The notes beneath the pieces were generated by a model, which made no database searches, was not told the origin of the DNA, and worked only from the letters and a program-made list of their open reading frames with translations. From Bacilli bacterium (GTDB lineage Bacteria > Bacillota_I > Bacilli_A > RF39 > UBA660), in contig JAZQNW010000006.1 of assembly GCA_045627525.1 (NCBI GenBank), positions 20,962-84,961 of the forward strand: 64,000 nucleotides of DNA, in the 5' to 3' direction. Positions within the stretch are counted from its first letter, which is position 1. Each line of letters opens with the position of its first letter. The translations under genes were made by a program, and so were the position numbers. Shown here piece by piece: positions 1 through 64,000 of the stretch.

Positions 1-2274
1 AGCAATAAAATGAAAATTAGTATTGATAAAAAGTATCCAACAATAACTGTTAATGTTACTGATGGTAAAACATATGCTAAGAGTCATAAAGCTAATATAA
101 AAATTAATGATACTGGTGGAAGTTCATTAAAATCTGGTCCAATTAATTTATACTATGGTTTTGGAACAAGTGCACCGGCTTGTAGTAGTTTAACAAAATC
201 TGTTAATGTTAATATTCCTGCATCAGCAAATAGTGCTACTAGTCAAGATATAACTATTAATAGTGGTACAGGAGCTGGAAAATTATATGTATGTACTAAA
301 GATAATACGTTATCTGATGCCGCTGGTAATGCTATAGATGTATCAGAACTATTTGATAGTGATATGTATTTAGATAATACTGGTCCTGTTGTTTCTGCTA
401 GTGTTGGAACTACATGGACTGATAATAAAGTAGTTATAACAGCAAATGCAACTGATAGTAATGTTGGAACAATAGGTGGATATTATATAAGTACATCTAC
501 AACTGCACCATCTGCTAGTGCAACAGGATGGCAAACTGGGAAGACGTTCTCAAAAGGAACAGGTACTTATTATATATGGGCAAAAGATAGTTTAGGAAAT
601 GTTTCAAGTAGTTATGCAACTGCTGTAGTTCCTGCTCAATGTGTTCTTGCAGCAAATACACTTTCAAAAGCATCAGTAACAGTAAATGAAAAATCAACAT
701 CAACTGTAACAATAACTGATGGTACTGTAAATAGTGCTACATCAAGTGATACATCAATTGCGACAGTTAGTGCAAGTGGTAGTAAAATAACAATAACAGG
801 AGCATCTTACGGCTCAGCAACAATAACAGTTGTTATGCCAAAAGGATCTAATTGTTCTGGTACTGTTACAAAGACTATTTCAGTTACTGTAACGCCTGTT
901 TATTACTATAGTGGTAATAATTATTATACAAATTTAAGTACTGCAGTTTCATCAGTAAGTGCAGGATCAACCATTAATGTTTATAGAAATGTTAGTGAAT
1001 CAACTACACCAACATTAAATAAGAATGTAACTCTTAATTTAAATGGTAAAACTATTACATATAGTGGTAGCACTCTTAATGTAGAGGCTGGTACATTTAC
1101 AATAACTGGTAGTGGTACATTAAAAACAACAACAAGTTATTCTAGCAGTTTATTGCAAGCATCAGGTGGAACTCTTAATATAGGTACTACTTCTACAAAA
1201 GGTGAAAGTACACCAAATATTACTGCTTCTGGAACTAGTTCGGCTATTTTAGATTCTAGTGGAACAGTCAATGTCTATAGTGGAACTTTAACATCAAAAA
1301 ATGATGGTATTATTGTTAAGGAAGGAACATTAAATTTTGGTAAAGACGGTACTAGTAGTTCTTATCCAAAGATTGCTGCTACAAGCAATGTAGCAAATAA
1401 AAATAATGTTTATGCCGGTATTTATATAAATGGTGATAAAAATACTGTTAATATTAAGAGTGGATATATTACTGCTATTAGTTATTCATCTGTTTATTTA
1501 GTTAATGGAACTTTAAATGTAGGTACTTCTGCTACCACTTCAAGCAAAGAGTATCCACGATTATCATCAACTGATTCGTCTTTGTATGCGGCCTTATATG
1601 TAAATAAGGGTACATTTAATATGTATGGCGGTCTTGTTGAAAATTTAGGAGAAAAAGATTCTACTTATAATGGTGCGACTGGTTCAGTTGGTTTATACGT
1701 TGGATCTAATTATGCTAGTGATGTAATATTACATGGTGGTTTAATATATTCAAAAAATGCTTGTGCAATTTTTAATGAATTAGTAAATCATTCTTTTAAA
1801 ATAAATGGTGATACGCATGTTGTTACAGCATCAAGTGCTAATTCAGCTATTCATGCTCAAAGAGACTCTAAAGTTTATGTTGGATCAGATTTACCGGCTA
1901 ATGGTGAAACTATTAGAGAACTCGAAAAAGGCGCAATAATGGTTGCACATAGTGGTTATTTAATATGGATTAGCGGAACAGCTAGTACTAGTAATGCTCA
2001 AATAGGTTCGTCAAAGGCATCTAAACCATATAGTGATTATGCACCAAACCTTTATACTGGAATTACAAATGATGCAGCAGCTGTAAGTTTAGGCGGTGGA
2101 AGCTTATATTTCTATAGTGGTGAGGTTCACTGCAATTCATCTACTACTGATACTTTTGCAAATTTAGGTAATAGTGGAAGAACAGTACATAAAGAAAAAG
2201 TAAAAACAACTGGTAAAAGGTCTTATGGTAATTTAACATCAGCAAGTTATAATTATTTATGGTATGTTTCATAA
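1..2274 (+). CDS. Giant modular surface protein, paralogue of 2907..6584; C-terminal 755 aa only, with the 5' end outside the window
   Basis: The reading frame is open from position 1 (S-N-K-M...). It aligns to residues ~400-1237 of the downstream paralogue, with two Ig-like modules, one Big_2-like domain and a G/T/S/N-rich repeat region resembling a parallel beta-helix. The N-terminus is not visible. Confidence 0.6.
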   Translation, partial: SNKMKISIDKKYPTITVNVTDGKTYAKSHKANIKINDTGGSSLKSGPINLYYGFGTSAPACSSLTKSVNVNIPASANSATSQDITINSGTGAGKLYVCTKDNTLSDAAGNAIDVSELFDSDMYLDNTGPVVSASVGTTWTDNKVVITANATDSNVGTIGGYYISTSTTAPSASATGWQTGKTFSKGTGTYYIWAKDSLGNVSSSYATAVVPAQCVLAANTLSKASVTVNEKSTSTVTITDGTVNSATSSDTSIATVSASGSKITITGASYGSATITVVMPKGSNCSGTVTKTISVTVTPVYYYSGNNYYTNLSTAVSSVSAGSTINVYRNVSESTTPTLNKNVTLNLNGKTITYSGSTLNVEAGTFTITGSGTLKTTTSYSSSLLQASGGTLNIGTTSTKGESTPNITASGTSSAILDSSGTVNVYSGTLTSKNDGIIVKEGTLNFGKDGTSSSYPKIAATSNVANKNNVYAGIYINGDKNTVNIKSGYITAISYSSVYLVNGTLNVGTSATTSSKEYPRLSSTDSSLYAALYVNKGTFNMYGGLVENLGEKDSTYNGATGSVGLYVGSNYASDVILHGGLIYSKNACAIFNELVNHSFKINGDTHVVTASSANSAIHAQRDSKVYVGSDLPANGETIRELEKGAIMVAHSGYLIWISGTASTSNAQIGSSKASKPYSDYAPNLYTGITNDAAAVSLGGGSLYFYSGEVHCNSSTTDTFANLGNSGRTVHKEKVKTTGKRSYGNLTSASYNYLWYVS
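7..1135. repeat. Long dispersed DNA repeat, copy 1: 7-640 matches 4062-4695 and 649-1135 matches 4968-5455 at ~95% identity
   Basis: Aligned by eye; tens of nt are identical between mismatches. Similarity decays steadily after ~1135 through 2274 (counterpart 6584). Confidence 0.8.
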
Positions 2275-2296
2275 TATTAAATTTATAGGAGGACAT

Positions 2297-2803
2297 ATGA
2301 AAAAGGATAATAAAAAATTAATATATATTTTACTTTCTATTGTTTTATTTATTGTTATTATATTTAGTGTTTTCTATCTTATATTAAAAAATGATATTTT
2401 CATTAATAATAAATCAAATATAACTGATGAAATACAAAAGAATCCAATAATAAATATTAAAGATACTACAAATGTTAAAGTAAGAGAAGGTAAAAAAATA
2501 AATACATCTAAATTGTTAAATGAAAAGCATGAGTTTAAATTTAATGATTGCAAATTAGTATTTAATAAAATAGATTTAGTTGCTGATTCTAATGAAGGTA
2601 TTACTACTTTTACAGCTGATTTTTCTAGTACTAAAGAAATTATATCTACTGCATTGAATATTGTTTTTCTAGATAAAAAAGGTAATGTTATTCATGGTTA
2701 TGAAATTAATATGGAAAATATTAATGCTAATGAAATAAAACAAGTAGTATGGAAATTTCCTGATGATGTTAGTAATGCATATGATTTTAAAATTGAAAAA
2801 TAG
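2297..2803 (+). CDS. Small single-pass membrane protein, partner of the upstream giant protein; function unknown
   Basis: ATG at 2297 follows a TAGGAGG RBS; the ORF-track start is 2264. Basic N-terminus (MKKDNKK), one TM helix (LIYILLSIVLFIVIIFSVFYLIL), then a ~120-aa extracytoplasmic domain ending ...SNAYDFKIEK. It is paralogous to 6586..7125. Confidence 0.55.
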   Translation: MKKDNKKLIYILLSIVLFIVIIFSVFYLILKNDIFINNKSNITDEIQKNPIINIKDTTNVKVREGKKINTSKLLNEKHEFKFNDCKLVFNKIDLVADSNEGITTFTADFSSTKEIISTALNIVFLDKKGNVIHGYEINMENINANEIKQVVWKFPDDVSNAYDFKIEK

Positions 2804-2809
2804 AATTAA

Positions 2810-2834
2810 GAAATGGTTAGGCCATTTCTTTTTT
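2810..2834 (+). terminator. Rho-independent terminator
   Basis: GAAATGG-ttagg-CCATTTC hairpin followed by a T6 run, directly after the 2803 stop. Confidence 0.7.
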
Positions 2835-2906
2835 ATATATTTTTTAATTTAACTTTTAATTTTTTTTATTATGATGTATAATTTTATTAGAATAGGTGTG
2901 GTGGAT

Positions 2907-5900
2907 ATGAGTAAGAAGAAAAATAATAAAGGTTTTACTTTAGTAGAATTATTAGTTGCAATAACTATTATGGGCATTATTACAGCTTTAGCTTTACCTG
3001 AAGTAAGACGAATTCAAGCAAATAATAAAAATAAAAAATATGAAACATATTCTAAATCTTTAGAAAGTGCAGCTAAGTTGTATGTTGATTCACATAGTAC
3101 TGATTTGTTTGGTGTTTCAGCAAATGCTTGTGATAAGGTATCTTTAAGTTTAGATTTAAAAGGTTCATCTTTAGTAAAAGATTATGGAGTAAATAATATT
3201 TCATGTTCGGGGGAAGAAACTCCAACTGATGCAAGTGACGATTCATATGTTATTATTAATAAAACTGGTGACAAGTATGATTATAAAGTGTATTTGGTTT
3301 GCAAAGATGAAAATCATAATATAGTATATAAATCAAGCGAAGCACCAGTTTGTGGAGTTGTTGATGAATATGGCTTTGAAAAGGCATTATCAACTAACGG
3401 TACTGGTGGTAAATGGATAAGCTTTAATGAGAATAATTCTCAAGCTACTATTAACAAAGCTACTTATGGTAATATTGAATTTACTATAAAAAATAAAACG
3501 GCATTCGAGTCAATAAATCCTAAAATTAATTATTGGTGGAGTGAATGCGATATCAATGGAGAAAATTGTCAACAAAAAGCAATTAAAACTAGAAATTTAA
3601 GCTCATCTAAAGATGGTAATGATAATGTATTATCAGCTAAAATAAATGGTATACCACAAAATGGGGTATATAAATTAGTAATACAACCTGTAAATGTTAT
3701 TACTACAAATGGTAAACAATTACTTGAAAATTTTGAGTCCGGTATTTTTAAGATGGATAGTATTCAGCCAGATAAACCTATTTTTGATCCAGCTACAAGT
3801 TATGGTTGGAAGGGTAAAACATTCACTTCAGCTAAGAATTATGTGTTTAATGCATCAACAAATGAAAGTGAAAAAGGTTCATCTCTTACTTGGTCATATA
3901 AATTTCCATCTAGTGAGTCATCATTCACAAAGTATGCTAGTTCAAATTGTGTATCAGGAACTGATTGCTATAAAATAAAAACACAAGTATTTACTAGTGA
4001 GGTTAATGATAATCTTCAAGTAAAAGTATGTGATCAGGCAAACAATTGTAGTACTAGTGATAAAATGAAAATTAGCATTGATAATACTTTGCCAACAATG
4101 ACTGTTAATGTTACTGATGGTAAAACATATGCTAAGAGTCATAAAGCTAATATAAAAATTAATGATACAGGTGGAAGTTCATTAAAATCTGGTCCAATTA
4201 ATTTATACTATGGTTGGGGAACGAGTGCACCAGCTTGCAGTAGTTTAACAAATTATGTTAATATTAATATTCCATCTTCAGCAAATAGTGCTACTAGTCA
4301 AGATATAACTATAAATAGTGGTACAGGTGCTGGAAAATTATATGTATGTACTAAAGATAATACGTTATCTGATGCCGCAGGTAATGCTATAGATGTATCG
4401 CAATTATTTAATAGTGATATGTATTTAGATAATACTGGTCCTAAAGTTTCAGCTAGTGTTGGAACTACATGGACTGATAATAAAGTAGTTATAACGGCAA
4501 GTGCAACTGATAGTAATGTTGGAACAATAGGTGGATATTATATAAGTACATCTACAACTGCACCATCTGCTAGTGCAACAGGATGGCAAACTGGGAAGAC
4601 ATTCTCAAAAGGAACAGGTACTTATTATATTTGGGCAAAAGATAGTTTAGGTAATGTTTCAAGTAGTTATGCAACTGCTGTAGTTCCTCTACAATGTATT
4701 ACAGCAGATAATAAACTTTCAAAAACATCAGTAACGATAATAGAAAAGGAAAAGGCAACAGTAACAATAACTGATGGTACAGTAAGTAGTGTTACCTCAA
4801 GTAATACTTCTGTTGCAACTGTTAGTGGAAGTGGTAGTACAATAACAATAACTGGTGTATCAGTTGGTACTGCGAATATAACTGTTGAAATGCCAAAAGG
4901 AACAAATTGTAGTGGTACTGTTAAAAAGACTATTTCAGTAACAGTAAATCCAATTCCATGTGTTCCTGCAGCAAATACACTTTCTAGTACATCAGTAACA
5001 ATAAATGAAAAATCAACATCAACTGTAACAATAACTGATGGTACAGTAAATAGTGCTACATCAAGTGATACATCAATTGCGACAGTTAGTGCAAGTGGTA
5101 GTAAAATAACAATAACAGGAGCATCTTACGGCTCAGCAACAATAACAGTTGTTATGCCAAAAGGATCTAATTGTGATGGTACTGTTACAAAGACTATTTC
5201 AGTAACAGTTAAGCCAATGTATTATTATTCTGGTAGTACATATTATGCTAATTTAAAAACTGCAGTTTCATCAGTAAGTGCAGGATCAACCATTAATGTT
5301 TATAGAAATGTTAGTGAATCAACTACACCAACATTAAATAAGAATGTAACTCTTAATTTAAATGGTAAAACTATTACATATAGTGGTAGCACACTTAATG
5401 TAACTGCTGGTACATTTACAATAACTGGTAGTGGTACTTTAAAGACAAATACAAGTTATTCTGGTAGATTATTACAAACAGCAGGTGGAACTCTTAATAT
5501 AGGTACTACTTCGACTGTTGGTCAAAGTTATCCTACTATAACTCAGCAAGGATCAAATAGTACTTTACTTGGAGTTAATTCAGGAACAGTAAATGTATAT
5601 AGTGGTAAATTATCTTCTAATTTTGATGGTATTAATGTAGGTTCTAGTGGTACACTAAATTTTGGTAAAGGTGGAACTAGTTACAACTATCCATTTGTTG
5701 AGGGTGCAAAAGGGGCATCAGGAAGTAGTTCTAACTTTATGGCAATATATACTACGGGTACTACAAATATTATTAGTGGTAAAGTAAGCGCATCTCAATA
5801 TAGTACTGTTTATTTAAGTTCAGGTACTTTAACTATAGGAACACAAACTAATAGTAACCAAATAAATAGAACATGGCCTTTAATAACTGGTACAGCTGGT

Positions 5901-6584
5901 GCTGGAACTTTAAGATTACATGGTGGAACTCTTAAAATGTATAGTGGTCGTGTTGATAATGTAGGAAGTGCAACATCGGTTTATAATGGTACATCAGGAA
6001 GTGTAGCATTAGATATTGAATCTAATTATACTAATGATTTAATAATATATGGTGGTTTATTCTATTCTAAAAATGCATGTTCTATTTATACAGATTCTGC
6101 TAAAGTATTAAAAGTAAATGGTAATACACATGTTGTTACATCATCAAGTGCTAATTCGACAATTCATGCTCAAGGTAATGCTTCTGTTTATGTGGGTTCT
6201 GAACTTAATAGTGGAACATATGATATGGTTCGAACAGGTGGCAATGGTGTATATCTAGCAGCTAAAAATGGTTATGCAATTTGGACGAGTGGTACTGGTA
6301 ATGCTCAGATAGGTTCTTCCAAAGTTACAAGCAGTTGGGCTGATTATTCTCCTACTATATATTCAGGATACACCACTGCAACTTCTGTTAAGTCAGGTTA
6401 TAAAATTTGGATGTATAGTGGTAGAGTATTTTGTAATGGTCAGGAATTTGTATATGGAACATTTGCTAATTCAGCTAAAGCTACAAGAACTAGTTCAAGT
6501 GGAACTTATAGTTATAATGATGCTTATGGCAGTGTTTTAGTACAAGTTCCATATAAGTATCTATGGAAAAGGACGGTAAGTTAA
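2907..6584 (+). CDS. Giant modular type IV pilin-like protein with a prepilin (class III) signal; ~1225 aa
   Basis: N-terminus MSKKKNNKG|FTLVELLVAITIMGIITALALPE has the classic G-F-T-L-x-E prepilin cleavage/methylation motif and a hydrophobic alpha1 helix. A pilin-like head with Cys pairs is followed by Ig-like modules, two tandem Big_2-like domains and a G/T/S/N-rich beta-helix-like C-terminus. The ORF begins at 2871, but ATG 2907 after a GGTGTGGTGG RBS fits better. Confidence 0.7.
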   Translation: MSKKKNNKGFTLVELLVAITIMGIITALALPEVRRIQANNKNKKYETYSKSLESAAKLYVDSHSTDLFGVSANACDKVSLSLDLKGSSLVKDYGVNNISCSGEETPTDASDDSYVIINKTGDKYDYKVYLVCKDENHNIVYKSSEAPVCGVVDEYGFEKALSTNGTGGKWISFNENNSQATINKATYGNIEFTIKNKTAFESINPKINYWWSECDINGENCQQKAIKTRNLSSSKDGNDNVLSAKINGIPQNGVYKLVIQPVNVITTNGKQLLENFESGIFKMDSIQPDKPIFDPATSYGWKGKTFTSAKNYVFNASTNESEKGSSLTWSYKFPSSESSFTKYASSNCVSGTDCYKIKTQVFTSEVNDNLQVKVCDQANNCSTSDKMKISIDNTLPTMTVNVTDGKTYAKSHKANIKINDTGGSSLKSGPINLYYGWGTSAPACSSLTNYVNINIPSSANSATSQDITINSGTGAGKLYVCTKDNTLSDAAGNAIDVSQLFNSDMYLDNTGPKVSASVGTTWTDNKVVITASATDSNVGTIGGYYISTSTTAPSASATGWQTGKTFSKGTGTYYIWAKDSLGNVSSSYATAVVPLQCITADNKLSKTSVTIIEKEKATVTITDGTVSSVTSSNTSVATVSGSGSTITITGVSVGTANITVEMPKGTNCSGTVKKTISVTVNPIPCVPAANTLSSTSVTINEKSTSTVTITDGTVNSATSSDTSIATVSASGSKITITGASYGSATITVVMPKGSNCDGTVTKTISVTVKPMYYYSGSTYYANLKTAVSSVSAGSTINVYRNVSESTTPTLNKNVTLNLNGKTITYSGSTLNVTAGTFTITGSGTLKTNTSYSGRLLQTAGGTLNIGTTSTVGQSYPTITQQGSNSTLLGVNSGTVNVYSGKLSSNFDGINVGSSGTLNFGKGGTSYNYPFVEGAKGASGSSSNFMAIYTTGTTNIISGKVSASQYSTVYLSSGTLTIGTQTNSNQINRTWPLITGTAGAGTLRLHGGTLKMYSGRVDNVGSATSVYNGTSGSVALDIESNYTNDLIIYGGLFYSKNACSIYTDSAKVLKVNGNTHVVTSSSANSTIHAQGNASVYVGSELNSGTYDMVRTGGNGVYLAAKNGYAIWTSGTGNAQIGSSKVTSSWADYSPTIYSGYTTATSVKSGYKIWMYSGRVFCNGQEFVYGTFANSAKATRTSSSGTYSYNDAYGSVLVQVPYKYLWKRTVS
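4062..5455. repeat. Long dispersed DNA repeat, copy 2; carries an extra ~260-nt domain-encoding insert at 4690-4950 relative to copy 1
   Basis: See copy 1. Confidence 0.8.
4690..5215 (+). repeat. In-gene tandem duplication encoding two Big_2-like Ig domains (2 x ~87 aa)
   Basis: Protein repeats LSKTSVTIIEKEKATVTITDGTVSSVTSSNTSVATVSGSGSTITITGVSVGTANITVEMPKGTNCSGTVKKTISVTV and LSSTSVTINEKSTSTVTITDGTVNSATSSDTSIATVSASGSKITITGASYGSATITVVMPKGSNCDGTVTKTISVTV. Paralogue A has one copy. Confidence 0.75.
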
Positions 6585-6585
6585 T

Positions 6586-7125
6586 ATGAATAGTGAAAAT
6601 GAAAAAGCACAAGGTAATATTGAAAATAAAAAAAGTAATAAAACTTTACTTATTATTGTAATTCTTTTGTTAGCTATAGCATGTGTTATTGCGGGATTAA
6701 TCTTTTTAAATAATGATACTAAAAAGAATGAAATTGTTCCAACACCAGATGAGGAACTTCGTCCAGCAGTAGATATAGATAATAAGCAAAATGTAAAAAT
6801 AGAGAATAATGTTAAAACTAATGTTTCTAAAAAATTAAATGAAAAACATACTTTTGATTTTATTGATAATAATAAAATTACAATTGATAATATTAGTTTA
6901 AAGGCTGACGCTAATACTGGAGATACTACTTTTAAATTTAGTTTAACTAGTAGTGTTAATATAGAAGCAAAAGCAGTTGGATTATCATTTGTTGATAAAG
7001 ATGGTAATAGTATAAATGGTTATGAAATAACTATTGAAAATATTGCTGCTAATGATGCAAAAGAAATTACTTTAACTTTTAGAGATGATTTTTCAAATGC
7101 ATATGACTTTATTATGGAAGTATAA
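6586..7125 (+). CDS. Small single-pass membrane protein, partner of the upstream giant protein; function unknown
   Basis: Its ATG lies 1 nt after the 6584 stop, so it is probably translationally coupled. One TM helix (LLIIVILLLAIACVIAGLIFL). The C-terminal domain aligns with 2297..2803 (...NEKH.F.F.D...GYEI..ENI.AN...SNAYDF). Confidence 0.55.
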   Translation: MNSENEKAQGNIENKKSNKTLLIIVILLLAIACVIAGLIFLNNDTKKNEIVPTPDEELRPAVDIDNKQNVKIENNVKTNVSKKLNEKHTFDFIDNNKITIDNISLKADANTGDTTFKFSLTSSVNIEAKAVGLSFVDKDGNSINGYEITIENIAANDAKEITLTFRDDFSNAYDFIMEV

Positions 7126-7132
7126 TATTTAA

Positions 7133-7157
7133 GAAATGGGTAACCATTTCTTTTTTT
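7133..7157 (+). terminator. Rho-independent terminator
   Basis: GAAATGG-gtaa-CCATTTC hairpin followed by a T7 run, almost identical to the 2810..2834 terminator. Confidence 0.7.
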
Positions 7158-7185
7158 ATGTTATAATTAATTTGTTGGTGGTTTT

Positions 7186-8949
7186 ATGAAAAATTTTAAA
7201 GAAAAATTAGCTTTAGTTCCTACTAAACCTGGTAGTTATCAAATGAAAAATAAAGATGGAGTAATTATATATGTTGGAAAAGCTAAAAATTTAAAAAAAA
7301 GATTGCGTAGTTATTTTACTGGTAATGTTACTGGCAAGACTAAAATGCTAGTTGAAGATATTGATGACTTTGAATATATAGTTACATCTTCAGAATTAGA
7401 ATCATTAATACTAGAAATTACTTTAATTAAGAAATATGATCCTAAGTATAATATTATGCTTACAGATGATAAAACTTATCCTTATATTGAATTAACTAAG
7501 GAAAAATATCCAAGATTAAGAGTAGTTAGAAATGTTAAAAAGAAGAAAAATTTAAACTACTTATATGGTCCATATCCTAATGTTACAGCGGCAAGAAAGA
7601 CAGTAAATATGTTAAATAGACTTTATCCTTTGAGGAAATGTGAACATTTAAATAAAGAAGGATGTTTGTATTATCATATAAATGAGTGTTTAGGTTACTG
7701 TATGAAGGATATTAATAAAGAAACAATTAATGTTATGAAAAAGGAAATAATTTCGTTTTTAAAAGGTGATGCTACATTAATTAAAGATAAAATTAATAGT
7801 GAGATGTTAAGATCAAGTGAGGCTATGAATTATGAAAGAGCCTTGGAATTAAAAAATACTTTGGAAGATATAGATATTACATTAAGAAAGCAAAAAATTG
7901 ATTTAAATGATAATTATAATTTTGATTTAATAAATTATTATGTTGATAAGAATTATTTATCTATACAAATATTTTTTGTACGAGATGGTTTATTAGTAGG
8001 AAGAGACAAATCAATACTAAGCTGTGATATTGATGTAGTAGAGCAAGTTATTGAATACATTTTAAAATTTTATGATAAAACAGCAATTTTACCTAAAGAA
8101 TTATTGGCTCCAGATGGTATAGACTGTGATTTACTTAGTGAATATTTAAAAATTAAAGTTAATAATCCTAAGAAAGGTAAACTTAAGAATTTGTTAGATT
8201 TAGCTAAAGAAAATGCTAAAGAAGTATTAGAAGAGGAAGAGGAAACTTTAAAGAAAAATGATGATTTGAGAATTAAGGCAATTAATGAATTAAAGATAAT
8301 ACTTAATCAAGAGAATGTTTCTAGAATGGAAGCATTTGATAATAGTCATTTATTTGGAACTTTTTATGTAGGTGGAATGGTTGTTTATGATGACTTTTTA
8401 CCTTTAAAAGATGAATATCGTAAATTTAAGATAAGCGTTGATGTAAAAGATGATATATCAGCAATGAAAGAAGTATTATATAGAAGATATTATCGTGTTT
8501 TGATGGAAAATTTAACAAAACCTGATGTTATTGTAATGGACGGCGGAATTGCTCAAGTTAGGGTTGCTAAAGAGATTATTGATTCGCTTGGATTAAATAT
8601 AAGAGTAATAGGACTAGTAAAAAATAATAAACATAAAACTAGTAATATTATTGATGAAAATGGAAATGTTTTAAATGTTAGTTCAGATAGTAATTTATTT
8701 TTATTTTTTAGTAGAATTCAGGAAGAAGTTCATAGGTATGCTATTAGTTATCATAGAAGTATTAAGTCTAAGGGTGCTTTAGCATCTGTACTAGATGTTG
8801 TTCCTGGTATAGGTGAAGTAAGAAGAAAAGAATTATTGAAGAAATTTGGTTCTTTAAAGAGAATTAAAGAGGCTTCTTTAGATGAGCTTAGTGAAGTTGT
8901 TTCATTAGAAGTAGCTAAAAATTTACTTACTTATTTAAAAGATGTATAG
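7186..8949 (+). CDS. uvrC: Excinuclease ABC subunit C
   Basis: N-terminal GIY-YIG motif (GSYQM...IIYVGKAKNLKKRLRSYF); length 587 aa; C-terminal HhH region. Confidence 0.92.
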   Translation: MKNFKEKLALVPTKPGSYQMKNKDGVIIYVGKAKNLKKRLRSYFTGNVTGKTKMLVEDIDDFEYIVTSSELESLILEITLIKKYDPKYNIMLTDDKTYPYIELTKEKYPRLRVVRNVKKKKNLNYLYGPYPNVTAARKTVNMLNRLYPLRKCEHLNKEGCLYYHINECLGYCMKDINKETINVMKKEIISFLKGDATLIKDKINSEMLRSSEAMNYERALELKNTLEDIDITLRKQKIDLNDNYNFDLINYYVDKNYLSIQIFFVRDGLLVGRDKSILSCDIDVVEQVIEYILKFYDKTAILPKELLAPDGIDCDLLSEYLKIKVNNPKKGKLKNLLDLAKENAKEVLEEEEETLKKNDDLRIKAINELKIILNQENVSRMEAFDNSHLFGTFYVGGMVVYDDFLPLKDEYRKFKISVDVKDDISAMKEVLYRRYYRVLMENLTKPDVIVMDGGIAQVRVAKEIIDSLGLNIRVIGLVKNNKHKTSNIIDENGNVLNVSSDSNLFLFFSRIQEEVHRYAISYHRSIKSKGALASVLDVVPGIGEVRRKELLKKFGSLKRIKEASLDELSEVVSLEVAKNLLTYLKDV

Positions 8950-8964
8950 TAAATAAAAAAAATG

Positions 8965-8992
8965 CAAATAGTATTAACTATTTGTTTTTTTT
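8965..8992 (+). terminator. Rho-independent terminator
   Basis: CAAATAGT-atta-ACTATTTG perfect hairpin followed by a T8 run. Confidence 0.7.
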
Positions 8993-9019
8993 ATAGTATA
9001 ATTATACATAGAATAGGGA

Positions 9020-11410
9020 GTGGTTAATTTGAAGAAAAATAATCGCGGATTTACAATTGTTGAAGTATTAGCAGTTATTGTAATACTTGGTATTTTAATG
9101 GTTGTTGCTGTTCCCGCAGTTTATAAATATTTAAGTAAATCAAGAAACTTTTCTTATGATAATATGTATAAAAGTGTATTTAGTGCTGCACAAAATTATC
9201 ATCTAGAAAATAATGATGTATTTGTTGCTGACGAAGACCATGCATTTTATGATGAGGATTTTGTAAAAAACACATTAGTAGAAGAGCAATATTTGGAGCC
9301 ATTATTAGATCCTGCATCTGAAGGTAATCAATGTTCTGCTGAGGTTTTTATTCTTCTACCTTCATCTGAATCTCAAGAGCAAGATTCAGAAACATTGGAA
9401 GATTTTTATTATAAAGTTCATTTAAAATGTTCTGCTCATGAAGGAACAAAAACATTTAATAGTGTTGGAGATATAGTTGATGAAGATGCAATAAATGAAG
9501 GTATTAAAGATGCTATTAAGAATACTACATTTAAGATGAAATATGATAATAAAAATGGAGCTTCATATACTCCTGGTACTTGGACTAATAAGAATATATG
9601 GATTGGTGAATTTCAGGCTGGTGAAAAATATAAAAATGTTAAATATCAATATGTTTCTACTGTAAATGGTAACTGTACTGAAGGAACTCCTAAAGATATA
9701 GACATGGTTAATGTTCAATCTGCTACATTTCAAGAAAAACAAAAAATATGTGTTCGTCAAGTTACAAGTAAAGGAGTTGAAGGGGATTGGAGTAGTCCTA
9801 TTGATTTAAATATTGATAAGACAGCTCCAACAATCAAAGTTACTTTAGCAGACGCAAGTCAGAATTATAAACAACTGGCAGATACTGTGGAATTTAATGG
9901 TACTAACAATTTAAAGGAATTTGGTGATGATAAGTTATTTGTTGCTGGTGACTTGAGATTAAAAATAGAAGTAACTGATGATGAATCTGGTTTGCCTGAA
10001 AAATTTCATATTAATTATAATAATTATGGTGATACTAGTTATAATGAAATTTATACAGAAAATTCAAGTACTGGTGATAAAACTTATAGTAGTGGCACTG
10101 ATAATAATAAAAAATATGATTCAGGTAAAATTTTAGATGGTTATAGGGTAGTAGAAATTATTGCTACTGATAATGCTGGTAATGAAAGAAAGATTAAATT
10201 AAAATTTGTAGCTGGTTCTAAACCTCCTACAATTAATGCTACAGTAACTAATGGTATAACTACTTGTACAGCAACTAGTGAATCAAAAGATAAAGTTGTT
10301 GAGTGCCCAGGCTGGTTTAATACAAAAGTTCCAAAAGTTACTATAAATGCTACTGGTGTTGTTAATATAGAAAATAATTTTCACATTGATTATAATACTC
10401 CAAGACAATCAAGTTATGTTGAAAATTATTCTTCAAATAGTAGTACAGGAGATAAGAAATTTACGTCTGGTAGTAGCACATCTAAAACATATAATACAGG
10501 TGAAATTTCTGATGGTTATAGAATTGTAAAAATTACGGTAACGAATGAAAATAATAATTCATCTGTATTGACGTTAAAACTAAAAGTTGATACAAAACCT
10601 CCTACAGTTTCAGTTAACTATTCTAATAATAATAATGGTGAAAAAATAATTAATTGTAGTACATCTTCTCCTAATTCTTGTAATTATAGTACATTGATAG
10701 ATTATAAAATGAAGGGTACATATACTTATAGTGATAAGGATGGTAGCTGGGATGGTAGTGGACTAAAAGCTACTTATACTGCTCAATATAATGCTTCCGG
10801 TAATAGTGATTATGTTGATACACTAACATCATCCGGTACTATGGAATATAAAGAAACACGTGTTACTACTTTATCACCAGGGTATCGCAGAATATATTAT
10901 ACTTTTACTGATGTTGCTGGAAATGAAAGCCATATTGATGCTAAATTAAATATTGGTAAAGATATATGTATAGCAGAATCTTCTGGTACAAATTATGGGC
11001 AATATTATGCTCAATGTCAAAGTTATATAATACCAAGAGATAAGTGGAATAGTTGTCAATTTTATGGTAATAAATCATTTACTGCATCTTGGAATAATTG
11101 TCCTAATGATGATGAGGAATTCCATATTCTTCCTACTAAAATAGGTACTAAACTTGTTAGTTATTATCATACTAAATATTATAAATTGTATTGTGTTAAT
11201 TCAGATGGTTTAATTGTTGAACATACTATGCCATATGTTTGTTTAGATGGTATTTCATCTTGTCCAGGACAAACTCATATGTGCCCTAATTTACAAAATA
11301 GTGATTATTTAGTTATTGATGATTCAAGTCTTGATTTTCCTAATGATGGTGATACTGCTGTTTCTAATGCAATAAAAGATATATTTAATTGGGTTACTAG
11401 TTTATTCTAA
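9020..11410 (+). CDS. Large modular type IV pilin-like protein with a prepilin signal; ~795 aa, module set different from 2907..6584
   Basis: N-terminus (M)VNLKKNNRG|FTIVEVLAVIVILGILMVVAVPAV is a prepilin-type N-terminal cleavage/methylation domain. It carries repeated Ig-like modules (...DGYRVVEIIATDNAGNE... / ...DGYRIVKITVTNEN...) and a Cys-rich C-terminal module. The start is either GTG 9020 or TTG 9029 after a GGGAGTGG RBS. Confidence 0.65.
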   Translation: MVNLKKNNRGFTIVEVLAVIVILGILMVVAVPAVYKYLSKSRNFSYDNMYKSVFSAAQNYHLENNDVFVADEDHAFYDEDFVKNTLVEEQYLEPLLDPASEGNQCSAEVFILLPSSESQEQDSETLEDFYYKVHLKCSAHEGTKTFNSVGDIVDEDAINEGIKDAIKNTTFKMKYDNKNGASYTPGTWTNKNIWIGEFQAGEKYKNVKYQYVSTVNGNCTEGTPKDIDMVNVQSATFQEKQKICVRQVTSKGVEGDWSSPIDLNIDKTAPTIKVTLADASQNYKQLADTVEFNGTNNLKEFGDDKLFVAGDLRLKIEVTDDESGLPEKFHINYNNYGDTSYNEIYTENSSTGDKTYSSGTDNNKKYDSGKILDGYRVVEIIATDNAGNERKIKLKFVAGSKPPTINATVTNGITTCTATSESKDKVVECPGWFNTKVPKVTINATGVVNIENNFHIDYNTPRQSSYVENYSSNSSTGDKKFTSGSSTSKTYNTGEISDGYRIVKITVTNENNNSSVLTLKLKVDTKPPTVSVNYSNNNNGEKIINCSTSSPNSCNYSTLIDYKMKGTYTYSDKDGSWDGSGLKATYTAQYNASGNSDYVDTLTSSGTMEYKETRVTTLSPGYRRIYYTFTDVAGNESHIDAKLNIGKDICIAESSGTNYGQYYAQCQSYIIPRDKWNSCQFYGNKSFTASWNNCPNDDEEFHILPTKIGTKLVSYYHTKYYKLYCVNSDGLIVEHTMPYVCLDGISSCPGQTHMCPNLQNSDYLVIDDSSLDFPNDGDTAVSNAIKDIFNWVTSLF

Positions 11411-11427
11411 AAGGAGTGATTTTATAC

Positions 11428-11898
11428 ATGTCTAAAAAAGTAAAAAAATTTGGAATTATAATCTTAGTTTTGGGGCTTATTGTTACTACTACAGGTATTG
11501 TGTTAAATTTTACTCTTACTAATAGGAATAAAAAAGGAATTGTTCCAACAGAAAAGAAAGCTAATGATATACCTACAACGGATCATCCTGGAAGTGTAGA
11601 TGATATTACTACAAAGGATTTATCAGATGAACATTGTTCTGGAGATATATGTGTTTTAAATATTAAATTACAATATTATGATGGAAAAGGTATGGCATAT
11701 ATTAAGGTTAAGAATAATGGTACTTTAATACCTAGCGGTGTATTGATTGTTAAAGATGTTAATGATGATAATAATAGCTTATATTTCTATCATGATGAGT
11801 TGGCTAATTCTATGGAATTTGAAACTAATGTTGAATTTAGTGATGAAAAACAATTAAATATGGTTGATTATACAATTGAATTAAAAACAGAAGAATAG
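11428..11898 (+). CDS. Small single-pass membrane protein, partner of the upstream pilin-like protein; function unknown
   Basis: ATG 11428 follows an AAGGAG RBS; the ORF-track GTG start is 11416. One TM helix (FGIIILVLGLIVTTTGIVL) then a ~110-aa extracytoplasmic domain. Same architecture and position as 2297..2803 and 6586..7125. Confidence 0.5.
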   Translation: MSKKVKKFGIIILVLGLIVTTTGIVLNFTLTNRNKKGIVPTEKKANDIPTTDHPGSVDDITTKDLSDEHCSGDICVLNIKLQYYDGKGMAYIKVKNNGTLIPSGVLIVKDVNDDNNSLYFYHDELANSMEFETNVEFSDEKQLNMVDYTIELKTEE

Positions 11899-11970
11899 TA
11901 ATATTTTAAAGTGAATAGGTTTTACCTATTCATTTTTTTGTTGTATAATTGTTATAGTTTGGTGATTATT

Positions 11971-13710
11971 ATGAGTAAAATAAAAATTATGGATGAAGTT
12001 TTGGCTAATAAGATAGCAGCTGGAGAAGTAGTTGAAAAGACTATGAATGTTGTTAAGGAGTTAGTAGAAAATTCAATTGATGCTAAAAGTAATGAAATTA
12101 CTATAAAACTGATTGATTCAGGTGTTAAGGAAATTGAAGTCTCTGATAATGGTATTGGAATGGACGAAGAGGATGCTAAAATGGCTTTTTCTAGGCATGC
12201 TACATCTAAACTTAAAAATCTTGATGATTTGTTTTATATTGAATCATTAGGATTTAGAGGAGAAGCTTTACCATCTATAGCATCTGTTTCTAAAGTTAGG
12301 CTTAAAACCTCTGATGGAAAAGTTGGAACATTAGTTACTTTATGTGGTGGAGAAAATATAAACATTGAAAGATGCGATTTGCAACAGGGTACTACTATTA
12401 CAGTGACTGATTTGTTTTATAATACTCCAGTAAGATTAAAATATTTAAAAAATTTATATGTTGAACTAGCTAATATTGTTGATTATGTTAATAAAATGGC
12501 TTTGTCTTATCCAAATATCAAATTTACTTTGATAAATAATGATAAGGTTTTACTTAGTACTGATGGAAATGGTGATTTATTAAAAGTTATTTATGGAATA
12601 TATGGTGCAGATATTACTAAGAAGATGATTGAAATAAATGGTGAAAATGATGATTATTATATAAGCGGTTTTGTATCTTATCCGGAAATAACAAAAAGTA
12701 ATCGAAATGGTATTACTACTTTGGTAAATGGTAGAGTTATTAAGAATAATGATTTAAATAAATCAATTATTGAGTGTTATCATACTTATATTCCAAAAGA
12801 TAAATATCCAATAGTTGTTTTAAATATTGATGTTGATCCAATATTAATTGATATTAATATACATCCTACTAAAATGGATATTAAATTTTCTAAAATGGAT
12901 TCATTAAAAGAATTAGTTATTAATTTAATTACTAAAAAATTAAAGGAATTAACTTTAATTCCTAATGCTTCTGTTAGAAATTATTCATCTGTTACTGAAG
13001 TTAAAAATCAGATTAGGGAGATAGAAGAAGATAAAAAAGAAGATATAACTTATGAAGAAATAAAATTAGATTTTTCTGTTAGTGAAGAGAAAGAAAGCTA
13101 TAATGAAGAAAAAAAGATTGAAGAATATCGTATTAAGGAAATGATTCCTAAGGGTATAGTTTATTCTACTTATATAATTGCTGAAAATGAAGAAGGTATG
13201 TATGTGATAGATCAACATGCTGCGGCAGAGAGAATTAACTATGAAAAAGTATTAAATTCATTAAAAGAAAATGTCATTGTAGTTGATTTATTAATACCTG
13301 TTAAAATAGAATTGTCTAGTGCGGAATATTTAATTATTAAAGAAAATTTTGGTATTTTACAAGAATATGGTTTTATACCTGAGGAGTTTGGAATAAATAC
13401 AGTTATTATTAGAAGTCATCCAAATTGGATTAAAGAAGATATAGCAGAAGAGTGCATTCGCAAGGTTATTGATATAATTATTAGTCAAGAAAAATTTGAT
13501 TTTGATCAGTTTGTTTGGCATATGGCTGCTACAATGGCGTGTAAGATGTCTATTAAAGCTAATGATTATATTTCTTACGATGATCAGGTATGGCTACTTA
13601 ATGAACTTCGTAAATGTGATAATCCTTTTACTTGCCCTCATGGTAGACCTACTATTATTACTTATACAAAATATGATTTAGAAAAGCTATTTAAGCGTAG
13701 CATTGACTAA
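11971..13710 (+). CDS. mutL: DNA mismatch repair protein MutL
   Basis: GHKL ATPase motifs (IAAGEVVE, VKELVENSIDA, DNGIGM) and a C-terminal dimerisation/endonuclease region. The likely start is ATG 11971 after a GGTGA RBS; the ORF opens at 11911. Confidence 0.9.
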   Translation: MSKIKIMDEVLANKIAAGEVVEKTMNVVKELVENSIDAKSNEITIKLIDSGVKEIEVSDNGIGMDEEDAKMAFSRHATSKLKNLDDLFYIESLGFRGEALPSIASVSKVRLKTSDGKVGTLVTLCGGENINIERCDLQQGTTITVTDLFYNTPVRLKYLKNLYVELANIVDYVNKMALSYPNIKFTLINNDKVLLSTDGNGDLLKVIYGIYGADITKKMIEINGENDDYYISGFVSYPEITKSNRNGITTLVNGRVIKNNDLNKSIIECYHTYIPKDKYPIVVLNIDVDPILIDINIHPTKMDIKFSKMDSLKELVINLITKKLKELTLIPNASVRNYSSVTEVKNQIREIEEDKKEDITYEEIKLDFSVSEEKESYNEEKKIEEYRIKEMIPKGIVYSTYIIAENEEGMYVIDQHAAAERINYEKVLNSLKENVIVVDLLIPVKIELSSAEYLIIKENFGILQEYGFIPEEFGINTVIIRSHPNWIKEDIAEECIRKVIDIIISQEKFDFDQFVWHMAATMACKMSIKANDYISYDDQVWLLNELRKCDNPFTCPHGRPTIITYTKYDLEKLFKRSID

Positions 13711-13755
13711 ATCTTTTTTTTATGTTAGAATTTAGACAATTTTGGGGATGATAAA

Positions 13756-14628
13756 ATGCAAGATATTATCGTAATTGTTGGTCCAACATCTGTTGGTAAG
13801 ACTAAACTTAGTATAGAGTTAGCAAAAAAAATAGATGCCGAAATTATTAACGGAGATAGTGTTTCTATTTATAAAAAGTTAGATATAGGTAGTGCTAAAC
13901 CTACTATTGAGGAAAGAGATGGAATAGTTCATCATTTAATTGATATTCGGAATGTTTTAGATGATTATTCTGTTTTTGATTATCAGAGAGATTGTCGAGA
14001 TAAGATTAATGAAATTACTAATAGGGGAAAGAGAGTAATAATTGTAGGTGGCACTGGTTTATATATAAAAAGTGCTTTATATGATTATAAATTTGTAGAA
14101 GGTACTACTTATAATGAATATTTAGAATTAAGTAATGAAGAAATATATAATAAAATAAAAGAATATGGTGATATTGATATTCATATTAACAATAGACGTA
14201 GATTGGTTAGAGTTTTAAATAAATTGGAAAATGGTGAGGAATTATCTAATGATAAAGATAAATTATTATATCCAATTAAAGTAATAGGTTTAACAACAGA
14301 CAGAGAAAAACTATATGATAGAATAAATAAACGTGTTGATTTAATGATTAATAATGGTTTATTAGATGAAGTTAATAGTTTAAAAGAATATTATGAAAAA
14401 TCTCGTATTTTAAATAGCGGTATTGGTTATAAAGAATTTAATGATTATTTTTCTAATAATAAGTCACTTGATGAAGTAATTGATATGATAAAACTAGATT
14501 CTAGAAGATTTGCTAAAAGACAATATACTTTTTTTAATAATCAATTTGATGTTAAATGGTATGATGTTGATTTTGATGATTTTGATAAAACAATTAATAG
14601 TATATATGATGATTTGATTAAATATTAG
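13756..14628 (+). CDS. miaA: tRNA dimethylallyltransferase
   Basis: P-loop GPTSVGKT and the typical MiaA layout (IINGDSVSIYKKLDIGSAKPT). A mutL-miaA linkage is common in Firmicutes. Confidence 0.9.
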   Translation: MQDIIVIVGPTSVGKTKLSIELAKKIDAEIINGDSVSIYKKLDIGSAKPTIEERDGIVHHLIDIRNVLDDYSVFDYQRDCRDKINEITNRGKRVIIVGGTGLYIKSALYDYKFVEGTTYNEYLELSNEEIYNKIKEYGDIDIHINNRRRLVRVLNKLENGEELSNDKDKLLYPIKVIGLTTDREKLYDRINKRVDLMINNGLLDEVNSLKEYYEKSRILNSGIGYKEFNDYFSNNKSLDEVIDMIKLDSRRFAKRQYTFFNNQFDVKWYDVDFDDFDKTINSIYDDLIKY

Positions 14629-14636
14629 GGGGAAAT

Positions 14637-15584
14637 ATGTTTAATAGTGTTCGATTGAATAAGGAATTTCATGATCAAATTATTGGTAGTATTCCTGATA
14701 ATTTTGATTCGTTGGAAAAAGCATATTATGTTTATTGTTATCTTTGTTATCATTTAACATATGATCCAGAAGTTTATTATAAAGATGTAAATAATTGTTC
14801 TACTGTTCATAACAAAATTGAAAGAATAGAGGAGATAAACAAAGATAATAATAAAATAGTTTGTTATGAATTTAGTGCTATATATGGAAAAATTTTAGAA
14901 GAGTTAGGTATTAGATATGAAATATGTGGTGGTGATGAATATGGTAATAGTCACTTATCATTAAATATTTTTACTAATGATTTTGTTATTGATGCTGATC
15001 CATTAAATAGTCAAATTTATTCTGACTTAGCTAAGATGAAAAACGGTTTAGAATTATCTGGTTTTATTTTTAAATTACCTTCAGATATTAATGAATTAAT
15101 TGCTAAAAGGAAAAAATTTAATGATAGTATAAAAAAAGTAAATGATTATTTTTCTATTCAATTTAATTATTATCATGGTACTATTTCTGAATTAGGTGAT
15201 TATACTAAACTAGATTTTGATGAGAGACTATCTACTTTTTTAAAATTGATTATGAATAGTAATTTATGTGATGTTTCTAAGATTAGTTATGTATTAGAAG
15301 CACAGTCTAAAATATTTTACGATGAGTATAATTCATCAGTTTGTGTAGCAGGAGATGAACTTGATAAGTCATTAGTATTTATTGTTGCTTATAATGATCG
15401 AGGTGTTTATGGTAGATTTGATAATGATTATTATTTAGTAAAAAATGATCATTTTGATTTATACAGTAAGGAAGAAATTATTAGAGAATTTGATAGTGGT
15501 AGATTAGTTGTTAGTAATAGTAGAAATATATTTGCTTTACCAGGAGTTGATTTAGTAGGATTTCAATATAAAAAGAAGGATTAA
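14637..15584 (+). CDS. Transglutaminase-like superfamily protein, probably cytoplasmic
   Basis: Candidate Cys/His/Asp core (VCYEFSAIY ... NSHLSLNIF ... VIDAD); no signal peptide. Confidence 0.45.
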   Translation: MFNSVRLNKEFHDQIIGSIPDNFDSLEKAYYVYCYLCYHLTYDPEVYYKDVNNCSTVHNKIERIEEINKDNNKIVCYEFSAIYGKILEELGIRYEICGGDEYGNSHLSLNIFTNDFVIDADPLNSQIYSDLAKMKNGLELSGFIFKLPSDINELIAKRKKFNDSIKKVNDYFSIQFNYYHGTISELGDYTKLDFDERLSTFLKLIMNSNLCDVSKISYVLEAQSKIFYDEYNSSVCVAGDELDKSLVFIVAYNDRGVYGRFDNDYYLVKNDHFDLYSKEEIIREFDSGRLVVSNSRNIFALPGVDLVGFQYKKKD

Positions 15585-16498
15585 TATCCTTCTTTTAATT
15601 CACTATAAATTTCTTGATTAAAATTATGTTCATCTGATTCTATATTTAGTAATTTGTTTGTTGAAATTAAATAAAATGAATAGTCAAGTACATCTGTATT
15701 ATCATTAGTTACTGGATCATCCCAAGTTAAATCTAGATGGTACCAATTATTGTTTAAATAAACTGAATTCCAGATGTGTTTATTACCTGATATTTTATAG
15801 CTCATTACCCCTAAACGTTCAAACATTAATTCCATGGCATCTGTATAGCCTCCACAAATTCCATAACCTTGAATTAGTGGTCCATAAGCTATATCTGATT
15901 TATACATAATTACATTTTTTTCATTACGCATAGTATCATATTTTGAATTGTTTATAATATAATCATGCACTTTTTTAATATTATTATTTAAATTATCATT
16001 TTTGTCTATTATATTATTTTCTATATAATCTAATTTTTCTTCAATTTTTTCTATATCATCATTAGTATAGCTTTTATAAATATTAATGGTAATTTTTCCA
16101 GTAGAGTCATATGATGTTTCAATATGTGAAAAGCCATTATATGGATGAACAAAGTTATTTATATTTGATAAAGTGTCTTGATCATTAGCTAACTGTTTTA
16201 TATCATCTATGCAACTTATATAATCTTTTGGACAATAGAAGGTAAATTCTTCTTTTCCAGCATTAATAGCTGTGTAATATATATTTAAGATATCTTGATA
16301 ACATGAAGGAGAAAAATTATCGGTATTTTGAACAAAGTTAAAATCATAGTTTCTATAGTATTGATTTTTTTCACCTAAAGTTATTATTTTATCTTCACTA
16401 GGAATTATATTTTTTATATATTCAATAAGTGTATCATTTGATAAAACATAACCAATGGTTATTAATAATATACCTAGTGTTGTAATTAGCTTTTTCAT
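15581..16498 (-). CDS. Secreted transglutaminase-like cysteine-protease-fold protein
   Basis: Signal peptide MKKLITTLGILLITIGYVLS, then the core motifs CGGYTDAMELMFERLG ... HIWNSVYL ... HLDLTWDD. It is convergent with 14637..15584, with a 4-nt overlap of stops. Confidence 0.55.
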   Translation of the reverse strand: MKKLITTLGILLITIGYVLSNDTLIEYIKNIIPSEDKIITLGEKNQYYRNYDFNFVQNTDNFSPSCYQDILNIYYTAINAGKEEFTFYCPKDYISCIDDIKQLANDQDTLSNINNFVHPYNGFSHIETSYDSTGKITINIYKSYTNDDIEKIEEKLDYIENNIIDKNDNLNNNIKKVHDYIINNSKYDTMRNEKNVIMYKSDIAYGPLIQGYGICGGYTDAMELMFERLGVMSYKISGNKHIWNSVYLNNNWYHLDLTWDDPVTNDNTDVLDYSFYLISTNKLLNIESDEHNFNQEIYSELKEGY

Positions 16499-16584
16499 AT
16501 TACCTCCTATATTATTAATACAATTTTATAATATTTTTTTTATTATGTAAATATTGCAAAGAAAAAAGTCAATTACTTGACTTC

Positions 16585-16848
16585 TTATTCCATATTATTT
16601 TTCATTTTAGTTAATCTTGATTTTAAACGAGCTGCTTTATTTTTATGAACTTGACCACTAGTCATAGCCTTGTCAATTCTTTGTAAAGCTATATTTAGTT
16701 TATTACTTGCTTCTTCTTTATTACCAGCTTTTACTTCTTTTTCGAATTTTTTAATAGCAGTTCTCATGCTTGAATTTACTAAAATATTAGTTTCAGTCTT
16801 TTTAGCGTTAGAACGCATACGTTTTTTAGCACTTTTAATATTTGGCAT
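16585..16848 (-). CDS. rpsT: 30S ribosomal protein S20
   Basis: MPNIKSAKKRMRSNAKK...; 87 aa, highly basic. Confidence 0.93.
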   Translation of the reverse strand: MPNIKSAKKRMRSNAKKTETNILVNSSMRTAIKKFEKEVKAGNKEEASNKLNIALQRIDKAMTSGQVHKNKAARLKSRLTKMKNNME

Positions 16849-16951
16849 AATTTCACCTCACTTTTTATAAACATATTAATTTTAACAAAAATATCAACAA
16901 AAAGCAAATAAAAATTGCATTTTTTGTAAATATTATAAATAGGTGAAGAAA

Positions 16952-17944
16952 ATGCATACTATAAATTTAGGTAATTATAATTATCGAACTGACTTAATAA
17001 TTGAACAGTTGGATGAGAAGAAAAGTGTTATTTATGAAAAAAATGGAGTTAAAGTTAGTAGAATTAGTGTTTCTAATGATGAAAATTTAAGAAATGGTAA
17101 ATATGTAACTATTTCTTTTAAAGATATTACAGATAAAGATAATTATTCCAGTGTTTTAAATACTTTTATTGATGAGTTCAAGCATTTTCTTGATGATTTT
17201 TCATTTGAAAAAATATTAGTTATCGGATTAGGTAATAATGATGCTACACCTGATGCTTTAGGACCTAAAACAATTGATAATGTTTTAGTAACAAGACATT
17301 TATTTGAGTTGGGTGAAGTTGATAGTAATTATAGAAATGTTTGTTCTTTTAAACCTGGTGTAACAGGTACTACTGGTATTGAAACTAGTGAATCAATTTT
17401 GGCTATAACTAGTAAGTTAAATGTTGACTTAGTAATTGTTATTGATGCTTTAGCAGCTAGAAGTATTGAACGTGTTAATAAAACTATTCAAATAAGTGAT
17501 AGTGGGATTTTTCCTGGAAGTGGTATTGGAAATAATAGAGGTGAAATTAGTAAAAACACTTTAAATATTCCTGTCATATCTATTGGAGTACCAACAATAG
17601 TTGATGCTGTAACGATTGTTTATGATACTTTGCATTATGTTTTGAAAAAAATAAATTATAATATAGAAAATATAAATAATAATAAATTAAAATTAGTAGT
17701 TAATGATTCTAATTTTATTAATAGTTCTGAGTTATCAGAAAAGTATAGTAAAGAAGTATTGGGTATTCTTGGAACTTTGAATGATGACGAGCAAAAACAA
17801 TTATTTTATGAAGTGTTATCACCAGTTAATTATAATTTAATGGTTACTCCTAAAGAAATAGATTTTATAATTGAAAAACTTAGTACTTTAATAGGAATGG
17901 GAATTAATAAAAGTTTGCATAAGAACTTTAATACGACAAATTAA
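16952..17944 (+). CDS. gpr: Germination protease (spore endopeptidase)
   Basis: GPR family motifs (LVIGLGNNDATPDALGP..., VIDALAARS). ATG 16952 follows an AGGTGAAG RBS. The rpsT-gpr-spoIIP order is the classic Firmicute arrangement. Confidence 0.88.
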   Translation: MHTINLGNYNYRTDLIIEQLDEKKSVIYEKNGVKVSRISVSNDENLRNGKYVTISFKDITDKDNYSSVLNTFIDEFKHFLDDFSFEKILVIGLGNNDATPDALGPKTIDNVLVTRHLFELGEVDSNYRNVCSFKPGVTGTTGIETSESILAITSKLNVDLVIVIDALAARSIERVNKTIQISDSGIFPGSGIGNNRGEISKNTLNIPVISIGVPTIVDAVTIVYDTLHYVLKKINYNIENINNNKLKLVVNDSNFINSSELSEKYSKEVLGILGTLNDDEQKQLFYEVLSPVNYNLMVTPKEIDFIIEKLSTLIGMGINKSLHKNFNTTN

Positions 17945-17969
17945 TTGCTATTAATTATTTATATTATTA

Positions 17970-18878
17970 TTGGTGATTATATTGAAAAAGAGATTTATAT
18001 CTAAAAAAAGAAAAAAGATGAAAACTTTAAGAATATATTTCTTTTTCCTTTTGTTTGTAATTGGTTTAATTTATAGTTTTATTATTTTGCGTAAAAGTAA
18101 TATTTCAATAAACGATGGTAATTTAACACAATTTTTAATTGATAATAATTATGATGTAAAATTTAAATCGGTAAAATTATTTAATGATTATAAACCAATA
18201 GATTTATTAAATGGTAATTATTTTAGGGAGCAAGTTGTATATAATGAGGAAATAAATCCTATTATTTATATTTATAATTCACATCAAACTGAAGAATATA
18301 TTAGTAAGGATTATTTTGATTATAGCATACAGCCTACAGTTATGATGGCTGATTATATTTTAGAGGATGTATTTAGTAAAAATAAATATTATACTCTTGT
18401 AGAAGAAAGAAGTATAAAAGATATTTTAAATAGTCATAAATGGAATTATGTTTATAGCTATGATGCTAGTAGAATTCTTTTAGAAGATAGTAAAAAAAAT
18501 AATAATACTTTAAAGTATTTTATAGATGTTCATAGGGATAGTTTAAATCATGATAAGACTTATGTTTCTATAAATGGTCTTGATTATGCTAATACTATTT
18601 TTTTAATAGGCTTGGAAAATCCTAATTATAAGGAAAATTTGGAATTTACTGAAAAAATTAATAATATAATGAATAATAAATATCCAGGTTTATCAAAGGG
18701 GATTTATAAAAAAGGTGGTGTTGGTGTAAATGGGGTTTATAATCAAGATTTTTCACCTTATACGATTTTAATAGAAATAGGTGGGGTTGAAAGTACTGTT
18801 ACAGAAGTTTTAAATTCAACTTTAGCATTTTCTGAGTGTTTTATGGAGGCTATAAAGAATGAAAAAGGGGCTATTTAA
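17970..18878 (+). CDS. spoIIP: Stage II sporulation protein P
   Basis: N-terminal TM helix followed by a SpoIIP-type amidase region (FIDVHRDS ... ILIEIGGVEST). The start is uncertain; TTG 17982 is possible. Confidence 0.75.
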   Translation: MVIILKKRFISKKRKKMKTLRIYFFFLLFVIGLIYSFIILRKSNISINDGNLTQFLIDNNYDVKFKSVKLFNDYKPIDLLNGNYFREQVVYNEEINPIIYIYNSHQTEEYISKDYFDYSIQPTVMMADYILEDVFSKNKYYTLVEERSIKDILNSHKWNYVYSYDASRILLEDSKKNNNTLKYFIDVHRDSLNHDKTYVSINGLDYANTIFLIGLENPNYKENLEFTEKINNIMNNKYPGLSKGIYKKGGVGVNGVYNQDFSPYTILIEIGGVESTVTEVLNSTLAFSECFMEAIKNEKGAI

Positions 18879-19173
18879 ATTTATTGCTATTGTAGTTATT
18901 GTTTTGTTTATAGCACTATATGTTGGACAATATACAGGTTATTATGATTTTTCTACTAACAGAAAAACGACACTTACAAATGACGCTATTAAGAGATTTG
19001 AAGATGATTTAGCAAATGGAAAGAAAATTAATGCTAGTGATTATTTAGTTGAAGAAAAAAACTATAGTAATAATTTATCTAGGCTTGGTATAAAAACATC
19101 AAAATTAGTAGAAAAAAGTTTTAATAAGGCAATTAGAACAATATTTAACGAGATAGAAAAAGTAATGGAATAA
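18859..19173 (+). CDS. Small membrane protein, YqxA-like (follows spoIIP as yqxA does in Bacillus)
   Basis: One TM helix (LFKFIAIVVIVLFIALYV); overlaps the spoIIP 3' end; the call rests on position. Confidence 0.4.
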   Translation: MKKGLFKFIAIVVIVLFIALYVGQYTGYYDFSTNRKTTLTNDAIKRFEDDLANGKKINASDYLVEEKNYSNNLSRLGIKTSKLVEKSFNKAIRTIFNEIEKVME

Positions 19174-19249
19174 TAATGGATTTTATTGTTCCTTTTTTTT
19201 ATTATTTATTGTATAATTATTATAAGGTAGAGTAGTAGGGGTGCTAGTT

Positions 19250-20923
19250 ATGTCTGATAATAAAGCTTTAGATATTATTTTTAGCAAAATTAATAATGTT
19301 CTTACAGATATATCAAGAAAAGTATCTTTTATTGAAAAGTCTGAGAAGTTATTAGATTATGAATCAGAGATATTGAGAGTATCAGAAAGTGATATTCTTC
19401 TTTTGGCACGCTATTATTTTGAACTAAATAATAGTGATAAAAGTAAATTTAGAGATTTAGCGGTAAACATCATGGGAAGTGACGATGTAGTTAATCATTG
19501 TTTAAACTTATATTATTTAGATAAAAAGGATTTAACAACTGTTTCACAATATAGTTTTGAAAGTAAGGAATTGGAGAAGTTTAGAAAACTTTTACAAGAA
19601 GATGAAAGAAGATTACAAAAATTAATTGAAGATAGACCAATAGAAAGTTTAAGAGCAAAAAGAAAAAGAATTCTTGATTTATCATCTTATTTATCAGGAT
19701 CAAATTTTGAAATAGATGATGTTGATGATTTTTTACATATACTTGATTATATTAATTTTACCTCAAAAGAAAAGACTTATGTTTTAACTAGAATTTTTAA
19801 TGGTAGCGTTAAATTTTATAAAAGAATGGTTAATAATTATGAAAAATCAAAAGTTTCACCAAAGTTATTAGCTAGTCATAGCAATGTATCTTTAATAGGT
19901 AATAATAATGTTATATTACCTAATAAAATATATAATTCTTTAATTAATAATTTTGATAATTTAAGTATTATTGATAGAGTATTAGAAAAATATAATTTAT
20001 CTTATTGTATTTCTATTAATAATGATAATTCTGCTGATATTTTGGATTTAGCTATAGAAGAAGCTAATAAATTAGCAATAAATATGGTTAGAACTAATGA
20101 TTTTTCAGAATTTAAATTATTTGATGATGGTATTTTAGTTAAAAAATTCAAATTAAGTGAATTTGTTATTGAAAATATTGATAGAGCATATGAATTTTTT
20201 AAAAAGAATAAAAATATTATTGAAAAAATGGAATTGGCTGATAGGGAAAATAGTGAAGATATTTTAAATAACCTTAAAGGTAAAAAATGGGATGAGGTTA
20301 GGGAATTTTTAGATTCTATTTATGGTCATGAGTTTGATAGTTATTTTTTACTAGAAGTATTAAAAAGGTTATGTCTTATTATAGAATTAGATTATTTGGA
20401 TTTTAGTCAACAAGACTTTTTAGATGAGCTAGAAAATTGCTGTGTTGATTTAAAAATTATGCTTGATTATTATGAAAAAGAAATTAATCCTGAAGATACA
20501 TTAAGTATTGAATATCCATATTTATATTTATATAAAGGGAATAAAGCTTGTTTTGAACAAGATATTTTAAATATTCCAGCTGATTTTTATGGCGAATTAT
20601 ATGAAGTTCTTTCAGAAATAAGAACTGAGAGAGCAACAGGTACTGATTTTGATATTGTATTAGAAAATAAAATAAATTTACGAGTGTCTGAAAATATAAA
20701 TGTATATTATATTCCATTTGATAGTTTTATTTTATTAATAGGTGTATTTGTTGTTGGTGATAAGGATTCCTATGCTGTTATTGATAATAGAAAAACTGCT
20801 ATTTTAAATATAATTGATTCTATAAATGATTATAGTGAACAAAAAATTAACAATTTGATTTCAAATGACAAAAAAGTTACTGATAGGATATTAAGTTTTT
20901 TAGATAATAATAGAATAGTTTAA
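19250..20923 (+). CDS. Hypothetical protein, ~557 aa, acidic and alpha-helical
   Basis: Long ORF with an AGGGGTG RBS; no motif I recognise. Confidence 0.5.
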   Translation: MSDNKALDIIFSKINNVLTDISRKVSFIEKSEKLLDYESEILRVSESDILLLARYYFELNNSDKSKFRDLAVNIMGSDDVVNHCLNLYYLDKKDLTTVSQYSFESKELEKFRKLLQEDERRLQKLIEDRPIESLRAKRKRILDLSSYLSGSNFEIDDVDDFLHILDYINFTSKEKTYVLTRIFNGSVKFYKRMVNNYEKSKVSPKLLASHSNVSLIGNNNVILPNKIYNSLINNFDNLSIIDRVLEKYNLSYCISINNDNSADILDLAIEEANKLAINMVRTNDFSEFKLFDDGILVKKFKLSEFVIENIDRAYEFFKKNKNIIEKMELADRENSEDILNNLKGKKWDEVREFLDSIYGHEFDSYFLLEVLKRLCLIIELDYLDFSQQDFLDELENCCVDLKIMLDYYEKEINPEDTLSIEYPYLYLYKGNKACFEQDILNIPADFYGELYEVLSEIRTERATGTDFDIVLENKINLRVSENINVYYIPFDSFILLIGVFVVGDKDSYAVIDNRKTAILNIIDSINDYSEQKINNLISNDKKVTDRILSFLDNNRIV

Positions 20924-20934
20924 GGGGTGAAGAT

Positions 20935-22707
20935 ATGGTTTCACAAAATAGTTTAATTAATTTACTACGTGATAATATAACTAGAAAAAAAGAATTAATT
21001 AATGAATATTATCATTATCAAGATTCTTCACTTTCTTATAAGGAGGAACTAGAAAAGAAATTAACGAGAGAAATATGGAAAATAGCTTTAGTAGATTTTA
21101 AAAGAATTGAAGAAATTATTTCTAATTTTGATATAAGTGATTTGGAAAAAGAAAATATTATTAATCCTTTAAATGATGCTTGTAAAATATTAGAGATAAA
21201 TTATAATGAGGGTACTACATTAGAGTTAGATAATACGCAGCTAATTGCTATTAATAGTTTTATAAATAATTTAAGAGAATATATTAGTAGTCGTAAGAAT
21301 TATTTTTTAAATCATGATTATGATATTAAAAAATTAGAAAAATTAACTGATAAGTATAAGAAATTAGTTACTTCTTTGAAAAATCCTAATAATAAGGAAT
21401 TTATTTCTGATTATGATGTGTTAAAATGTTTATTTAATGAGACTAAAATTTCTGAGGAAGCTAAACAAAATATTTTGATTATGCTTATTAAATATAATAA
21501 AAGAATTTATGATTATAGAATGGGCAGGGGTCCTCTTTTAGAAGTAGATAATTATATTAATTTAACTGAAGAAAGAATAAGTGATTTGTTTAAAAAATTT
21601 GGATATAATTTTTTAGATTTAAATGATCAAGAAAAAAGATGGATAATAGATAATGGCTATTTTGAAATAGCAGATTCAGTATTTAAAACATTAAGAGATA
21701 ATAATTTTCCTAATATAGATTTAGTAACTAATGGTCATGTTCTTACATCTTTAATTTTAGGCAGCAATAGAAGTGTAATTGAAAATAGTCTTGCACTGGG
21801 AAATAAATATGGTTTAAGTGCTAGTCAATTATTACAAATAAGTAGTTGTTTAATTGAACCACAAGAGTTAAATACTGATAATAAATTAAAACCTTATATT
21901 GTTGGTAGATCTACAGATTTTATTTTAAATTTAGATTTATTTGATAGATATGGATTATCAGCTAAGTATGTTTTTAATAGATGTAGGGAATTACTTACAT
22001 TTCCTAATCACATATTAGTTAGAAATTTAGAAATATTTATGCAATATGATTTTAAGTTTAATAAAAGAAGAAATACTTTAATTGATTCTAGTTTGGTTGC
22101 TTTAATGAATCCTAATTTTGATGTTATTGTTGATCAATTTATGGAAACTCATCCTGCTGGTTTTAAGTATATTAAAGATAATTTATGTGCTTTAAGAACT
22201 TATACTGATCCATTTGATAGTGTTTTTTATAGTTTATATCAGGCTAGTCACTCTAAAGATGAAGTTGTTGCTTTTAGATTAATTGAAACGGGAAACATTA
22301 ATAAGATTTGTTTAATGGGTAATATGTCTGATAATAGTGATAATTATTTTGGTATTAATGATGATAATAAGAGGGAAGTTACTGCTGCTATAATTCCACA
22401 TTTTAATAAAAAAGGGGAATATATATCGGCTTTAGAAAATGCACAATGTGTAGAAATTGATAATGATATTTTCGATAATCCGTTTATTTTAAAATTAAAT
22501 GAATATTCAACAATAGATCCGCTTTTATATTATTTTGATGGAATTAGAATATCAAAATTGAAAGTTCTTAGAATATTTGGAACACTTATAAACAATGGAA
22601 TAGTTCCAGATGAAGATAGTTTACTATTTTCTGTTACTTATAATTCTATTATTAATCAAGAGGAATTTGATAAAATTGCTTTAATAATAAAAGAGGTGGT
22701 ACAGTAA
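20935..22707 (+). CDS. Hypothetical protein, 590 aa
   Basis: Long ORF with an AAGGGGTGAAG RBS, in an operon with 19250 and 22707; no motif I recognise. Confidence 0.5.
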   Translation: MVSQNSLINLLRDNITRKKELINEYYHYQDSSLSYKEELEKKLTREIWKIALVDFKRIEEIISNFDISDLEKENIINPLNDACKILEINYNEGTTLELDNTQLIAINSFINNLREYISSRKNYFLNHDYDIKKLEKLTDKYKKLVTSLKNPNNKEFISDYDVLKCLFNETKISEEAKQNILIMLIKYNKRIYDYRMGRGPLLEVDNYINLTEERISDLFKKFGYNFLDLNDQEKRWIIDNGYFEIADSVFKTLRDNNFPNIDLVTNGHVLTSLILGSNRSVIENSLALGNKYGLSASQLLQISSCLIEPQELNTDNKLKPYIVGRSTDFILNLDLFDRYGLSAKYVFNRCRELLTFPNHILVRNLEIFMQYDFKFNKRRNTLIDSSLVALMNPNFDVIVDQFMETHPAGFKYIKDNLCALRTYTDPFDSVFYSLYQASHSKDEVVAFRLIETGNINKICLMGNMSDNSDNYFGINDDNKREVTAAIIPHFNKKGEYISALENAQCVEIDNDIFDNPFILKLNEYSTIDPLLYYFDGIRISKLKVLRIFGTLINNGIVPDEDSLLFSVTYNSIINQEEFDKIALIIKEVVQ

Positions 22708-22991
22708 TGGATTTTCTAAAAGAAATGGGTTATAAGAGTTTATTATCTAATATTAAACAGTCTAATGATGAAGCACTTATATATAGTTTTATATGTAATA
22801 GTAATAATGCTAAAGAGGTAATTAATTACTTTCAAAGTATTGGTATTATGGTTATAGATCAATTATTAGTTAAGAGATTAGAAATTTTTACTATTAATAT
22901 TGAAAAAATTAAATCAGCTTTTGATAATTATGATTTGGATATATTAGTTCAATTAATCAATGAAGATATTAATACTTTAAGTTTTCTTTAA
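22707..22991 (+). CDS. Hypothetical small protein, 94 aa
   Basis: TAATG overlap with the upstream gene suggests translational coupling. Confidence 0.4.
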   Translation: MDFLKEMGYKSLLSNIKQSNDEALIYSFICNSNNAKEVINYFQSIGIMVIDQLLVKRLEIFTINIEKIKSAFDNYDLDILVQLINEDINTLSFL

Positions 22992-22999
22992 AAATAAAA

Positions 23000-23024
23000 A
23001 AATGGTTTAAAAACCATTTTTTTA
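23000..23024. terminator. Bidirectional rho-independent terminator
   Basis: AAATGGTTT / AAACCATTT inverted repeat flanked by A/T runs on both sides, sitting between convergent genes. Confidence 0.6.
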
Positions 23025-23897
23025 TTGATATAATTCTTGTTTTAATAATTCTAAATTATTATTCATAATAGTTGCATAATCTAATTTTTCTGCTCTTTCT
23101 GTGTCAGAAATATTATCAAGTTTGTGTAATTCATTAGCTTTTACTTCTGGATATATATCTATTATAGATTTAGCATTATCACTTAATTCATCATTTTTAA
23201 ATGTATATATATAATTTATTTCTTTGTCTTCTATCAAATCTTTTACTTCATCTAAGACTTTATCAGTAGCATCACCATCAATGCAGTATACTTCTAAATC
23301 AAACTTTTCTAAGAATTTTAAAGCTGAATTATCAACAACTATTTTTTTATGATCAGTATTTTGGATTGCTAATCGATATGTAGCGTCTAATTCTGATAAA
23401 CTAATTTTTGCTTCTTCATAGGCAGCATCTATATCTTTTTGAAGATATGTACTTGTAACATATTCGTTTAAACCCATTCTAATGTTGTTAGCCATCATTA
23501 ATAGGGAAGATGGATTTAACCATAATTCTTCGGGAGAATAATCAGTTTCTAAAACATAAGAACTATCAATTATTTTTAAACTTGGATTTATTTCAAGTAA
23601 ATCAACGGCTAAATTTCTTTCTTTTTCTATTAATCCATTGTAAATAAATAAATCAGCTTTACTATAATCTTGTTTTTGTTTTTTATTGATTGTGTAATCT
23701 TCAATTTTTACTCCATCTGGATAAATAGAAGTAATGGTTGAGTGATTAGAATATAGTAATTTTGTAATATATTCATTTGAATAATTTGTTACGATTATAT
23801 TTATATTATCCATACTGTCATTACTACAACCAGTAGTGATTGTTAAAAATGTTACTAGAATTATTGTTAAAAAACTTAATTTTAAATATTTTTTCAT
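23022..23897 (-). CDS. Lipoprotein, ZnuA/TroA-like solute-binding fold, with degenerate metal-ligand positions
   Basis: Lipobox LTITTGC|S. ZnuA-like segments are present ([12 protein letters not shown]; WLNPSSLL where ZnuA has DPHxWLxP), but the His ligands are missing. Confidence 0.45.
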
Positions 23898-24118
23898 TTT
23901 TTTATCTCCTTATTTGGTACAGGATCATAACCTTTTGTTCCTAATGGATTACATCTAATAATTCTTTTTAAAGCTAGAAAAGAACCTTTTAATGAACCAT
24001 GAATTTCTATGGCATCTATTGCATAATTAGAACAAGTTGGTATATGACGGCATTTATTATGCCAAGGACCAGGAATCTTTTGATATATTTTAATTAAAAA
24101 AATGAGTATTTTTTTCAT
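23894..24118 (-). CDS. yidD: Membrane protein insertion efficiency factor YidD
   Basis: [30 protein letters not shown]...[17 protein letters not shown] 24118 follows a GGTGA RBS. Confidence 0.85.
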
Positions 24119-24258
24119 ATTAATCACCAAATAGTTAAAATCCCTTTTCCTTCTTGTTTTTATTATCTTGCATATTAATTTTACTATAATTTGTAAAAAA
24201 AGGCAATTATAAGTATACTAAATAAATTAATTTTGATATACTTATACTGGTGATTGAG

Positions 24259-24924
24259 ATGGAAGAATTATTTCATTTATTAAAAATAGAACCTAAAGAT
24301 ATTAGACTTTATAATACAGCTTTTTCTCATAGTAGCTATGTTAATGAACATAAGGCTAAAAGTGACTATGAAAGATTAGAATTTTTGGGGGACTCAGTTG
24401 TAGATTTAGTTATTGCTGATTATTTATATTCAAAAAAATATGAAAATGAAGGCGAAATGACAAAAACAAGAGCTAGTTATGTATGTGAGAATGCATTGTA
24501 TGAATATTCAATGAATTTAGGCTTAAATAAATATATTAAAGTTGGACATGGAGAAGAAAAAGATAATGGAAAATATAAGAAGGCAATAGTTGCTGATATA
24601 TTTGAAGCACTAATGGGAGCAATATATTTAGATCTTGGTTATGCAACAGCAAGAAAAGTAGTATTAAATATTATTGTTCCATATATAGAAAATCCAAATA
24701 TTACTTTTTTTAATGATTATAAAAGTGCTTTACAAGAATATGTTCAAACAGTTCAAAAGAGTTTAGTTTATGAACTTGTTGATGAAAGTGGTCCAGCCCA
24801 TGATAAATCGTTTACTGTAGAAGTAAAAGTTGATGATATAGTATATGGTGTTGGAATTGGAACTTCTAAAAAAGAAGCAGAACAAGAAGCAGCTAAGGAA
24901 GCTTTAAATAAATTGGCTATTTAA
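24259..24924 (+). CDS. rnc: Ribonuclease III
   Basis: RNase III signature ERLEFLGDSV and a C-terminal dsRBD (KSALQEY...EAEQEAAKEAL). A GTG at 24250 is an alternative start. Confidence 0.9.
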   Translation: MEELFHLLKIEPKDIRLYNTAFSHSSYVNEHKAKSDYERLEFLGDSVVDLVIADYLYSKKYENEGEMTKTRASYVCENALYEYSMNLGLNKYIKVGHGEEKDNGKYKKAIVADIFEALMGAIYLDLGYATARKVVLNIIVPYIENPNITFFNDYKSALQEYVQTVQKSLVYELVDESGPAHDKSFTVEVKVDDIVYGVGIGTSKKEAEQEAAKEALNKLAI

Positions 24925-25011
24925 TTTGAAATTTTTAATAATTAATGATATAATTACTATGCTCTTTTGAGATTGGTCTTTATATCATTTATTATTATGA
25001 AAGGAGAAAAT

Positions 25012-26664
25012 ATGAGTAGAATTAAAATTTTTAGTTTAGGCGGGTTAAATGAAAATGGAAAAAATATGTACGTTGTTGAGGTTAATGACGACATTTTTGT
25101 ATTTGATGCAGGTTTAAAATATGATAATGATTTGAATTTAGGTATTGATTATATTATTCCTAATTTCGAGTATTTAATAAAAAATAAGAAAAGGATAAAA
25201 GGAATATTTTTAACACATGGTCATGATGAAAACATGGGGGCAATACCTGATATTTTAGAAAAAATTCCAGAAGTTGCTGTATATGGTACAAAATTAACTT
25301 TAGAAATTGTTAAAAATGAATTAACAGCAGAAGAAATAAAAAAATATAATTTTAAAGAGATAAGACCTCATTCAAAATTAGATTTTGGAAAAAATTCTTT
25401 GTTTCCTATAAGTGTTACCCATTCTATACCTGATGCTGTTTGTTATGTTTTATATACAGATGATGGTGCTATTGTTTATACTGGTGATTTTGTATTTGAT
25501 GCTACCATGAAGGGAATTTATAAAACTGATATTGGAAAGTTAGCTTATGTTGGAAAACAAGGCGTATTATGTTTATTATGCGAATCAATGTATGCTGATA
25601 AAAAGGGGCATACTAGTCCTAATAATAGAGTTGCTGATTTTATAAAAGAAGTTTTATTAGAAAATCCAAATCGTATTATTACTACTGTTTTTCCGGCTCA
25701 TTTTTATCGTATTCAAGAGATATTTGATGAAGTTTCAAAAACTCATAGAAAAATTGTTATTATGGGTAAATCTTTACAAGATATGATTAATAACGCTATT
25801 AATGAGGGATATTTGACAGTTGATGTTGATAGAATTGGTTCTTTAAATGATTTAGAAAATAAAGATGTAGTCGTTTTGATATCTGATGAGAGGGAAAAAC
25901 CTTTTGCTAATTTGGAACGTATTATAAAAGGTTATGATAAATATATTAAGATCAAAGAGAGTGATACTATATTTATAAGCGAACCAAGTTATGCGGGTAT
26001 TGAAAAAAGAACTGCAGTTATTATGGATGATATAGCAATGCTTGGGGCTAATGCTGTTAGTTTATCTAGCAAAAGACATTTATTACATCATGCATCTGCT
26101 GAAGATTTAATGTTGATGTTAAATTTGATGAATCCTAAGTACTATTTCCCAGTAAAGGGAGAATATCGTCATCAATATGCTAATGCGGAAATAGCAGAAG
26201 AACTTGGTATACCTAAGGAGAATATAATTTTAAAACAAAATGGTGATGTTTTAGAATTAGTTGATGGTGTAAATACTAACTCTGTTGAACATATAGAAGT
26301 TGATGATATATTAATAGATGGTAATAGTAATGGAGATATTGGTGATTTAGTATTAAAAGATCGTGAAATGCTAGGAGAAAGCGGTATTGTTATTATTAGT
26401 TGCACATTAGATAAGCAAACTAAAAAAATTATTGGTGGACCAGAAATATTAACTAGAGGATTTATTTATGTTAAAGAAAGTCAAGATTTATTGGAAGAGA
26501 CAAAAAATATTTCTAAAGAGGTAATTGAATCTAATATTGATGTTAATTCTAATAGAGTTGATTATTCTAAAATAAAGAATGAAGTAAGAGATGCTTTAGG
26601 TAAATTCTTTTATAAAGAAACTGAAGCAAAACCAATGATTATTACTGTTGTTCAAGAAATATAA
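25012..26664 (+). CDS. rnj: Ribonuclease J
   Basis: Metallo-beta-lactamase/beta-CASP fold (FLTHGHDENMGAIP ... HASAEDL) and the typical RNase J N-terminus (IFSLGGLNENGKNMYVVEV). Confidence 0.9.
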   Translation: MSRIKIFSLGGLNENGKNMYVVEVNDDIFVFDAGLKYDNDLNLGIDYIIPNFEYLIKNKKRIKGIFLTHGHDENMGAIPDILEKIPEVAVYGTKLTLEIVKNELTAEEIKKYNFKEIRPHSKLDFGKNSLFPISVTHSIPDAVCYVLYTDDGAIVYTGDFVFDATMKGIYKTDIGKLAYVGKQGVLCLLCESMYADKKGHTSPNNRVADFIKEVLLENPNRIITTVFPAHFYRIQEIFDEVSKTHRKIVIMGKSLQDMINNAINEGYLTVDVDRIGSLNDLENKDVVVLISDEREKPFANLERIIKGYDKYIKIKESDTIFISEPSYAGIEKRTAVIMDDIAMLGANAVSLSSKRHLLHHASAEDLMLMLNLMNPKYYFPVKGEYRHQYANAEIAEELGIPKENIILKQNGDVLELVDGVNTNSVEHIEVDDILIDGNSNGDIGDLVLKDREMLGESGIVIISCTLDKQTKKIIGGPEILTRGFIYVKESQDLLEETKNISKEVIESNIDVNSNRVDYSKIKNEVRDALGKFFYKETEAKPMIITVVQEI

Positions 26665-26696
26665 ATTATATGTGCGTAATGCATATATAATTTCAT

Positions 26697-26773
26697 GTCT
26701 TCGTAGCTCAGTTGGATAGAGCAATCGCCTCCTAAGCGATAGGTCGGCAGTTCAAATCTGCCCGAGGACACCA
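26697..26773 (+). tRNA. tRNA-Arg (anticodon CCT)
   Basis: Cloverleaf traced by hand: acceptor GTCTTCG/CGAGGAC, D-arm GCTC...GAGC, anticodon stem ATCGC/GCGAT with loop CTCCTAA, T-arm GGCAG-TTCAAAT-CTGCC, 3' ACCA. Confidence 0.85.
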
Positions 26774-26782
26774 TTTGATTAT

Positions 26783-26809
26783 AAAGAACTTGTAAAAAGT
26801 TCTTTTTTA
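26783..26809 (+). terminator. Rho-independent terminator
   Basis: AAAGAACTT-gtaaa-AAGTTCTTT perfect hairpin followed by a T6 run. Confidence 0.7.
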
Positions 26810-27023
26810 TATATTAAATAGTTTTTGTTAAAGGGGTGTTGTTTAATAAAAATCAATAAATAATTGATATATATATATTTATTTGTTATACTATTTTTAG
26901 TGGTGGATGTATATGACAAAACAAAAATATATTATTTTATTAAATTAAATAGTCTAGATTATTTTAAATGATTTTTCATTTTTAATTTTCTAGATATTTT
27001 TTTTAGATAGGGGGAATGAATTT

Positions 27024-27908
27024 ATGCCATATAATCTTTATTTATGGAGTGATGAAGAACGAGATATGTTTTTTAATTGCCCAAATGATGAAAAAAGACA
27101 GGAATTGTTAGAATCTTTGATTGAATATACAAAGTATGATTTGCATGAAGATTATAGAATTTTAGTTGGTGGTAATAGCCAAATTTGTGAAACATTTATT
27201 AATGATTTTTGGCGATTGAGTACTTTTATGGGTATGAAATCTGATAAGTGTGTATTATATGATGAGCTTTCTTACTTTGAATTTCTTTCATATTATACTC
27301 AAATAATTGAAAAATTTGATGATCCAGATTGCGTTTTTAATTTAGAAATTTTTGATGATAATAATGAAGTTACATTGTATGATAGAGAAACACCTATTTT
27401 AGGTATTAGATGGGTTGACGAAGATCGATTTGATAATCCATATATGATTAGTTGCAGAAAAGCTTTGCAGCAGGAGGAAAAACTAGTTCCTAAAATAATT
27501 AGTGGTGATTTGATTGCTGGTAGGAATGGATATTATTTAAATATGTCATTTAGGAGCTTTTTAGAAGATTTTAAGCCAAGTGAAAATTCAAATTTGAATT
27601 GTTTATCTGACCTTAATTATTGTTATTCATTTTTTAATGAAAATTTAAAATATTTTTCTTTAGGAGTTAATAGAAAATTAGGAGAAGAAACTTTATTTTA
27701 TGATGACGGCGATATTCAATGGTTTAATTCTTATGAATTCCCACCTGCTGCATTAGATGTTATTATACTTGGGACTTTAGATAAAACTCCTGATGATGTT
27801 TTAGAATTTACAGTTAGAAGTAAACCTAAAGTGTTTCAAAAACAAATAACAACTTTTCCTTCACACAATGGATATAAAGCGATTGATAAAAGTGAGGATA
27901 TACTTTAA
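27024..27908 (+). CDS. Hypothetical protein, 294 aa
   Basis: Long ORF with a GGGGGAATG RBS; no motif I recognise. Confidence 0.45.
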   Translation: MPYNLYLWSDEERDMFFNCPNDEKRQELLESLIEYTKYDLHEDYRILVGGNSQICETFINDFWRLSTFMGMKSDKCVLYDELSYFEFLSYYTQIIEKFDDPDCVFNLEIFDDNNEVTLYDRETPILGIRWVDEDRFDNPYMISCRKALQQEEKLVPKIISGDLIAGRNGYYLNMSFRSFLEDFKPSENSNLNCLSDLNYCYSFFNENLKYFSLGVNRKLGEETLFYDDGDIQWFNSYEFPPAALDVIILGTLDKTPDDVLEFTVRSKPKVFQKQITTFPSHNGYKAIDKSEDIL

Positions 27909-27932
27909 AATATTATTTCTAGGAGGCAATTT

Positions 27933-28394
27933 ATGTCATTAAATAGTGTAAAACAATATTTAAAAAAATATGGTGTTGATAAAAATATTATAGAATTAGA
28001 TTCATCTTCAGCAACAGTTGCTTTAGCGGCTGAGGCTTTAGGAACTACTGAAGGAAATATTGCTAAGACATTGTCATTTTTAGTAGATGATGGGGCAATT
28101 GTTATTGTTGTTGCAGGAGATGCAAAAATTGATAATAGTAAATATAAACAATATTTTCATAAAAAAGCAAAAATGATTCCTTTTGATGATGTTTTAAATA
28201 TAACAGGTCACGAGGTTGGGGGAGTTTGTCCTTTTGGATTAAATGATGGTGTTAAAGTTTATTTAGATAAATCATTAAAAAATTATAATATTGTTTATCC
28301 AGCTTGTGGTAGTAAAAATAGCGCTATTAAAGTTACTATATCTGAATTAGAAGAATATACAGATTATCCTGAGTGGATAGATGTTTGTAAGTAA
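27933..28394 (+). CDS. ybaK: YbaK/EbsC-type aminoacyl-tRNA deacylase (Cys-tRNA(Pro) deacylase-like)
   Basis: LAAEALGTTEGNIAKTLSFLVDDG...VAGDAKID...ITGHEVGGVCPFG is the YbaK/ProX editing-domain pattern; 153 aa. Confidence 0.75.
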   Translation: MSLNSVKQYLKKYGVDKNIIELDSSSATVALAAEALGTTEGNIAKTLSFLVDDGAIVIVVAGDAKIDNSKYKQYFHKKAKMIPFDDVLNITGHEVGGVCPFGLNDGVKVYLDKSLKNYNIVYPACGSKNSAIKVTISELEEYTDYPEWIDVCK

Positions 28395-28439
28395 TTTAAA
28401 AGTAGCAATAAAAAAAGATATTAGTTTAACTAATATCTT

Positions 28440-28832
28440 TTATTTTTGTAAATTTCTTTTTTCTTTTCTTAATTGCTTTTGATGTTCTTTTTTTTCTTTT
28501 TTGTATCTTTTTTTTGCCTCTAATAATCTTTTTTCTTCTTCACGTGGCATTTTATATTCTTTTAAATCATATAGACTGTAAAAATGACAATTAAAATCAA
28601 TATTTTTTCCAGGATTTCTTTTAATTATTTCATTTAAATAATCATTTGCTTCTTGTTCATCAACAGGAGGTTCATCATCCATAAATGTCACTATTCTGAA
28701 AAAACGATTAATATAGTATAACTCATCTTCTTTTATTATTTTATAGTTGTCTCCAATTTTGGCAGTACCAGATTGTACATTTAAATTTTTTATGCAGGCC
28801 TTTTTTAAAGGACCTTTAAAATATTTTGTCAT
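28440..28832 (-). CDS. Hypothetical protein, 130 aa, with a lysine/arginine-rich C-terminus
   Basis: ORF with a GGTGA-like RBS; unknown family. Confidence 0.4.
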   Translation of the reverse strand: MTKYFKGPLKKACIKNLNVQSGTAKIGDNYKIIKEDELYYINRFFRIVTFMDDEPPVDEQEANDYLNEIIKRNPGKNIDFNCHFYSLYDLKEYKMPREEEKRLLEAKKRYKKEKKEHQKQLRKEKRNLQK

Positions 28833-28940
28833 AATATCACCTTGTACTTATTATATATTATTATTTAAAAAAGTAAATAAATTTTTAAAAAGTCTTGAAA
28901 AATAAAATTACTTTTGATATAATCTAATTACGTTTGAAAT

Positions 28941-29017
28941 GGCGATGTAGCTCAGCTGGCTAGAGCGTCCGGTTCATACCCGGAAGGTCGGGGGTTCAAT
29001 TCCCTCCGTCGCTACCA
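28941..29017 (+). tRNA. tRNA-Met (anticodon CAT), elongator-like
   Basis: GGCGATG acceptor, D-arm GCTCAGCTGGCTAGAGC, anticodon stem TCCGG/CCGGA with loop TTCATAC, T-arm GGGGG-TTCAATT-CCCTC, 3' ACCA. Sequence alone cannot exclude tRNA-Ile2 (lysidine). Confidence 0.8.
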
Positions 29018-29030
29018 AAAGGAAATTGAA

Positions 29031-29059
29031 AGAGTATCTATATTAGATATTCTTTTTTT
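29031..29059 (+). terminator. Rho-independent terminator after tRNA-Met
   Basis: AGAGTATCTA-tat-TAGATATTCT hairpin with one mismatch, followed by a T run. Confidence 0.6.
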
Positions 29060-29159
29060 ATTTTAGTATTATATATTGTTTATAGATGATTTAATTGTTA
29101 CAATTATATAGACTAAATACATTAAGTAAAGTGCATTGTAATTAATTAAGGAGAATTAT

Positions 29160-29740
29160 ATGAAAAAATGAAAGTATTGTAAAAGTGATATAGATAAGAA
29201 AGCAAAAATTTGTTCTGTATGTAAAAAAACAAAAAAAGTAAATTTGGAAGTATTATAGGAAGATTATTATTATCTTTTATATTGATATTTGGTATAATTT
29301 TTATTATTTTAATTTCTATAACTAGTCTATTTAATCGAGATACTAAAATAGATAAGAATAAAATATATGAAATGAACGAAAGAATAGAATTTAATGATAG
29401 TGCTATTACTGTATTAAAATATGAAACTAAAGAAAAAGAAAGTGATATTTGGACCGCTGGAGATGGAAATGAATTTTATATAATATCTATTAATTTTGAA
29501 AATTTATCAAGTGCTGAAAAAAGCTTTTATTCGTCTAACTTTAAGCTAATTGATAGTAATGGTGAGACTTATAGCAGAGAATCATTTATAAAGCATGAAG
29601 AAATTGGAAGCGTTACTTTGCAACCTAATGGTAATGTTACCAAAGATATAAGATTTGCTATTCCAAAAAATATGGAACAAGTTACATTAAAATATGATAA
29701 TGGTTTGTTTGGTAGTACTGTTAAAATTAAAATAAAATAA
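29160..29740 (+). pseudogene. Zinc-ribbon-TM-DUF4352-like membrane protein gene disrupted by an in-frame TGA and a -1 frameshift in an A7CA7 tract; the downstream part is still an intact ORF from TTG 29282
   Basis: The frame from ATG 29160 reads M-K-K-*(TGA 29169)-K-Y-C-K-S-D...I-C-S-V-C-K-K, a CxxC...CxxC ribbon whose first Cys codon is TGA. It stops at TAG 29256. The +2 frame after the A7CA7 tract (29224-29238) reads KKSKFGSIIGRLLLSFILIFGIIFIIL (TM helix) and then the ~125-aa extracytoplasmic domain of ORF 29282..29740. Confidence 0.5.
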
Positions 29741-29884
29741 TAATAAAATATGATTGCATATAAAATAGCAATCTTTTTTATTATTAATTAAGTATTTATT
29801 TACGTTTTATTTACACGAAAAATGTGACAACACATTGTAAACATAATGGTAACATTATATACTTATTATAGTAGGTGTTGTTGT

Positions 29885-31159
29885 ATGAAAAAGTCTAAGA
29901 AAAAAGTCTTTATACTACTACTATTTATTGTAGGATTAATTTTAATATTTAGTGCTATTTTTATATTTAAAAATGATAGTGATTTTAACGCAATTGTTGT
30001 TGAATATAAAGATTTATATGAGAAAGGTAATATTCCAAAAGAAAATACTGATTTAAGTGATGTAGATAAAGTAAAGAATCATGTTAATAAGTTTTATGGA
30101 CATGATAAAGAAAAAGAAAAAATACTAAAAGAATTGGAGCAGTTAGAAAAATATTTAAAATTTAAAGATGAGATAAATTCATATTTTGAAGATGAAAATG
30201 TTATTAGATCTACAATAACAGATGAAGAAATAGCAATGCTTACTGAAGAAAAAAATAAATTGAATAAAGACTATCAAAAATTAGTTGAAGATAATATTCA
30301 GAATATAAATACTCAATATAATAATATTAAAAGTATTGAAGAAAAAATAAATAATTTATATGAAAATAATCAATTAAAACAAGGTATAACTCATGAGATA
30401 ATAAATAGTTATATTGATGAATTAAATAAAATACCTCAAAAGAATATTATTGAAAAAAATAAAATATTATTAGATGAGGCGAATAACACTATAAATGCTC
30501 GTCTAGAAGAACAAAGAAGAATTGCTGAACAAAGACGTAGAGAAGAAGAACAGAGAAGAAAAGCGGAAGAGGAAAGAAAACAAGCAATTAATGCTGCGTG
30601 GGTTAAACTTTCTGTTCCATATATTAGTCAAAATAAGAATAATGTATTAAATGGTTGTGAAGCAGCGTCATTACTTATGGGTTTGAAATTTAAAGGATAT
30701 TTAAAAGATATGTCTTTGCCAAAATATGCTGAGTTAATGCCAAAATCTAAAAATCCTCAGGAAGGATTTACGTATGATATATATGGTGTAGAGCCAAAGG
30801 ATATTCCGCATTGGATTGCTCCTGGAGCTTTGGCTGAGTTTGGAAGAAATTCATCTGGTAATCAAAATGTTGTAAATGGTACAGGTTTAACATTAGAACA
30901 ATTAGATAGAGAACTTGATAATGGAAATCCAGTTGTTATATATTTAACGGCAATGTTTAAGACTCCAAAAACTTGGGTTGAAGGAGCACCACAAAATATT
31001 CATGTACAATTATTGACTGGATATAATAAAATAACTGGTCAACATATTATTACAGATCCATGGACATATAATGATGGTAGAACAAAGTGGACTATTGAAA
31101 AAAATGTTATCGAAAATTTATACAATGCTTTAGGAAAACAGTCTGTAATTATACGTTAA
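29885..31159 (+). CDS. Membrane-anchored protein with a coiled-coil and a C-terminal peptidase C39-like (YvpB/BtrH-like) domain
   Basis: N-terminal TM helix (VFILLLFIVGLILIFSAIFIF), a coiled-coil with an RRREEEQRRKAEEERK stretch, and a C-terminal ...VPYISQNKNNVLNGCEAASLLMGL... pattern typical of C39-like papain-fold domains. Confidence 0.5.
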   Translation: MKKSKKKVFILLLFIVGLILIFSAIFIFKNDSDFNAIVVEYKDLYEKGNIPKENTDLSDVDKVKNHVNKFYGHDKEKEKILKELEQLEKYLKFKDEINSYFEDENVIRSTITDEEIAMLTEEKNKLNKDYQKLVEDNIQNINTQYNNIKSIEEKINNLYENNQLKQGITHEIINSYIDELNKIPQKNIIEKNKILLDEANNTINARLEEQRRIAEQRRREEEQRRKAEEERKQAINAAWVKLSVPYISQNKNNVLNGCEAASLLMGLKFKGYLKDMSLPKYAELMPKSKNPQEGFTYDIYGVEPKDIPHWIAPGALAEFGRNSSGNQNVVNGTGLTLEQLDRELDNGNPVVIYLTAMFKTPKTWVEGAPQNIHVQLLTGYNKITGQHIITDPWTYNDGRTKWTIEKNVIENLYNALGKQSVIIR

Positions 31160-31186
31160 TAGTAATTATAATGGTAAGAAAAATTA

Positions 31187-31232
31187 ATAAAGTATTTATA
31201 TTGAAATAATAAATGCTTTATTTTTTTTTTAT
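31187..31232 (+). terminator. Rho-independent terminator
   Basis: ATAAAGTATTTAT / ATAAATGCTTTAT 13-bp AT-rich inverted repeat followed by a T11 run. Confidence 0.6.
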
Positions 31233-31263
31233 TTTGATGTAAAATTAAGTTGCGTAGTTTTAT

Positions 31264-31338
31264 TGCCCCATAGCCAAGTGGTAAGGCAGTGCGCTCTGAC
31301 CGCACGACGCGTTAGTTCGAATCTAACTGGGGCAGCCA
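31264..31338 (+). tRNA. tRNA-Gln (anticodon CTG)
   Basis: U1-A72 acceptor (TGCCCCA/TGGGGCA), 3-bp D-stem, anticodon stem GTGCG/CGCAC with loop CTCTGAC, T-arm GTTAG-TTCGAAT-CTAAC, 3' GCCA. Confidence 0.85.
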
Positions 31339-31371
31339 TTTTTTTTAAATAATATACAAAGAGGTGTATTT

Positions 31372-33030
31372 ATGAATAAAGAAGAAAGAATTGAATTAGC
31401 TAATTTGTTGTTTCCTAATATAGATAAAGATAGAGAATACTTTGAAAAAATGTATCCTAAGAGAAATTTGCCAGAAGGTGCGATGGTTACTAGATTTGGT
31501 CCTAGTCCTACTGGTTTTGTACATATGGGTAGTTTATTTGGTGCATTTATTGATAGTGTTTATGCAAGACAAAGTAATGGTGTTTTCTTTTTGAGAATAG
31601 AAGATACTGATGCTAAAAGAACTGTTGAAAATGGAGTTGAAGGTATTTTTAATGATTTGGACAGTTTTGGTATTTATCCTAATGAATCTACTAAGAATGG
31701 TGGGAATTATGGGCCATATATTCAAAGCGAAAGAGTAGAAATTTATCAAACTTATGTTAAAGATATGATTATTAATGGTATTGCTTATCCATGCTTTATG
31801 ACTGAAGAAGAACTTGCATCAATTCGTGAAGAACAAGAAATTAATAAAGTTAGAACAGGTGTGTATGGAATTTATGCAGCTGATAGAGATTTATCATTAG
31901 CTGAAGTTAAAGAAAAAATTTCAAATGGTGAAGAATATGTCATAAGATTAAGAAGTGATGGAGATCCAAATAAAACTATAGAATTTACTGATTTAATTAA
32001 GGGAAAAATGAAATTTCCTGAAAATGATGAAGATTTTGTGGTTTTAAAGAAAGATGGTGTTCCTACATATCATTTTGCTCATGCAATTGATGATCATTTA
32101 ATGCATACTACACATGTTATTAGAGCGGATGAATGGGTTTCAAGTATTCCAAAACATGTTCAATTATTTAAAATGCTAGGATTTGAAAGACCTGAATTTT
32201 GTCATCATGCACCAATTACTAAAAAAGATGAAGAAACTGGTACTATTAGAAAATTATCAAAAAGAAAAGATAAGGAAGCAGCTGTTTCTTATTATGATGA
32301 AGCTGGAATTCCAGTAGATGCAGTTAAACTATATTTAGCTACTATATTAAATAGTAATTTTGAAGAATGGTATTTACAAAATTCTGATAAAAGTTATGAA
32401 GAATTTACATTTACTTTTGATAAGATGGCTGTTGGTGGAACAAGTTTTGATTTAGAAAAATTGACTAATATTTCTAAAACATATTTTTCACGTAAAAGTG
32501 GTGAAGATGTATTTAATGAAACTTATTCTTGGGCTTTAAAACATGACTTGGATTATGCTAAATTGTTGGAAGATAATAAAAATGATATGATTAAATTTTT
32601 GAGTATTGAAAAAGATGGAGCACGTCCTAGAAAAGATATATCTAAATATAGTGATGTAAAAGAAGAATTTAGTTATGCAATTGATTCAATGTTTTATAAT
32701 GAAAAGTATTCTAAATATGATGGTAATAAGAAATATGATAGTGAATTAATAACAGAATATATATCTAACATTGATTTAACTTTGACTAATGAGGAATGGT
32801 TTAATGGAGTAAAGGATTTTGCAGTTAAAAATGGATATGCTGCTAGTCCTAAGGAATATAAGAATAGTCCAGATGATTATAAAGGACATGTAGGTGATAT
32901 TTGTGAGGCACTACGTGTTATGATTACTGGTAGAACAAAATCTCCTGATTTATTTTCAATCATGAAAGTTTTAGGTAAAGATAAAATAATGGAGAGAATT
33001 AATTTTTATAAAGAGACTATTGAATATTAA
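31372..33030 (+). CDS. gltX: Glutamate--tRNA ligase, class I
   Basis: HIGH-type motif in RFGPSPTGFVHMGS and a KLSKR (KMSKS-type) motif; 552 aa. The tRNA-Gln gene sits directly upstream. Confidence 0.8.
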   Translation: MNKEERIELANLLFPNIDKDREYFEKMYPKRNLPEGAMVTRFGPSPTGFVHMGSLFGAFIDSVYARQSNGVFFLRIEDTDAKRTVENGVEGIFNDLDSFGIYPNESTKNGGNYGPYIQSERVEIYQTYVKDMIINGIAYPCFMTEEELASIREEQEINKVRTGVYGIYAADRDLSLAEVKEKISNGEEYVIRLRSDGDPNKTIEFTDLIKGKMKFPENDEDFVVLKKDGVPTYHFAHAIDDHLMHTTHVIRADEWVSSIPKHVQLFKMLGFERPEFCHHAPITKKDEETGTIRKLSKRKDKEAAVSYYDEAGIPVDAVKLYLATILNSNFEEWYLQNSDKSYEEFTFTFDKMAVGGTSFDLEKLTNISKTYFSRKSGEDVFNETYSWALKHDLDYAKLLEDNKNDMIKFLSIEKDGARPRKDISKYSDVKEEFSYAIDSMFYNEKYSKYDGNKKYDSELITEYISNIDLTLTNEEWFNGVKDFAVKNGYAASPKEYKNSPDDYKGHVGDICEALRVMITGRTKSPDLFSIMKVLGKDKIMERINFYKETIEY

Positions 33031-33031
33031 A

Positions 33032-33050
33032 AAGGCTTTGGCCTTTTTTT
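33032..33050 (+). terminator. Rho-independent terminator
   Basis: AAAGGC-tttg-GCCTTT hairpin followed by a T7 run. Confidence 0.7.
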
Positions 33051-33099
33051 ATTGTTATAAAGTTTTTTTTATGATAATGTAGTAATTGGTGATATATAA

Positions 33100-34644
33100 A
33101 TGACAAATAAAGAAGCAAAAAAGAAAGTTGATTATGTATTATTAAATTCTTCAGCGACTATTGAAGATTATAATAAATTAGAAAAATTTTTGTTTTGGTA
33201 TAAATATCAAAATGAGGAGTTTGCTTATAAATCTCTTGCTAGATTGTATTTAAAATTAGATGAGATTAGTAATGCCAAGAAATATGCTATGAAATGCTTG
33301 GAAGTTAATGATAAATGCCTTTCTGCTTATAATTTGCTATATAGAATTTTTACATCAGAAGAAAATTATGAAGAAGCATTAAAAAGCTTAAAAATATACA
33401 AGAAATTATCAGAAGATATAGGTAAAAATAATAATTATGATTTAGCCATTATTATGTTAGAGGCTTTATCTGATATGAAAAAAGATTATACTAAAAGTTT
33501 AAATATATCATATGAAATGGAATGTCCAACTATTTTTGGTAATTATGAAATAGATGATATAATTGTTGAAGGATTATACGAAGATGCTTTTAAATGTTTA
33601 GCAAATAGAAATTATAGGGAATTAAAAAAAGATTTAATGGGCATTAATCAATTATGTTTGAGACATAATTATTCTATGAATGTTGTTCCTTTAATTAGTG
33701 TATCTGAAGCATTAATTAAAAGAGAAGAAGAATGTGTTAGCAATAAAATATATAATAAAGAATATGATTTTTTAGAAGAATATGATGTTAGTGTAGATAC
33801 TGTTAAAGATAGTTATGTTGATGAAAAGTTGACATTAGGTAGTTTACTTGATTATATTGATATATTAATATCAACAAATTTTTCTAAAGCGTGTAATCTC
33901 TTTTCTGCAGTAGAAGATTATTTACCTGTTGATGATAGAATTAAATTGGTAAAGGGAAAAATTAATGAAAAATTATTACTTGCTAATTTAGATGATGAAA
34001 ATAAAGATATTTATAATAGATGCCTAAAAAATGGAAGAGAATTATGTTTAAAATATAATTTTAATGATGCATTGGAAAATTTTATGATGGGATTTAATAT
34101 TACGGAACATCCAATATTTAAATATTATATTGGTAAAGCATATTTTAAAGCTCATAATTATGATATGGCTTGTAAATATTTTGAGTCTTATATAGATGAT
34201 GGTGGAGCTAAATTAAATAAGGCATATTTTTATATGTCAGTTATTTCTGCTAAAAGCAATGATAAACATAATATGGTTAAATATAATAGTAAAATTAAAG
34301 AACTTAGTATGACGTTTAATTCTGAAAAAGAATTTAAATGTCCTTCTTATAATTTTAAAAGTAATAGTCTTTATTTTCAGAAAAAGAGGACTAGTCAAAA
34401 GTTAAAACAACAAAATATTAAATTTGTTAATTTGGATGATATAACTGAAAAAATTATAGGTTTACCTTTTGATGAGAAACTTAAAATTACTAGATCTTAT
34501 TATGAACAAGGACAGATTGCTGTTGGAGATAGGTTAATTAAGGAATTAGAAACCCTTACTGCTAATAATCCAAAAGATAGGTCCAAAGTTAATAAAGAAA
34601 AAGGAAAAAGAATGATCTATTTAAAGAATAAACACAATGCATAA
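33100..34644 (+). CDS. Hypothetical TPR-like helical-repeat protein, paralogue A (514 aa)
   Basis: Paralogous to 34701 and 35654 in both N-terminal and C-terminal regions (HPIFKYYIGKAYFKAHNY...FESYIDDGG versus HPLFKFYIGKTFYELKNY...FESYYEFGG). Basic C-terminal tail. Confidence 0.5.
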   Translation: MTNKEAKKKVDYVLLNSSATIEDYNKLEKFLFWYKYQNEEFAYKSLARLYLKLDEISNAKKYAMKCLEVNDKCLSAYNLLYRIFTSEENYEEALKSLKIYKKLSEDIGKNNNYDLAIIMLEALSDMKKDYTKSLNISYEMECPTIFGNYEIDDIIVEGLYEDAFKCLANRNYRELKKDLMGINQLCLRHNYSMNVVPLISVSEALIKREEECVSNKIYNKEYDFLEEYDVSVDTVKDSYVDEKLTLGSLLDYIDILISTNFSKACNLFSAVEDYLPVDDRIKLVKGKINEKLLLANLDDENKDIYNRCLKNGRELCLKYNFNDALENFMMGFNITEHPIFKYYIGKAYFKAHNYDMACKYFESYIDDGGAKLNKAYFYMSVISAKSNDKHNMVKYNSKIKELSMTFNSEKEFKCPSYNFKSNSLYFQKKRTSQKLKQQNIKFVNLDDITEKIIGLPFDEKLKITRSYYEQGQIAVGDRLIKELETLTANNPKDRSKVNKEKGKRMIYLKNKHNA

Positions 34645-34700
34645 TTGTGTTTTTATTGATTTTTAACTGATTTTATGATAAAATATAGCCGGTGATTTTT

Positions 34701-35591
34701 ATGAAGAAGGCGGAACTTAGAAAAATAATGACATCAGTATTTAGAAATCCAAATGAGTATAATTTAAAAAGATTAGAAAATACATTGTTTGAATATGCAA
34801 AAACTGATAAAGATGGTGGGTATTTTTTATTAGCAAGATATTATTTTAAATTGCTTTCTGATGATAAAGCTAGACTTTATGCTAATAAGTGTTTAGAGGA
34901 AAATCCTAATAATAGACAGGCTCATTATTTATTATATAAATTAGATATAATTGATGAAGATTTTATTTCGGCATATAAAAATTTAGATATTTATCAAAGC
35001 ATGGAGTTGGTAGAAGTTTCTGATAAAACTAATTATACAATTCCATTAACTATGCTTGGAATTTTAAATACTATGTGTGGCATTAAAGATAATGGTGCCG
35101 CAACAGCATTTTTAGAATTTAGTGATTTTTTTGGATCATTTAAATTTTATGATGAAGATACTTTAGATGAATATGCAAAAGTATATGATTCATTAAATAA
35201 TCGTAATTTTGATGAATTAGATTTACATTTAAATAATATGAAAGCAATTTGTGAAGATAAAGAATATCCTGTTGATTTTGGACCATTATTAACTATTAAT
35301 GATGCTATTAAGAAAAAGATTCATAGTAGAGGTTTTATTCCTAAAAGTTCTAATTCTGTAAAGTTCTATGATACTGATGAAGTTTTTTCAAAATTTAATC
35401 AACTTTCTTTTGATGAACAATTAAAGATGGCAAGATTTTATAGTTTAAATGTAAATACTGGAATTGGTAGTAAATTGTTTGATCAATTAATGATGAATAC
35501 TACAAATAGTCCTAAAAGACGATCAAATGTAAAAAAAGAACAGATAAAAGTTAAAAGTTTATTAGACAAATCTAAAATTAATAGAAATTAA
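34701..35591 (+). CDS. Hypothetical TPR-like helical-repeat protein, paralogue B (296 aa)
   Basis: N-terminal similarity to paralogue A (YFLLARYYFKLLSDDKARLYANKCLEENP versus LARLYLKLDEISNAKKYAMKCLEVND). Basic C-terminal tail. ATG 34701 follows a GGTGA RBS. Confidence 0.5.
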   Translation: MKKAELRKIMTSVFRNPNEYNLKRLENTLFEYAKTDKDGGYFLLARYYFKLLSDDKARLYANKCLEENPNNRQAHYLLYKLDIIDEDFISAYKNLDIYQSMELVEVSDKTNYTIPLTMLGILNTMCGIKDNGAATAFLEFSDFFGSFKFYDEDTLDEYAKVYDSLNNRNFDELDLHLNNMKAICEDKEYPVDFGPLLTINDAIKKKIHSRGFIPKSSNSVKFYDTDEVFSKFNQLSFDEQLKMARFYSLNVNTGIGSKLFDQLMMNTTNSPKRRSNVKKEQIKVKSLLDKSKINRN

Positions 35592-35653
35592 CTTTTTTCT
35601 TGAAAAAAATATATAAATGTGTTATTATATACGGCAACGAAATGAGGGGTAAT

Positions 35654-36976
35654 ATGTTGAGTAGAAAAGAAAATGATTTTATACAGAGATTTTTAAAAAG
35701 TAGAGATCATTCAGAAGCGGAATACAACTGTGTAGATCAAAAAATCGAATCTATTAAGGAAGAACAAAATAGTTATTATTATGTTCTTAAAACTAAAATG
35801 TTAAATACTAGAGGTAAATATTCAGAAGCTATAGAATTAGCTAATGAGGGTTTGGAAAAATATCCTGGACATTATTTAATTTATTATAATAAGTTTACAA
35901 CTTGTGTTATGTTAGGAGACTATGAAGCGGCATATAATAATTTTTCTAAATATAAAACTTTATTAACTACTAGATTTGGGTGTCAAGAAACTGTTAACTT
36001 AAGTTTACCTCTTGAACTTTTAAGAATGGCGAAGGATATAAAGTCTGATCCGGCTAATTTTTCATTTGAAGGTTATCAAGCTGAATATACTGATTCTTTT
36101 GCAAATTATACTTTATCTGATTCTATGATGTTAGATCATTATTATGATGCGATTAAGGCATTTAATAGTGGTATGTTTGAAGAATTAGGAGATATTTTAA
36201 ATTCTTTGCAAAGTGATTTTGATATTTTTAATTTACCAATTGAAATTAATAGCTTGAAACCTGTTGTGGCATTTATTAGAGAATTTAAAGAGGATAACAA
36301 GTATGATGATATTTTAAATTATAATTGGAATACTGGAAGTATATTGGATTTTAGTAATTTAGTAAAGAGTGCTATTGATGAAGGAAAAGAAGTAGATCAA
36401 GTTGTAATTCAAAATATTAGTCAATTAAGTTCTACTGATCATAAAAAAGCAAATAAAGCTTTACGTAGTATTTTCGATATTTGTTGTACAGAAGATAATT
36501 ATGATGAATATAGTGATTTATACTATAAAATAAAAGAAGATAAAATTTATAGTAAGTTGGATGAAATTAGCAAAAAAATTTATGACAGTTATCTTCAAAA
36601 TGGTGTTAAAGCTTTAGATGATGAAGATTATGATGTTGCTAGAGGATATTTTCAAGCTGGTTATTATACTACTTTTCATCCATTATTTAAATTTTATATA
36701 GGAAAAACGTTTTATGAATTAAAAAATTATGGTGTAGCTGAAGAATTTTTTGAATCATATTATGAATTTGGTGGTAGTAAGGGAACAGAAGCTAAGCATT
36801 ATCTTACATTAATTGAAAGTTCTCATGAAAAAGAATTAGAAACATATGCTAAAAATGGTGTTAGTGCTATTGATGAAATGATGTCAACAATTCAAAAAAC
36901 TCCTGATGTTGTTTCTTGGAATGATGAACCTGAATTTACTTTATCTAAAGTTATTTCTAGTAAAAAACTTGCTTAA
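35654..36976 (+). CDS. Hypothetical TPR-like helical-repeat protein, paralogue C (~440 aa)
   Basis: Shares its C-terminal domain with paralogue A. ATG 35654 follows a GAGGGG RBS; the ORF opens at 35600. Confidence 0.5.
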   Translation: MLSRKENDFIQRFLKSRDHSEAEYNCVDQKIESIKEEQNSYYYVLKTKMLNTRGKYSEAIELANEGLEKYPGHYLIYYNKFTTCVMLGDYEAAYNNFSKYKTLLTTRFGCQETVNLSLPLELLRMAKDIKSDPANFSFEGYQAEYTDSFANYTLSDSMMLDHYYDAIKAFNSGMFEELGDILNSLQSDFDIFNLPIEINSLKPVVAFIREFKEDNKYDDILNYNWNTGSILDFSNLVKSAIDEGKEVDQVVIQNISQLSSTDHKKANKALRSIFDICCTEDNYDEYSDLYYKIKEDKIYSKLDEISKKIYDSYLQNGVKALDDEDYDVARGYFQAGYYTTFHPLFKFYIGKTFYELKNYGVAEEFFESYYEFGGSKGTEAKHYLTLIESSHEKELETYAKNGVSAIDEMMSTIQKTPDVVSWNDEPEFTLSKVISSKKLA

Positions 36977-36992
36977 AAAAAGTTTCTATAAA

Positions 36993-37020
36993 AGAAGACT
37001 CAAAAGTCTTCTTTTTTCTT
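36993..37020 (+). terminator. Rho-independent terminator
   Basis: AAGAAGACT-caaa-AGTCTTCTT hairpin followed by a T run. Confidence 0.7.
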
Positions 37021-37064
37021 TCTATTACAATGTTTTTTTGATATAATAACTTTGGTGAAGAAGT

Positions 37065-39617
37065 ATGAAACGTAGTGAAGTGAATAGAGCTGATTTAAGC
37101 CCTATGATGCAACAATATATGGATATTAAAGATAAATATGAGGATAGTATCATATTTTTTAGGCTTGGAGATTTTTATGAAATGTTTTTTGATGATGCAA
37201 TAATTGCTTCAAGAGTTTTAGAACTTACTTTAACTGGCAAACAAGCTGGCCTTTCTGAAAGAGTACCTATGTGTGGTATTCCACATCATGCTTATTCTAA
37301 TTATGTTGATGAGTTAATTGATAAAGGATATAAAGTAGCTATTTGTGAACAATTAGAGGATCCAAAATCTGTTAAGGGAATGGTTAAAAGAGATGTTATT
37401 CAAGTAGTTACTAAAGGTACAAGAATTGATTCTAATATAGATTCTAAAAGTAATAATTTCATTGCTAATATATATGATTTTAATTATTGTTATGGAATTA
37501 GTTATATAGATATTTCTACTGGTGAAGTGTATGCTACTTTAGTAGAAGGTGAGAAAGAAAAGGTTATTAAGGAGATAGCTCGTAATAATTTTAAAGAAGT
37601 TATAGTTAATGACTCTATTGATAGAGAAATAGTAGAAGAACTTAGAACTAATCTAGGAGTTTTAGTTACTATTACAAAAAACGAATTAGATAATGATGAT
37701 TATCATTATATTTATGATAATATAGAAGACATTAGATTAGTCAAAGCTCTAAAGCATTTATTGTTTTATATTTTGGATGCTAAAAAGGGAGATTTACATC
37801 ATTTGCAGAGTTGCATAATAATTAAGAATAGCGAATTTTTAGAATTTGATAATAATACCAAAAGAAATCTAGAATTAGTAGAAACTTTAAGAAATAGAGA
37901 AAGACAATATAGCTTATTATGGCTTTTAGATAAATGTAAAACAGCTATGGGTTCTAGATATTTAAAACATAATATTGAAAATCCTTTAACAAATAAAAAT
38001 GAAATATTAAGGAGATATGATTTTGTATCAAAATTATCGACTGAATTTATTTTAAGGGATGATTTAATAAAAACTTTAGATCAGGTTTATGATTTAGAAA
38101 GATTAGCTGGACGTATTACTTATGGTAATTTAAATGCTAAGGATTTACTACAACTAAAAAGTTCTTTAAAAGTATTGCCTACTGTTAAAGACATTTTAAT
38201 TAATATTGGATATGATAAAACTATTGATACTTTTGATGATCTTTACTTATTACTTGAGAAAACTATATTAGAGGATGCTCCTTTCACTTTACATGAGGGT
38301 CATTTGATAAAAAGTGGTTATAATGAAGAATTAGATGAATTAAAGAAGATTAGTAGTGGCTCAAAAGACTTTATTTTAGAGATGGAAAAAAGTGAAAGAG
38401 AAAGAACTGGTATTAAAAATTTAAAAGTTGGATTTAATAAGGTTTTTGGTTATTATATAGAAGTATCTAAGGGACAAATACCATTAGTAAAAGAAGAATT
38501 TGGTTATGATAGAAAACAAACTTTAGCTAATTGTGAAAGATTTATTACGCCTGTTTTGAAGGAAAAAGAAAATATAATACTTGGAGCAGAAGAGAAAATA
38601 ATTAATTTAGAATATAAATTATTTATGGATATTAGAGAAGTTGTTAAAAGATATATTAGTAAATTGCAAGTCTGCGCTAAAATAATTAGTGAAATAGATA
38701 TGTTACAGTCTTTTTCAGTAGTTTCTGATAATTATAAGTTTGTACGACCAGAAATTACTGATGATAGAATTATAAAGATGATAGAATGTCGTCATCCAGT
38801 AGTTGAACAAGTTATGAAAGATAAATATATACCTAATGATATTATTATGGATAAAACTACGGATATTTTACTTATTACAGGACCAAATATGGCTGGTAAG
38901 TCTACTTATATGCGACAATGTGCTATTACAGTTATAATGGCTCAAATAGGTTGCTTTGTACCATGTAAAAGTTGTACTATTCCAATTTTTGATAAGATTT
39001 TTACAAGAATAGGTGCTAGTGATGATTTAGTTAGTGGGGAATCTACATTTATGGTAGAAATGAAAGAAGCTAATTATGCTATTAGTGGAGCTACAGAAAA
39101 CAGTTTAATTTTATTTGATGAATTAGGAAGAGGAACAGCAACTTATGATGGTATGAGTTTAGCTCAAGCAATACTTGAATATATTCATGATAAAATAAAA
39201 GCTAAGACCATGTTTTCTACTCATTATCACGAACTTACTAGTTTGGAAAAAGATTTAAAGCATTTAAAAAATGTTCATGTATCAGCTATAGAAGAAGATG
39301 GTAAAATAACATTTTTACATAAAGTAAAATTAGGGGCAGTTGATAAAAGCTATGGTATTCATGTAGCTAGTTTAGCTAAATTACCTAAAACTTTAATAGA
39401 TAGAGCTGATGATATATTAAATGTATATGAAAAGAAGAATATAAAGAAAGAAAACTTTACCCAAACATCTTTATTTGAATTAAATGATTTGGATGTTAAA
39501 GAAAAACCTAATGAAACTATTGAAAAAATAAAAAATATAAATCCATTAGAAATGACTCCAATGGATGCTCTTAGTTTTTTGTATGAAATTAATAAAGAAG
39601 TTAAGGAGAAAAAGTAA
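37065..39617 (+). CDS. mutS: DNA mismatch repair protein MutS
   Basis: N-terminal mismatch-binding motif (TPMMQQY...FFRLGDFYEMFFDDA), Walker A GPNMAGKST and a C-terminal HTH; 850 aa. Confidence 0.93.
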   Translation: MKRSEVNRADLSPMMQQYMDIKDKYEDSIIFFRLGDFYEMFFDDAIIASRVLELTLTGKQAGLSERVPMCGIPHHAYSNYVDELIDKGYKVAICEQLEDPKSVKGMVKRDVIQVVTKGTRIDSNIDSKSNNFIANIYDFNYCYGISYIDISTGEVYATLVEGEKEKVIKEIARNNFKEVIVNDSIDREIVEELRTNLGVLVTITKNELDNDDYHYIYDNIEDIRLVKALKHLLFYILDAKKGDLHHLQSCIIIKNSEFLEFDNNTKRNLELVETLRNRERQYSLLWLLDKCKTAMGSRYLKHNIENPLTNKNEILRRYDFVSKLSTEFILRDDLIKTLDQVYDLERLAGRITYGNLNAKDLLQLKSSLKVLPTVKDILINIGYDKTIDTFDDLYLLLEKTILEDAPFTLHEGHLIKSGYNEELDELKKISSGSKDFILEMEKSERERTGIKNLKVGFNKVFGYYIEVSKGQIPLVKEEFGYDRKQTLANCERFITPVLKEKENIILGAEEKIINLEYKLFMDIREVVKRYISKLQVCAKIISEIDMLQSFSVVSDNYKFVRPEITDDRIIKMIECRHPVVEQVMKDKYIPNDIIMDKTTDILLITGPNMAGKSTYMRQCAITVIMAQIGCFVPCKSCTIPIFDKIFTRIGASDDLVSGESTFMVEMKEANYAISGATENSLILFDELGRGTATYDGMSLAQAILEYIHDKIKAKTMFSTHYHELTSLEKDLKHLKNVHVSAIEEDGKITFLHKVKLGAVDKSYGIHVASLAKLPKTLIDRADDILNVYEKKNIKKENFTQTSLFELNDLDVKEKPNETIEKIKNINPLEMTPMDALSFLYEINKEVKEKK

Positions 39618-40378
39618 TGAAGATTAATTCGAAAAATAAAATGCTTTTAAATTCTAAGGATGTATATAGATGGCCTACTAGTAAATTATTAATTGATTTT
39701 ATAATTGATAATTATATTGAATACTTTGAATTTGCAGGGACAAAGTGTAATAATGATTCAAGGCATTTTTTGACAGATATAAGTAGAATAGGAAATAGAG
39801 AAGTTTTTAGTGCATCTTTAGAAGATAATAATAAAAGTACGAAAGAAGTAGTTACTTCTGATGGCTATGGAAGAGCTCAATATTCATCAATTCATAAATT
39901 ATATGATAATGGTTCGACTATTTATTTTGTTAGATTTGCTAATTTTTCTGAGGGATCTAATAAGAAAGTGGAAATGACAAATTATAAGTGCGGTTATTAT
40001 GTGTTTGATGGATCTTATGATATTACTTTTCCACCTATGAGTACTGATTTTTGCACTGATTTAATTAATTTACATGTAATTTCTGGAATAAAAAAACCGT
40101 CATATTATTTCAATTCAGCTTGTTTTGTTAGTTCTGGTAATTGCAAAAAAATTGATATTTCTGCTATTGATATTGAAAAAAATGGTAGAAAACGTGACAA
40201 ACATTTTTTTAATAATTTTGATTTTGATATTGAACATAATGGATTTTACTTTTACCTAGATATTTTTACTAATTTTTCATTAGGAAATGAAAGGTTACCT
40301 GGATATGATAAAATATCAAAGATTAAGGAAAAATCTAATTTAGATGAAGTTTTAGTTAAACAAAAAAGTTATTTATGA
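39617..40378 (+). CDS. Hypothetical protein, 253 aa, Cys-containing
   Basis: Start overlaps the mutS stop as TAATG; unknown family. Confidence 0.45.
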   Translation: MKINSKNKMLLNSKDVYRWPTSKLLIDFIIDNYIEYFEFAGTKCNNDSRHFLTDISRIGNREVFSASLEDNNKSTKEVVTSDGYGRAQYSSIHKLYDNGSTIYFVRFANFSEGSNKKVEMTNYKCGYYVFDGSYDITFPPMSTDFCTDLINLHVISGIKKPSYYFNSACFVSSGNCKKIDISAIDIEKNGRKRDKHFFNNFDFDIEHNGFYFYLDIFTNFSLGNERLPGYDKISKIKEKSNLDEVLVKQKSYL

Positions 40379-40406
40379 TATAATTTATTATTATAGGAAT
40401 GGTGTT

Positions 40407-41735
40407 ATGAGAGAAATTAAAAGTATAACAATTGTTACAGAGGAAGATGAATTTTTACCTAAGAAATTTGCCTATATTGTGTATGATAATGAAAAAGACA
40501 GACTTTGTACTTATAATGATTTAGTTAAAGAATTAGCAAAATATAAAAAAGGTGGAAGTATCTTTGGTACTAGAAATTTAGATGGTATTAAAAAGAGAAA
40601 TTTGACTTTTAAAGAATTACAATATAGGGAATATGGACTTTATGAAAGAGTTAGAAATTTAAGATATGAATTAGAAAATGAAAAGGATAAAAGCAGCAGA
40701 CAATTATCTAAAAAATATGATATAAATTTAGGTGATTTACCTAATATGTATTATATAGAGAGAAGTCATTTTTCTTATGATTGGGCTGGCCAATTTATGG
40801 CTACTATGAATAATTATAAAAAGTTAAAAGATTTAGTTTTAAATGAATGCAAACAAAGTGATATTAAATATAGAGAAGATACAGATTTAATTATTAGAGA
40901 AGCCGTTGATAAGATTGCTGAGGACTTAGTTGGCAATGCATTAGATGGCTGTCATAGTAGGCAGGAAATGTATATGATGCTTGAAGATAAAAAAAGTAAT
41001 TGTAAAACGCCTAGAGAAATGGAAGCTTTATCAAATATGATTGAATGTGATAGAAGATTTATGATTTTTTATCCAGCAACATTTTTTAAGAATTCTAGTG
41101 AATTGTTAGAAGTAATTGATGATAAAACTTATTGTGATAGAGAAGAGCTATTAAGCAAATGGGCAGAATTTTTGATCGTTTTACCAGAATATTGTGGTAT
41201 GTTACAAACATTAGAAAATTTTACTAGTGATATTTATGAAAAGAGTACGCAAGAAAGATTAGAATCATATTATGAAAATCAATCCTTTATTAATGATGTT
41301 ATAATGTTAATGGATCATGATAAGGGCCAAGAAATTTATCATTATCATGCTACTACAAGTAAAAAAGCAGCAGATAATATTTTGGATAAGGGATTATTTC
41401 TTATGAGTGGTGATTTAAGCTCTACAGCTTTTACTGAATTTAATTTAGATGATGTTTTAACTTATCAATATCAAGGCTCTGGACTATTTGATACAGTTGG
41501 TGATTATGTTGTTGTTATTAGACAACCAGATGGCGAAGATATTATTAGACCTACTACTGATTTAGAAAAAGAAAATAACAATATCATGGCTAGAAGAATG
41601 GGGGTAAATACAGCTGTTAATTCATATGTAATAGATTCATCAAATATTGTTGGTTATATTGATAAAGTTAGTCAGAATGTTGTTAAGAATGAAAAATTTG
41701 TTAAAAATCCAAAAATAGAAAGTGGACAGAAATAG
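40407..41735 (+). CDS. Hypothetical protein, 442 aa
   Basis: Long ORF with a GGAATGG RBS; unknown family. Confidence 0.45.
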
Positions 41736-41745
41736 AGGTGATATT

Positions 41746-42147
41746 ATGAAAACAAGAAGTGAACTTAGAGAGGTAATAGTAAAAGTACTTTATCAGGTTA
41801 TGATATTAGAAGAAGCAAATCTTGATTATAATGTTAATGATTTAATTAAGGAATTATTAGAAATAGAAAATGAATTTGTTGATCAAAGTATTGAAGGAAT
41901 ATTAGAAAATAGAAAAGAATTAGTAGAATTAAGTAATAAATATTTAAATAATTGGTCAATGGATCGTTTGAATAAAGTTGATCAAGCTATTATATTATTA
42001 GGTATTTATGAATTAAAATATACTGATACTCCTAGTATAGTTGCGATAAATGAAGCAATTGAATTATCTAAAAAATATTCTGATGAAGATGTAACAAAGA
42101 TGATTAATGGTGTATTAGATAAAATTTATCATGAAGAAGAAAAATAA
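41746..42147 (+). CDS. nusB: Transcription antitermination factor NusB
   Basis: [17 protein letters not shown]... and a NusB-like length (~133 aa). ATG 41746 follows an AGAGGTGA RBS. Confidence 0.8.
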
Positions 42148-42164
42148 GACTTTGGTCTTATTTT
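42145..42164 (+). terminator. Rho-independent terminator or attenuator
   Basis: TAAGAC-tttg-GTCTTA hairpin followed by TTTT. Confidence 0.5.
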
Positions 42165-42182
42165 AGTTAATGAGGTGAAATA

Positions 42183-43436
42183 ATGAACGATAAGTATATT
42201 ACTGTTACTCAGTTAACTAAATATATTAAATATAAAATAGATAATGATGTTAATTTAAACGAGGTATTTTTAAAAGGTGAAATATCTAATTTTAAGGCAC
42301 ATAGTAGAGGACATTTCTATTTTACTTTAAAAGATGAAGGTAGTAGAATTAATGCTGTTATGTTTGCATCTAGTACAAAAAAATTAAAATTTATACCACA
42401 GGATGGTATGAAGGTGTTAGTTACTGGTAAAATATCTGTTTTTGAAGCTAATGGAGGTTATCAAATTTATGTTAATGATATGCTAGAAGATGGTGTTGGT
42501 AATTTATACATTGCTTTTGAACAGTTGAAGAAAAAATTAGAAATGGAAGGTTTATTTGATCCTACTATTAAAAAGAAAATACCAAAAATTCCAAAAAGAA
42601 TTGGAGTTATTACTGCTCCAACTGGTGCCGCTATTAAAGACATTATTTCAACAATAAAAAGAAGATGGCCGCTAACTGAAGTGTTACTTTTTCCATCATT
42701 GGTTCAAGGAGAAGCAGCAGCAGCGGATATAGTTAGACAAATTGAAAGATGTCAAAATTATGATTTAGATACTTTAATTGTTGGAAGAGGTGGAGGAAGT
42801 ATTGAGGATTTATGGCCATTTAATGAAGAAATAGTAGCTCGTGCTATATATCAATGCAATATTCCTGTAATTAGCGCTGTTGGTCATGAAATTGATTTTA
42901 CTATTTCAGACTTTGTAGCAGATTTACGGGCACCAACACCAACTGGAGCAGCAGAGATGGCAGTTCCACAAATGAGTGATGTTATTAATTATTTGAATCA
43001 ATTAAATATTAGACTTAATAAGGCAATTACTAGTGATTTAAATAAATATAGGCAGAGATTAGATGATGTTAATAGTAGATATATATTTACTAATCCTTTA
43101 AGCATATATCAAGCTAAAGAAATGTATTTTGATAATTTAATTGATAGATTACGATATAGTACTACTAATCTTGTTTCAATTAAGGAAAAGAAGTATTTGG
43201 AATTAAAAAATTCTTATATATTAAAAAATCCTTATCAATTACTTGATAAGAAATCTAATAAGTATTTACAATTGGTTTCAAAATTGGAAACGCTTAGTCC
43301 TTTACTTACATTAAAAAGAGGTTATACAATAACTAAATTTAATGATGAAGTGATTACAAGTTCTAAAAAATTAAAACAAAATGATGAAATAGAAATAGAA
43401 TTTAGTGATGGAGCTGTTAAAGCTCAAGTTTTATAG
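42183..43436 (+). CDS. xseA: Exodeoxyribonuclease VII large subunit
   Basis: OB-fold N-terminus (VFLKGEISNFKAHSRGHFYFTLKDEGSRINAVMF) and the XseA catalytic domain; 417 aa. Confidence 0.9.
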   Translation: MNDKYITVTQLTKYIKYKIDNDVNLNEVFLKGEISNFKAHSRGHFYFTLKDEGSRINAVMFASSTKKLKFIPQDGMKVLVTGKISVFEANGGYQIYVNDMLEDGVGNLYIAFEQLKKKLEMEGLFDPTIKKKIPKIPKRIGVITAPTGAAIKDIISTIKRRWPLTEVLLFPSLVQGEAAAADIVRQIERCQNYDLDTLIVGRGGGSIEDLWPFNEEIVARAIYQCNIPVISAVGHEIDFTISDFVADLRAPTPTGAAEMAVPQMSDVINYLNQLNIRLNKAITSDLNKYRQRLDDVNSRYIFTNPLSIYQAKEMYFDNLIDRLRYSTTNLVSIKEKKYLELKNSYILKNPYQLLDKKSNKYLQLVSKLETLSPLLTLKRGYTITKFNDEVITSSKKLKQNDEIEIEFSDGAVKAQVL

Positions 43437-43444
43437 GAGGAAAT

Positions 43445-43678
43445 ATGGCTGAGAAAAAAGATAAAGAATTAAGTTTTGAAGAAAGTTTAGAAAAATTAGA
43501 AGAAATAGTAAAGAAGTTAGAAAGTGGAGAAGTTCCTTTAGATGACGCTATTGATGAATTTACTAAAGCAATGAAACTTTCTAAATCCTGTGATGAGAAA
43601 TTAAAGAAGGCTGAAGAAGCTATTACTAAATTAGTAAATAAAGATGGTAAGTTAGAAGATTTTAAAATTGAGGAATAA
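43445..43678 (+). CDS. xseB: Exodeoxyribonuclease VII small subunit
   Basis: 77 aa, helical, FEESLEKLEEIVKKLESGEVPLDDAI..., directly after xseA. Confidence 0.88.
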   Translation: MAEKKDKELSFEESLEKLEEIVKKLESGEVPLDDAIDEFTKAMKLSKSCDEKLKKAEEAITKLVNKDGKLEDFKIEE

Positions 43679-43681
43679 AAA

Positions 43682-43700
43682 AAGCACTAGTGTGCTTTTT
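43682..43700. terminator. Bidirectional terminator
   Basis: AAGCAC-tagt-GTGCTT palindrome flanked by A and T runs, between convergent genes. Confidence 0.6.
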
Positions 43701-43701
43701 T

Positions 43702-43908
43702 TTATGCAAATAATTCTAATGCTCTTTCTAATTCAGTATCAGATAGAGGATAAAGACTATTTGGTTCATCTTTTGTACATTTTCTAACCATACAGTCGTC
43801 AGGATTATCTAAATTTGATAAATAAACAAAAGTTGTTCTCCCAACAGATACTTCACGAATTATACCGTATTTTATGTCATCTATTGTTACATATTCAATT
43901 TCTGTCAT
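43702..43908 (-). CDS. DUF1292 (YrzB/UPF0473-like) small protein
   Basis: MTEIEYVTIDDIKYGIIREV...YLSNLDNPDDCMV...ELERALELF. ATG 43908 follows an AAAGGAGG RBS; the ORF track extends it artefactually to 43980. Confidence 0.7.
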   Translation of the reverse strand: MTEIEYVTIDDIKYGIIREVSVGRTTFVYLSNLDNPDDCMVRKCTKDEPNSLYPLSDTELERALELFA

Positions 43909-43909
43909 T

Positions 43910-44800
43910 TTATTTTCCTCCTTTTCCACCATATGAAATATCACTTTTTGAAAATTCACCGAGCATATCATTAAGCTCATCTTGTGCAGTTGATATTCTA
44001 TTTTCTAAAACTCTTTGTTCTGCTAGTTGCGTTAACCATTCTTTTGGTTTTTCTACACCATTTTTTCTCATCATTCCTTCAACATTTGTTTCGGAAGTAT
44101 AACCGTCTTGATTAAGTATTTGAATTACACGATCAGTGGTTTGCTCATTACTACCACCTAATGTGTAGCATATTTCATTTTCTGTTACGATACCATCTTC
44201 AGCGATTTTAGTTGCTACTGCTTCAGTATCTACAATAATTCCATCTCCAGTATATGTTGGTTTACTATGTTTTGAAATAAATTCTTCAAAATCTGCAGCT
44301 TCATCAAGAACTTGTCTATAGGCTGTACGATATTCATTAAGTTCTTCAACTCTTTCATGAGTATCAATTGCTCCTTTAGCAGTTACGAATAGTATTCCAG
44401 CTGCTATTAATGCTTTTATTTGTCTTTCATGTTTTTTATAGACTTCTTTTGGTAGTTGAGTTAATTTTCTTGTTACTTTTATACCTTTTTTTGATTGCTC
44501 ATCTTCTTTTAGATGTCTTGGAGCTTTTGACTTATTATGAACTTCTTCTTTTTTTATTGGTGCAATTTTTTCATTACTATTTTCTCTTTTTCCTGAGCTT
44601 TTTTCTCTGCCTTCATCAAACATAAATTTAGGAGTATCTTCACTTAAATCATCCAATGTAAATGTTTCATATTCTAATGGCTCGGAATTTTTAATGGCTT
44701 CTTTGCCTATAATATAGTCATCATAACTTTCTGGAGTGATTGGCATAAATCCTTCCATGTTAAAACGATTACTTTGTCTTTCGTGATTATTTGTATCCAT
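43910..44800 (-). CDS. Hypothetical acidic protein, 296 aa
   Basis: Translationally coupled to the DUF1292 gene; no TM helix; unknown family. Confidence 0.45.
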   Translation of the reverse strand: MDTNNHERQSNRFNMEGFMPITPESYDDYIIGKEAIKNSEPLEYETFTLDDLSEDTPKFMFDEGREKSSGKRENSNEKIAPIKKEEVHNKSKAPRHLKEDEQSKKGIKVTRKLTQLPKEVYKKHERQIKALIAAGILFVTAKGAIDTHERVEELNEYRTAYRQVLDEAADFEEFISKHSKPTYTGDGIIVDTEAVATKIAEDGIVTENEICYTLGGSNEQTTDRVIQILNQDGYTSETNVEGMMRKNGVEKPKEWLTQLAEQRVLENRISTAQDELNDMLGEFSKSDISYGGKGGK

Positions 44801-44974
44801 ATACTTTCACCTCTATTATAATTATAAGTTTTTATTTACTTAATGTCAAAATAATTACTAAAAAGAAATGCATGTTTTCAAATGTTTACACTTATATTTG
44901 GCAATTTTTAGTGTAAATATTTTTTAAAATTTAATTAATAATATTAATGTAGATTGTTTTAAGAGGTGATTTTC

Positions 44975-45955
44975 ATGAAAATTAAGAACAAACTACATTT
45001 ATTATTTTTATCTATACTTCTTATTATTCCCTTAAATGTATTTGCTTATTCTAATTATGTTGTTGTAGGAGGAGAAACTATAGGAATTGAAGTTAATTCT
45101 AAAGGTGTGATGATAGTTGGCTTTTATAAAATTGATGATAAGTATATAGCTCGTGATGCAGGTTTTGCAGTTGGTGATATTATAGTAAAAGTTAATAATA
45201 ATAGTGTTTATGATATATCTTCTATGGTCAATTTTATTTCCAAAAGTAATGGAGATGTTATATTTGATGTTTTAAGGGGAAAGTCTCAAAAAAAAGTTAA
45301 AATGGTTTTAAAATCTGATTCTGATGGTGTTTTAAAAACAGGATTGTATGTTAAAGATAAAATTAATGGTATTGGTACATTGACTTATATTGATCCTGAA
45401 ACTAGGATATTTGGTGCTTTAGGTCATGAAATATTAGAAAGTAATACAATATCTAAATTTGAAATTAAGGATGGTTCAATCTATAGTGCTTCTGTTTCTG
45501 GTATTACTAAAAGTAGAAATGGTAAGGCTGGTGAAAAAAATGCCAATTATAATAAACAAAATGTAAATGGTACAATTAATTCTAATGAAATATCAGGTAT
45601 TTATGGCGAATATATAGATAATATAGCTAATTTAGAGACAATAGAAGTCGGAAATCCTTCTGATATATCTTTGGGTGAAGCTTATATAAAAACAGTGATT
45701 TCTGGAAATGATGCTTTACTTTTTAAAATTAATATTTTGAATATTGATTTAAATAGTAAAACTAAAAATATTTTATTTGAAGTAATAGATGAAAAATTAT
45801 TATCTGCAACAGGTGGAATAGTGCAGGGAATGAGTGGTTCTCCAATTATTCAGAATAATAAAATTATAGGTGCAGTTAATTATGTTATTGTAAATGATAC
45901 ATCTAAGGGATATGGTATATTTATAACAACAATGTTAGAAGATGGTGAAAAATAA
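44975..45955 (+). CDS. spoIVB: SpoIVB peptidase (S55), sporulation signalling serine protease
   Basis: Signal/TM N-terminus, a PDZ domain (GDIIVKVNNNSVYDISSMVNFI) and the catalytic GMSGSPI serine motif. ATG 44975 follows an AGAGGTGA RBS. Confidence 0.85.
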   Translation: MKIKNKLHLLFLSILLIIPLNVFAYSNYVVVGGETIGIEVNSKGVMIVGFYKIDDKYIARDAGFAVGDIIVKVNNNSVYDISSMVNFISKSNGDVIFDVLRGKSQKKVKMVLKSDSDGVLKTGLYVKDKINGIGTLTYIDPETRIFGALGHEILESNTISKFEIKDGSIYSASVSGITKSRNGKAGEKNANYNKQNVNGTINSNEISGIYGEYIDNIANLETIEVGNPSDISLGEAYIKTVISGNDALLFKINILNIDLNSKTKNILFEVIDEKLLSATGGIVQGMSGSPIIQNNKIIGAVNYVIVNDTSKGYGIFITTMLEDGEK

Positions 45956-46038
45956 GGCTTATGTCTTATTTTTCATTTTTTTTCTAGTATTATAAATTTT
46001 TTTGTGCTATAATTTTTCTAGAATATAGAGGTGTTTTT

Positions 46039-46353
46039 ATGTATATTGATGTAATTGTATTATTAGTTTTAATATTTATAGTTATTATGTTTTTTAAGAG
46101 ATTTTCATCATTTGTATTTTTTATGGCAATTATTGATATTTTTCTTAGAATATTAGCATTTATAAAACATAATATAAATTTAAAAGATGTTAGTAGCATA
46201 ATTGATAAGTATTTGCCTGAAAGTATATCTGATATTATTAATAAGTATTCATCAGGTATAATTAATACTGTTTTACAATGGGCATTTGTAGTTATTATGA
46301 TAATCTTTTTATCATATATAGTTAAAATATTTTTTAAGAAAAAGAAAATATAG
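46039..46353 (+). CDS. Hypothetical small membrane protein, 104 aa
   Basis: AGAGGTG RBS and three predicted TM helices; followed by an AACGAC-agataa-GTCGTT hairpin and a T run. Confidence 0.4.
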   Translation: MYIDVIVLLVLIFIVIMFFKRFSSFVFFMAIIDIFLRILAFIKHNINLKDVSSIIDKYLPESISDIINKYSSGIINTVLQWAFVVIMIIFLSYIVKIFFKKKKI

Positions 46354-46398
46354 TACTTAAAACGACAGATAAGTCGTTTTTTTATTTGTATATTTATT

Positions 46399-47175
46399 AT
46401 GGTGATTGATTTGAAAATTTATCTAGATTTAGTATTTTTACTTAATTTTTTTATTGATTTTTTAATATTATTTTCAACTTCTAAAATATTAAAAAATGTA
46501 ATTAAATTGAGAAAACTATTATTAGGTAGTTTAGTAGCTTCTTCTTCTATATTTCTATTATTTATTGATTTAAATTCTTTACAATTGTTTTTATTTAAAA
46601 TAGTTATTAGTGCTTCTATTATATTAGTTACGTTTGGTAGAAAAAGTTTTTTTAAAAATATTAGCTATTTTTATATATTAAGTATAATTTTAGGAGGTTG
46701 TTTGTATTTATTAAATATTAGTTTTACGTATAGTAATAAGGGAATATTATTTATTAATAATGGTTTAGTATTTAATTTTTTTCTAAGTATTATTGTTATT
46801 CCTATAATTTTATTTTGTTATGTTAAGGAGCATTTAATATATAAAAATACTTTTTCAAATATTTATGAAGTAAAATTAGAAATTAATAGAAAAATATATA
46901 ATTTGAGGGGGATGATAGATACTGGTAATCAACTTAAAGATCCATATAGTGGTAAAAGTATAATTCTGGTGAGTAATATTAACTATAATAAAAATTTTAT
47001 ATATGTGCCATATAAAGCTTTAAATACAAGCGGTATTATTAAATGTTTTAAGCCTAATAAAGTAGTCATTAATAATAAAGAATTTAATAATTGTTTAATA
47101 GGAATAAGTAATGATAAGTTTAATCTAGATAATGTTGATTGTATATTACCAAATATATTAAAGGAGGATTTATGA
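46399..47175 (+). CDS. spoIIGA: Sigma-E processing peptidase SpoIIGA
   Basis: Polytopic membrane N-terminus with a C-terminal aspartic protease motif (GMIDTGNQLKDP). Its 3' end overlaps sigE. Confidence 0.85.
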   Translation: MVIDLKIYLDLVFLLNFFIDFLILFSTSKILKNVIKLRKLLLGSLVASSSIFLLFIDLNSLQLFLFKIVISASIILVTFGRKSFFKNISYFYILSIILGGCLYLLNISFTYSNKGILFINNGLVFNFFLSIIVIPIILFCYVKEHLIYKNTFSNIYEVKLEINRKIYNLRGMIDTGNQLKDPYSGKSIILVSNINYNKNFIYVPYKALNTSGIIKCFKPNKVVINNKEFNNCLIGISNDKFNLDNVDCILPNILKEDL

Positions 47176-47858
47176 TTAGAGAATTTTTAAAAAAATTATT
47201 TTATAAAGTAACGGCAATATTTTATTTAGGATCTACTGATACATTACCTGAACCATTAAGTAAGGAAATGGAGGATTATTATGTAGCTTTAAAAGATGAT
47301 GGAGATAATCATGCTAAAGATATTTTAATAGAGCATAATTTACGATTAGTGGTATTTTTAGCTAAAAAATATGAAAATACTGGTGTTGATTTAGAAGATT
47401 TAGTTAGTATTGGAACTATTGGGTTAATAAAAGGTATTAATACATTTAGTAGTAGTAAAAATATAAAATTAGCAACATATGCTTCTAGGTGTATAGACAA
47501 TGAGATATTAATGTTTTTAAGAAAAAATAAAAAAGTAAAAACTGAAGTTAGTATTGATGAACCTCTATCATTAGATGGTGAGGGGAATGAACTTCATTTG
47601 GAAGATGTTTTGGGTACTGATCCTGATGTGGTTACTAAAGGTATTGAGGAGGAAACAGAAAGAAGATTAATGCTTAATGAGGTCATGCATTTAAAACCAA
47701 GAGACCGTGATATTATGATTTTAAGATATGGCTTAATGGGCCATGATGAATTAACACAAAAAGAAGTTGCTGAAAAGCTTGGTATATCACAGTCTTATAT
47801 TTCAAGAATTGAAAAGAAAGTAATAAAGAGATTAAAAATGCTTGTTAATTGCAATTAA
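47172..47858 (+). CDS. sigE: RNA polymerase sporulation sigma factor sigma-E, pro-sigma-E form
   Basis: Pro-sequence plus region 2 (LPEPLSKEMEDYY...ILIEHNLRLVVFLAKKYENTG...IGTIGLIKGINTF...KLATYASRCIDNEILM) and region 4 (ISQSYISRIEKKVIKRL). ATG 47172 follows an AAGGAGG RBS. Confidence 0.9.
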   Translation: MIREFLKKLFYKVTAIFYLGSTDTLPEPLSKEMEDYYVALKDDGDNHAKDILIEHNLRLVVFLAKKYENTGVDLEDLVSIGTIGLIKGINTFSSSKNIKLATYASRCIDNEILMFLRKNKKVKTEVSIDEPLSLDGEGNELHLEDVLGTDPDVVTKGIEEETERRLMLNEVMHLKPRDRDIMILRYGLMGHDELTQKEVAEKLGISQSYISRIEKKVIKRLKMLVNCN

Positions 47859-47892
47859 ATTATATATAATTTTTATAGTAGGAAGTGGTATA

Positions 47893-48507
47893 ATGGCAAA
47901 GTTATTTTTTAGGTATGGAGCAATGAATAGTGGTAAAACGACATTATTGTTACAAGCTGCTCATAATTATGAAGAAAGAGGTATGGAGGTTTTAATTTTT
48001 AAACCAATTATTGATTCTAAAGGGGAAGATTTTTTAGTTTCTAGAATAGGTGCCAAAAGAAGAGTTGATCATTTAATAGAAAAAAATGAGAATATTTTTA
48101 AATATGTAAAAAATGTAGATAGGGATATTAAATGTATTTTAGTAGATGAAGCTCAATTTTTGGAAAGAGAACAAGTTGATCAGTTAATGATGATAGTTGT
48201 TAAACTTAATATACCAGTTATTTGTTTTGGACTTAGAACTGATTTTAAAGCTAATGGATTCCCGGGTTCTGTTCGATTATTAGAAATAGCTCACACTATA
48301 GAGGAAATGAAAACTATTTGTTCTTGTGGTAGAAAAGCTATGTATAATGGTAGAAAAGTAAATGGTAAATTTGTTTTTGATGGAGATCAGGTTGCAATAG
48401 ATGGGGAAGATAAAGTTACTTATGAGTCTCTTTGCCCATATTGTTATTATGATAAATTAGGAAAATATTTAAAATTAAAAGGAAGTAATATTTCTTTTAT
48501 GGAATAA
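47893..48507 (+). CDS. tdk: Thymidine kinase
   Basis: P-loop GAMNSGKTT and a C-terminal zinc ribbon (CSCGRKA...CPYC). ATG 47893 follows a GGAAGTGG RBS. Confidence 0.88.
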   Translation: MAKLFFRYGAMNSGKTTLLLQAAHNYEERGMEVLIFKPIIDSKGEDFLVSRIGAKRRVDHLIEKNENIFKYVKNVDRDIKCILVDEAQFLEREQVDQLMMIVVKLNIPVICFGLRTDFKANGFPGSVRLLEIAHTIEEMKTICSCGRKAMYNGRKVNGKFVFDGDQVAIDGEDKVTYESLCPYCYYDKLGKYLKLKGSNISFME

Positions 48508-48510
48508 AAA

Positions 48511-48535
48511 AAGAACTTAATGTTCTTTTTTTTCT
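48511..48535. terminator. Bidirectional terminator
   Basis: AAGAAC-ttaat-GTTCTT hairpin flanked by an A7 run and a T8 run. Confidence 0.65.
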
Positions 48536-49098
48536 ATGTATAAATTTTCTAATATTTTTGGATTATAGTTTTTTAAATCATTTATATTTTCTTCTGGTAT
48601 TAATATTTTATATGTAATGTTGTTATTAAAGGATTTACTAACTATTTTATAATTATTAAGAGTATATTCTAGGGTTTTTTGATTATCATAAGTAGTAGTT
48701 ATTTCAATTAAATAACCCTTTATTACTTCAATAACATTTGAAATGCTTAATGTTTCTTGTAATGATTTTGTATATGCTCTTACTAGGCCACCAGTACCTA
48801 ATTTAATACCGCCAAAGTAACGAACTGTTATTACTAATATATTAATTAATTCTTCTTTAATTAATATATTTAACATTGGAAGACCAGCTGTTCCACCTGG
48901 TTCACCATCATCACTTGATTTTTGATAATTTTCTAATATATAGGCATAACAGTAATGAGTAGCTTTTGGATAAAGAGTTTTAACATTATTTAATTTTTCC
49001 TTTATTTCTTCTAAATTATTTACTTTGTATATTAATGTTATAAATTTAGAATTTTTAATTATAATTTCACTTTTATAATTTTCCTTTACAGTTTTCAT
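48517..49098 (-). CDS. yigZ: IMPACT/YigZ family protein
   Basis: GEPGGTAGLPML...RYFGGIKLGTGGLVRAY signature. Confidence 0.85.
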   Translation of the reverse strand: MKTVKENYKSEIIIKNSKFITLIYKVNNLEEIKEKLNNVKTLYPKATHYCYAYILENYQKSSDDGEPGGTAGLPMLNILIKEELINILVITVRYFGGIKLGTGGLVRAYTKSLQETLSISNVIEVIKGYLIEITTTYDNQKTLEYTLNNYKIVSKSFNNNITYKILIPEENINDLKNYNPKILENLYIEKKEH

Positions 49099-49177
49099 GT
49101 AATCACCTAAATTTATTATACGTTATTTTATAGTTTATTTCTAGTTACTATGTTATAATTAATATGGAGGTTAGTGT

Positions 49178-50320
49178 ATGAAAAGAAATAATAAAGATCA
49201 GGGTGTTGATTATTCAAGCCTTAATGAAATATTATCTACGGGTAGCAAATTAGTACATATTGTTTATGTAGTAACAATTATAGTATTAATATTATTAGGT
49301 ACTTATCTATTAAGAGAATGGAAAATATTAGATCTTTTAGGAAAATTATTAGTTGTAATTTCACCAATATTTATTGGTATTATTATTGCTTGGTTATTTG
49401 ATCCTTTGGTTAGATGGCTACAAACAAAAAAAATACCAAGAATAGCTGGTTGTATTATTATATATCTTTTTTTGATAGGATTAATATTTTTAGTTTTATA
49501 TGCATTTTTTCCAATGCTTATAGGACAAGTTACTGATTTTATTGGTACTATCCCAGATTTATTAAAAGAGTTAAGACAATTTGCTGATAAGTTCTTCTCA
49601 TCTGTTCAAACTAGTGAATTTAATGTTGATAGTATTAAGAATGGTTTTTACAATTCGATGGAGACATTTGGAGCTAACTTGACTACGGATTTACCTAATA
49701 AGTTAATAAATGCTGGTAAGGCATTAATTAGTGGTGGAGCTAATTTTGTATTAGGACTTATGATAGGTTTTTATATGTTATTTGACTTTGATAAACTAAA
49801 TAAGAAAATTTTAAAATGTATTCCAAAAAGTTGGAAAGCTAATTATAAGGAATTAGCATCTAGATTAAATACTTCTTTAAGAAATTATGTTCAAGGTGTT
49901 TTCTTAATTATGTTTTTAGTGTTTGTTACACAAAGTATAGGACTTACAATAGCTGGTTTAAAGGCACCATTAGTATTTGCATTGTTCTGTGCTATTACTG
50001 ATATTATTCCATATTTTGGTCCATATATTGGAGCTATTCCTGCTGTGTTAGTTGGATTTACAATTTCACCAGCAACTGGAATATTCTGTATTATTTCTAT
50101 AGTTATTGTTCAAGTATTAGAAAATAATTTTTATCAACCATTAATTATGGGACACACTATGCAATTACATCCTGTTACTATTATGGTTGGACTATTGATT
50201 TTTGGGCATTTCTTTGGTATATTAGGTATGGTACTAGCAACACCTATAGTTGCTTGTATTAAAATTGTATTTATGTTTATTAATGAAAAATTGCATTTTA
50301 TGGAAGCAATTACTAAGTAA
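49178..50320 (+). CDS. AI-2E family transporter (UPF0118 / PerM-like permease)
   Basis: Eight hydrophobic helices and a conserved C-terminal region (ISPATGIF...VQVLENNFYQPLIMG...LHPVTIMVGLLIFGHFFGILGMVLATPI). Confidence 0.8.
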   Translation: MKRNNKDQGVDYSSLNEILSTGSKLVHIVYVVTIIVLILLGTYLLREWKILDLLGKLLVVISPIFIGIIIAWLFDPLVRWLQTKKIPRIAGCIIIYLFLIGLIFLVLYAFFPMLIGQVTDFIGTIPDLLKELRQFADKFFSSVQTSEFNVDSIKNGFYNSMETFGANLTTDLPNKLINAGKALISGGANFVLGLMIGFYMLFDFDKLNKKILKCIPKSWKANYKELASRLNTSLRNYVQGVFLIMFLVFVTQSIGLTIAGLKAPLVFALFCAITDIIPYFGPYIGAIPAVLVGFTISPATGIFCIISIVIVQVLENNFYQPLIMGHTMQLHPVTIMVGLLIFGHFFGILGMVLATPIVACIKIVFMFINEKLHFMEAITK

Positions 50321-50518
50321 TAAAATGTTGACTGAAGACGAGTATTAAGATAATTATTTTTTAGAGAGTTAGTGTTTGGTGTAAACTAATATATAATTCT
50401 TAAGAAGCTACTTCACGAGTTTTATCGGGATGACCGTTATGAAAATTAAGACCTAGATAGGATGGTACCGGACTTTGTCCTCCTATTGTAGGTCTTTTGT
50501 TTGTTTTAAGGAGGATTT
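50321..50518 (+). promoter_or_regulatory. Structured 5' leader with a T-box-like antiterminator module (helix, 7-nt UGGUACC bulge, helix) inside a long hairpin followed by a U-rich tract; candidate tRNA-responsive (Ala?) riboregulator
   Basis: TTGACT at 50328 with TAATTA 17 nt downstream is a plausible promoter. 50458-50470 reads ATAGGATGGTACC (T-box consensus AGGGUGGNACC), then GGAC-UUU-GUCC, then UCCUAU closing the first helix. The helix extends to ~14 bp (AGACCUAGAUAGGA / UCCUAUUGUAGGUCU with one bulged G) and is followed by UUUUGUUUGUUUU. GAAGCUA at 50423-50429 is a candidate GCU (Ala) specifier. UCCUCCU at 50478-50484 could alternatively pair with the AGGAGGA Shine-Dalgarno at 50509. Confidence 0.4.
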
Positions 50519-51067
50519 ATGAGGATAATTATCATTGGTGGGGCGGCTGGAAGTGGTAAGAATACTTTGGGAATATTATTAAAAGAACAACTTCAGGAAT
50601 ATGGCTATAAACCTTGTGTTATGAGACTAACTGAGACTTTATATTCATATGCTAAAAATTATTTTAATTGGAATGAATGCGAAGAGAAGCCACGTGAGTT
50701 TTTGCAAAAAATGGGTATTGAAATAATTAAAGAAAAATTAAATAAAAAGACTTTCTTAATAGATAGAACAATGGAAGATATAGAAATACTTAGTGAATTT
50801 TTTGATACTTTTATTATTACTGATGCTAGATTAAAAGAAGAATTTATTGAATTTGATAGAAGATTTAGTGATGTAACAAAAATACTTTTATTTAGAGAAA
50901 ATTATGATAATGGATTAGATGAGTCGTTGAGAAATCATATTACAGAAAAAGATTTGAATGACTTTGATGATTTTGATTATAAAATAAAAAATACTGATAT
51001 AGACGAGCTTCGTGAAGAAGCTAAATATATTGTTAAGCATTTAGAAAGAGGTGGAAATAATGAATAA
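50519..51067 (+). CDS. P-loop nucleotide kinase, dNMP-kinase-like
   Basis: MRIIIIGGAAGSGKNTLG Walker A at the very N-terminus; ~180 aa; architecture resembles phage-type deoxynucleotide monophosphate kinases. Confidence 0.5.
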   Translation: MRIIIIGGAAGSGKNTLGILLKEQLQEYGYKPCVMRLTETLYSYAKNYFNWNECEEKPREFLQKMGIEIIKEKLNKKTFLIDRTMEDIEILSEFFDTFIITDARLKEEFIEFDRRFSDVTKILLFRENYDNGLDESLRNHITEKDLNDFDDFDYKIKNTDIDELREEAKYIVKHLERGGNNE

Positions 51068-51620
51068 ATTAATAGCAGTAGTAGGAATGGCAGGTAGTGG
51101 TAAATCTGTTGCGACTGATTATTTAGAGAATGAAGGATGGAGGAAGATTTATTTTGGAGGAGTCGTTTTAGATAAACTTAAAGAAAATAATTTAGAAGAT
51201 ACACCAGCCAATGAAAAAATGATGCGTGAAAAATTAAGAAAAGATTATGGTATGGCTGCGATGGCTGTTGTTTTATTACCTAAAATAGAGGAATCTATTA
51301 AGAATAATAATACTATTTTAGATGGTTTATATTCATGGGATGAATATGTAGTTTTACATGAAAAATTTGGTGATAAATTAAAATTAATTTGTGTAGTTTG
51401 CGATAAAGACATAAGACATGAAAGAATTGCGAATAGACCAAATAGACCTTTTAATAAAGAAGAAATTGATATAAGAGATACATCTGAAATTGAAAATTTA
51501 GCTAAGGGTGGTCCTATTGCTTATGCAGATTATTATATATTTAATAATGGGACAGTTGATGATTATGAAAAAAGATTATTAGAAATATTAGATGATATAG
51601 ATAAACATGAAGGGAAGTAA
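51060..51620 (+). CDS. P-loop nucleotide kinase, dNMP-kinase-like (second tandem copy)
   Basis: KLIAVVGMAGSGKSVATDYLENEGW N-terminal Walker A and the same size class. ATG 51060 follows a GAGGTGG RBS. Confidence 0.5.
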   Translation: MNKLIAVVGMAGSGKSVATDYLENEGWRKIYFGGVVLDKLKENNLEDTPANEKMMREKLRKDYGMAAMAVVLLPKIEESIKNNNTILDGLYSWDEYVVLHEKFGDKLKLICVVCDKDIRHERIANRPNRPFNKEEIDIRDTSEIENLAKGGPIAYADYYIFNNGTVDDYEKRLLEILDDIDKHEGK

Positions 51621-51625
51621 TATAT

Positions 51626-54319
51626 ATGAAGTATATGAGTCATGATGATATAAGAAATACATGGTTTAGATTTTTTGAAGAAAAAAAGCATAAGAGAATT
51701 GAAAGTGCTTCATTGATACCAGTTGATGATGATAGTTTGTTATGGGTTAATGCTGGAGTTACACCATTAAAAAAATATTTTGATGGTTCTATAGTTCCAG
51801 AATCTAGAAGAATGGTTGATATTCAAAAATGTATTAGAACAAATGATATTGATAATGTGGGTGTTACAAAAAGACATCAAACATTTTTTGAGATGATGGG
51901 TAATTTTTCAGTTGGAGATTATTTTAAAGATGAAGCTATTGCTTATTCTTGGGAATTATTAACTAGTGATAAATATTTTGGCATTGATAAGAATTTATTA
52001 TATGTTACAATTTATCCTACTGATGAGGAAGCAAGAAAAAAATGGATTGAAGTTGGAATGATTGAAGATCACATTGTACCATTAGAAGAAAATTTTTGGG
52101 AAATTGGTGAAGGGCCTTGTGGTCCAGACTCCGAACTTTTTTATGACAGAGGAGAAAAATATGATCCAGATGGTGATGCATTAGAAAAGTTTAAAAAAGA
52201 TGAGGATCAAGAAAGATATATTGAAATTTGGAACAATGTATTTAGTCAATATAATTCTAAAGCAGGTAAAAAACGTAGTGAATATGAAGAATTGCCTAGT
52301 AAGAATATTGATACGGGTGCTGGCTTGGAAAGATGGTGTTGTATATTTCAAAATGCTGATAGTAGTTTTGAAACAGATTTATTTCAACCTATTATTAGAC
52401 ATATAGAAGAATTAGCAGGGGCTTTATATTGTGGCCAAAAGGAATATAAAATAATTGCTGATCATATTAGAGCTATTACTTTTGCTTTGGCAGATGGTGC
52501 TTCTTTTGAAAATGTTGGTCGTGGATATGTTCTTAGAAGACTTTTAAGACGAAGTGTTAGAGTTGGGAAACAATTAGAACTAGAATGTCCATTTATGTAT
52601 AAACTTGTTTCTGATGTTGTTGATGTTATGAAAGATGCTTATCCATACTTAGTTGAAAAAAGACCTTTTATTGAAACTATAGTTTTAGAAGAAGAAAAAT
52701 TATTTTTGAAGACTTTGGATGCTGGAGAAAGACGTTTAAGACAAGTTGTAAAAAATTCAAATGATGGTGTTATTAGTGGCGAAGAAGCTTTCAAATTATA
52801 TGATACTTATGGTTTTCCATTTGAATTAACTTTAGAATATTTGAATGAACTTGGCTATACTGTTTCTAAGGAAGAATTTGATAAATATATGAACATTCAA
52901 AAAGAAACTGCTAGAAAAAATACTAAAAATATTAGTGCTATGGCTAGTCAAAAAAAGGTATTATTAGAGTTTAAAGACAAAAGTCAATTTGCTTATGGAA
53001 TATATAGATTAAAGAGTCATGTTATTGCTATTTTCTCAAAAGATGAAATAGTTTCTAAATTGACTCATGATGGATATATAGCTTTAGATAGAACTTGTTT
53101 TTATGCTGAGGCAGGTGGGCAAGTAAGTGATACTGGTATGATTATTGGTAAAACATTTAAAGCTAGAGTTTTGGATGTATTTAAAGCTCCAAATGGTCAA
53201 CATATACATAAGGTAAAACTTTTAGATGGAGTAATTAATGCTTCAGATGAATGTGAACTTGTAATTGATAAAGATAGACGAAGAAAAATAGAAAATAATC
53301 ATTCTAGTGTTCATATTCTTCAATATGCTTTGCAACAAGTTATATCAAATAATATTAAACAAGCTGGTAGTTATGTTGATGATGAAAAATTAAGATTTGA
53401 TTTTACTTATTCTGGAAAAATTACTGATGATATATTAGTAGAAGTTGAAAAGTATGTTAATAATATGATTGATAAGCAACTAATAGTTTCTACTGAAGTT
53501 ATGCCATTAGATAAGGCTAAAAAAATGGGAGCTATGGCTTTATTTGATGAAAAATATGGTGATAATGTTAGAGTTGTAAAAATTGGTAAATCTATGGAAC
53601 TATGTGGTGGTACCCATACTTCTAATACAAAAGAAATTGGTCGTTTTGCGATTTATTCATGGGAATCTAAAGGAAGTAATATTTATAGAGTAGAAGCTGC
53701 TACTGGTTCTAGAATTGAAAGAGTTATGTTAGAGGTTGCAAAACCATATAATGATGAATTAATAAAATTATTAGTAAAAGCTAAAAATATTTTAGATATG
53801 GCTAAATCAGAGAAGATAAAATTAAATTTTGATATTGATATTCAAAATAAAAAGATTAATTCATATAAAGATTTAATAATTAGTAAAAATGAACTTTTAT
53901 ATGTTCAACAAGAAGTAAGAGATTTAGAAAAAAAATTCAATTCTTTAAGGGAACAAAAGTCTTTACAAAATTTAGATGAATATGAAAAAAATGTAAAAGA
54001 TTATAATGGAACATTAGGTTTAATTATGAAAGTTGAAAATAAAGATTCTAATCTTTTAAAAGCTATTGCTGATTCTTTGATTCAAATTATGGGTAATGGT
54101 TTAGTATTCTTCGCAAATGTAAAAGATAATAATAGCATTAACTTTATTTGTCGTAGTAATTGTCATGTTAATGCTGAAATGGCTATTAAAAGTGCTTCTA
54201 TTATGGCTGATGGTAATGGTGGAGGAAGTCCAACTTTTGCTCAAGGTGGAGGAAAAGACATTAATAAATTAGACGAAATATTTGAACATATTGGAAAGAT
54301 GATTTATGACGAAAAGTAA
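51626..54319 (+). CDS. alaS: Alanine--tRNA ligase
   Basis: Class II AlaRS N-terminus (FRFFEEKKHKRIESASLIP...LLWVNAGV), an editing domain with HSSVH / CGGTH zinc motifs and a C-terminal DHHA1 domain; 897 aa. Confidence 0.93.
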   Translation: MKYMSHDDIRNTWFRFFEEKKHKRIESASLIPVDDDSLLWVNAGVTPLKKYFDGSIVPESRRMVDIQKCIRTNDIDNVGVTKRHQTFFEMMGNFSVGDYFKDEAIAYSWELLTSDKYFGIDKNLLYVTIYPTDEEARKKWIEVGMIEDHIVPLEENFWEIGEGPCGPDSELFYDRGEKYDPDGDALEKFKKDEDQERYIEIWNNVFSQYNSKAGKKRSEYEELPSKNIDTGAGLERWCCIFQNADSSFETDLFQPIIRHIEELAGALYCGQKEYKIIADHIRAITFALADGASFENVGRGYVLRRLLRRSVRVGKQLELECPFMYKLVSDVVDVMKDAYPYLVEKRPFIETIVLEEEKLFLKTLDAGERRLRQVVKNSNDGVISGEEAFKLYDTYGFPFELTLEYLNELGYTVSKEEFDKYMNIQKETARKNTKNISAMASQKKVLLEFKDKSQFAYGIYRLKSHVIAIFSKDEIVSKLTHDGYIALDRTCFYAEAGGQVSDTGMIIGKTFKARVLDVFKAPNGQHIHKVKLLDGVINASDECELVIDKDRRRKIENNHSSVHILQYALQQVISNNIKQAGSYVDDEKLRFDFTYSGKITDDILVEVEKYVNNMIDKQLIVSTEVMPLDKAKKMGAMALFDEKYGDNVRVVKIGKSMELCGGTHTSNTKEIGRFAIYSWESKGSNIYRVEAATGSRIERVMLEVAKPYNDELIKLLVKAKNILDMAKSEKIKLNFDIDIQNKKINSYKDLIISKNELLYVQQEVRDLEKKFNSLREQKSLQNLDEYEKNVKDYNGTLGLIMKVENKDSNLLKAIADSLIQIMGNGLVFFANVKDNNSINFICRSNCHVNAEMAIKSASIMADGNGGGSPTFAQGGGKDINKLDEIFEHIGKMIYDEK

Positions 54320-55244
54320 TTATTTAGTAGAAGGCAATGATTTCATATCTGTTCAAAATGTTATAAAAGATCTTATAATTAAAAATAATTTTAGTGGTGT
54401 AGATATTAATTCTTATGATATGGATGATGTTTCTTTAGATTTAGCTTTAGAAGATTTAGATACTTATGGTTTGTTTTCTAATAAAAAGATAATTATTATA
54501 AATAATATTGAATCTATTAATCAGGAAGAAAATAAAAAAAATATTGATCATTTATATCAATATTTGGATAATGCTAGTGGTGATAATTTATTAATAATTT
54601 GTAGTAAAAAATTAAATAATACTTTAAAATTTACTAAAGAATTAAAGAAACGCTTAGAATATGTTAAAGCTGAATTAAATAGTTTGGAATTTATAAAAGC
54701 AGAATTAAAAGATTATAAATTAGATCCAGGAGTTTCTAATTTGATATTAGAGTATTGTGGTGATGATATTACTAAAATTTTAAATGAATGTTTAAAGTTA
54801 AAAAACTATAAATTGAAAGATAAAAAAATATCTAAAAATGATATTAGTGATATTTGTATAAAAAAATTAGGTGATCCTACTGAATTAACGTTTGCTTTTA
54901 GTAGATCTTTAGCTGAACGAAATAAGAAAGAGGCATTATTAAAATATCATGAATTATTAGATTATAATGTTGAGCCTCTTGGTATAATAGGTCTTTTAGC
55001 AAGTCAAATAAGAATTATTTATCAAGTTAAAATATTATTAGATGAAGGAATGTCAAAAGATGAAATAGCTAATCAGTTGGATGTTAAGGCTTTTAGAATT
55101 ACAAAGACTATGGAATTATTAAAGTATTATTCTTCTAAAGAATTATTGAATTTATTAGTTAAATTACAAAAGATAGATTTACAAATAAAAACAACTAATG
55201 TTGATGCTAATCATTTGATAGAAATGTTTATTTTAAATATTTAA
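54306..55244 (+). CDS. holA: DNA polymerase III delta subunit
   Basis: YLVEGNDFIS... N-terminus and LFSNKKIIIINN box; 312 aa. The start overlaps the alaS stop by 14 nt. Confidence 0.7.
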   Translation: MTKSNYLVEGNDFISVQNVIKDLIIKNNFSGVDINSYDMDDVSLDLALEDLDTYGLFSNKKIIIINNIESINQEENKKNIDHLYQYLDNASGDNLLIICSKKLNNTLKFTKELKKRLEYVKAELNSLEFIKAELKDYKLDPGVSNLILEYCGDDITKILNECLKLKNYKLKDKKISKNDISDICIKKLGDPTELTFAFSRSLAERNKKEALLKYHELLDYNVEPLGIIGLLASQIRIIYQVKILLDEGMSKDEIANQLDVKAFRITKTMELLKYYSSKELLNLLVKLQKIDLQIKTTNVDANHLIEMFILNI

Positions 55245-55331
55245 TGAAAACATGTAAATTATTTAAAAGTTTACATGTTTTTTATTGTATTAGTATTATT
55301 GAAATGATAAAATTAATTCAAGAGAATAGAG

Positions 55332-56333
55332 ATGTATTTTATGGAAAAAGAAAAGTTTGAACATGCCAAAGAACAATTTTTAATTGATGATAAAATATTA
55401 AAAACAAAAACAAAGAGAATTAAACGTATTATTACCATTATATATTTATGTATTTATTTTTCTTTCTTGTTTTATTACATCTATAATCGATTATATATTC
55501 AAGTCGGTGATATTGCAGTTGCAATTTTTCTTCCATTGTTTGGATTTGCATTTGGTTTTATATTTTTTATTATTATTGGATTCATAGTTATTGAATTATT
55601 AACAAAAAAAGATGCAAAGAAACGTAATTCTTCTTATGCTGAATATAATAGATTATTTAAAGAAGTTTATGTTGCAGAGACCTTAAAAAAGACTTTTGAT
55701 AATCTTGTATATGATTCAAATAAGGGATTAGACGAAGAAGTACTTAAAGCTACTCATATGATATATACTGGTGATATTTATAGTTCTAATGATTATGCTG
55801 AAGGTACATATAAAAATGTAAGATTTAGACAAGCCGATGTTCATATAGAAGAAGAGAGAGAAGAAACAGACAAAGATGGAAATACAAGGACATACTATGT
55901 AACTATTTTTTATGGTAAATGGATGATATTTGATTTTAATAAGAACTTTAAATCAAATATCTTAATAGAACCGGGGATTGCTAGAAAATATGGTTCTGTG
56001 CTTCCTAAATTTAAATGCGTTGAAACAGAGTCTGAAGAATTTAATAAACATTTTTTTATTCAAGCTGATGATTTACATGATGCTTTTTATATACTTACCC
56101 CACAGTTTATGGAAGAAGTATTAGTTCTTAATGCCAAAAATAAAAAGGATTTAACGATGTGTTTTTATAATAATCAATTATTTATAGGACTTGATAATGG
56201 AAAAGATTCTTTTGAATTAGATTTGAAAAATAATAAAAGTGAGCAGGAAATTATTGATGATATTTATAATGATATAAAAACGATAACTCAGTTTATAGAT
56301 GGATTACAATTAGATAATCAATTATTTAAATAA
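55332..56333 (+). CDS. Membrane protein, DUF3137-like, paralogue 1
   Basis: Two TM helices then a conserved domain (YTGDIYSSNDY..G.YKNV.F.QADVHIEEE...DGNT.TYYVTIF.GKWMIFDFNK), paralogous to 56347..57294. Pairing with LemA is a common arrangement. Confidence 0.55.
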   Translation: MYFMEKEKFEHAKEQFLIDDKILKTKTKRIKRIITIIYLCIYFSFLFYYIYNRLYIQVGDIAVAIFLPLFGFAFGFIFFIIIGFIVIELLTKKDAKKRNSSYAEYNRLFKEVYVAETLKKTFDNLVYDSNKGLDEEVLKATHMIYTGDIYSSNDYAEGTYKNVRFRQADVHIEEEREETDKDGNTRTYYVTIFYGKWMIFDFNKNFKSNILIEPGIARKYGSVLPKFKCVETESEEFNKHFFIQADDLHDAFYILTPQFMEEVLVLNAKNKKDLTMCFYNNQLFIGLDNGKDSFELDLKNNKSEQEIIDDIYNDIKTITQFIDGLQLDNQLFK

Positions 56334-56346
56334 CTTGGAGGTATTT

Positions 56347-57294
56347 ATGAATAATAATCAAAATATTGATAATGAAATAAAAAATACAAAAATTGTTACT
56401 TTTGAAGAATTAGAAGAGTCTAGAATAAAATATAGAAATACTATTTTAATATGTATTTTAGTAGTTATTGGAATTACTGCTTTAATATTGGCTTTCAACA
56501 TAGATTCAACATTTTTACCTTTTGTTATAATATTATTTGTTGTTATTTCAGTATTTATTTGTTCTAAACCTAATAAAAAATATAAAAGTAATTTTAAGGA
56601 TTATTTTGTTAAAGCGTCTTTAAATAATATATTTACTGATTTAGTATATAAACCGGATTCTGGTATTTCAAGAGATGTTATTGCTAGTACTGGTATGATG
56701 TATATGGGGGATATTTATACTTCAAATGATTATATATCCGGTAAATATAAGAACATTAATGTTGTTCAAGCTGATGTTCATATTCAAGAAGAACATCAAA
56801 CTACAGATTCAGATGGTAATACTACAACAACATATGTAACTATATTTAAAGGTAGATGGATGATATTTGACTTTAATAAAACATTTAAGGCTAATGTTCA
56901 AGTATGCCAAAAGGGATTTGGAAATAATAAAGTAAATACGTTATTTTCAAAATCTAGGTATCAAAAAGTAGAAATGGAGTCAGATGATTTCAATAAAAGA
57001 TTTAAAACTTATGCTCAAGATCCACATGATGCTTTTTATATATTAACGCCATCTTTAATGGAAAAAATAACTAGATTAGATGATAATAATAAAGGAAAAT
57101 TGTTATTATGTTTTATAAATAATCAGTTACATGTTGGTATTTATGATAATAAAGATTCTTTTGAACCAACTAGTTGTTTTAAGAAACTTGATATTAATAA
57201 AATATCTACTATGATATCTACAGATATTAGTAAAATTACTATGTTTGTTGATGAATTAAATTTAGATAATGATTTATTTCGAAAGGGGGTGTAG
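56347..57294 (+). CDS. Membrane protein, DUF3137-like, paralogue 2
   Basis: ATG 56347 follows a GGAGG RBS. Same domain pattern (MYMGDIYTSNDY..GKYKNINVVQADVHIQEE). Confidence 0.55.
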   Translation: MNNNQNIDNEIKNTKIVTFEELEESRIKYRNTILICILVVIGITALILAFNIDSTFLPFVIILFVVISVFICSKPNKKYKSNFKDYFVKASLNNIFTDLVYKPDSGISRDVIASTGMMYMGDIYTSNDYISGKYKNINVVQADVHIQEEHQTTDSDGNTTTTYVTIFKGRWMIFDFNKTFKANVQVCQKGFGNNKVNTLFSKSRYQKVEMESDDFNKRFKTYAQDPHDAFYILTPSLMEKITRLDDNNKGKLLLCFINNQLHVGIYDNKDSFEPTSCFKKLDINKISTMISTDISKITMFVDELNLDNDLFRKGV

Positions 57295-57297
57295 TAA

Positions 57298-57840
57298 ATG
57301 AATGGGTTAATTATTGCTATTGGAGTAGTAGTTTTAATATTACTAATTTGGTTTATTGCAGTATCTAATAAATTAAATAAAGCAATTGTTAAAATTGAAG
57401 AAGCTGATTCTGATATTGATGTTGCTTTAACAAAAAGATATGATGTTTTAACTAAAATGTTGGATACTGTTAAAGGATATGCTAAACATGAAAAAGAAGT
57501 TATAATTGAAACAATAAATCTTAGAAAAGGTATGAGTATTTCTGAAAAAAATGAAGCTAATAATAAAATGGATGAAGCTTTTGGTAAACTTAATGTAGTT
57601 GCTGAAAATTATCCGGATTTAAAAGCTTCTGAAAATTTTAAGACTTTACAATTATCTATTAGCGATGTTGAAGAACATCTACAAGCTTCAAGAAGATTGT
57701 ATAATGCTAATGTTTCTAGATTTAATCAAATGATTGTTACATTCCCAACTAGCATTGTTGCTGGAATGAAGAGCTTAAAGAAAAAAGATTTCTTTGAAGC
57801 AGAAGAGATAAAAAAACAAGATGTAAAAATTGAATTTTAA
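57298..57840 (+). CDS. lemA: LemA family protein
   Basis: N-terminal TM helix then LemA motifs (KIEEADSDIDVALTKRYDVL ... YPDLKASENF). Confidence 0.85.
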   Translation: MNGLIIAIGVVVLILLIWFIAVSNKLNKAIVKIEEADSDIDVALTKRYDVLTKMLDTVKGYAKHEKEVIIETINLRKGMSISEKNEANNKMDEAFGKLNVVAENYPDLKASENFKTLQLSISDVEEHLQASRRLYNANVSRFNQMIVTFPTSIVAGMKSLKKKDFFEAEEIKKQDVKIEF

Positions 57841-57841
57841 A

Positions 57842-57860
57842 AGTAGACTAATGTCTACTT
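57842..57860. terminator. Bidirectional terminator
   Basis: AGTAGAC-taat-GTCTACT hairpin flanked by A and T runs. Confidence 0.6.
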
Positions 57861-59065
57861 TTTAATTTTTCTAATTTTTCATATATTTCTTTTAATTGTT
57901 TTTCATAACCAACGTCTTTTGGCTGATAGTATTTTTTATTTTTTATTTTGTCTGGTAAATATTGTTGTACTACAAAAGCTCCTTTATAATCATGAGGATA
58001 TTTATAATCAGGTGAATCTGGTTTTATATTTTTAGGAATATTACCAACATTTCCTTGTTCTATATCTTCTAAGGCTTTATCTAATGCTATGTGAGCAGTA
58101 TTACTTTTTGGAGAAAGAGCCATTTCTGAAACAATGGTTCCTAAAGGAATTCTTGCTTCAGGTAGTCCAACTCTTTCAGCTGCATTAATGGCTGAATCTA
58201 ATCTAGGACCAATTGCAGGATTTGCTAATCCTATATCTTCATAAGCTATGACACTTAATCTTCGATAAATTGAATCTAAATCGCCAATTGCTATTAATCT
58301 TGCTAGGTAATGAAGGGCAGCATCTATATCACTACCACGTATTGATTTTTGCAATCCACTAAGAACATCATAGTGCCCATCTCCATTTTTATCAGAAAAG
58401 AAAACTGGTTTATTATTTATAGCTTTTATTTTTTCTTCAGTTATTTTTTTATCATCAGTAGAGTAGTAAGCTATTTCTAATAAGTTATAAGCATATCTTA
58501 AGTCGTTTCCAGAGAGCTTTGCTATTAATTCAATACTTTTGTTATCTATTTCTATATTGACTAAATCTGGGTGCTTTATGGCTTTTTTAAGGCCTTTTAT
58601 TATATCTTTTGTTTCTAATTCTTGTAATTCAAATAATTGACATCTACTTCTAATAGCTGGATTTATTGAGTGATATGGATTTGATGTAGTCATGCCAATT
58701 AAAGTTATTAATCCACTTTCTAGTTGTGGTAATAATATATCTTGTTTATCTTTATTTAGACGATGAATTTCATCTAATATTAAAACCAATCCATCATACA
58801 TTTTTGCTTCTTCTATAACTATGTCTAAGTCTTTTTTTGTATTTATAGTGGCATTTAAAAAACGATATCTTATACCTAAGTCAGATACTATTGCATTTGC
58901 TATAGATGTTTTTCCTATTCCTGGTTTGCCATATAAGATCATGGAAAAAATTTTTTTATTTTTTACTAAATTAGTTAATATCTTTCCTTTACCTATTAGA
59001 TGTTCTTGACCTATAACTTCTTTTAATGCAGTTGGAGCTAATTTTAATGCTAATGGTTTTTCCAT
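57848..59065 (-). CDS. rarA: Replication-associated recombination protein A (AAA+ ATPase RarA/MgsA)
   Basis: Walker A ILYGKPGIGKTS, Walker B LILDEIHR and the MgsA C-terminal helical domain. ATG 59065 follows a GTGGTGA RBS. Confidence 0.88.
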   Translation of the reverse strand: MEKPLALKLAPTALKEVIGQEHLIGKGKILTNLVKNKKIFSMILYGKPGIGKTSIANAIVSDLGIRYRFLNATINTKKDLDIVIEEAKMYDGLVLILDEIHRLNKDKQDILLPQLESGLITLIGMTTSNPYHSINPAIRSRCQLFELQELETKDIIKGLKKAIKHPDLVNIEIDNKSIELIAKLSGNDLRYAYNLLEIAYYSTDDKKITEEKIKAINNKPVFFSDKNGDGHYDVLSGLQKSIRGSDIDAALHYLARLIAIGDLDSIYRRLSVIAYEDIGLANPAIGPRLDSAINAAERVGLPEARIPLGTIVSEMALSPKSNTAHIALDKALEDIEQGNVGNIPKNIKPDSPDYKYPHDYKGAFVVQQYLPDKIKNKKYYQPKDVGYEKQLKEIYEKLEKLKSRH

Positions 59066-59152
59066 ATATATCACCACATATATTTTATCAAAGATAATAT
59101 AAAATGACTAGAATATCTCCATAAAATTTTATATAATAATATTGGTGATACA

Positions 59153-60052
59153 ATGAAAATTATAGATGCAATAGATGATTTTATAAATTATTGTATATTT
59201 GAAAAAGGACTTTCTGATAAAACTAGAGAATCTTATACTAATGATTTAGATGTTTATAGAGAATTTTTAAATGAAAAGGGTATATATGATGTTCAAAATA
59301 TAAGTTCTTCAGAAATTAAAGAATTTTTAAAAAATAGAAATTCTATAGATAAAACAACTACTATTGCACATAATTTAACAGTTATTAAAAATTTTCATAG
59401 TTATTTATTAAAACAAAATATAATGAAAGAAGATCCTAGTGAATTTGTAGAAAGACCTAAATTAAAGAAGTCTTTACCTAAGACGCTTAGTATTGACGAT
59501 GTTGATAAGCTACTTGATATTGAATTGTCATCGTTATTTGACTATCGTAATAAAGCTATGTTAGAATTGATGTACGGTACTGGTTTAAGAGTAAGTGAAT
59601 TGGTATCTTTAACTGTTAGTGATATAGACCTTACTAATTGTTTAGTTAGAGTTATGGGGAAGGGCAGTAAAGAAAGAAAAATACCATTAGGTGAATATTC
59701 AGTTTATTATTTAAAATTATATTTAGATAGACGTAATTCTATGTTAAAAGGTAAACCCTGCGATAAATTATTTTTAAATAATCATGGATTAGGAATGACA
59801 AGACAAGGTTTTTTTAAAAATTTGAAACAATTATTATTTGAAAAAGGACTTAATGCTGATATTTCACCTCATGTTTTACGTCATAGTTTTGCTACTCACT
59901 TATTAAATAGAGGTGCTGATTTAAGAAGTATTCAAGAAATGTTAGGACATTCTGATATTGCTACCACAAAAATATATACTCATGTAAGCAATGAAAAAGT
60001 AATTGAGGATTATAATAAATACCATCCTCGTAGTCATAAAGGAGATGTTTGA
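59153..60052 (+). CDS. xerD: Tyrosine recombinase XerD
   Basis: Catalytic R...HxxR...Y pattern (LRVSE...HVLRHSFATHLLNRGADLRSIQEMLGHSDIATTKIYTHV). xerD(ripX)-deoB synteny matches Bacillus. Confidence 0.8.
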   Translation: MKIIDAIDDFINYCIFEKGLSDKTRESYTNDLDVYREFLNEKGIYDVQNISSSEIKEFLKNRNSIDKTTTIAHNLTVIKNFHSYLLKQNIMKEDPSEFVERPKLKKSLPKTLSIDDVDKLLDIELSSLFDYRNKAMLELMYGTGLRVSELVSLTVSDIDLTNCLVRVMGKGSKERKIPLGEYSVYYLKLYLDRRNSMLKGKPCDKLFLNNHGLGMTRQGFFKNLKQLLFEKGLNADISPHVLRHSFATHLLNRGADLRSIQEMLGHSDIATTKIYTHVSNEKVIEDYNKYHPRSHKGDV

Positions 60053-60053
60053 T

Positions 60054-61220
60054 TTGAGATTTAATCGAATTTTTTTAGTCGTTTTAGACTCTTTGGGCGT
60101 TGGAGAAACTAGTGATGCAGTTAATTTTAATGATAATGGAGCTAATACTTTAGGACATATTATTGAAAAATGTGATATTTTTATACCAAATTTAAAGAAA
60201 ATTGGTTTTTTGGATGTTTTAAATATGAATGATGATGATTCTGTAGAAGCATATTATACTATAGCTAAACCTATAAATGCTGGTAAAGATACACTTAATG
60301 GTCATTATGAAATGGTTGGAATAAAAAATGATATTCCTTTTAAAACATTTAATAATGGATTTACTTATGATATTTTAGCTGGTATTGAACAAGTTACAGG
60401 TAGAAGAGTTATAGGTAATAAGTGCTGTAATGATGATGCAATTATTCAAGAATTAGGTGAAAGACAAGCTAATTATGGTTCTTTAATTATATATACTTCA
60501 GCTGATTCTGATTTACAAGTTGCTGCGCATGAAGACTGTATTCCTATTGCTACTTTATATAAGTATTGCGAAAAAATAAGAGCGTTAACTTTAAAGGAAG
60601 ATTGGAGAATTGGTAGAGTAATTGCTAGACCTTTTACTGGTCATCCTGGAAAATATAGATTAATGAATAATTGTCGTAAGGATTATGCTGTAAAACCTCC
60701 TAAAAAGATGCTTTTAGATAGTTTAGTTGATAATAGTTATAATGTTATTGGCATTGGGAAAATTAATGATATTTTTGATGGACAGGGAATTAATAAGGCA
60801 ATTAAAGCAACTACTAATGCTGAAGCTGTAAATAAATTGATAGATATTATGGATAAGCATTTTAATGGACTTTGTATGGTAAATTTAGCTGATTTTGATA
60901 ATTTATATGGCCATGCTAGAGATGTAGAAGGGTATGCTAGGGCAATAGAAGAGTTAGATGTAGACTTGCCAATTATTTTAAATAAATTGGAATTAGATGA
61001 TTTACTTATTATTACTGCTGATCATGGTAATGATCCAACTTTTAAGGGCTGTGATCATACTAGGGAGAATGTTCCGGTAATATTATATAGTCGTAATTTT
61101 AAAGAGCCAAAACGTTTAGCAGTATTTGATACTTTAGCTAATATAGGAGCAACAATTGCTGATAATTTTGAAGTAGAGTTTGGTGAAATTGGTACAAGTA
61201 TTTTAGATCAATTAAAATAA
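60054..61220 (+). CDS. deoB: Phosphopentomutase
   Basis: IFLVVLDSLGVGE...ADHGNDPT metal-dependent phosphopentomutase motifs. A probable TTG start at 60054 lies 8 nt after an AAGGAG RBS; the ORF opens at 60003 inside xerD. Confidence 0.85.
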   Translation: MRFNRIFLVVLDSLGVGETSDAVNFNDNGANTLGHIIEKCDIFIPNLKKIGFLDVLNMNDDDSVEAYYTIAKPINAGKDTLNGHYEMVGIKNDIPFKTFNNGFTYDILAGIEQVTGRRVIGNKCCNDDAIIQELGERQANYGSLIIYTSADSDLQVAAHEDCIPIATLYKYCEKIRALTLKEDWRIGRVIARPFTGHPGKYRLMNNCRKDYAVKPPKKMLLDSLVDNSYNVIGIGKINDIFDGQGINKAIKATTNAEAVNKLIDIMDKHFNGLCMVNLADFDNLYGHARDVEGYARAIEELDVDLPIILNKLELDDLLIITADHGNDPTFKGCDHTRENVPVILYSRNFKEPKRLAVFDTLANIGATIADNFEVEFGEIGTSILDQLK

Positions 61221-61232
61221 GCTATAAAAAAA

Positions 61233-61257
61233 GTAGGGGAGGTTCCCCTACTTTTTT
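61233..61257. terminator. Bidirectional terminator
   Basis: GTAGGGGA-ggt-TCCCCTAC GC-rich hairpin flanked by an A7 run and a T6 run, between convergent genes. Confidence 0.75.
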
Positions 61258-61447
61258 ATTCATCGTCTTCATTCTCGTCATCTTCATCAGTAGTAGTATT
61301 TTCAAAACTTTCACAAATAGTTTCATCAGTTGATTCACATTCATTTTTATCACATGTACAACTAATTTTAACAGAATCTAATTCACAGCAATCTTTATCA
61401 TTATGATCGCAGGCTTTTACATTACATTTAATTTTATTTTTAGCCAT
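61256..61447 (-). CDS. Small Cys-rich protein with a poly-acidic C-terminal tail, DUF1540-like
   Basis: 63 aa with 9 Cys (CNVKACDHNDKDCCELDSVKISCTCDKNEC) and a DEDDENEDDE tail. Strong GGAGGAT RBS. Confidence 0.55.
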   Translation of the reverse strand: MAKNKIKCNVKACDHNDKDCCELDSVKISCTCDKNECESTDETICESFENTTTDEDDENEDDE

Positions 61448-61877
61448 ATAATTATATCCTCCTCTCTAAATAATAGTTTGTATAGAAATAGTTAAAATAT
61501 ACATAGTTTAATATTTTAAATTTAGATGGATAATCACCTTGCTTTTAATAAATAAATCGCTTAAAATGCATTTTAGTATTTTTAGGGTAAAAGAGAGGTA
61601 ATACTATAGAATATTAAATTTGGTATAAATACAAACTAAAATGATTCATATAGAATATAATGTTATGAATATATAAATTGAAATTGTTTAAAGCTGTATT
61701 ATATTTATGTAAGATATTATTATTTATATCTTTATAATGCATATTTATACATAGTAATAATAATAGAATAGAATAACAAAAAATATTGCAATTAGATATT
61801 ATTAATAAACTATAATTATAAAGAAGTTGACATAATATCAATTATAGGAAGTTGATAGTTGAGTGTATATACAATAA

Positions 61878-61900
61878 AAAAGACTGTTTTATCAGTCTTT
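61878..61900 (-). terminator. Rho-independent terminator for the minus-strand gene 61905..62672
   Basis: AAGACTG-ttttat-CAGTCTT hairpin followed by a T run on the minus strand. Confidence 0.65.
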
Positions 61901-61904
61901 TTAT

Positions 61905-62672
61905 TTATACTTTTCTTGATTGAATTTCAGCTATTTTTTCTAAAACTTCTTTAGCGTTATCTTCATTAATCTCTGTAAATCCTAATTCTTTTAAAGCTTG
62001 AACTTTTGCTGTATTTAATTCTTGTGTACGAGATAATTTTTCTTCATTTTTATGTTCAATATCTTCAACAAAGCGTTTATGAGCAGCACTTAGTTTAGTT
62101 TTAGATGCGCCTCCATTATTATATAGGGTCATAGCACTAAACATAATACTTTCGAAGATGAATTGCTTATCATTGTTAAATACAAAATCTGTTGGTTTAG
62201 TAAATCCTAATGATTTAGATATATATCCTAGCATATATTTTAATTCAGGACTATTTTCAATTGATTGTAAAAAATGATATAAATATAAATAAGTATTATA
62301 TGTATCTTTAGTTTTATCTGAAGATAATTGTTCTTTTAATAAGCTAATTATATCAGATAATAATTCTTGTTCTTTACGGTTAAATCCTTTTAAGTCAGCT
62401 ATGATCTCTTTATTTGAGGAATCTTTTACTCCTTCATTTAACCTACTCTCTACTTCGATAATATATTCACCATTTATTTTTAATTTTCCTAACTCCTCTA
62501 TTGTTTCTATATTTAATAAACTCAATAGTTTAGCAGCTTTTTCTTTAGGCCAATTATTTATATCATCAATTGCTAAATAATTATATAACATTTGTCTAGA
62601 TACTCCTAAATATTTTGCTAGGCGTACTTTGCTAATTCCAAGTTCTGTAAGTACTACGTTTAATTCTTTCAT
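61905..62672 (-). CDS. XRE-family HTH domain protein with an uncharacterised C-terminal domain
   Basis: N-terminal HTH (LGISKVRLAKYLGVSRQMLYNYL). ATG 62672 follows a GGAGGG RBS; the ORF track extends it to 62774. Confidence 0.55.
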   Translation of the reverse strand: MKELNVVLTELGISKVRLAKYLGVSRQMLYNYLAIDDINNWPKEKAAKLLSLLNIETIEELGKLKINGEYIIEVESRLNEGVKDSSNKEIIADLKGFNRKEQELLSDIISLLKEQLSSDKTKDTYNTYLYLYHFLQSIENSPELKYMLGYISKSLGFTKPTDFVFNNDKQFIFESIMFSAMTLYNNGGASKTKLSAAHKRFVEDIEHKNEEKLSRTQELNTAKVQALKELGFTEINEDNAKEVLEKIAEIQSRKV

Positions 62673-62737
62673 ACATTGCCCTCCTAATATAATTATAATT
62701 ATATTGTTTTGAATAATCAAGTGTAAATTGACACTTT

Positions 62738-63772
62738 TTATAAAATTTCTTCTATTATTCCTCCACCTAAGCAAATTTCATCTTTGTCATATATTACTAC
62801 TGATTGTCCTTTTGTAATAGCTCTTTCTTTTTCTTTTAAAATTACTTCTAACTTATTATTATCTATTAATTTTACTGTTGCTTCTTTTAACTGACTTCTA
62901 GATCTTATTTTTACTAATACTTCGGAATCTAGATTGTCAGTTAATAAATTTATATTATTAGCAATAAATCTTTCTTTAAACAGATCATTATTATTACCAA
63001 CAATAATTTCATTTGTGTTTTTATTAATATCAGTTACATATAATGGTTCTTTATAGCTAATATTTAATCCTTTTCTTTGACCTATTGTATAGTTAATTAA
63101 GCCATTATGATGACCTAAAATAGTACCATCTTTTAGACAAATATTTCCAATTGATGGTAATTTATCCATATTAGCTGATAAAAAGGCCTTATAATCGTCA
63201 TTTGGTACAAAGCATACCTCTTGACTATCTTTTTTACTTTTGACTGGTAAATCAGCTTTTTCTGCTATATTTCTAATATCACTTTTACTACTATAATTTT
63301 CTAATGGGAAAATAATGTAATTTAATAAATCTTTTTTTATACCATACAAAAAGTATGATTGATCTTTATCTTTATTAGCTGCCATTTTTAATTTGCCATT
63401 TTCAATTTTAGCATAATGTCCGGTAGCTATATATTCATATCCTAATTCTTTAGCTTTTTCATAGAAAATACCAAATTTAAACTTTTTATTACATAATATA
63501 CATGGATTAGGTGTTAATCCGTTTTTATAGTTATTAATAAAATCGTTTATAACAATGTTTTTAAATTCTTCAACTAAATCAAATACATAATGCTTTATTC
63601 CTAAAATATTACAAACTTCTTTAGCATCTTTAATAGCATTATTAGTTTTTTCATCATCTAGTAATTTCATTGTTGCCCCTACTATATCATGTCCTTGTTG
63701 CATTAAAATATATGCCGCAACTGATGAATCTACTCCACCACTCATTGCTACTACAACTTTTTTCTTTAACAT
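62738..63772 (-). CDS. mnmA: tRNA-specific 2-thiouridylase
   Basis: PP-loop VVVAMSGGVDSSV and the catalytic Cys region (GHYAKI...QSYFLY). ATG 63772 follows a GGTGA RBS. Confidence 0.9.
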   Translation of the reverse strand: MLKKKVVVAMSGGVDSSVAAYILMQQGHDIVGATMKLLDDEKTNNAIKDAKEVCNILGIKHYVFDLVEEFKNIVINDFINNYKNGLTPNPCILCNKKFKFGIFYEKAKELGYEYIATGHYAKIENGKLKMAANKDKDQSYFLYGIKKDLLNYIIFPLENYSSKSDIRNIAEKADLPVKSKKDSQEVCFVPNDDYKAFLSANMDKLPSIGNICLKDGTILGHHNGLINYTIGQRKGLNISYKEPLYVTDINKNTNEIIVGNNNDLFKERFIANNINLLTDNLDSEVLVKIRSRSQLKEATVKLIDNNKLEVILKEKERAITKGQSVVIYDKDEICLGGGIIEEIL

Positions 63773-64000
63773 ATATATCACCATGTTTAATTATACAGTA
63801 TTTTTTATATTTAAGCTAGTTTTAGTATATGAGGTATTAGATATGCTTCTAAAAATGTAGAAATTATAAAGACTATTATAGCTAGTATTAATATTTTTAA
63901 ATATCTATTTACTATAATTTTTCTATTATATTCTTTTTTCTTAAATAAATAGTTAAATAACATTATATTAAAACTAATTGAGTAATATACTAATATAAAA

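Follow-up and report, generated by a model that had tools for sequence, protein, structure and literature searches.

Giant prepilin-type proteins paired with small membrane proteins in three cassettes of a gut Firmicute

Organization of the three cassettes

The window, i.e. the whole 64-kb stretch of DNA that was analysed, contains three two-gene units, each consisting of a large prepilin-type gene (big1, big2 and big3) and a small membrane-protein gene (small1, small2 and small3), as seen in the ORF list, which confirmed the ORF positions given in the preliminary description of this DNA (Table 1). The source organism is a low-GC, spore-forming gut Firmicute. The small gene had been described as lying tight behind the large one, and the measured distances from the large stop to the small start are indeed 22, 1 and 5 nt in cassettes 1, 2 and 3, respectively. 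The similar hairpins noted earlier at the end of the first two cassettes are real and near-identical to each other, and a third one closes the last cassette. The repeated module of large gene, small gene and terminator is present three times in the window and, as detailed below, was found again in other organisms. Overall, six terminator-like sites were found, versus 2.4 expected.

Table 1. Coordinates of the cassette genes and associated features in the window
Feature	Position	Strand	Description
big1	1..2274	+	last 757 codons of a giant modular prepilin of 1119 aa; gene start upstream of the window
small1	2297..2803	+	168-aa single-pass membrane protein, FxLYD-type family
terminator 1	2808..2830	+	intrinsic; AAGAAATGG-loop-CCATTTCTT followed by a T-run; closes cassette 1
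big2	2907..6584	+	giant modular prepilin, 1225 aa
big2 leader	2907..2933		MSKKKNNKG
big2 pilin module	2934..3356		about aa 10-150
big2 stalk	4059..5456		aa ~385-850
big2 stalk duplication	4637..5200		tandem duplication of an Ig-like domain of ~88 aa
small2	6586..7125	+	FxLYD-type single-pass membrane protein, 179 aa
terminator 2	7131..7152	+	intrinsic; near-identical to terminator 1; closes cassette 2
promoter-like site	8974..9002		TTAACT-17-TATAAT, ahead of big3
big3	9020..11410	+	giant modular prepilin, 796 aa (793 aa from TTG 9029)
small3	11416..11898	+	single-pass membrane protein, 160 aa (156 aa from ATG 11428)
hairpin 3	11908..11936	+	terminator-like; closes cassette 3; overlaps the GTG called automatically as the mutL start

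Given the GGGAG ribosome-binding site ahead of it, the TTG codon at 9029 is a more likely start of big3 than position 9020, and the true start of mutL is probably the ATG near 11971 (MSKIKIMDEV...). The cassettes would each be transcribed independently, from a promoter of their own through the large gene and the small gene close behind it to a terminator. Rfam searches of the cassette leaders, run at the gathering threshold and at E ≤ 1, detected neither a riboswitch nor any other RNA element; the candidate considered, a c-di-GMP riboswitch like that of C. difficile pilA1, was not detected either.

Prepilin signal and pilin module of the large proteins

The class III prepilin signal attributed to the large proteins in the preliminary description is well founded. 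The HMM check proposed there was run, and PF07963 (N_methyl) matched both big2 (36.4 bits, E = 3e-9) and big3 (31.4 bits, E = 1e-7) above its cut-off of 21.2, as did TIGR02532 (29 and 25.6 bits, respectively; cut-off 16.3). Following the type IV pilin signal criterion (IPR012902), both possess a short basic leader ending in Gly, Phe at +1 (where Phe or Met is expected), Glu at +5 and an HMM score above cut-off, together with a hydrophobic α1N of ~21 residues. Writing the cleavage site as a slash, the N-terminus of big2 is MSKKKNNKG/FTLVE and that of big3 is KKNNRG/FTIVEVLAVIVILGILMVVAVP (motif KKNNRG/FTIVE). Full-length big1 is represented by P0002, encoded on the same 149-kb NCBI contig, which likewise starts with such a signal (MKKIKKNKLG/FTLVELLVAITIMGILMVLALP; motif KKNKLG/FTLVELL). 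Reading of the α1N sequences of big2 (FTLVELLVAITIMG14IITALALP22) and big3 (FTIVEVLAVIVILG14ILMVVAVP22) shows Phe1, Glu5, Gly14 and Pro22, the α1N hallmarks of type IVa pilins and pseudopilins. A six-frame motif scan of the 64 kb found canonical prepilin N-termini in big2 and big3 only.

The similarity to pilins extends beyond this helix. The head of the large proteins is common to big2 and big3 (E = 9e-13, 31% identity), and its alignment with stand-alone pilins (133-150 aa), conserved cysteines included, spans about 90% of the head. Sequence matches of the large proteins in the PDB were exclusively pilin α1 helices (Geopilin, PilA, PilE1), the structure model of the head gave no significant match against the PDB with Foldseek, and most sequences retrieved from metagenomes with the pilin-head alignment were generic pilins that matched on α1 only. 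The profile matches and the alignment of the head with stand-alone pilins support the view that the class III prepilin signals of the large proteins are genuine and are followed by a complete pilin module, homologous to stand-alone pilins.

Stalk and distal domains

The large proteins are, as previously described, modular and far bigger than ordinary pilins (big2 and big3 in Table 1), with 650 to 1,080 residues after the pilin head and internal domain duplication. Their composition of an N-terminal pilin module and non-pilin-specific module(s) corresponds to the definition of modular pilins (Raynaud et al. 2021). In big2, the head is followed by a variable Ig-like region (aa 150-385), by a stalk that is 86-98% identical to that of big1, and by a divergent C-terminal region (~aa 850-1225) rich in G, S, T and N. 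A distal domain of the same G/S/T/N-rich type is found in big1, while big3 consists, after its head, of repeated Ig-like modules and a Cys-rich C-terminal domain.

The earlier assignment of big1 as a paralogue of big2 holds for the full-length P0002, which has 49% overall identity to big2, distributed as a mosaic along its length. Between the paralogous cassettes 1 and 2, two parts have diverged together: the distal domain, at 37-59% identity, and the small partner, at 42%, against 86-98% in the stalk.

Two domain labels of the preliminary description were not sustained: in the Pfam scan, neither Big_2 (PF02368) nor any family corresponding to the pectate-lyase or β-helix label matched at E ≤ 0.1. 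No Pfam domain reached threshold in the non-pilin parts of the large proteins of the window and nothing matched the C-terminal G/S/T/N-rich region, the Ig-like matches being sub-threshold only (PF13629, E = 5.5e-4, and PF23486, E = 1e-3, at residues 601-679). Relatives of the large proteins carry Flg_new, TSP1 and fn3-like domains.

Small partners and the FxLYD family

In small1, a basic N-terminus precedes a single transmembrane (TM) helix, and a linker joins this helix to a β-rich ectodomain ending in DVSNAYDFKIEK. In the AF2 model of small2, a TM helix (residues 4-42) and a disordered linker (45-81) precede a β domain of 7-8 strands (pLDDT 60). With 21-26% identity to small1 and small2, and a pairwise likeness to small2 limited to the TM region, small3 is, judged by shared architecture, alignment and profile, a divergent member of the same family. 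Since a k-mer homologue search with small2 yielded one relative only, the family was gathered by exhaustive HMM search. Small1 scores E = 1e-38 against the family HMM built here, being itself among the sequences used to build the model.

More than half of the family members (28/52, best E = 7e-9) match NF038353 (FxLYD), and the C-terminal NAYDF motif of the family corresponds to the eponymous FxLYD motif. Small2 itself reaches 14.4 bits (E = 0.027) against a cut-off of 23 bits, while small1 and small3 have no match to this model at E ≤ 0.1; a further model, NF033512, is weakly matched by five of the 52 members (best E = 5e-4). Judged by the family they are part of, the small partners probably belong to a sizeable FxLYD-domain family of about 340 representatives, and their earlier designation as proteins of unknown family was inaccurate. 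The family is unrelated to the DUF4352 protein encoded at 29282..29740 (hhalign probability 0.8%), and PDB searches with the small partner gave no significant sequence or fold match. A scan of viral contigs contained no relatives, so that a phage origin of the small partner is not supported. The NF038353 model states no function, and a full-text literature search for 'FxLYD' retrieved no relevant paper.

Recurrence of the pair and gene neighbourhood

Related loci were searched with a 17-sequence subset of the 52-sequence family alignment, the full alignment being too diverse. In comparisons of the kind that the preliminary description had recommended, the pair was recovered at three loci. In L006 and L007, a C-terminus similar to that of big2 is followed 0-1 nt on by a homologue of the small partner. 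L043 harbours four giant N_methyl proteins in tandem, three of them each followed by a single-pass protein of 150-158 aa and the fourth running to the contig edge; two of these small proteins are recognised by the family HMM (E = 9e-18 and 2e-13), and one cassette has an unrelated small protein. The partner is not obligatory for giant pilins, as those of L001, L041 and L124 have none. Conversely, in a set of 33 other genomes, roughly every second FxLYD gene has housekeeping neighbours and no large one, so the partnership is facultative. Among the immediate neighbours of FxLYD genes, large pilin-like proteins account for 12/57, versus 2/287 for other genes (Fisher p = 1e-8). Outside the window, FxLYD genes also lie beside giant proteins of other genomes whose N-termini ('KGITLVALVITIIILLILAG' or 'KGSITxFxL') are devoid of Glu5, Gly14 and Pro22 and have no N_methyl match; a literature search on this Glu5-less motif found nothing relevant. 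The pairing of large and small genes recurs in related gut bacteria and appears to be undescribed, while the large gene by itself is not a new kind.

The reported lack of pilus machinery was borne out in the 64-kb window by Pfam scans, which covered 46 ORFs, and a closer look at the 14 that had no match, with no PilB/C/D/M/N/O/T or ComG gene detected, and by a search that found no GspE/PilB-type Walker A motif; nor did any of these genes turn up in the first 43 related loci, which total 609 kb. Stand-alone relatives of the pilin head are orphan genes too, and the adjacency of the cassettes to uvrC and mutL is not kept in relatives. ComEA and ComEC are located a few kb from relatives of the giant pilins, indicating that their lineage has DNA-uptake genes; in Firmicutes, such genes function together with a type IV filament of the ComG kind and the prepilin peptidase that serves it.

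Discussion

Modular pilins are an established class of proposed tip-displayed adhesins, exemplified by Streptococcus sanguinis PilB, with a vWA module, and PilC, with a lectin module (PMC8179133, PMC9934059). The large proteins share with them a class III signal, a small pilin module with grafted non-pilin modules, a monoderm Firmicute background and a presumed adhesive, tip-exposed role. They differ in their size of 796-1225 aa with a multi-domain stalk (S. sanguinis PilB has about 50 kDa and the largest modular pilin mentioned in the survey 860 aa; PMC8179133), in extra domains without Pfam match at threshold, and in their organization as orphan cassettes outside any pil locus with a small membrane protein behind each. 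CofB/TcpB of type IVb pili and ComZ of Thermus, discussed in the same survey as large tip minor pilins binding ligands (PMC8179133), are similarly composed of a pilin module followed by β-rich extra domains (β-repeat and β-sandwich, or β-solenoid). Their sequence similarity to the proteins described here is limited to α1, however, and their genes lie inside their own pilus operons without an FxLYD-type partner. Orphan location is also on record elsewhere, 57/212 predicted pilins of a Gram-positive survey being encoded outside biosynthesis operons (Imam et al. 2011, PMC3244431). Like our stand-alone relatives, those pilins are orphans of ordinary size; giant forms and partner genes were not described there. 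For the small protein, an analogy is offered by Acinetobacter CpaB, a membrane-tethered type II secretion chaperone encoded beside its exported substrate. The small partner would likewise be a small bitopic protein with an extracytoplasmic β-rich domain, encoded next to a large exported protein of a type IV filament-related pathway, and the weak NF033512 matches of five family members are a further point of likeness. Here, however, the substrates would be pilins rather than soluble enzymes, and the small partner has no significant match in the PDB.

The reading we favour, with a probability of roughly 55%, is that the large gene encodes a modular type IV pilin, made up of class III signal peptide, pilin module of ~140 aa, long Ig-like stalk and variable distal domain, and the small gene its membrane-tethered accessory. 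The large protein would insert into the membrane and be cut after Gly-1 by a prepilin peptidase encoded elsewhere; its α1 helix would then bring it, at low abundance and most plausibly at the tip, into a type IV filament made of stand-alone pilins (130-150 aa) of the same head family. An adhesive distal module would thereby be shown far from the cell wall. The small protein, on this reading a cassette-specific accessory with an extracellular FxLYD β-sandwich, may contact its cognate large protein and hold, fold or dock it at the membrane ahead of assembly.

Orphan genes amid housekeeping genes with no machinery nearby would also suit membrane-anchored surface adhesins, in which the pilin-like N-terminus, cut or uncut, is an anchor only, the stalk spans the wall to bring the distal domain outside without any polymerisation, and the FxLYD protein is anchored alongside as a partner or stabiliser. 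A stalk of 1,000 aa could get to the surface without a filament, and the giants without Glu5, Gly14 and Pro22 that pair with FxLYD genes elsewhere fit a plain signal anchor. We consider this unlikely for the proteins of the window, as they retain all residues for processing and assembly (Gly-1, Phe1, Glu5, Gly14 and Pro22) and an apparently complete globular pilin domain with homology to stand-alone pilins, which a simple anchor does not need. That FxLYD genes are ordinary membrane-protein genes co-duplicated with their neighbours, the adjacency having no functional meaning, would account for the many with housekeeping neighbours and for the giant pilins without partner; the three tightly spaced pairs with shared terminators, their recurrence at L006, L007 and L043 and the enrichment of large pilin-like neighbours make it very unlikely.

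The large proteins might also be minor pilins of a Com pseudopilus or a type II secretion-like pseudopilus, acting in DNA capture or secretion rather than adhesion. Their best partial NCBIfam matches are ComGE (37.1 bits, cut-off 49), ComGC (34.7, cut-off 75) and GspG (32.5, cut-off 88.85), ComEA and ComEC lie near relatives, one relative is named 'type II secretion system protein' in its source, and the cassettes adjoin DNA-repair genes. These matches are, however, confined to residues ~1-60, i.e. the α1 helix, and all ComG and Gsp scores fall far under the equivalog cut-offs (26-37 vs 49-89 bits); moreover, the Flg_new, TSP1 and fn3-like domains of relatives are typical of adhesins and the uvrC/mutL neighbourhood is not conserved. 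Such a role is highly improbable.

A broader proposal, possible but tentative, is that low-GC gut Clostridia possess a widespread class of giant surface proteins, as yet undescribed, whose dedicated partners are the FxLYD-type bitopic proteins. These giants would be launched by pilin-like N-termini, with the two-gene cassette as a portable display module. Canonical GFTLVE prepilins would be those found here and in L043, and Glu5-less forms might denote tip subunits or processing by a different route; gene conversion would homogenise the stalk while distal domain and partner diversify jointly.

For monoderm gut bacteria, type IV filaments are among the main means of attachment, be it to hosts, to food particles or to other microbes. 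To our knowledge, the surface biology of the uncultured gut lineage studied here is essentially undescribed. If modular type IV pilins with membrane-tethered accessories are indeed encoded, the cassettes are concrete candidates for the loading of very large cargo onto such filaments: the candidate pilins are several times bigger than characterised modular pilins, and the conserved small membrane protein may be the missing loading or holding factor. The link, if true, would provide the first functional context for the FxLYD domain family, and the mosaic of the paralogues points to varying adhesive tips on a constant stalk.

Genomic setting and organization of the cassettes

The window has a G+C content of about 26% and encodes, among others, uvrC, mutL, miaA, Gpr, SpoIIP, RNase III, RNase J, gltX, mutS, nusB, xseA, SpoIVB, SpoIIGA, a sigma-E-like factor, alaS, holA and mnmA; from this housekeeping and sporulation gene content, the host is a low-GC endospore-forming Firmicute. 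The window proteins have relatives in metagenome-assembled genomes of gut origin, which carry the labels 'Mollicutes bacterium', 'uncultured Clostridia bacterium' or 'Clostridium sp. CAG:921'. The three cassettes of the preliminary description were all located as open reading frames with closing hairpins (see table). The small ORFs (160-179 aa), each with one N-terminal transmembrane helix, begin 22, 1, and 5 nt after the large genes big1, big2, and big3, respectively. Since each large/small pair is closed by its own hairpin, those of cassettes 1 and 2 being near-identical, the cassettes form separate transcription units among uvrC, mutL and their neighbours. For big3, the sequence favours a TTG start at 9029, downstream of a GGGAG site. 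The mechanical call puts the mutL start at a GTG (11911) inside the cassette 3 terminator hairpin (region 11908..11971); translation probably begins at the ATG yielding MSKIKIMDEV.

Features of the three cassettes and comparison of big2 with big1
Feature	Position	Description
big1	1..2274	3' part of gene; full product P0002, on the same 149-kb NCBI contig
big2	2907..6584	1225 aa
big3	9020..11410	796 aa
Terminator-like hairpin, cassette 1 end	2808..2830	
Terminator-like hairpin, cassette 2 end	7131..7152	
Terminator-like hairpin, cassette 3 end	11908..11936	
big2 N-terminal region	380 aa	30-76% identity to big1
big2 stalk	residues ~385-850	86-98% identity to big1; DNA 89-98%
big2 C-terminal region	370 aa	37-59% identity to big1
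Small partners of cassettes 1 and 2		42% identity to each other

Several further window genes were recorded. Two adjoining ORFs 3' of spoIIP (19241..22707) encode acidic, soluble, Asn/Asp/Glu-rich proteins of 560 and 590 aa without a Pfam match. Two more ORFs lacking a Pfam match (253 and 442 aa; 39617..41735) lie directly 3' of mutS, at the usual site of mutL, which is found 25 kb off, beside cassette 3. TPR-repeat proteins (514 and 458 aa) flank a 299-aa ORF without a Pfam match (33100..36976), and two tandem DUF3137 proteins precede a 180-aa LemA-like membrane protein (55332..57294).

Modular structure of the large proteins

The prepilin signal claimed for big2 and big3 was borne out, both the Pfam N_methyl and TIGR02532 models exceeding their cut-offs, and the full-length big1 product, P0002 (1119 aa), begins MKKIKKNKLG|FTLVELL. 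The mature N-termini of big2 and big3 contain Phe1, Glu5, Gly14 and Pro22; a motif scan found no other canonical prepilin in the window. PDB sequence searches matched pilin alpha1 helices only. Homology of the head, the N-terminal pilin module, extends past this helix: across their first ~137 aa, big2 and big3 share 31% identity (E 9e-13), and a search with residues 1-160 retrieved 48 proteins, mostly stand-alone pilins of 116-221 aa whose alignments span 80-91% of the query and include conserved cysteines. An AlphaFold2 model of the head, built from that alignment, predicts a helix of 57 residues and, after it, beta-strands (pLDDT 73.5). On this homology and model, the fold is treated as consistent with, not proof of, a pilin fold; in sequence terms the large proteins qualify as pilins.

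Outside the head, Pfam gave nothing at threshold, so that the proposed Big_2 and beta-helix labels are unconfirmed. An ~88-aa unit is tandemly duplicated in big2, whose C-terminal 400 aa consist of 44-61% Gly/Ser/Thr/Asn, while the C-terminal region of big3 is Cys-rich; Flg_new or thrombospondin-type repeats occur in relatives that have this head. A comparison of big1 with big2 (1..2274 against 4056..6584) shows a mosaic. The identity pattern suggests that the stalk, the middle region, was recently gene-converted and that the distal domain and partner co-diverged, or alternatively that the ends are diversifying.

The small partner family

Small1 and small2 are clear homologues and small3 a distant one. 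A word-based search with small2 yielded one relative only, and an exhaustive profile search was needed to reveal the wider family: 343 cluster representatives (E ≤ 1e-3), nearly all of 150-190 aa and aligned over their full length. They share a basic N-terminus with a transmembrane helix, a linker with terminal motif 'ID.NN.ENV.I.D..K.N.S..L', and a beta-rich domain with terminal motif 'D[FLI]SNAYDF.I'. Pfam offers no fitting family. The NCBIfam FxLYD domain (NF038353) matches 28 of 52 members (best E 7e-9), which would place the partners, at first assigned to no known family, in an FxLYD-type family; the window's own small proteins score under its cut-off. The literature search found no published function for the family. 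A 152-aa DUF4352 protein (29282..29740; E 3e-17) has the same layout of transmembrane helix and beta-sandwich; profile comparison ruled it out as a relative.

Recurrence of the pair

The large-small pairing was recovered in related contigs. Two short contigs encode big2-related C-termini 0-1 nt upstream of the closest small-partner homologues. Locus L043 (31% G+C) contains four tandem giant N_methyl proteins (771, 793, 818 and 1042 aa) which share with big2 the head and first module (33% identity over ~290 aa). Three of the four are followed after 12-15 nt by a single-pass protein of 150-158 aa, the fourth lying at the contig edge; the family HMM matches two of these three (E 9e-18 and 2e-13), and the third (9420..9878) has no relationship to the FxLYD family. 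In L041 a 3,244-aa protein is likewise followed by a small protein of similar, non-FxLYD type (6705..7289). Within L043 (4124..16199), each giant-prepilin cassette is preceded by its own promoter-like TTGTCA...TGATAAAAT and a hairpin. The small partner is not universal for giant pilins: those of L001, L041/L042 and L124 are flanked by housekeeping genes and have no FxLYD-type partner.

When one genome was scanned for each species, family members turned up at 33 loci, all in low-GC gut Clostridia, none with a canonical prepilin within 10 kb of the FxLYD gene. At many of them the FxLYD gene adjoins a same-strand gene whose large product (218-1880 aa) contains fn3, Big_3, Flg_new or GLUG domains, in the order large-small or small-large depending on the locus. 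The N-termini of these neighbours read 'K(G/A)ITLVALVITIIILLILAG' or 'KGSITxFxL', both resembling pilin alpha1N but lacking Glu5, Gly14 and Pro22, and match neither N_methyl nor NCBIfam pilin models. Such proteins account for 12 of 57 immediate FxLYD-gene neighbours versus 2 of 287 other genes (Fisher p = 1e-8), both exceptions being second neighbours. The first type, which is strikingly well conserved and extends as 'K(G/A)ITLVALVITIIILLILAG..G.NG(L/I)..(K/R)A..AK' with Ala at the Glu5 position, occurs at L011, L019, L023, L024, L025, L029, L031, L032, L034, L036 and L040, and no mention of it was found in the literature search. The second, 'KGSIT(S/L)F(T/V)L...', is reminiscent of PilX-like minor pilins and begins proteins of 1,100-1,800 aa (L018 3336..8693, L021 3726..7071, L026 5192..9796), with the FxLYD gene adjoining or one gene away.

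Interpretation

Most likely, the giant pilin would be processed by prepilin peptidase and enter, at low abundance or at the tip, a filament whose body consists of small pilins of the head family; the small partner would be a membrane-tethered accessory of its cognate large protein. The chief alternative is that the N-terminus, though pilin-like, serves as a membrane anchor only. As first described, the window holds no pilus biogenesis gene (Pfam scans and ORF inspection), and a PilB/GspE-type Walker A motif is absent from it and from 43 related loci. Stand-alone pilins of the head family (133-145 aa) are orphans too: single genes between yqeH and mraZ (L003 10001..10438) and between genes for a LysM protein and rubrerythrin (L004 10001..10402), neither with pilus genes within 10 kb. 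For this lineage, scattered pilin genes thus look like the usual arrangement, and pilin candidates outside biosynthesis operons are already known in Gram-positive bacteria (PMC3244431). ComEA and ComEC, 8 kb from two giant-pilin relatives, are indirect evidence that the lineage has a type IV filament system. A role of the large proteins in a competence or secretion pseudopilus is less likely than filament display or anchoring. Less likely as well, given the neighbour counts at the FxLYD loci, is that large-small adjacency is meaningless.

A recurrent 'AATAG(T/G)(A/G)..' string lies just 5' of the ribosome-binding sites of pilin genes in the window (2880..2906, 9003..9028) and upstream of those in L001, L002, L003, L004, L041, L043 and L124 (e.g., agaataggtgtgg, agaatagggagtgg, aatagtagaggag, aataataggtgat). 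It has no Rfam match and may be a shared leader element or merely AT-rich sequence by the Shine-Dalgarno site.

The preliminary observation stands, and its interpretation is supported in part: for the pilin-type modular large proteins and their repeated pairing, with the Big_2 and beta-helix labels unconfirmed. Modular pilins are established, a survey having listed over 1,200 proteins with 264 different architectures, with tip display proposed and an 860-aa protein mentioned as an extreme case (PMC8179133). The window's large proteins fit this class but go further in size, in their orphan cassettes and in the closely following FxLYD-type partner. The large gene alone would be unsurprising to a pilus specialist; the FxLYD pairing, which is recurrent and reaches giant proteins without Glu5, is, as far as our searches show, undescribed.

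Follow-up and report, generated by a model that had tools for sequence, protein, structure and literature searches.

In Neisseria, gene conversion acts on the type IV pilin gene pilE. The pilS donor cassettes are silent, truncated and promoterless and lack the N-terminal coding part, and it is the exposed, variable region that changes hands. In shufflons of the R64 PilV type, inverted recombination sites flank alternative C-terminal segments and the recombinase is linked. In a class III signal peptide, a leader that is short and basic and ends in Gly precedes a hydrophobic segment of ~20 residues with Glu at +5 (the N_methyl motif). Modular type IV pilins, for example PilB and PilC of Streptococcus sanguinis, combine a class III signal peptide and a pilin module with C-terminal non-pilin modules; Raynaud et al. 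(2021) reported more than 1,200 of them in 264 architectures, probably located at the filament tip (PMC8179133). In Helicobacter pylori, the adhesin paralogues babA/babB, sabA/sabB/hopQ and homA/homB were described as undergoing gene conversion and segmental concerted evolution, and the bab-type process was put down to RecA-dependent intragenomic recombination that generates chimeric genes (PMC3960876). In the tandem lipoprotein cluster of Staphylococcus aureus, it is recombination that delimits the evolutionary units, rather than the ORF boundaries (PMC2568036). Type IV pilins of modular build are thus known, as is conversion among the paralogous genes of adhesins, and the mechanism is not new. 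Few studies deal with modular type IV pilins from monoderm gut bacteria, which are the probable host type here. We describe two giant pilin paralogues that appear to exchange an Ig-like stalk by recombination, with both ends staying distinct.

The stretch of DNA analysed here (the window, 64,000 nucleotides; the cassettes described below are on the + strand) contains the tandem genes A and B. Gene A is cut by the window: its frame is already open from base 1, a correction to a sequence-only reading of this DNA, which had given the shared bases of gene A from position 7. Positions 1-2274 hold the 3' two-thirds of the gene, encoding the last 757 residues of P0002. This complete gene A protein (1119 aa) ends with the gene A sequence of the window and is encoded on the same 149,085-bp NCBI contig as gene B; the 5' 1086 nt of gene A lie beyond the window edge. 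Gene B (2907-6584) encodes a 1225-aa modular prepilin-like protein, 100% identical to P0001. A start at the alternative ATG at 2871 is unlikely; the sequence TGTATAAT at 2875-2882, a consensus match only, overlaps this ATG.

Both genes seem intact, and a partner gene and a terminator follow each of them. The partner a' (2297-2803, 168 aa), with an AGGAGG ribosome-binding site 5 nt upstream, has an N-terminal transmembrane segment and a domain of ~120 aa, for which the Pfam scan returned no family. The partner b' (6586-7125, 179 aa, P0112) starts 1 nt past the gene B stop codon. The partners had been described as more diverged than the giant genes and roughly half identical; the former is correct and the amino-acid identity is a little lower, at 42% (60% at the nucleotide level). 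The A-a' unit ends in a terminator-like hairpin at 2808-2830 (stem AAGAAATGG/CCATTTCTT), and a hairpin with an identical stem closes the B-b' unit at 7131-7152. A promoter scan was uninformative, with 77 sites against 84 expected by chance. The genes are sited among housekeeping genes, outside any pil locus, and giant pilin genes related to A and B are likewise orphans amid housekeeping genes. The host is a low-GC, spore-forming bacterium, with GPR, SpoIIP, SpoIVB and SpoIIGA genes in the window.

The earlier description of the products as pilin-like is well founded. PF07963 scores 36.4 bits in gene B against a cut-off of 21.2, and TIGR02532 exceeds its cut-off of 16.3 bits in B (29.0) and A (25.2) as well as in a third gene, C. 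A class III signal peptide is present in B (KKNNKG before FTLVELLVAITIMGI) and in P0002 (KNKLG before FTLVELLVAITIMGI). The AlphaFold2 (AF2) model of P0002 predicts a helix at residues 13-69 and strands at 74-135, with pLDDT 70-86 over residues 10-140, so that the modelled N-terminus has the long α1 helix packed against a β-sheet that defines the pilin fold. The N-terminus aligns with α1 of the solved pilins 8tj2 (PilA) and 8pfb (PilE1) and of geopilins. By sequence and model, A and B are best described as putative modular pilins in the sense of Raynaud et al. 2021, with a pilin module fused to parts not peculiar to type IV filament biology, namely Ig-like domains and a C-terminal module. Like S. 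sanguinis PilB and PilC, they carry grafted C-terminal modules behind a class III signal peptide and a pilin module. They differ from these pilins in being much larger, in having several Ig-like domains and an orphan C-terminal module, and in lying outside a pil locus with a small membrane protein after each. Pfam and NCBIfam scans of the window ORFs of at least 150 aa, many of which have no family, found no PilB-, PilC-, PilD- or PilM-O-like genes. The A and B proteins would presumably assemble into a type IV filament.

Window positions 1-1140 of gene A are near-identical to gene B (93.2% nucleotide identity), in two blocks: 1-640 pairs with 4056-4695 (offset 4055, 93.75% identity, ungapped) and 649-1140 with 4968-5459 (offset 4319, 93.3%, ungapped). 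The tracts are present where the sequence-only reading had placed them, and their near-identity is evident, although its figure of ~95% was slightly high. The tract is ~1.1 kb long in A and ~1.4 kb in B; the copies mismatch at 73 of 1132 aligned positions and share perfect runs of 134, 129 and 99 nt, and the near-perfect core in gene A spans 46-1073. Downstream of the tract, A 1141-2271 is 60% identical to the 3' part of B up to the stop codons, through which the proteins stay collinear in the alignment, as had been stated. Uniform moderate divergence, the outcome named beforehand as speaking against recombination, was not seen, with 93-94% identity in the tract versus 60% downstream.

The best single change-point lies at A 1194/B 5513 (log-likelihood gain 196), and on its right side the tract fades out over ~120 nt (1074-1194), the last long perfect run ending at 1073. 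The 3' portions had been thought to diverge progressively; they do diverge, but the drop is confined to this edge zone. At the protein level, A and B are 49, 92 and 48% identical over A residues 1-362, 363-745 and 746-1119. Judged from the alignment, the tract is an internal segment with two boundaries, because the N-terminal 362 residues of P0002 are just 49% identical to B. The left edge, at about window positions 1-46, is visible at the protein level only, the 5' DNA of A lying beyond the window. The A/B tract is the sole high-identity repeat in the 64-kb window, and chance is therefore not a candidate explanation. A 95-nt island at 1795-1889, belonging to repeat family D3/D5, is 80% identical to 6108-6202 and is surrounded by a 3' region of ~55-60% identity.

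Three Ig-like domains in tandem are encoded by the tract, which also extends ~80 aa into the C-terminal module. The AF2 model of window positions 1-900 contains three β-sandwiches (pLDDT 86.4), and Foldseek matches the tract to tandem Ig arrays of the SbsB, EA1, SGBP-B and cadherin type. Gene B alone contains an extra Ig-like/Big_2-like unit of 264 nt (88 aa) at 4704-4967, opposite an 88-aa gap in A; its placement within the tandem repeat depends on the alignment. Tandem Repeats Finder reports an array at 4710-5218 (period 264, 1.9 copies, 80% match). In a three-way alignment the Ig unit of A is nearest to B_Ig2, with B_Ig1 ~80% identical, and the Pfam matches at the extra unit (Big_2 and T2SS-T3SS_pil_N) are weak.

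The C-terminal module comprises ~450 aa with recurrent G-T-[LVF]-x-[LIVMF]-x-x-G motifs. It has no Pfam match and no PDB sequence match, and a word-based search of 5.8 billion proteins returned no match. HMMER against 1.84 billion representatives returned P0002 only, plus weak matches (E 1e-11 or weaker), nearly all of them within roughly the first 60-290 profile positions. The full-length AF2 model of A (pLDDT 50) is too poor beyond the pilin module to name the C-terminal fold; short periodic strands and the sequence motifs are the only features that suggest a β-solenoid.

The dS along the paralogue alignment, the check proposed in the sequence-only reading, separates the tract clearly from its surroundings. 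Between A and B, dS is 0.138 for the tract and 0.866 for the 3' part; the partner genes a' and b' give 0.68. Codons at conserved amino acids are identical in 92% of cases in the tract versus 63% downstream (Fisher p = 8e-15). It could be argued that no recombination took place, and that the central stalk is merely under much stronger purifying selection than both ends. The structural nature of the Ig-like domains and the dN/dS of ~0.37 (tract dN 0.051) would agree with this. Such selection does not, however, hold synonymous sites, and the tract dS is six times lower than that downstream; moreover, the tract ends on its right within the C-terminal module, away from any domain border. A constraint at the DNA level, from a structured RNA or an antisense gene, was rejected, since the tract contains no Rfam RNA family and no sizeable antisense ORF. 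The low tract dS therefore excludes protein-level constraint and supports homologous recombination, and we regard selection without recombination as extremely improbable. With GC3 at ~7-14%, synonymous sites saturate near pS 0.5, which makes the age ratio of tract to flanks a rough one.

Fragments from independent assemblies allow the paralogues to be placed in time. In the 3' region, L036, from another sample, is 69% identical to B and 42.5% to A at the amino-acid level, and dN is 0.25 between B and L036 versus 0.52 between A and B. Since L036 groups with B, the A/B duplication is old and the tract was homogenised later; the A-type and B-type lineages predate the split from L036. The A and B tracts are far more alike than B and its L036 counterpart. 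L037 carries an A-type 3' end (96.4% nucleotide identity, divergence from A 0.05), and has B-type bases at the edge of the 1795-1889 island. The flanks sort by orthology, L036 with B and L037 with A, and both fragments stop short of the tract. The tract dS of 0.14 is about three times the A-L037 strain divergence. The conversion had been called recent: it is later than the duplication, but not very recent, and its age can be stated in relative terms only. The L007 paralogue pair, from the same protein family, shows a monotonic N-to-C decay of identity without a central spike.

Taken together, the dS contrast, the two boundaries and the grouping of L036 with B uphold the earlier proposal of gene conversion or recombination between collinear paralogues. 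Most probably, gene conversion overwrote an internal segment between the old tandem paralogues A and B, long after their duplication. Each of the two units comprises a giant modular type IV pilin-like gene, a small membrane-anchored partner and a terminator. Homologous recombination between the copies would then have replaced an internal segment of one gene by the sequence of the other. The converted part would comprise the Ig-like stalk, with its three β-sandwich domains, and ~80 residues at the start of the C-terminal module. The pilin module and adjoining domains at the N-terminus, the rest of the C-terminal module, presumed to be the ligand-binding end, and the partner genes would be unconverted at ~50% identity. 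What the data show directly is how identity varies along the genes, that synonymous sites are homogenised and mismatches clustered, which domains are present and that the repeats are direct; the mechanism of recombination, any direction of transfer and any adaptive value are inferred.

The mismatches are clustered within the tract. The longest perfect run is 134 nt, compared to a permutation mean of 71 (P = 0.005), and the observed gap variance was reached by 0 of 5000 permutations. This clustering suggests several patchy events, and the conversion would probably have proceeded in that way, presumably dependent on RecA. MutS and MutL are present, which fits patchy repair of heteroduplexes.

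An improbable alternative is an outside origin of the shared module, in which a different strain or species, or a third paralogue outside the sampled sequences, would have donated it to one of the genes or to both, with no passage between A and B. The first tract domain of ~130 aa does travel: it recurs at ~40% identity, sometimes twice per protein, in PF09479 surface proteins of 1700-1950 aa from related gut bacteria. No copy of the tract closer than ~40% was found in 5.8 billion proteins, GTDB species representatives or JGI metagenomes, however; the GTDB-representative scan gave relatives at 29-40% only, and metagenomes scanned with the tract protein yielded just 31-36% matches, over residues 13-200. 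In these proteins, GTDB genomes and metagenomes, one genome alone has both A and B, and no other strain or species was seen to cover the tract. The GC and GC3 of the tract equal those of the flanks, and there is therefore no sign of foreign origin. With homologous flanks on both sides, direct exchange between A and B is simpler.

A collapsed or duplicated repeat, or a chimera of strains, could also create such a pattern in an assembly, and perfect runs of 99-134 nt could make a short-read assembler switch copies. We give this artefact next to no weight. The copies differ at the 73 aligned positions given above and belong to diverged collinear genes that have separate partners and terminators; copy switching would leave the pairwise identity profile unchanged, and independent assemblies hold the A-type (L037) and the B-type (L036) 3' end.

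Conversion between A and B resembles the H. pylori bab case in that full-length adhesin-type paralogues of one genome share one strikingly similar segment, the others being diverged. As in bab-type conversion, the high-identity segment lies between diverged homologous flanks and its synonymous sites are homogenised. The bab genes encode outer-membrane proteins of a diderm at dispersed loci, with a homogenised 3' end, and their chimeras were observed in strains and in vivo; A and B, in contrast, are tandem pilin-like genes with an internal tract, known here from one genome. The S. aureus lipoprotein genes are likewise tandem surface-protein paralogues with recombination-defined units. There, the conserved unit runs from the 3' end of an ORF across the spacer into the 5' end of the following ORF, whereas the A/B unit is internal to the ORF.

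Like Neisseria pilE/pilS, the locus shows probable gene conversion of type IV pilin sequence. The arrangement is nevertheless very unlikely to be a system dedicated to variation, whether shufflon-like or a programmed switch of the pilE/pilS kind, even though the proteins are pilin-like surface proteins and recombination could use the direct repeats, with their perfect runs of up to 134 nt, as substrates. A shufflon was rejected: there are no inverted repeats in positions 1-12000 or in the whole window, and the only tyrosine recombinase (59153-60052) is 52 kb away and unlinked. Variation of the pilE/pilS type was rejected as well, since neither copy is a silent promoterless cassette; both are complete genes that encode a complete signal peptide and have a partner gene and terminator, and the part in common is the conserved stalk, not the variable end.

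The A/B repeats are in direct orientation. An inversion of the intervening ~4 kb, raised in the sequence-only reading, is therefore impossible, while the deletion it also raised is possible, as is duplication. It is conceivable, although we consider it unlikely, that the direct, in-frame repeats are an active recombination substrate, at which frequent unequal crossover or conversion between A and B would move the divergent, ligand-binding C-terminal modules from one pilin scaffold to the other or collapse the two cassettes to a single chimeric gene. In-frame A::B chimeras would then be predicted to arise via deletions of 4055 or 4319 bp. If true, a pilus-tip adhesin would vary at the population level in an uncultured bacterium, probably of the gut, and this would be a bab-like system on the modular type IV pilins of a monoderm. 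Under gene conversion of the stalk, the orphan C-terminal module and the pilin-proximal region are the parts free to diverge, and this makes the C-terminal module a candidate specificity determinant.

A third cassette lies at 9020-11898, composed of gene C (9020-11410), encoding a 796-aa prepilin-like protein, and c' (11416-11898), encoding a small membrane protein. Gene C scores 31.4 bits for PF07963, is positive in the prepilin motif scan and has no near-identical tract in common with A or B. The pairing of pilin and partner is kept only in close relatives (L036, L037 and the three window cassettes), and distant partner-like proteins adjoin unrelated genes; the partner protein was rejected as a conserved module on account of this limited pairing. 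Gene C matches A and B over the N-terminal ~130 aa only (31-40%), and c' is 24-27% identical to a' and b'.

The first 7.2 kb of the window contain two units that lie on the same strand and share an identical layout. Unit A comprises a large ORF (1–2274) followed by a small partner ORF (a', 2297–2803), and unit B comprises a large ORF (2907–6584) followed by its partner (b', 6586–7125). Terminator-like hairpins close both units (2808–2830 and 7131–7152). The hairpin stems are identical (AAGAAATGG...CCATTTCTT), while the adjoining upstream partner genes have only 60% nucleotide identity. The reading frame of A is open from base 1, indicating that the gene is cut by the window edge. A search of 5.8 billion proteins found only two close proteins, P0001 and P0002, both encoded on the same 149,085-bp NCBI contig. 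P0001 (1225 aa) is B, and A corresponds to the last 757 aa of P0002 (1119 aa).

A class III signal peptide ending in K-x-G/FT[LI]VE is present at the N-termini of A, B and a third large gene, C (9020–11410). These N-termini can be aligned to α-1 of solved type IV pilins, and the PF07963 and TIGR02532 scores of the large pilin-like proteins exceed the curated cut-offs. The AF2 model of the N-terminal region shows a 57-residue helix and a sheet (pLDDT 70–86). The central region, here called the tract, is modeled as three tandem β-sandwiches (pLDDT 86.4), which Foldseek matches to Ig arrays of the S-layer, SGBP-B and cadherin type. PF09479 surface proteins of gut bacteria, 1700–1950 aa long, also contain the first domain of the tract (~130 aa, with two conserved Cys), with roughly 40% identity. 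The C-terminal ~450 aa contain recurrent G-T-[LVF]-x-[LIVMF]-x-x-G motifs and are modeled, with low confidence, as short periodic strands, which together suggest a β-solenoid. This module has no match in Pfam or the PDB, and among 1.84 billion representative proteins it has, besides P0002, only weak partial relatives.

With a signal peptide, a pilin N-terminus and added domains, A and B fit the definition of modular type IV pilins given by Raynaud et al. (PMC8179133), although they are unusually large. Pfam/NCBIfam scans of window ORFs of at least 150 aa, many of which matched no family, detected no gene for filament machinery. The pilin genes are surrounded by uvrC, mutL, miaA, sporulation genes and tRNA synthetases, and giant pilin relatives elsewhere are likewise lone genes amid housekeeping genes. 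We therefore only infer that A and B assemble into a filament.

The sequence-only reading had described near-identical tracts in A and B and an identity break inside otherwise collinear paralogues, and this observation is borne out. Ungapped identity is 93.75% between bases 1–640 and 4056–4695 and 93.3% between 649–1140 and 4968–5459, while the 3' remainders are 60% identical. When one change-point is allowed, the model puts the break at A 1194 / B 5513 (log-likelihood gain 196). The final long perfect run of the tract stops at 1073, so that identity at its right edge grades off over about 120 nt. At the left, 9 mismatches fall in bases 1–45 and are followed by a 68-nt perfect run. Comparison of the full-length proteins gives 49% identity for A residues 1–362, 92% for 363–745 and 48% for 746–1119. 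The tract is thus internal, with its left boundary almost exactly at the window edge, beyond the reach of the sequence-only reading. Its right edge lies about 80 residues inside the C-terminal module, off any domain border. The presence of two boundaries, the right one away from a domain border, strengthens the case for gene conversion. The 264-nt gap between the two tract blocks is an additional Ig-like unit found only in B, where Tandem Repeats Finder reports a period of 264 with 1.9 copies and an 80% match (4710–5218). The single Ig-like unit of A is near-identical to the second unit of B and about 80% identical to the first. No other repeat at the identity level of the tract was found within the 64 kb window.

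High identity of this kind could reflect constraint on the protein or recombination between the genes, and the synonymous sites provide good support for recombination rather than constraint. Nei-Gojobori estimates for A versus B are dS 0.138 and dN 0.051 in the tract, against dS 0.866 and dN 0.498 in the 3' part, and dS between the partner genes is 0.68. These values support the earlier proposal of gene conversion. A and B use the same codon at 92% of conserved, degenerate amino acids within the tract and at 63% of those downstream of it (Fisher p = 8e-15). As GC3 is only 7–14% everywhere, the flanks are near synonymous saturation and the 63% represents a compositional baseline. Base composition of the tract equals that of the flanks and thus gives no pointer to foreign DNA.

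The mismatches of the tract fall in clusters, with perfect runs as long as 134, 129 and 99 nt. Permutations give a mean maximum of 71 nt (P = 0.005), and 0 of 5000 attained the observed gap variance. Small patches (e.g. 634–670 and 885–939) are still 18–31% diverged. Such a mosaic is consistent with a number of conversion events that overlapped, or with heteroduplex repair in patches. Both MutS (37065–39617) and MutL (11911–13710) are encoded in the window, 23 kb apart.

Two short Logan contigs, found by searching with the partner proteins, bear on the timing; both end short of the tract. One (L037, SRR17233021) is 96.4% identical in nucleotides to window 1831–2814, the 3' end of A and a', with a dS to A of 0.05. 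The other (L036, ERR11637135) carries a B-type 3' end (72% nucleotide identity), with 69% amino-acid identity to B and 42.5% to A, as well as a b'-like partner (54% identity). Its dN to B is 0.25, compared to 0.52 between A and B. A-type and B-type genes therefore predate the split of these lineages. The tracts of A and B (dN 0.05, dS 0.14) are nevertheless far more alike than B and its L036 counterpart, and such incongruence between tract and flank is the pattern expected of later intragenomic exchange. Searches of the protein database, GTDB species representatives and JGI metagenomes yielded no further strain. Another paralogue pair of the same protein family (L007) shows a smooth N-to-C decay of identity without a central spike.

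Some features of these contigs are of separate note. L037, from a close strain (bases 1–981 versus window 1831–2814), lacks one nucleotide at each of three places in short A-runs, which shifts the reading frame at the end of gene A and in a'. The first 18 nt of this contig show the B-type bases AATTCGACAATT, as in B's copy of a higher-identity island in the 3' region (6108–6202), where A has AATTCAGCTATT. Either a micro-conversion patch or a low-coverage assembly effect at the contig end could account for them. In L036 (1–2047), the gene after the B-type 3' end and partner is clpP, in opposite orientation, rather than uvrC, indicating that the cassette occupies different housekeeping contexts in related organisms.

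Most likely, the two-gene unit was duplicated in tandem long ago. The copies would then have diverged deeply, before at least one non-reciprocal homologous exchange homogenized the Ig-like stalk. The A and B repeats are direct, which makes the previously suggested inversion of the intervening DNA impossible. They are also in equal codon phase (base 1 pairs with 4056, both codon starts), so that unequal crossover would yield an in-frame chimera. The chimera would join the N-terminal part of A to the C-terminal part of B and lack 4055 or 4319 bp; the alternative product would be the reciprocal triplication. Given the 6–7% divergence of the tract and the presence of mismatch repair, such events should be infrequent, although perfect runs of 99–134 nt would in general be adequate substrates for RecA-dependent recombination.

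The classical case of pilin gene conversion is Neisseria. Silent cassettes define that system, and inverted repeats with a linked recombinase define shufflons; the A/B locus has none of these, and both models were rejected. H. pylori offers well-documented examples of adhesin paralogues under segmental concerted evolution, among them babA/babB, sabA/sabB and homA/homB (PMC3960876). The A/B pair adds a sound and well-supported case of a known process, in a class of proteins that has received little study.

In the partner proteins a' and b', a membrane segment at the N-terminus is combined with a domain of ~120 aa without assigned function. Pairing of pilin and partner is kept among close relatives only. 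Distant partner relatives (25–32% identity; L038:10001–10480 and L040:10001–10450) are located away from pilin genes, next to an Mrr/nSTAND3 protein or a sortase, indicating that the domain has a wider distribution than the pairing. The third cassette (9020–11898), between uvrC and mutL, encodes the giant pilin-like C and a small membrane protein, and has no near-identical DNA in common with A or B. An internal ~70-aa repeat (FHINYNN... / FHIDYNT...) is seen in the translation of C. The DNA-repair genes uvrC and mutL (7186–13710) alternate with the pilin cassettes.

Elsewhere in the window, several sizeable ORFs (253–590 aa; 19241–22707, 33100–35591 and 39617–41735) have no Pfam or NCBIfam match. 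Tandem DUF3137 paralogues (55332–56333 and 56335–57294), followed by a LemA gene (57298–57840), share blocks of 72–74% nucleotide identity and are a second, older tandem duplication.

Follow-up and report, generated by a model that had tools for sequence, protein, structure and literature searches.

Genomic context of the leader

The window analysed here is a 64,000-nucleotide stretch of DNA from a Bacilli bacterium, and the features described below lie on its plus strand unless stated otherwise. An AI-2E family transporter gene (49178-50320; Pfam PF01594, E=3e-67) ends with a stop codon (50318-50320) that adjoins the 5' end of a leader, and behind this leader lies the operon that it would control (50519-55244), the reading frames of which overlap or abut one another. 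Judging from ORFs and Pfam matches, the operon encodes a DNMK-like P-loop protein (50519-51067), an AdkA-like/UPF0200 kinase-like protein (51051-51620; PDB entries 3lw7 and 3h0k also match, at E~5e-13), alaS (51626-54319) and holA (54306-55244). NCBIfam gave no assignment for the first of these genes, which starts at an ATG (50519-50521) preceded by the Shine-Dalgarno (SD) sequence AGGAGGA (50509-50515).

The locus was compared with 80 related AlaS loci, all from gut "Bacilli/Tenericutes" MAGs, and 77 leaders were aligned. The leader was found by nhmmer in 77 of the 80; two leaders are cut by contig ends, one of them seen only by a motif scan, and the two remaining loci have too little upstream DNA, meaning that every one of the 80 loci with sufficient upstream DNA carries it. 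The AlaS proteins of these species are only 70-77% identical. The same first operon gene is found downstream of the leader in the related loci, and a co-oriented transporter homolog lies upstream in 74 of 76; in 56 of these the gap between its end and the leader is under 50 nt. No conserved promoter was seen in the related loci with an upstream transporter, and the transporter gene is the probable source of the transcripts that enter the leader.

An alanine-specific T-box below the annotation threshold

A local scan with the Rfam T-box model RF00230 returned a full-length match (model positions 1-219) at 50319-50487, with 80.3 bits and E=5e-18 (E=9.2e-16 against the whole 64-kb window), the alignment lacking both the Stem II module and the Stem III insert. 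The absence of these two modules explains the low score, and since the curated gathering score of RF00230 is 93, a default Rfam scan at that score reports no T-box for this leader, which is a threshold artefact. Six related leaders gave 79.2-90.5 bits (E<=1.6e-15), and none of 14 related loci reached the gathering score. Neither the window nor the 80 related loci yielded a further T-box; a minus-strand match to L10_leader (25 bits, E=0.03, gathering score 44) was taken as chance. The whole-leader fold has an unremarkable z-score of -1.3, and thermodynamics alone would not flag the leader.

Stem I (50325-50420), delimited from the Rfam-alignment pairs and from motif conservation and covariation in the 77 leaders, closes with the base pairs 50325-26 with 50419-20 and continues in a helix of 50333-36 with 50412-15. 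It is complete, with a GA/K-turn base, an AGUA/GAA S-turn specifier loop (AGUA at 50341-44), an AG bulge (AGAGA, 50363-67) and a distal-loop GGUG platform (50378-81); AGUA, AGAGA and GGUG are invariant or nearly so in the alignment, and all five Stem I helices carry compensatory changes, with 83-100% of cells paired. On the 3' side of the specifier loop (50404-50410), the S-turn GAA is followed by a GCU specifier (50407-50409) and a 3' purine, A. The string GAAGC never varies among the 77 leaders, and the specifier is GCU in 73 and GCA in 4, always an alanine codon; the following base is C in four leaders, the conserved purine A being the usual form. Downstream are a Stem IIA-like CGG..CCG hairpin (50426-50436, placed by the Rfam alignment), whose three base pairs are 93% paired across the leaders, and a nearly invariant F-box, CCGUUA (50434-50439).

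The antiterminator (50457-50486), read from the sequence, consists of helix A1 (AUAGGA 50457-50462 with UCCUAU 50481-50486), the 7-nt T-box bulge UGGUACC (50463-50469) and helix A2 (GGAC-UUU-GUCC, 50470-50480). AGGA-UGGUACC-G is unchanged in all 77 leaders, and A2 covaries (one of its pairs is GC in 53, UA in 16 and AU in 5). Because A73 is the discriminator expected for tRNA-Ala, the UGGU of the bulge would match an ACCA end; a tRNA gene search in 60 related loci found none. The motifs invariant across the alignment are thus AGUA, AGAGA, GGUG, GAAGC, CCGUUA (nearly), AGGAUGGUACCG and CUCCU. Taken over the whole structure, 94.1% of cells are paired versus 78.9% in shuffles, and the covariation score is 0.436 versus 0.163 for shuffled alignments, exceeded in none of 500 shuffles, controls that leave some phylogenetic relatedness; once the partners are slid by one to three columns the score is at most 0.12.

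From this sequence evidence, the leader is almost certainly a real alanine-specific T-box upstream of an operon containing alaS. Our results thus bear out an earlier note on this DNA, which had suggested a T-box of alanine specificity: the RF00230 match is significant and full-length, though under the gathering score, the specifier is an alanine codon here and in 77 of 77 leaders, the UGGU bulge is present and alaS lies downstream at 51626. The antiterminator fold is as it was described there, and the Stem I and specifier structure that the note proposed to look for in orthologous leaders is present in the 77, with covarying Stem I helices. Two placements have to be corrected, since the T-box consensus match ATAGGATGGTACC exists but lies at 50457-50469 and not at 50458-50470, one position off, and GAAGCUA lies at 50404-50410 and not at 50423-50429, 19 positions off. 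What the note overlooked is the loss of Stem III, the G-C pair at the base of A2 and the different terminator of sister leaders, all three of which are described below.

Missing and altered standard parts

The Stem III hairpin has been described as indispensable in glyQS, and the G.U wobble at the base of A2 acts as the steric sensor of aminoacylation. Neither is found here. Where RF00230 has a 19-nt insert for Stem III the leader has 2 nt, and the 19-20 nt between F-box and A1 are unable to form a hairpin. The purines that flank Stem III are nevertheless kept, as AAG(A/G)C-C-AA in the family and AAGAC-C-AA in this leader; in the Rfam alignment the leader's AAGAC falls on the model's AAGuG and its AG on the model's AA, so that the RRRNG-like motif ends in C, not G. 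The basal pair of A2 (alignment columns 185/202) is G-C in 77 of 77 leaders, against a model consensus of G.U, and with the sensor replaced in this way, sensing may work differently. Stem II is absent as well, model positions ~106-132 being deleted and only 5 nt separating Stem I from the IIA-like hairpin, although natural T-boxes without Stem II are known, namely glyQS and some alaS leaders (PMC4695836).

Among the papers that could be searched, none was found that describes T-boxes lacking Stem III. A scan of metagenomes with the pattern CCGTTAN{8,28}GGNTGGVACC for Stem III-less T-boxes of other specificities yielded almost only chance matches; a single one of 120 stretches was T-box-like, and it was canonical.

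An antiterminator nested in a terminator-shaped hairpin

The leader has an outer helix, P0, formed by a 5' arm (AAGACCUA, 50448-50455), whose AAGAC is the string aligned with the RRRNG purines preceding Stem III, and a 3' arm (UAGGUCUU, 50489-50496), with a U-rich tract (UUGUUUGUUUU, 50497-50507) directly 3' of it. In 68 of the 77 leaders, which we refer to as the main group, the helix AAGACC/GGUCUU prolongs A1 and is followed by UUUUAUUUG. Because P0 continues A1 and a U-rich tail follows, the antiterminator comes to lie inside a terminator-shaped hairpin, and in the minimum free energy (MFE) folds of all 68 the 7-nt bulge is left free within this long hairpin. In the window the MFE fold with the nested antiterminator comes to -18.8 to -19.8 kcal/mol, and the hairpin, worth -18.8 to -21.1 kcal/mol, is followed by UUUUGUUUGUUUU; the 6-8 Watson-Crick pairs of P0 contribute about -11 kcal/mol, and the antiterminator without them is weak (-4.7 to -7.1 kcal/mol).

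The earlier note had seen the antiterminator on top of a terminator-like stem, and the comparison upholds this as a selected arrangement, present in 68 of 77 leaders with a covarying joining helix. Native pairs of the P0-A1 linker average -18.8 kcal/mol versus -16.7 when swapped between species, none of 2000 permutations being as good, and the joint between P0 and A1 is therefore under selection. AAG(A/G)CC is invariant in 68 of 68 main-group leaders, and GGUCUUUUAUUUG is conserved in the group. Stem I and the linker covary freely and P0 is almost invariant beside them, which suggests a sequence constraint on P0 beyond pairing.

P0 and the U-tract are the leader's only terminator-shaped element, and no other terminator follows the transporter gene. 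A stable hairpin and then a U-rich tract, 128 nt past the transporter stop codon, fit the form of an intrinsic terminator, and the arrangement of A-tract, short stem and U-tract is the same as in the gene-end terminators of the window, such as 46359-46380. A simple terminator scan of 49000-52000 flagged nothing, the scanner being blind to this hairpin because of its loop limit of 3-8 nt. Since the stop codon adjoins the leader and no other terminator is present, the hairpin probably also ends the transporter transcript.

No canonical terminator that uses the A1/A2 3' strands as its 5' arm was found in either leader group. For such a terminator, built from these strands, downstream sequence and U's, the sole complement is the SD, which lacks a U-tract. 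The 4-bp CCUA/UAGG mini-hairpin seen in the window is not a conserved one, and pairing of the main-group 3' arm with the bulge could reach only ACC/GGU (3 bp). In the main group, secondary structure alone gives no mutually exclusive alternative, tRNA binding requiring A1 and P0 extending it.

The other 9 of the 77 leaders are organised differently. In their MFE folds GGAUGGUACC is paired with GGUAUCAUCC, followed by U7-8, and the terminator 5' arm is the T-box sequence itself, the 5' side of the antiterminator. In these divergent leaders the A-rich 5' region together with the T-box sequence would serve as the terminator 5' arm, and the competition between tRNA and terminator would be direct. 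The mutually exclusive U7-8 terminators of this group are our argument that the clade regulates termination. Neither arrangement is canonical, and the layout, with a nested terminator and two standard parts missing, is conserved across an uncultured gut lineage and missed by standard Rfam annotation.

Possible modes of regulation

We favour, with some reservation, the reading that the leader is a reduced-form transcriptional alanine T-box that gates read-through from the AI-2E transporter gene into the kinase-kinase-alaS-holA operon. Its decision point would be the hairpin 50448-50496 with the U-tract 50497-50507, and that the T-box acts on termination at this place is probable, a point on which we are firmer than on the full scheme. 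Transcripts would enter from the transporter gene and by default end at the hairpin, while Stem I, by means of the GCU specifier, would recognise tRNA-Ala at its anticodon and elbow, and UGGU of the bulge would pair with the expected ACCA end.

How binding of uncharged tRNA-Ala could prevent termination in the main group is a question for which we can offer only a tentative model. According to published work, tRNA binding requires the RRRNG-Stem III-AA purines, which lie docked in the minor grooves of A1 and A2 (PMC7583486; PMC7778990). By analogy with the Stem III-flanking purines of the solved T-box complexes, on which this docking is modelled, AAGAC..AA might dock in the same manner, following the minor grooves of both helices and of the NCCA-bulge duplex, once uncharged tRNA-Ala is bound. 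The docked purine string would then withhold the P0 5' arm, which is the terminator 5' arm, closure of the basal pairs beside the U-tract would be prevented, and RNA polymerase would continue into the kinase-kinase-alaS-holA operon. Such competition by the purine string is a possible switching mechanism, though we consider it doubtful: docking would have to beat 6-8 Watson-Crick pairs that need no nucleation step, C replaces G in the RRRNG-like motif, Stem III is missing and the G.U sensor is lost. It is equally speculative that the leader may represent a natural T-box discriminator without Stem III or the G.U sensor that relies on purine-string competition instead of strand exchange, tertiary docking on the tRNA-bound antiterminator being set against Watson-Crick pairing of the string as the basal arm, or toehold, of the enclosing terminator.

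The same hairpin could alternatively be understood as part of the tRNA-bound state, with P0 acting not as a terminator arm but as a built-in clamp that replaces Stem III by stabilising A1, and with the regulated step lying elsewhere than in hairpin formation, perhaps in pausing, in RNase access or in the stability of the mRNA at the transporter-operon junction. We judge this unlikely, but it would account for several features: P0 stacks on A1 and would lengthen the 'central spine' of tRNA-bound T-boxes (PMC7583486), the antiterminator is weak without it, as noted above, and with Stem III gone a replacement is plausible. It fits less well with a stable hairpin and UUUUAUUUG shaped like the gene-end terminators of this genome, or with the plain mutually exclusive U7-8 terminators of the divergent group, which favour regulated termination, and no alternative OFF structure is conserved.

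Translational control, which the earlier note had raised as a variant, is still less probable. In this reading the long hairpin would be an anti-sequestrator, and without uncharged tRNA, UCCUCCU (50478-50484) would block the SD and thereby translation of the first gene. The complementarity to AGGAGGA (50509-50515) that was pointed out does exist (7-8 bp in the window); many leaders, once their 5' strand is blocked, fold the 3' strand onto the SD region (mean -11.6 kcal/mol), and leaders L005, L007 and L008 have an 11-bp complementarity beyond the SD core. However, sequestration is not supported family-wide, since pairing with the leader's own SD (-10.05 kcal/mol) is no better than with the SDs of other genes at the same loci (-9.51 kcal/mol; p=0.06, 77 leaders), and many leaders retain only CUCCU. 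Forced to form, the sequestrator reaches -10.3 kcal/mol, about 8.5 kcal/mol short of the nested hairpin (-18.8 kcal/mol), and nothing is known that would keep the 5' strand away. Stem I is moreover long and complete, while most translational T-boxes are without one (PMC7583486), and both the conserved U-tract and the divergent group with its classical U7-8 terminators speak for termination.

Read literally, the nested fold predicts an inverted logic in which tRNA stabilises A1 and A1 nucleates the enclosing terminator, so that uncharged tRNA-Ala would raise termination; this is very improbable, making no physiological sense for an alaS operon, conflicting with the divergent leaders, in which tRNA and terminator would compete for the bulge, and being contrary to every characterised T-box (PMC7583486). 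Least credible of all is that the hairpin is nothing more than an intrinsic terminator belonging to the AI-2E transporter gene, its T-box likeness being a decaying relic without tRNA-dependent function, since the adjoining stop codon, the lack of another terminator and the Rfam score below the gathering cut-off are outweighed by tRNA-contacting motifs that are all invariant across 77 species despite the divergence of AlaS, by a covarying Stem I, by a specifier that stays alanine when it changes from GCU to GCA, by the purifying selection already seen on specifier and bulge, and by the 11 nt between U-tract and SD, which leave the downstream operon no room for a promoter of its own. The earlier note's suggestion that the element is simply the transporter's terminator thus survives only in that the hairpin probably ends that transcript too; 'simply' is ruled out by the invariance of the tRNA-binding motifs.

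Comparison with known T-boxes

The T-box is the textbook case of a riboswitch that senses tRNA; it is also an antibiotic target and supplies RNA engineering with parts. Current structural work regards Stem III and the basal G.U wobble of A2 as essential if aminoacylation is to be sensed, and it describes switching as an exchange in which the 3' strands of A1/A2 join a terminator. A leader that is conserved in about 80 species without Stem III and the G.U pair, and with its antiterminator nested, therefore offers a natural test of the minimal requirements and may reveal a different switching principle. If the purine-string reading of the main group were true, T-boxes would have a third expression-platform logic in addition to canonical terminator and SD sequestrator, one that a large uncultured gut lineage conserves and that annotation at the Rfam threshold does not see. 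As the clade falls below the gathering cut-off, alaS regulation goes unannotated in these reduced-genome gut bacteria; the leader would also put two uncharacterised kinase-like genes and holA under alanine-tRNA control.

The closest known systems are the alaS leaders. Experiments have established T-boxes of this kind in which GCU is the specifier and the bulge carries UGGU, and the Clostridium acetobutylicum alaS leader is itself a deletion variant, without Stem II and IIA/B (PMC4695836). With the leaders of C. acetobutylicum and Bacillus subtilis, the present one shares the GCU specifier, the UGGU/ACCA match and the control of alaS, as well as a Stem I with GA motif, S-turn, AG bulge and distal loop (PMC4695836). 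The known alaS leaders have retained Stem III, and the 3' side of their antiterminator doubles as the 5' arm of a canonical terminator (PMC4695836). In the present family the IIA-like hairpin and the F-box are kept, Stem II and the Stem III hairpin are gone, and the terminator either surrounds the antiterminator, as in 68 leaders, or has the T-box sequence as its pairing partner, as in the other 9. The present leader precedes two kinase-like genes and is not placed immediately before alaS.

Compared with B. subtilis tyrS and glyQS and the RF00230 type in general, the leader aligns over its full length, has all the conserved primary-sequence boxes and a long Stem I, and, like tyrS and glyQS, places an intrinsic-terminator-like hairpin and a U-tract ahead of the regulated genes. 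It differs from the RF00230 type in its sub-cut-off scores (79-90 bits in 7 leaders), in the lack of Stems II and III, in the G-C instead of G.U pair at the base of A2, and in an A1 of AGGA/UCCU where RF00230-type T-boxes have GGG(U)/CCC. Unlike that type, the terminator and antiterminator of the main group are not mutually exclusive in secondary structure.

Class II (translational) T-boxes, such as those of actinobacterial ileS in Mycobacterium tuberculosis and Nocardia farcinica, resemble the leader in that the A1/A2 3' strand is complementary to the SD. As a rule, Stem I of those leaders is truncated, a Stem II domain is present and an SD sequestrator is their sole OFF structure. The present family, by contrast, combines a long Stem I with a conserved U-tract terminator, and its complementarity to the SD does not exceed background.

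A further parallel is the internal T-box of the B. subtilis gltX-cysE-cysS operon, which has a standard architecture and lies in an intergenic spacer. In both cases the T-box is intergenic, transcripts would enter it from the promoter of an upstream gene and the terminator would double as a conditional gate, the difference being that here the upstream stop codon directly adjoins Stem I.

Identity and conservation of the leader

Judged from its sequence, the leader at 50319-50487 of the forward strand is an alanine T-box, since its specifier is an alanine codon (GCU, or GCA in some relatives), its UGGU bulge complements an ACCA 3' end, and alaS lies within the downstream operon. The default Rfam scan of the window reported three tRNAs only and no T-box. 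Under an E-value threshold, the comparison with the Rfam T-box model RF00230 that the earlier note had suggested yielded a full-length alignment of 80.3 bits (E = 5e-18 locally, 9.2e-16 for the whole window), below the gathering score of 93. The score falls short because two modules are deleted, namely Stem II (model positions ~106-132) and the variable insert housing Stem III, which has 2 nt in the window leader versus 19 in the model. As six related leaders scored 79.2-90.5 bits (E<=1.6e-15) and none of 14 representative loci reached the gathering score, we take the leader of the whole clade for a genuine T-box lying systematically below the Rfam threshold. A weak minus-strand match to the ribosomal protein L10 leader (RF00557, 50383-50510; 25.1 bits, E=0.03, gathering score 44) most likely arose by chance from the hairpin and the U/A tract opposite the T-box. 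No second T-box for comparison was found in the window or in the 80 related loci, and a tRNA-Ala gene is absent from the window and 60 related loci.

The closest AlaS relatives (70-77% identity) come from 80 loci of gut MAGs, L001-L080, labelled Bacilli, Tenericutes, Mycoplasma sp. CAG:877 or Erysipelotrichaceae. A search with nhmmer, using the window leader as query, found the leader in 77 of them, one cut by a contig end (L034); a motif scan added a truncated copy in L059, and the remaining two loci included too little upstream DNA. In the alignment of 77 complete leaders, AGUA, AGAGA, GGUG, GAAGC, CCGUUA, AGGAUGGUACCG and CUCCU show little or no variation. As specifier, 73 leaders carry GCU and four carry GCA; the window's GAAGCUA lies at 50404-50410, and not at 50423-50429 where it had been placed. 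When the Rfam-derived structure and the outer helix were mapped onto this alignment, standard pairs filled 94.1% of cells (78.9% in shuffles) and the covariation score was 0.436 versus 0.163 in shuffles, with 0 of 500 shuffles exceeding it; sliding the partners by 1-3 columns lowered it to <=0.12. Compensatory changes occur in all five Stem I helices and in the small hairpin A2, and helix A1 is invariant.

Genomic context

The window is chromosomal DNA of a low-GC bacterium. Downstream of the leader lie four tightly packed forward-strand genes, encoding a DNMK-like P-loop protein (50519-51067; a weak PF21448 match, no NCBIfam match), an AdkA-like/UPF0200 protein (51051-51620; PDB 3lw7 and 3h0k, E~5e-13), AlaS (51626-54319) and HolA (54306-55244). 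Two small P-loop kinase-like genes separate the T-box from alaS in the window and the related loci, apart from a few with a single intervening gene (L052, L054, L071, L072, L076, L077), and this position predicts that they are under tRNA-Ala control.

Upstream, an AI-2E family transporter gene (49178-50320, forward strand) ends within the conserved AUAAAA at the leader 5' end. A co-oriented homolog occurs in 74 of 76 related loci and, as in the window, ends <50 nt ahead of the leader in 56. No conserved promoter is visible in these abutting loci; about 18 others have a gap of 75-190 nt with a strong TG-extended promoter (TTGAAT-17-TAAAAT) ~30-40 nt before AGUA. As the transporter stop codon abuts the leader and no conserved promoter is seen, transcription of the window leader probably runs on from the transporter gene, and in that case the hairpin would also terminate the transcripts of that gene. 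To this extent the suggestion that it is simply the transporter's terminator has merit, but the leader is also a real, conserved alanine T-box. The window's copy of the locus lacks the gap promoter, which is well conserved and usually TG-extended (TGTTAAAAT), ~30-45 nt upstream of AGUA, in L016, L017, L031, L043, L045, L049, L058, L060, L065, L066, L068, L069, L070, L073 and L075. Only ~5 nt lie between the transporter stop codon and the first base pair of Stem I (50318-50331), and given this abutment, present in 56 related loci, a terminating ribosome would cover the Stem I K-turn strand.

Elsewhere in the window, a diverged direct duplication of ~2.8 kb (5-2830 and ~4060-7152; 81-93% identity in 300-nt blocks, spacing ~4055-4320) includes a 754-aa ORF (10-2274) resembling the C-terminal part of a 1237-aa ORF (2871-6584); behind each of these two ORFs come a 179-aa ORF and a near-identical terminator, AAGAAATGG...CCATTTCTT (2808-2830; 7131-7152). 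Three single, unclustered tRNA genes lie ~2.3 kb apart (Arg-CCT 26697-26773, Met-CAT 28941-29017, Gln-CTG 31264-31338), two of them behind strong TG-extended promoter-like sites (24926, 28895; TTGAAA-17-TATAAT); 33 nt separate tRNA-Gln from a downstream gene for a class I Glu/Gln-type tRNA synthetase (31372-33030), which itself has no T-box. Pfam gave no match at E<=1e-5 for five ORFs of 440-590 aa within 19241-22707, 33100-34644, 35600-36976 and 40407-41735.

A reduced discriminator and two terminator architectures

The elements of the hairpin described in the earlier note are all present on the forward strand, with the T-box motif starting at 50457 instead of 50458: helix A1 (AUAGGA 50457-50462 / UCCUAU 50481-50486), the 7-nt T-box bulge UGGUACC (50463-50469), A2 (GGAC-UUU-GUCC, 50470-50480), an outward helix extension (AAGACCUA 50448-50455 / UAGGUCUU 50489-50496), the U-rich tail UUGUUUGUUUU (50497-50507), and UCCUCCU (50478-50484), the complement of the Shine-Dalgarno (SD) AGGAGGA (50509-50515), which precedes the ATG at 50519. 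Stem II is missing, with a IIA-like hairpin and F-box retained. The Stem III hairpin is missing as well; the RF00230 alignment sets AAGAC on model AAGuG and AG on AA, the RRRNG and AA purine motifs between which Stem III normally stands; here they are separated by C(N) alone. A 2020 review of T-box structures describes Stem III, together with the purines that flank it, as an integral, indispensable part of the discriminator (PMC7583486), the RRRNG/AA purines running along the A1, NCCA-bulge duplex and A2 minor grooves (PMC7583486; also PMC7778990). A phrase search of the accessible literature turned up no account of T-boxes lacking Stem III, and a metagenome pattern scan for such T-boxes of other specificities gave almost only chance matches. 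The basal A2 pair is G-C in 77/77 leaders, whereas canonical T-boxes have there a G.U wobble that acts as a steric sensor of aminoacylation.

The expression platform is non-canonical and takes two forms. In the main group (68 leaders, including the window's), whose purine region reads AA(UU)AAG(A/G)CC-AA-NN-UAGGAUGGUACC, the antiterminator as a whole lies inside an outer helix, P0 (AAGACC/GGUCUU), after which comes UUUUAUUUG, so that the antiterminator seated on a terminator-shaped stem, first noticed in the window, recurs throughout; in the MFE fold the bulge stays unpaired inside the long hairpin. The window's nested hairpin has -18.8 kcal/mol (-19.8 at MFE) and the antiterminator alone -7.1 (6-bp A1) or -4.7 (4-bp A1), so P0 and the joining pairs contribute about -11 to -12 kcal/mol. 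The joining segment varies in sequence and keeps its complementarity (e.g. AGCUAGGA/UCCUAGCU and AGUUAGGA/UCCUAACU); when 3' linkers are swapped between species, the mean energy rises to -16.7 kcal/mol from a native -18.8, and 0/2000 permutations match the native pairing, meaning that selection acts on the continuous long helix itself. P0 is almost invariant, with only A-to-G changes that preserve a G.U pair, while Stem I and the linker covary freely, a hint that the P0 sequence has a role of its own besides pairing.

In the nine divergent leaders (L038, L058, L060, L065, L066, L068, L069, L073, L075), the terminator 3' arm, e.g. GGUAUCAUCC followed by U7-8, pairs with the T-box sequence itself (GGAUGGUACC) and the A-rich region upstream. 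In L060 this pairing spans 12-14 bp and the A2 hairpin falls in the terminator loop. Formation of this terminator and tRNA binding truly exclude each other.

The regulated step

Gene-end terminators elsewhere in the window (2808-2830, 7131-7152, 33029-33048, 36990-37015 and 46359-46380, the last with tail TTTATTTGTA) begin with an A-tract, go on with a short stem holding about three G-C pairs and end in a U-tract. From the leader hairpin's conformity to this pattern and the plain U7-8 tracts of the divergent group, we infer that termination is the regulated step.

The main-group secondary structure alone offers no route for tRNA to block the terminator, because tRNA binding requires A1 and P0 merely prolongs A1. 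Common to both architectures is that the basal 5' arm of the terminator is a purine-rich region matching the Stem III flanks, and solved T-box complexes show these purines folded back onto the tRNA-bound antiterminator, along its minor grooves (PMC7583486). These two observations lead us to propose, tentatively and by analogy, a model in which uncharged tRNA-Ala, by capturing the purine string, makes the P0 5' arm unavailable. A strand docked in the minor grooves could not simultaneously carry A1 downward as P0, and without the 5' arm the pairs adjoining the U-tract would fail to close; in the divergent group, the purine region would serve as a toehold for invasion by the 3' arm. Against this model, the tertiary contacts must resist a nucleation-free helix extension of about -11 kcal/mol, the last base of the motif is C and not G, and a discriminator without Stem III and the G.U sensor may operate altogether differently. 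The main rival, which we consider improbable, is that P0 is a clamp substituting for Stem III and present in the tRNA-bound state, with some step other than hairpin formation being regulated.

A translational variant, as the earlier note also envisaged, would make at most a minor contribution in a few leaders with longer complementarity (L005, L007, L008). Family-wide, SD sequestration is unsupported: the UCCUCC strand pairs with its own gene's SD at a mean of -10.05 kcal/mol, close to the -9.51 kcal/mol for 294 other genes' SDs from the same set of loci (p=0.06), because any SD pairs with a CCUCC-containing strand; the forced sequestrator in the window (-10.3 kcal/mol) is well above the nested hairpin, and a full-length Stem I favours the transcriptional class (PMC7583486).

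Relation to known T-boxes

The leader belongs to a known family, and its identity is ordinary. It shares its ligand logic with the alaS leaders that have been studied by experiment in C. acetobutylicum and B. subtilis, and deletion variants occur among alaS leaders (PMC4695836). The architecture, directly testable in vitro, would surprise a T-box specialist: relative to known T-boxes the discriminator is reduced, and the terminator encloses the antiterminator or, in the sister group, pairs with its 5' side, whereas in canonical T-boxes the 5' arm of the terminator is the 3' side of the antiterminator (PMC7583486).
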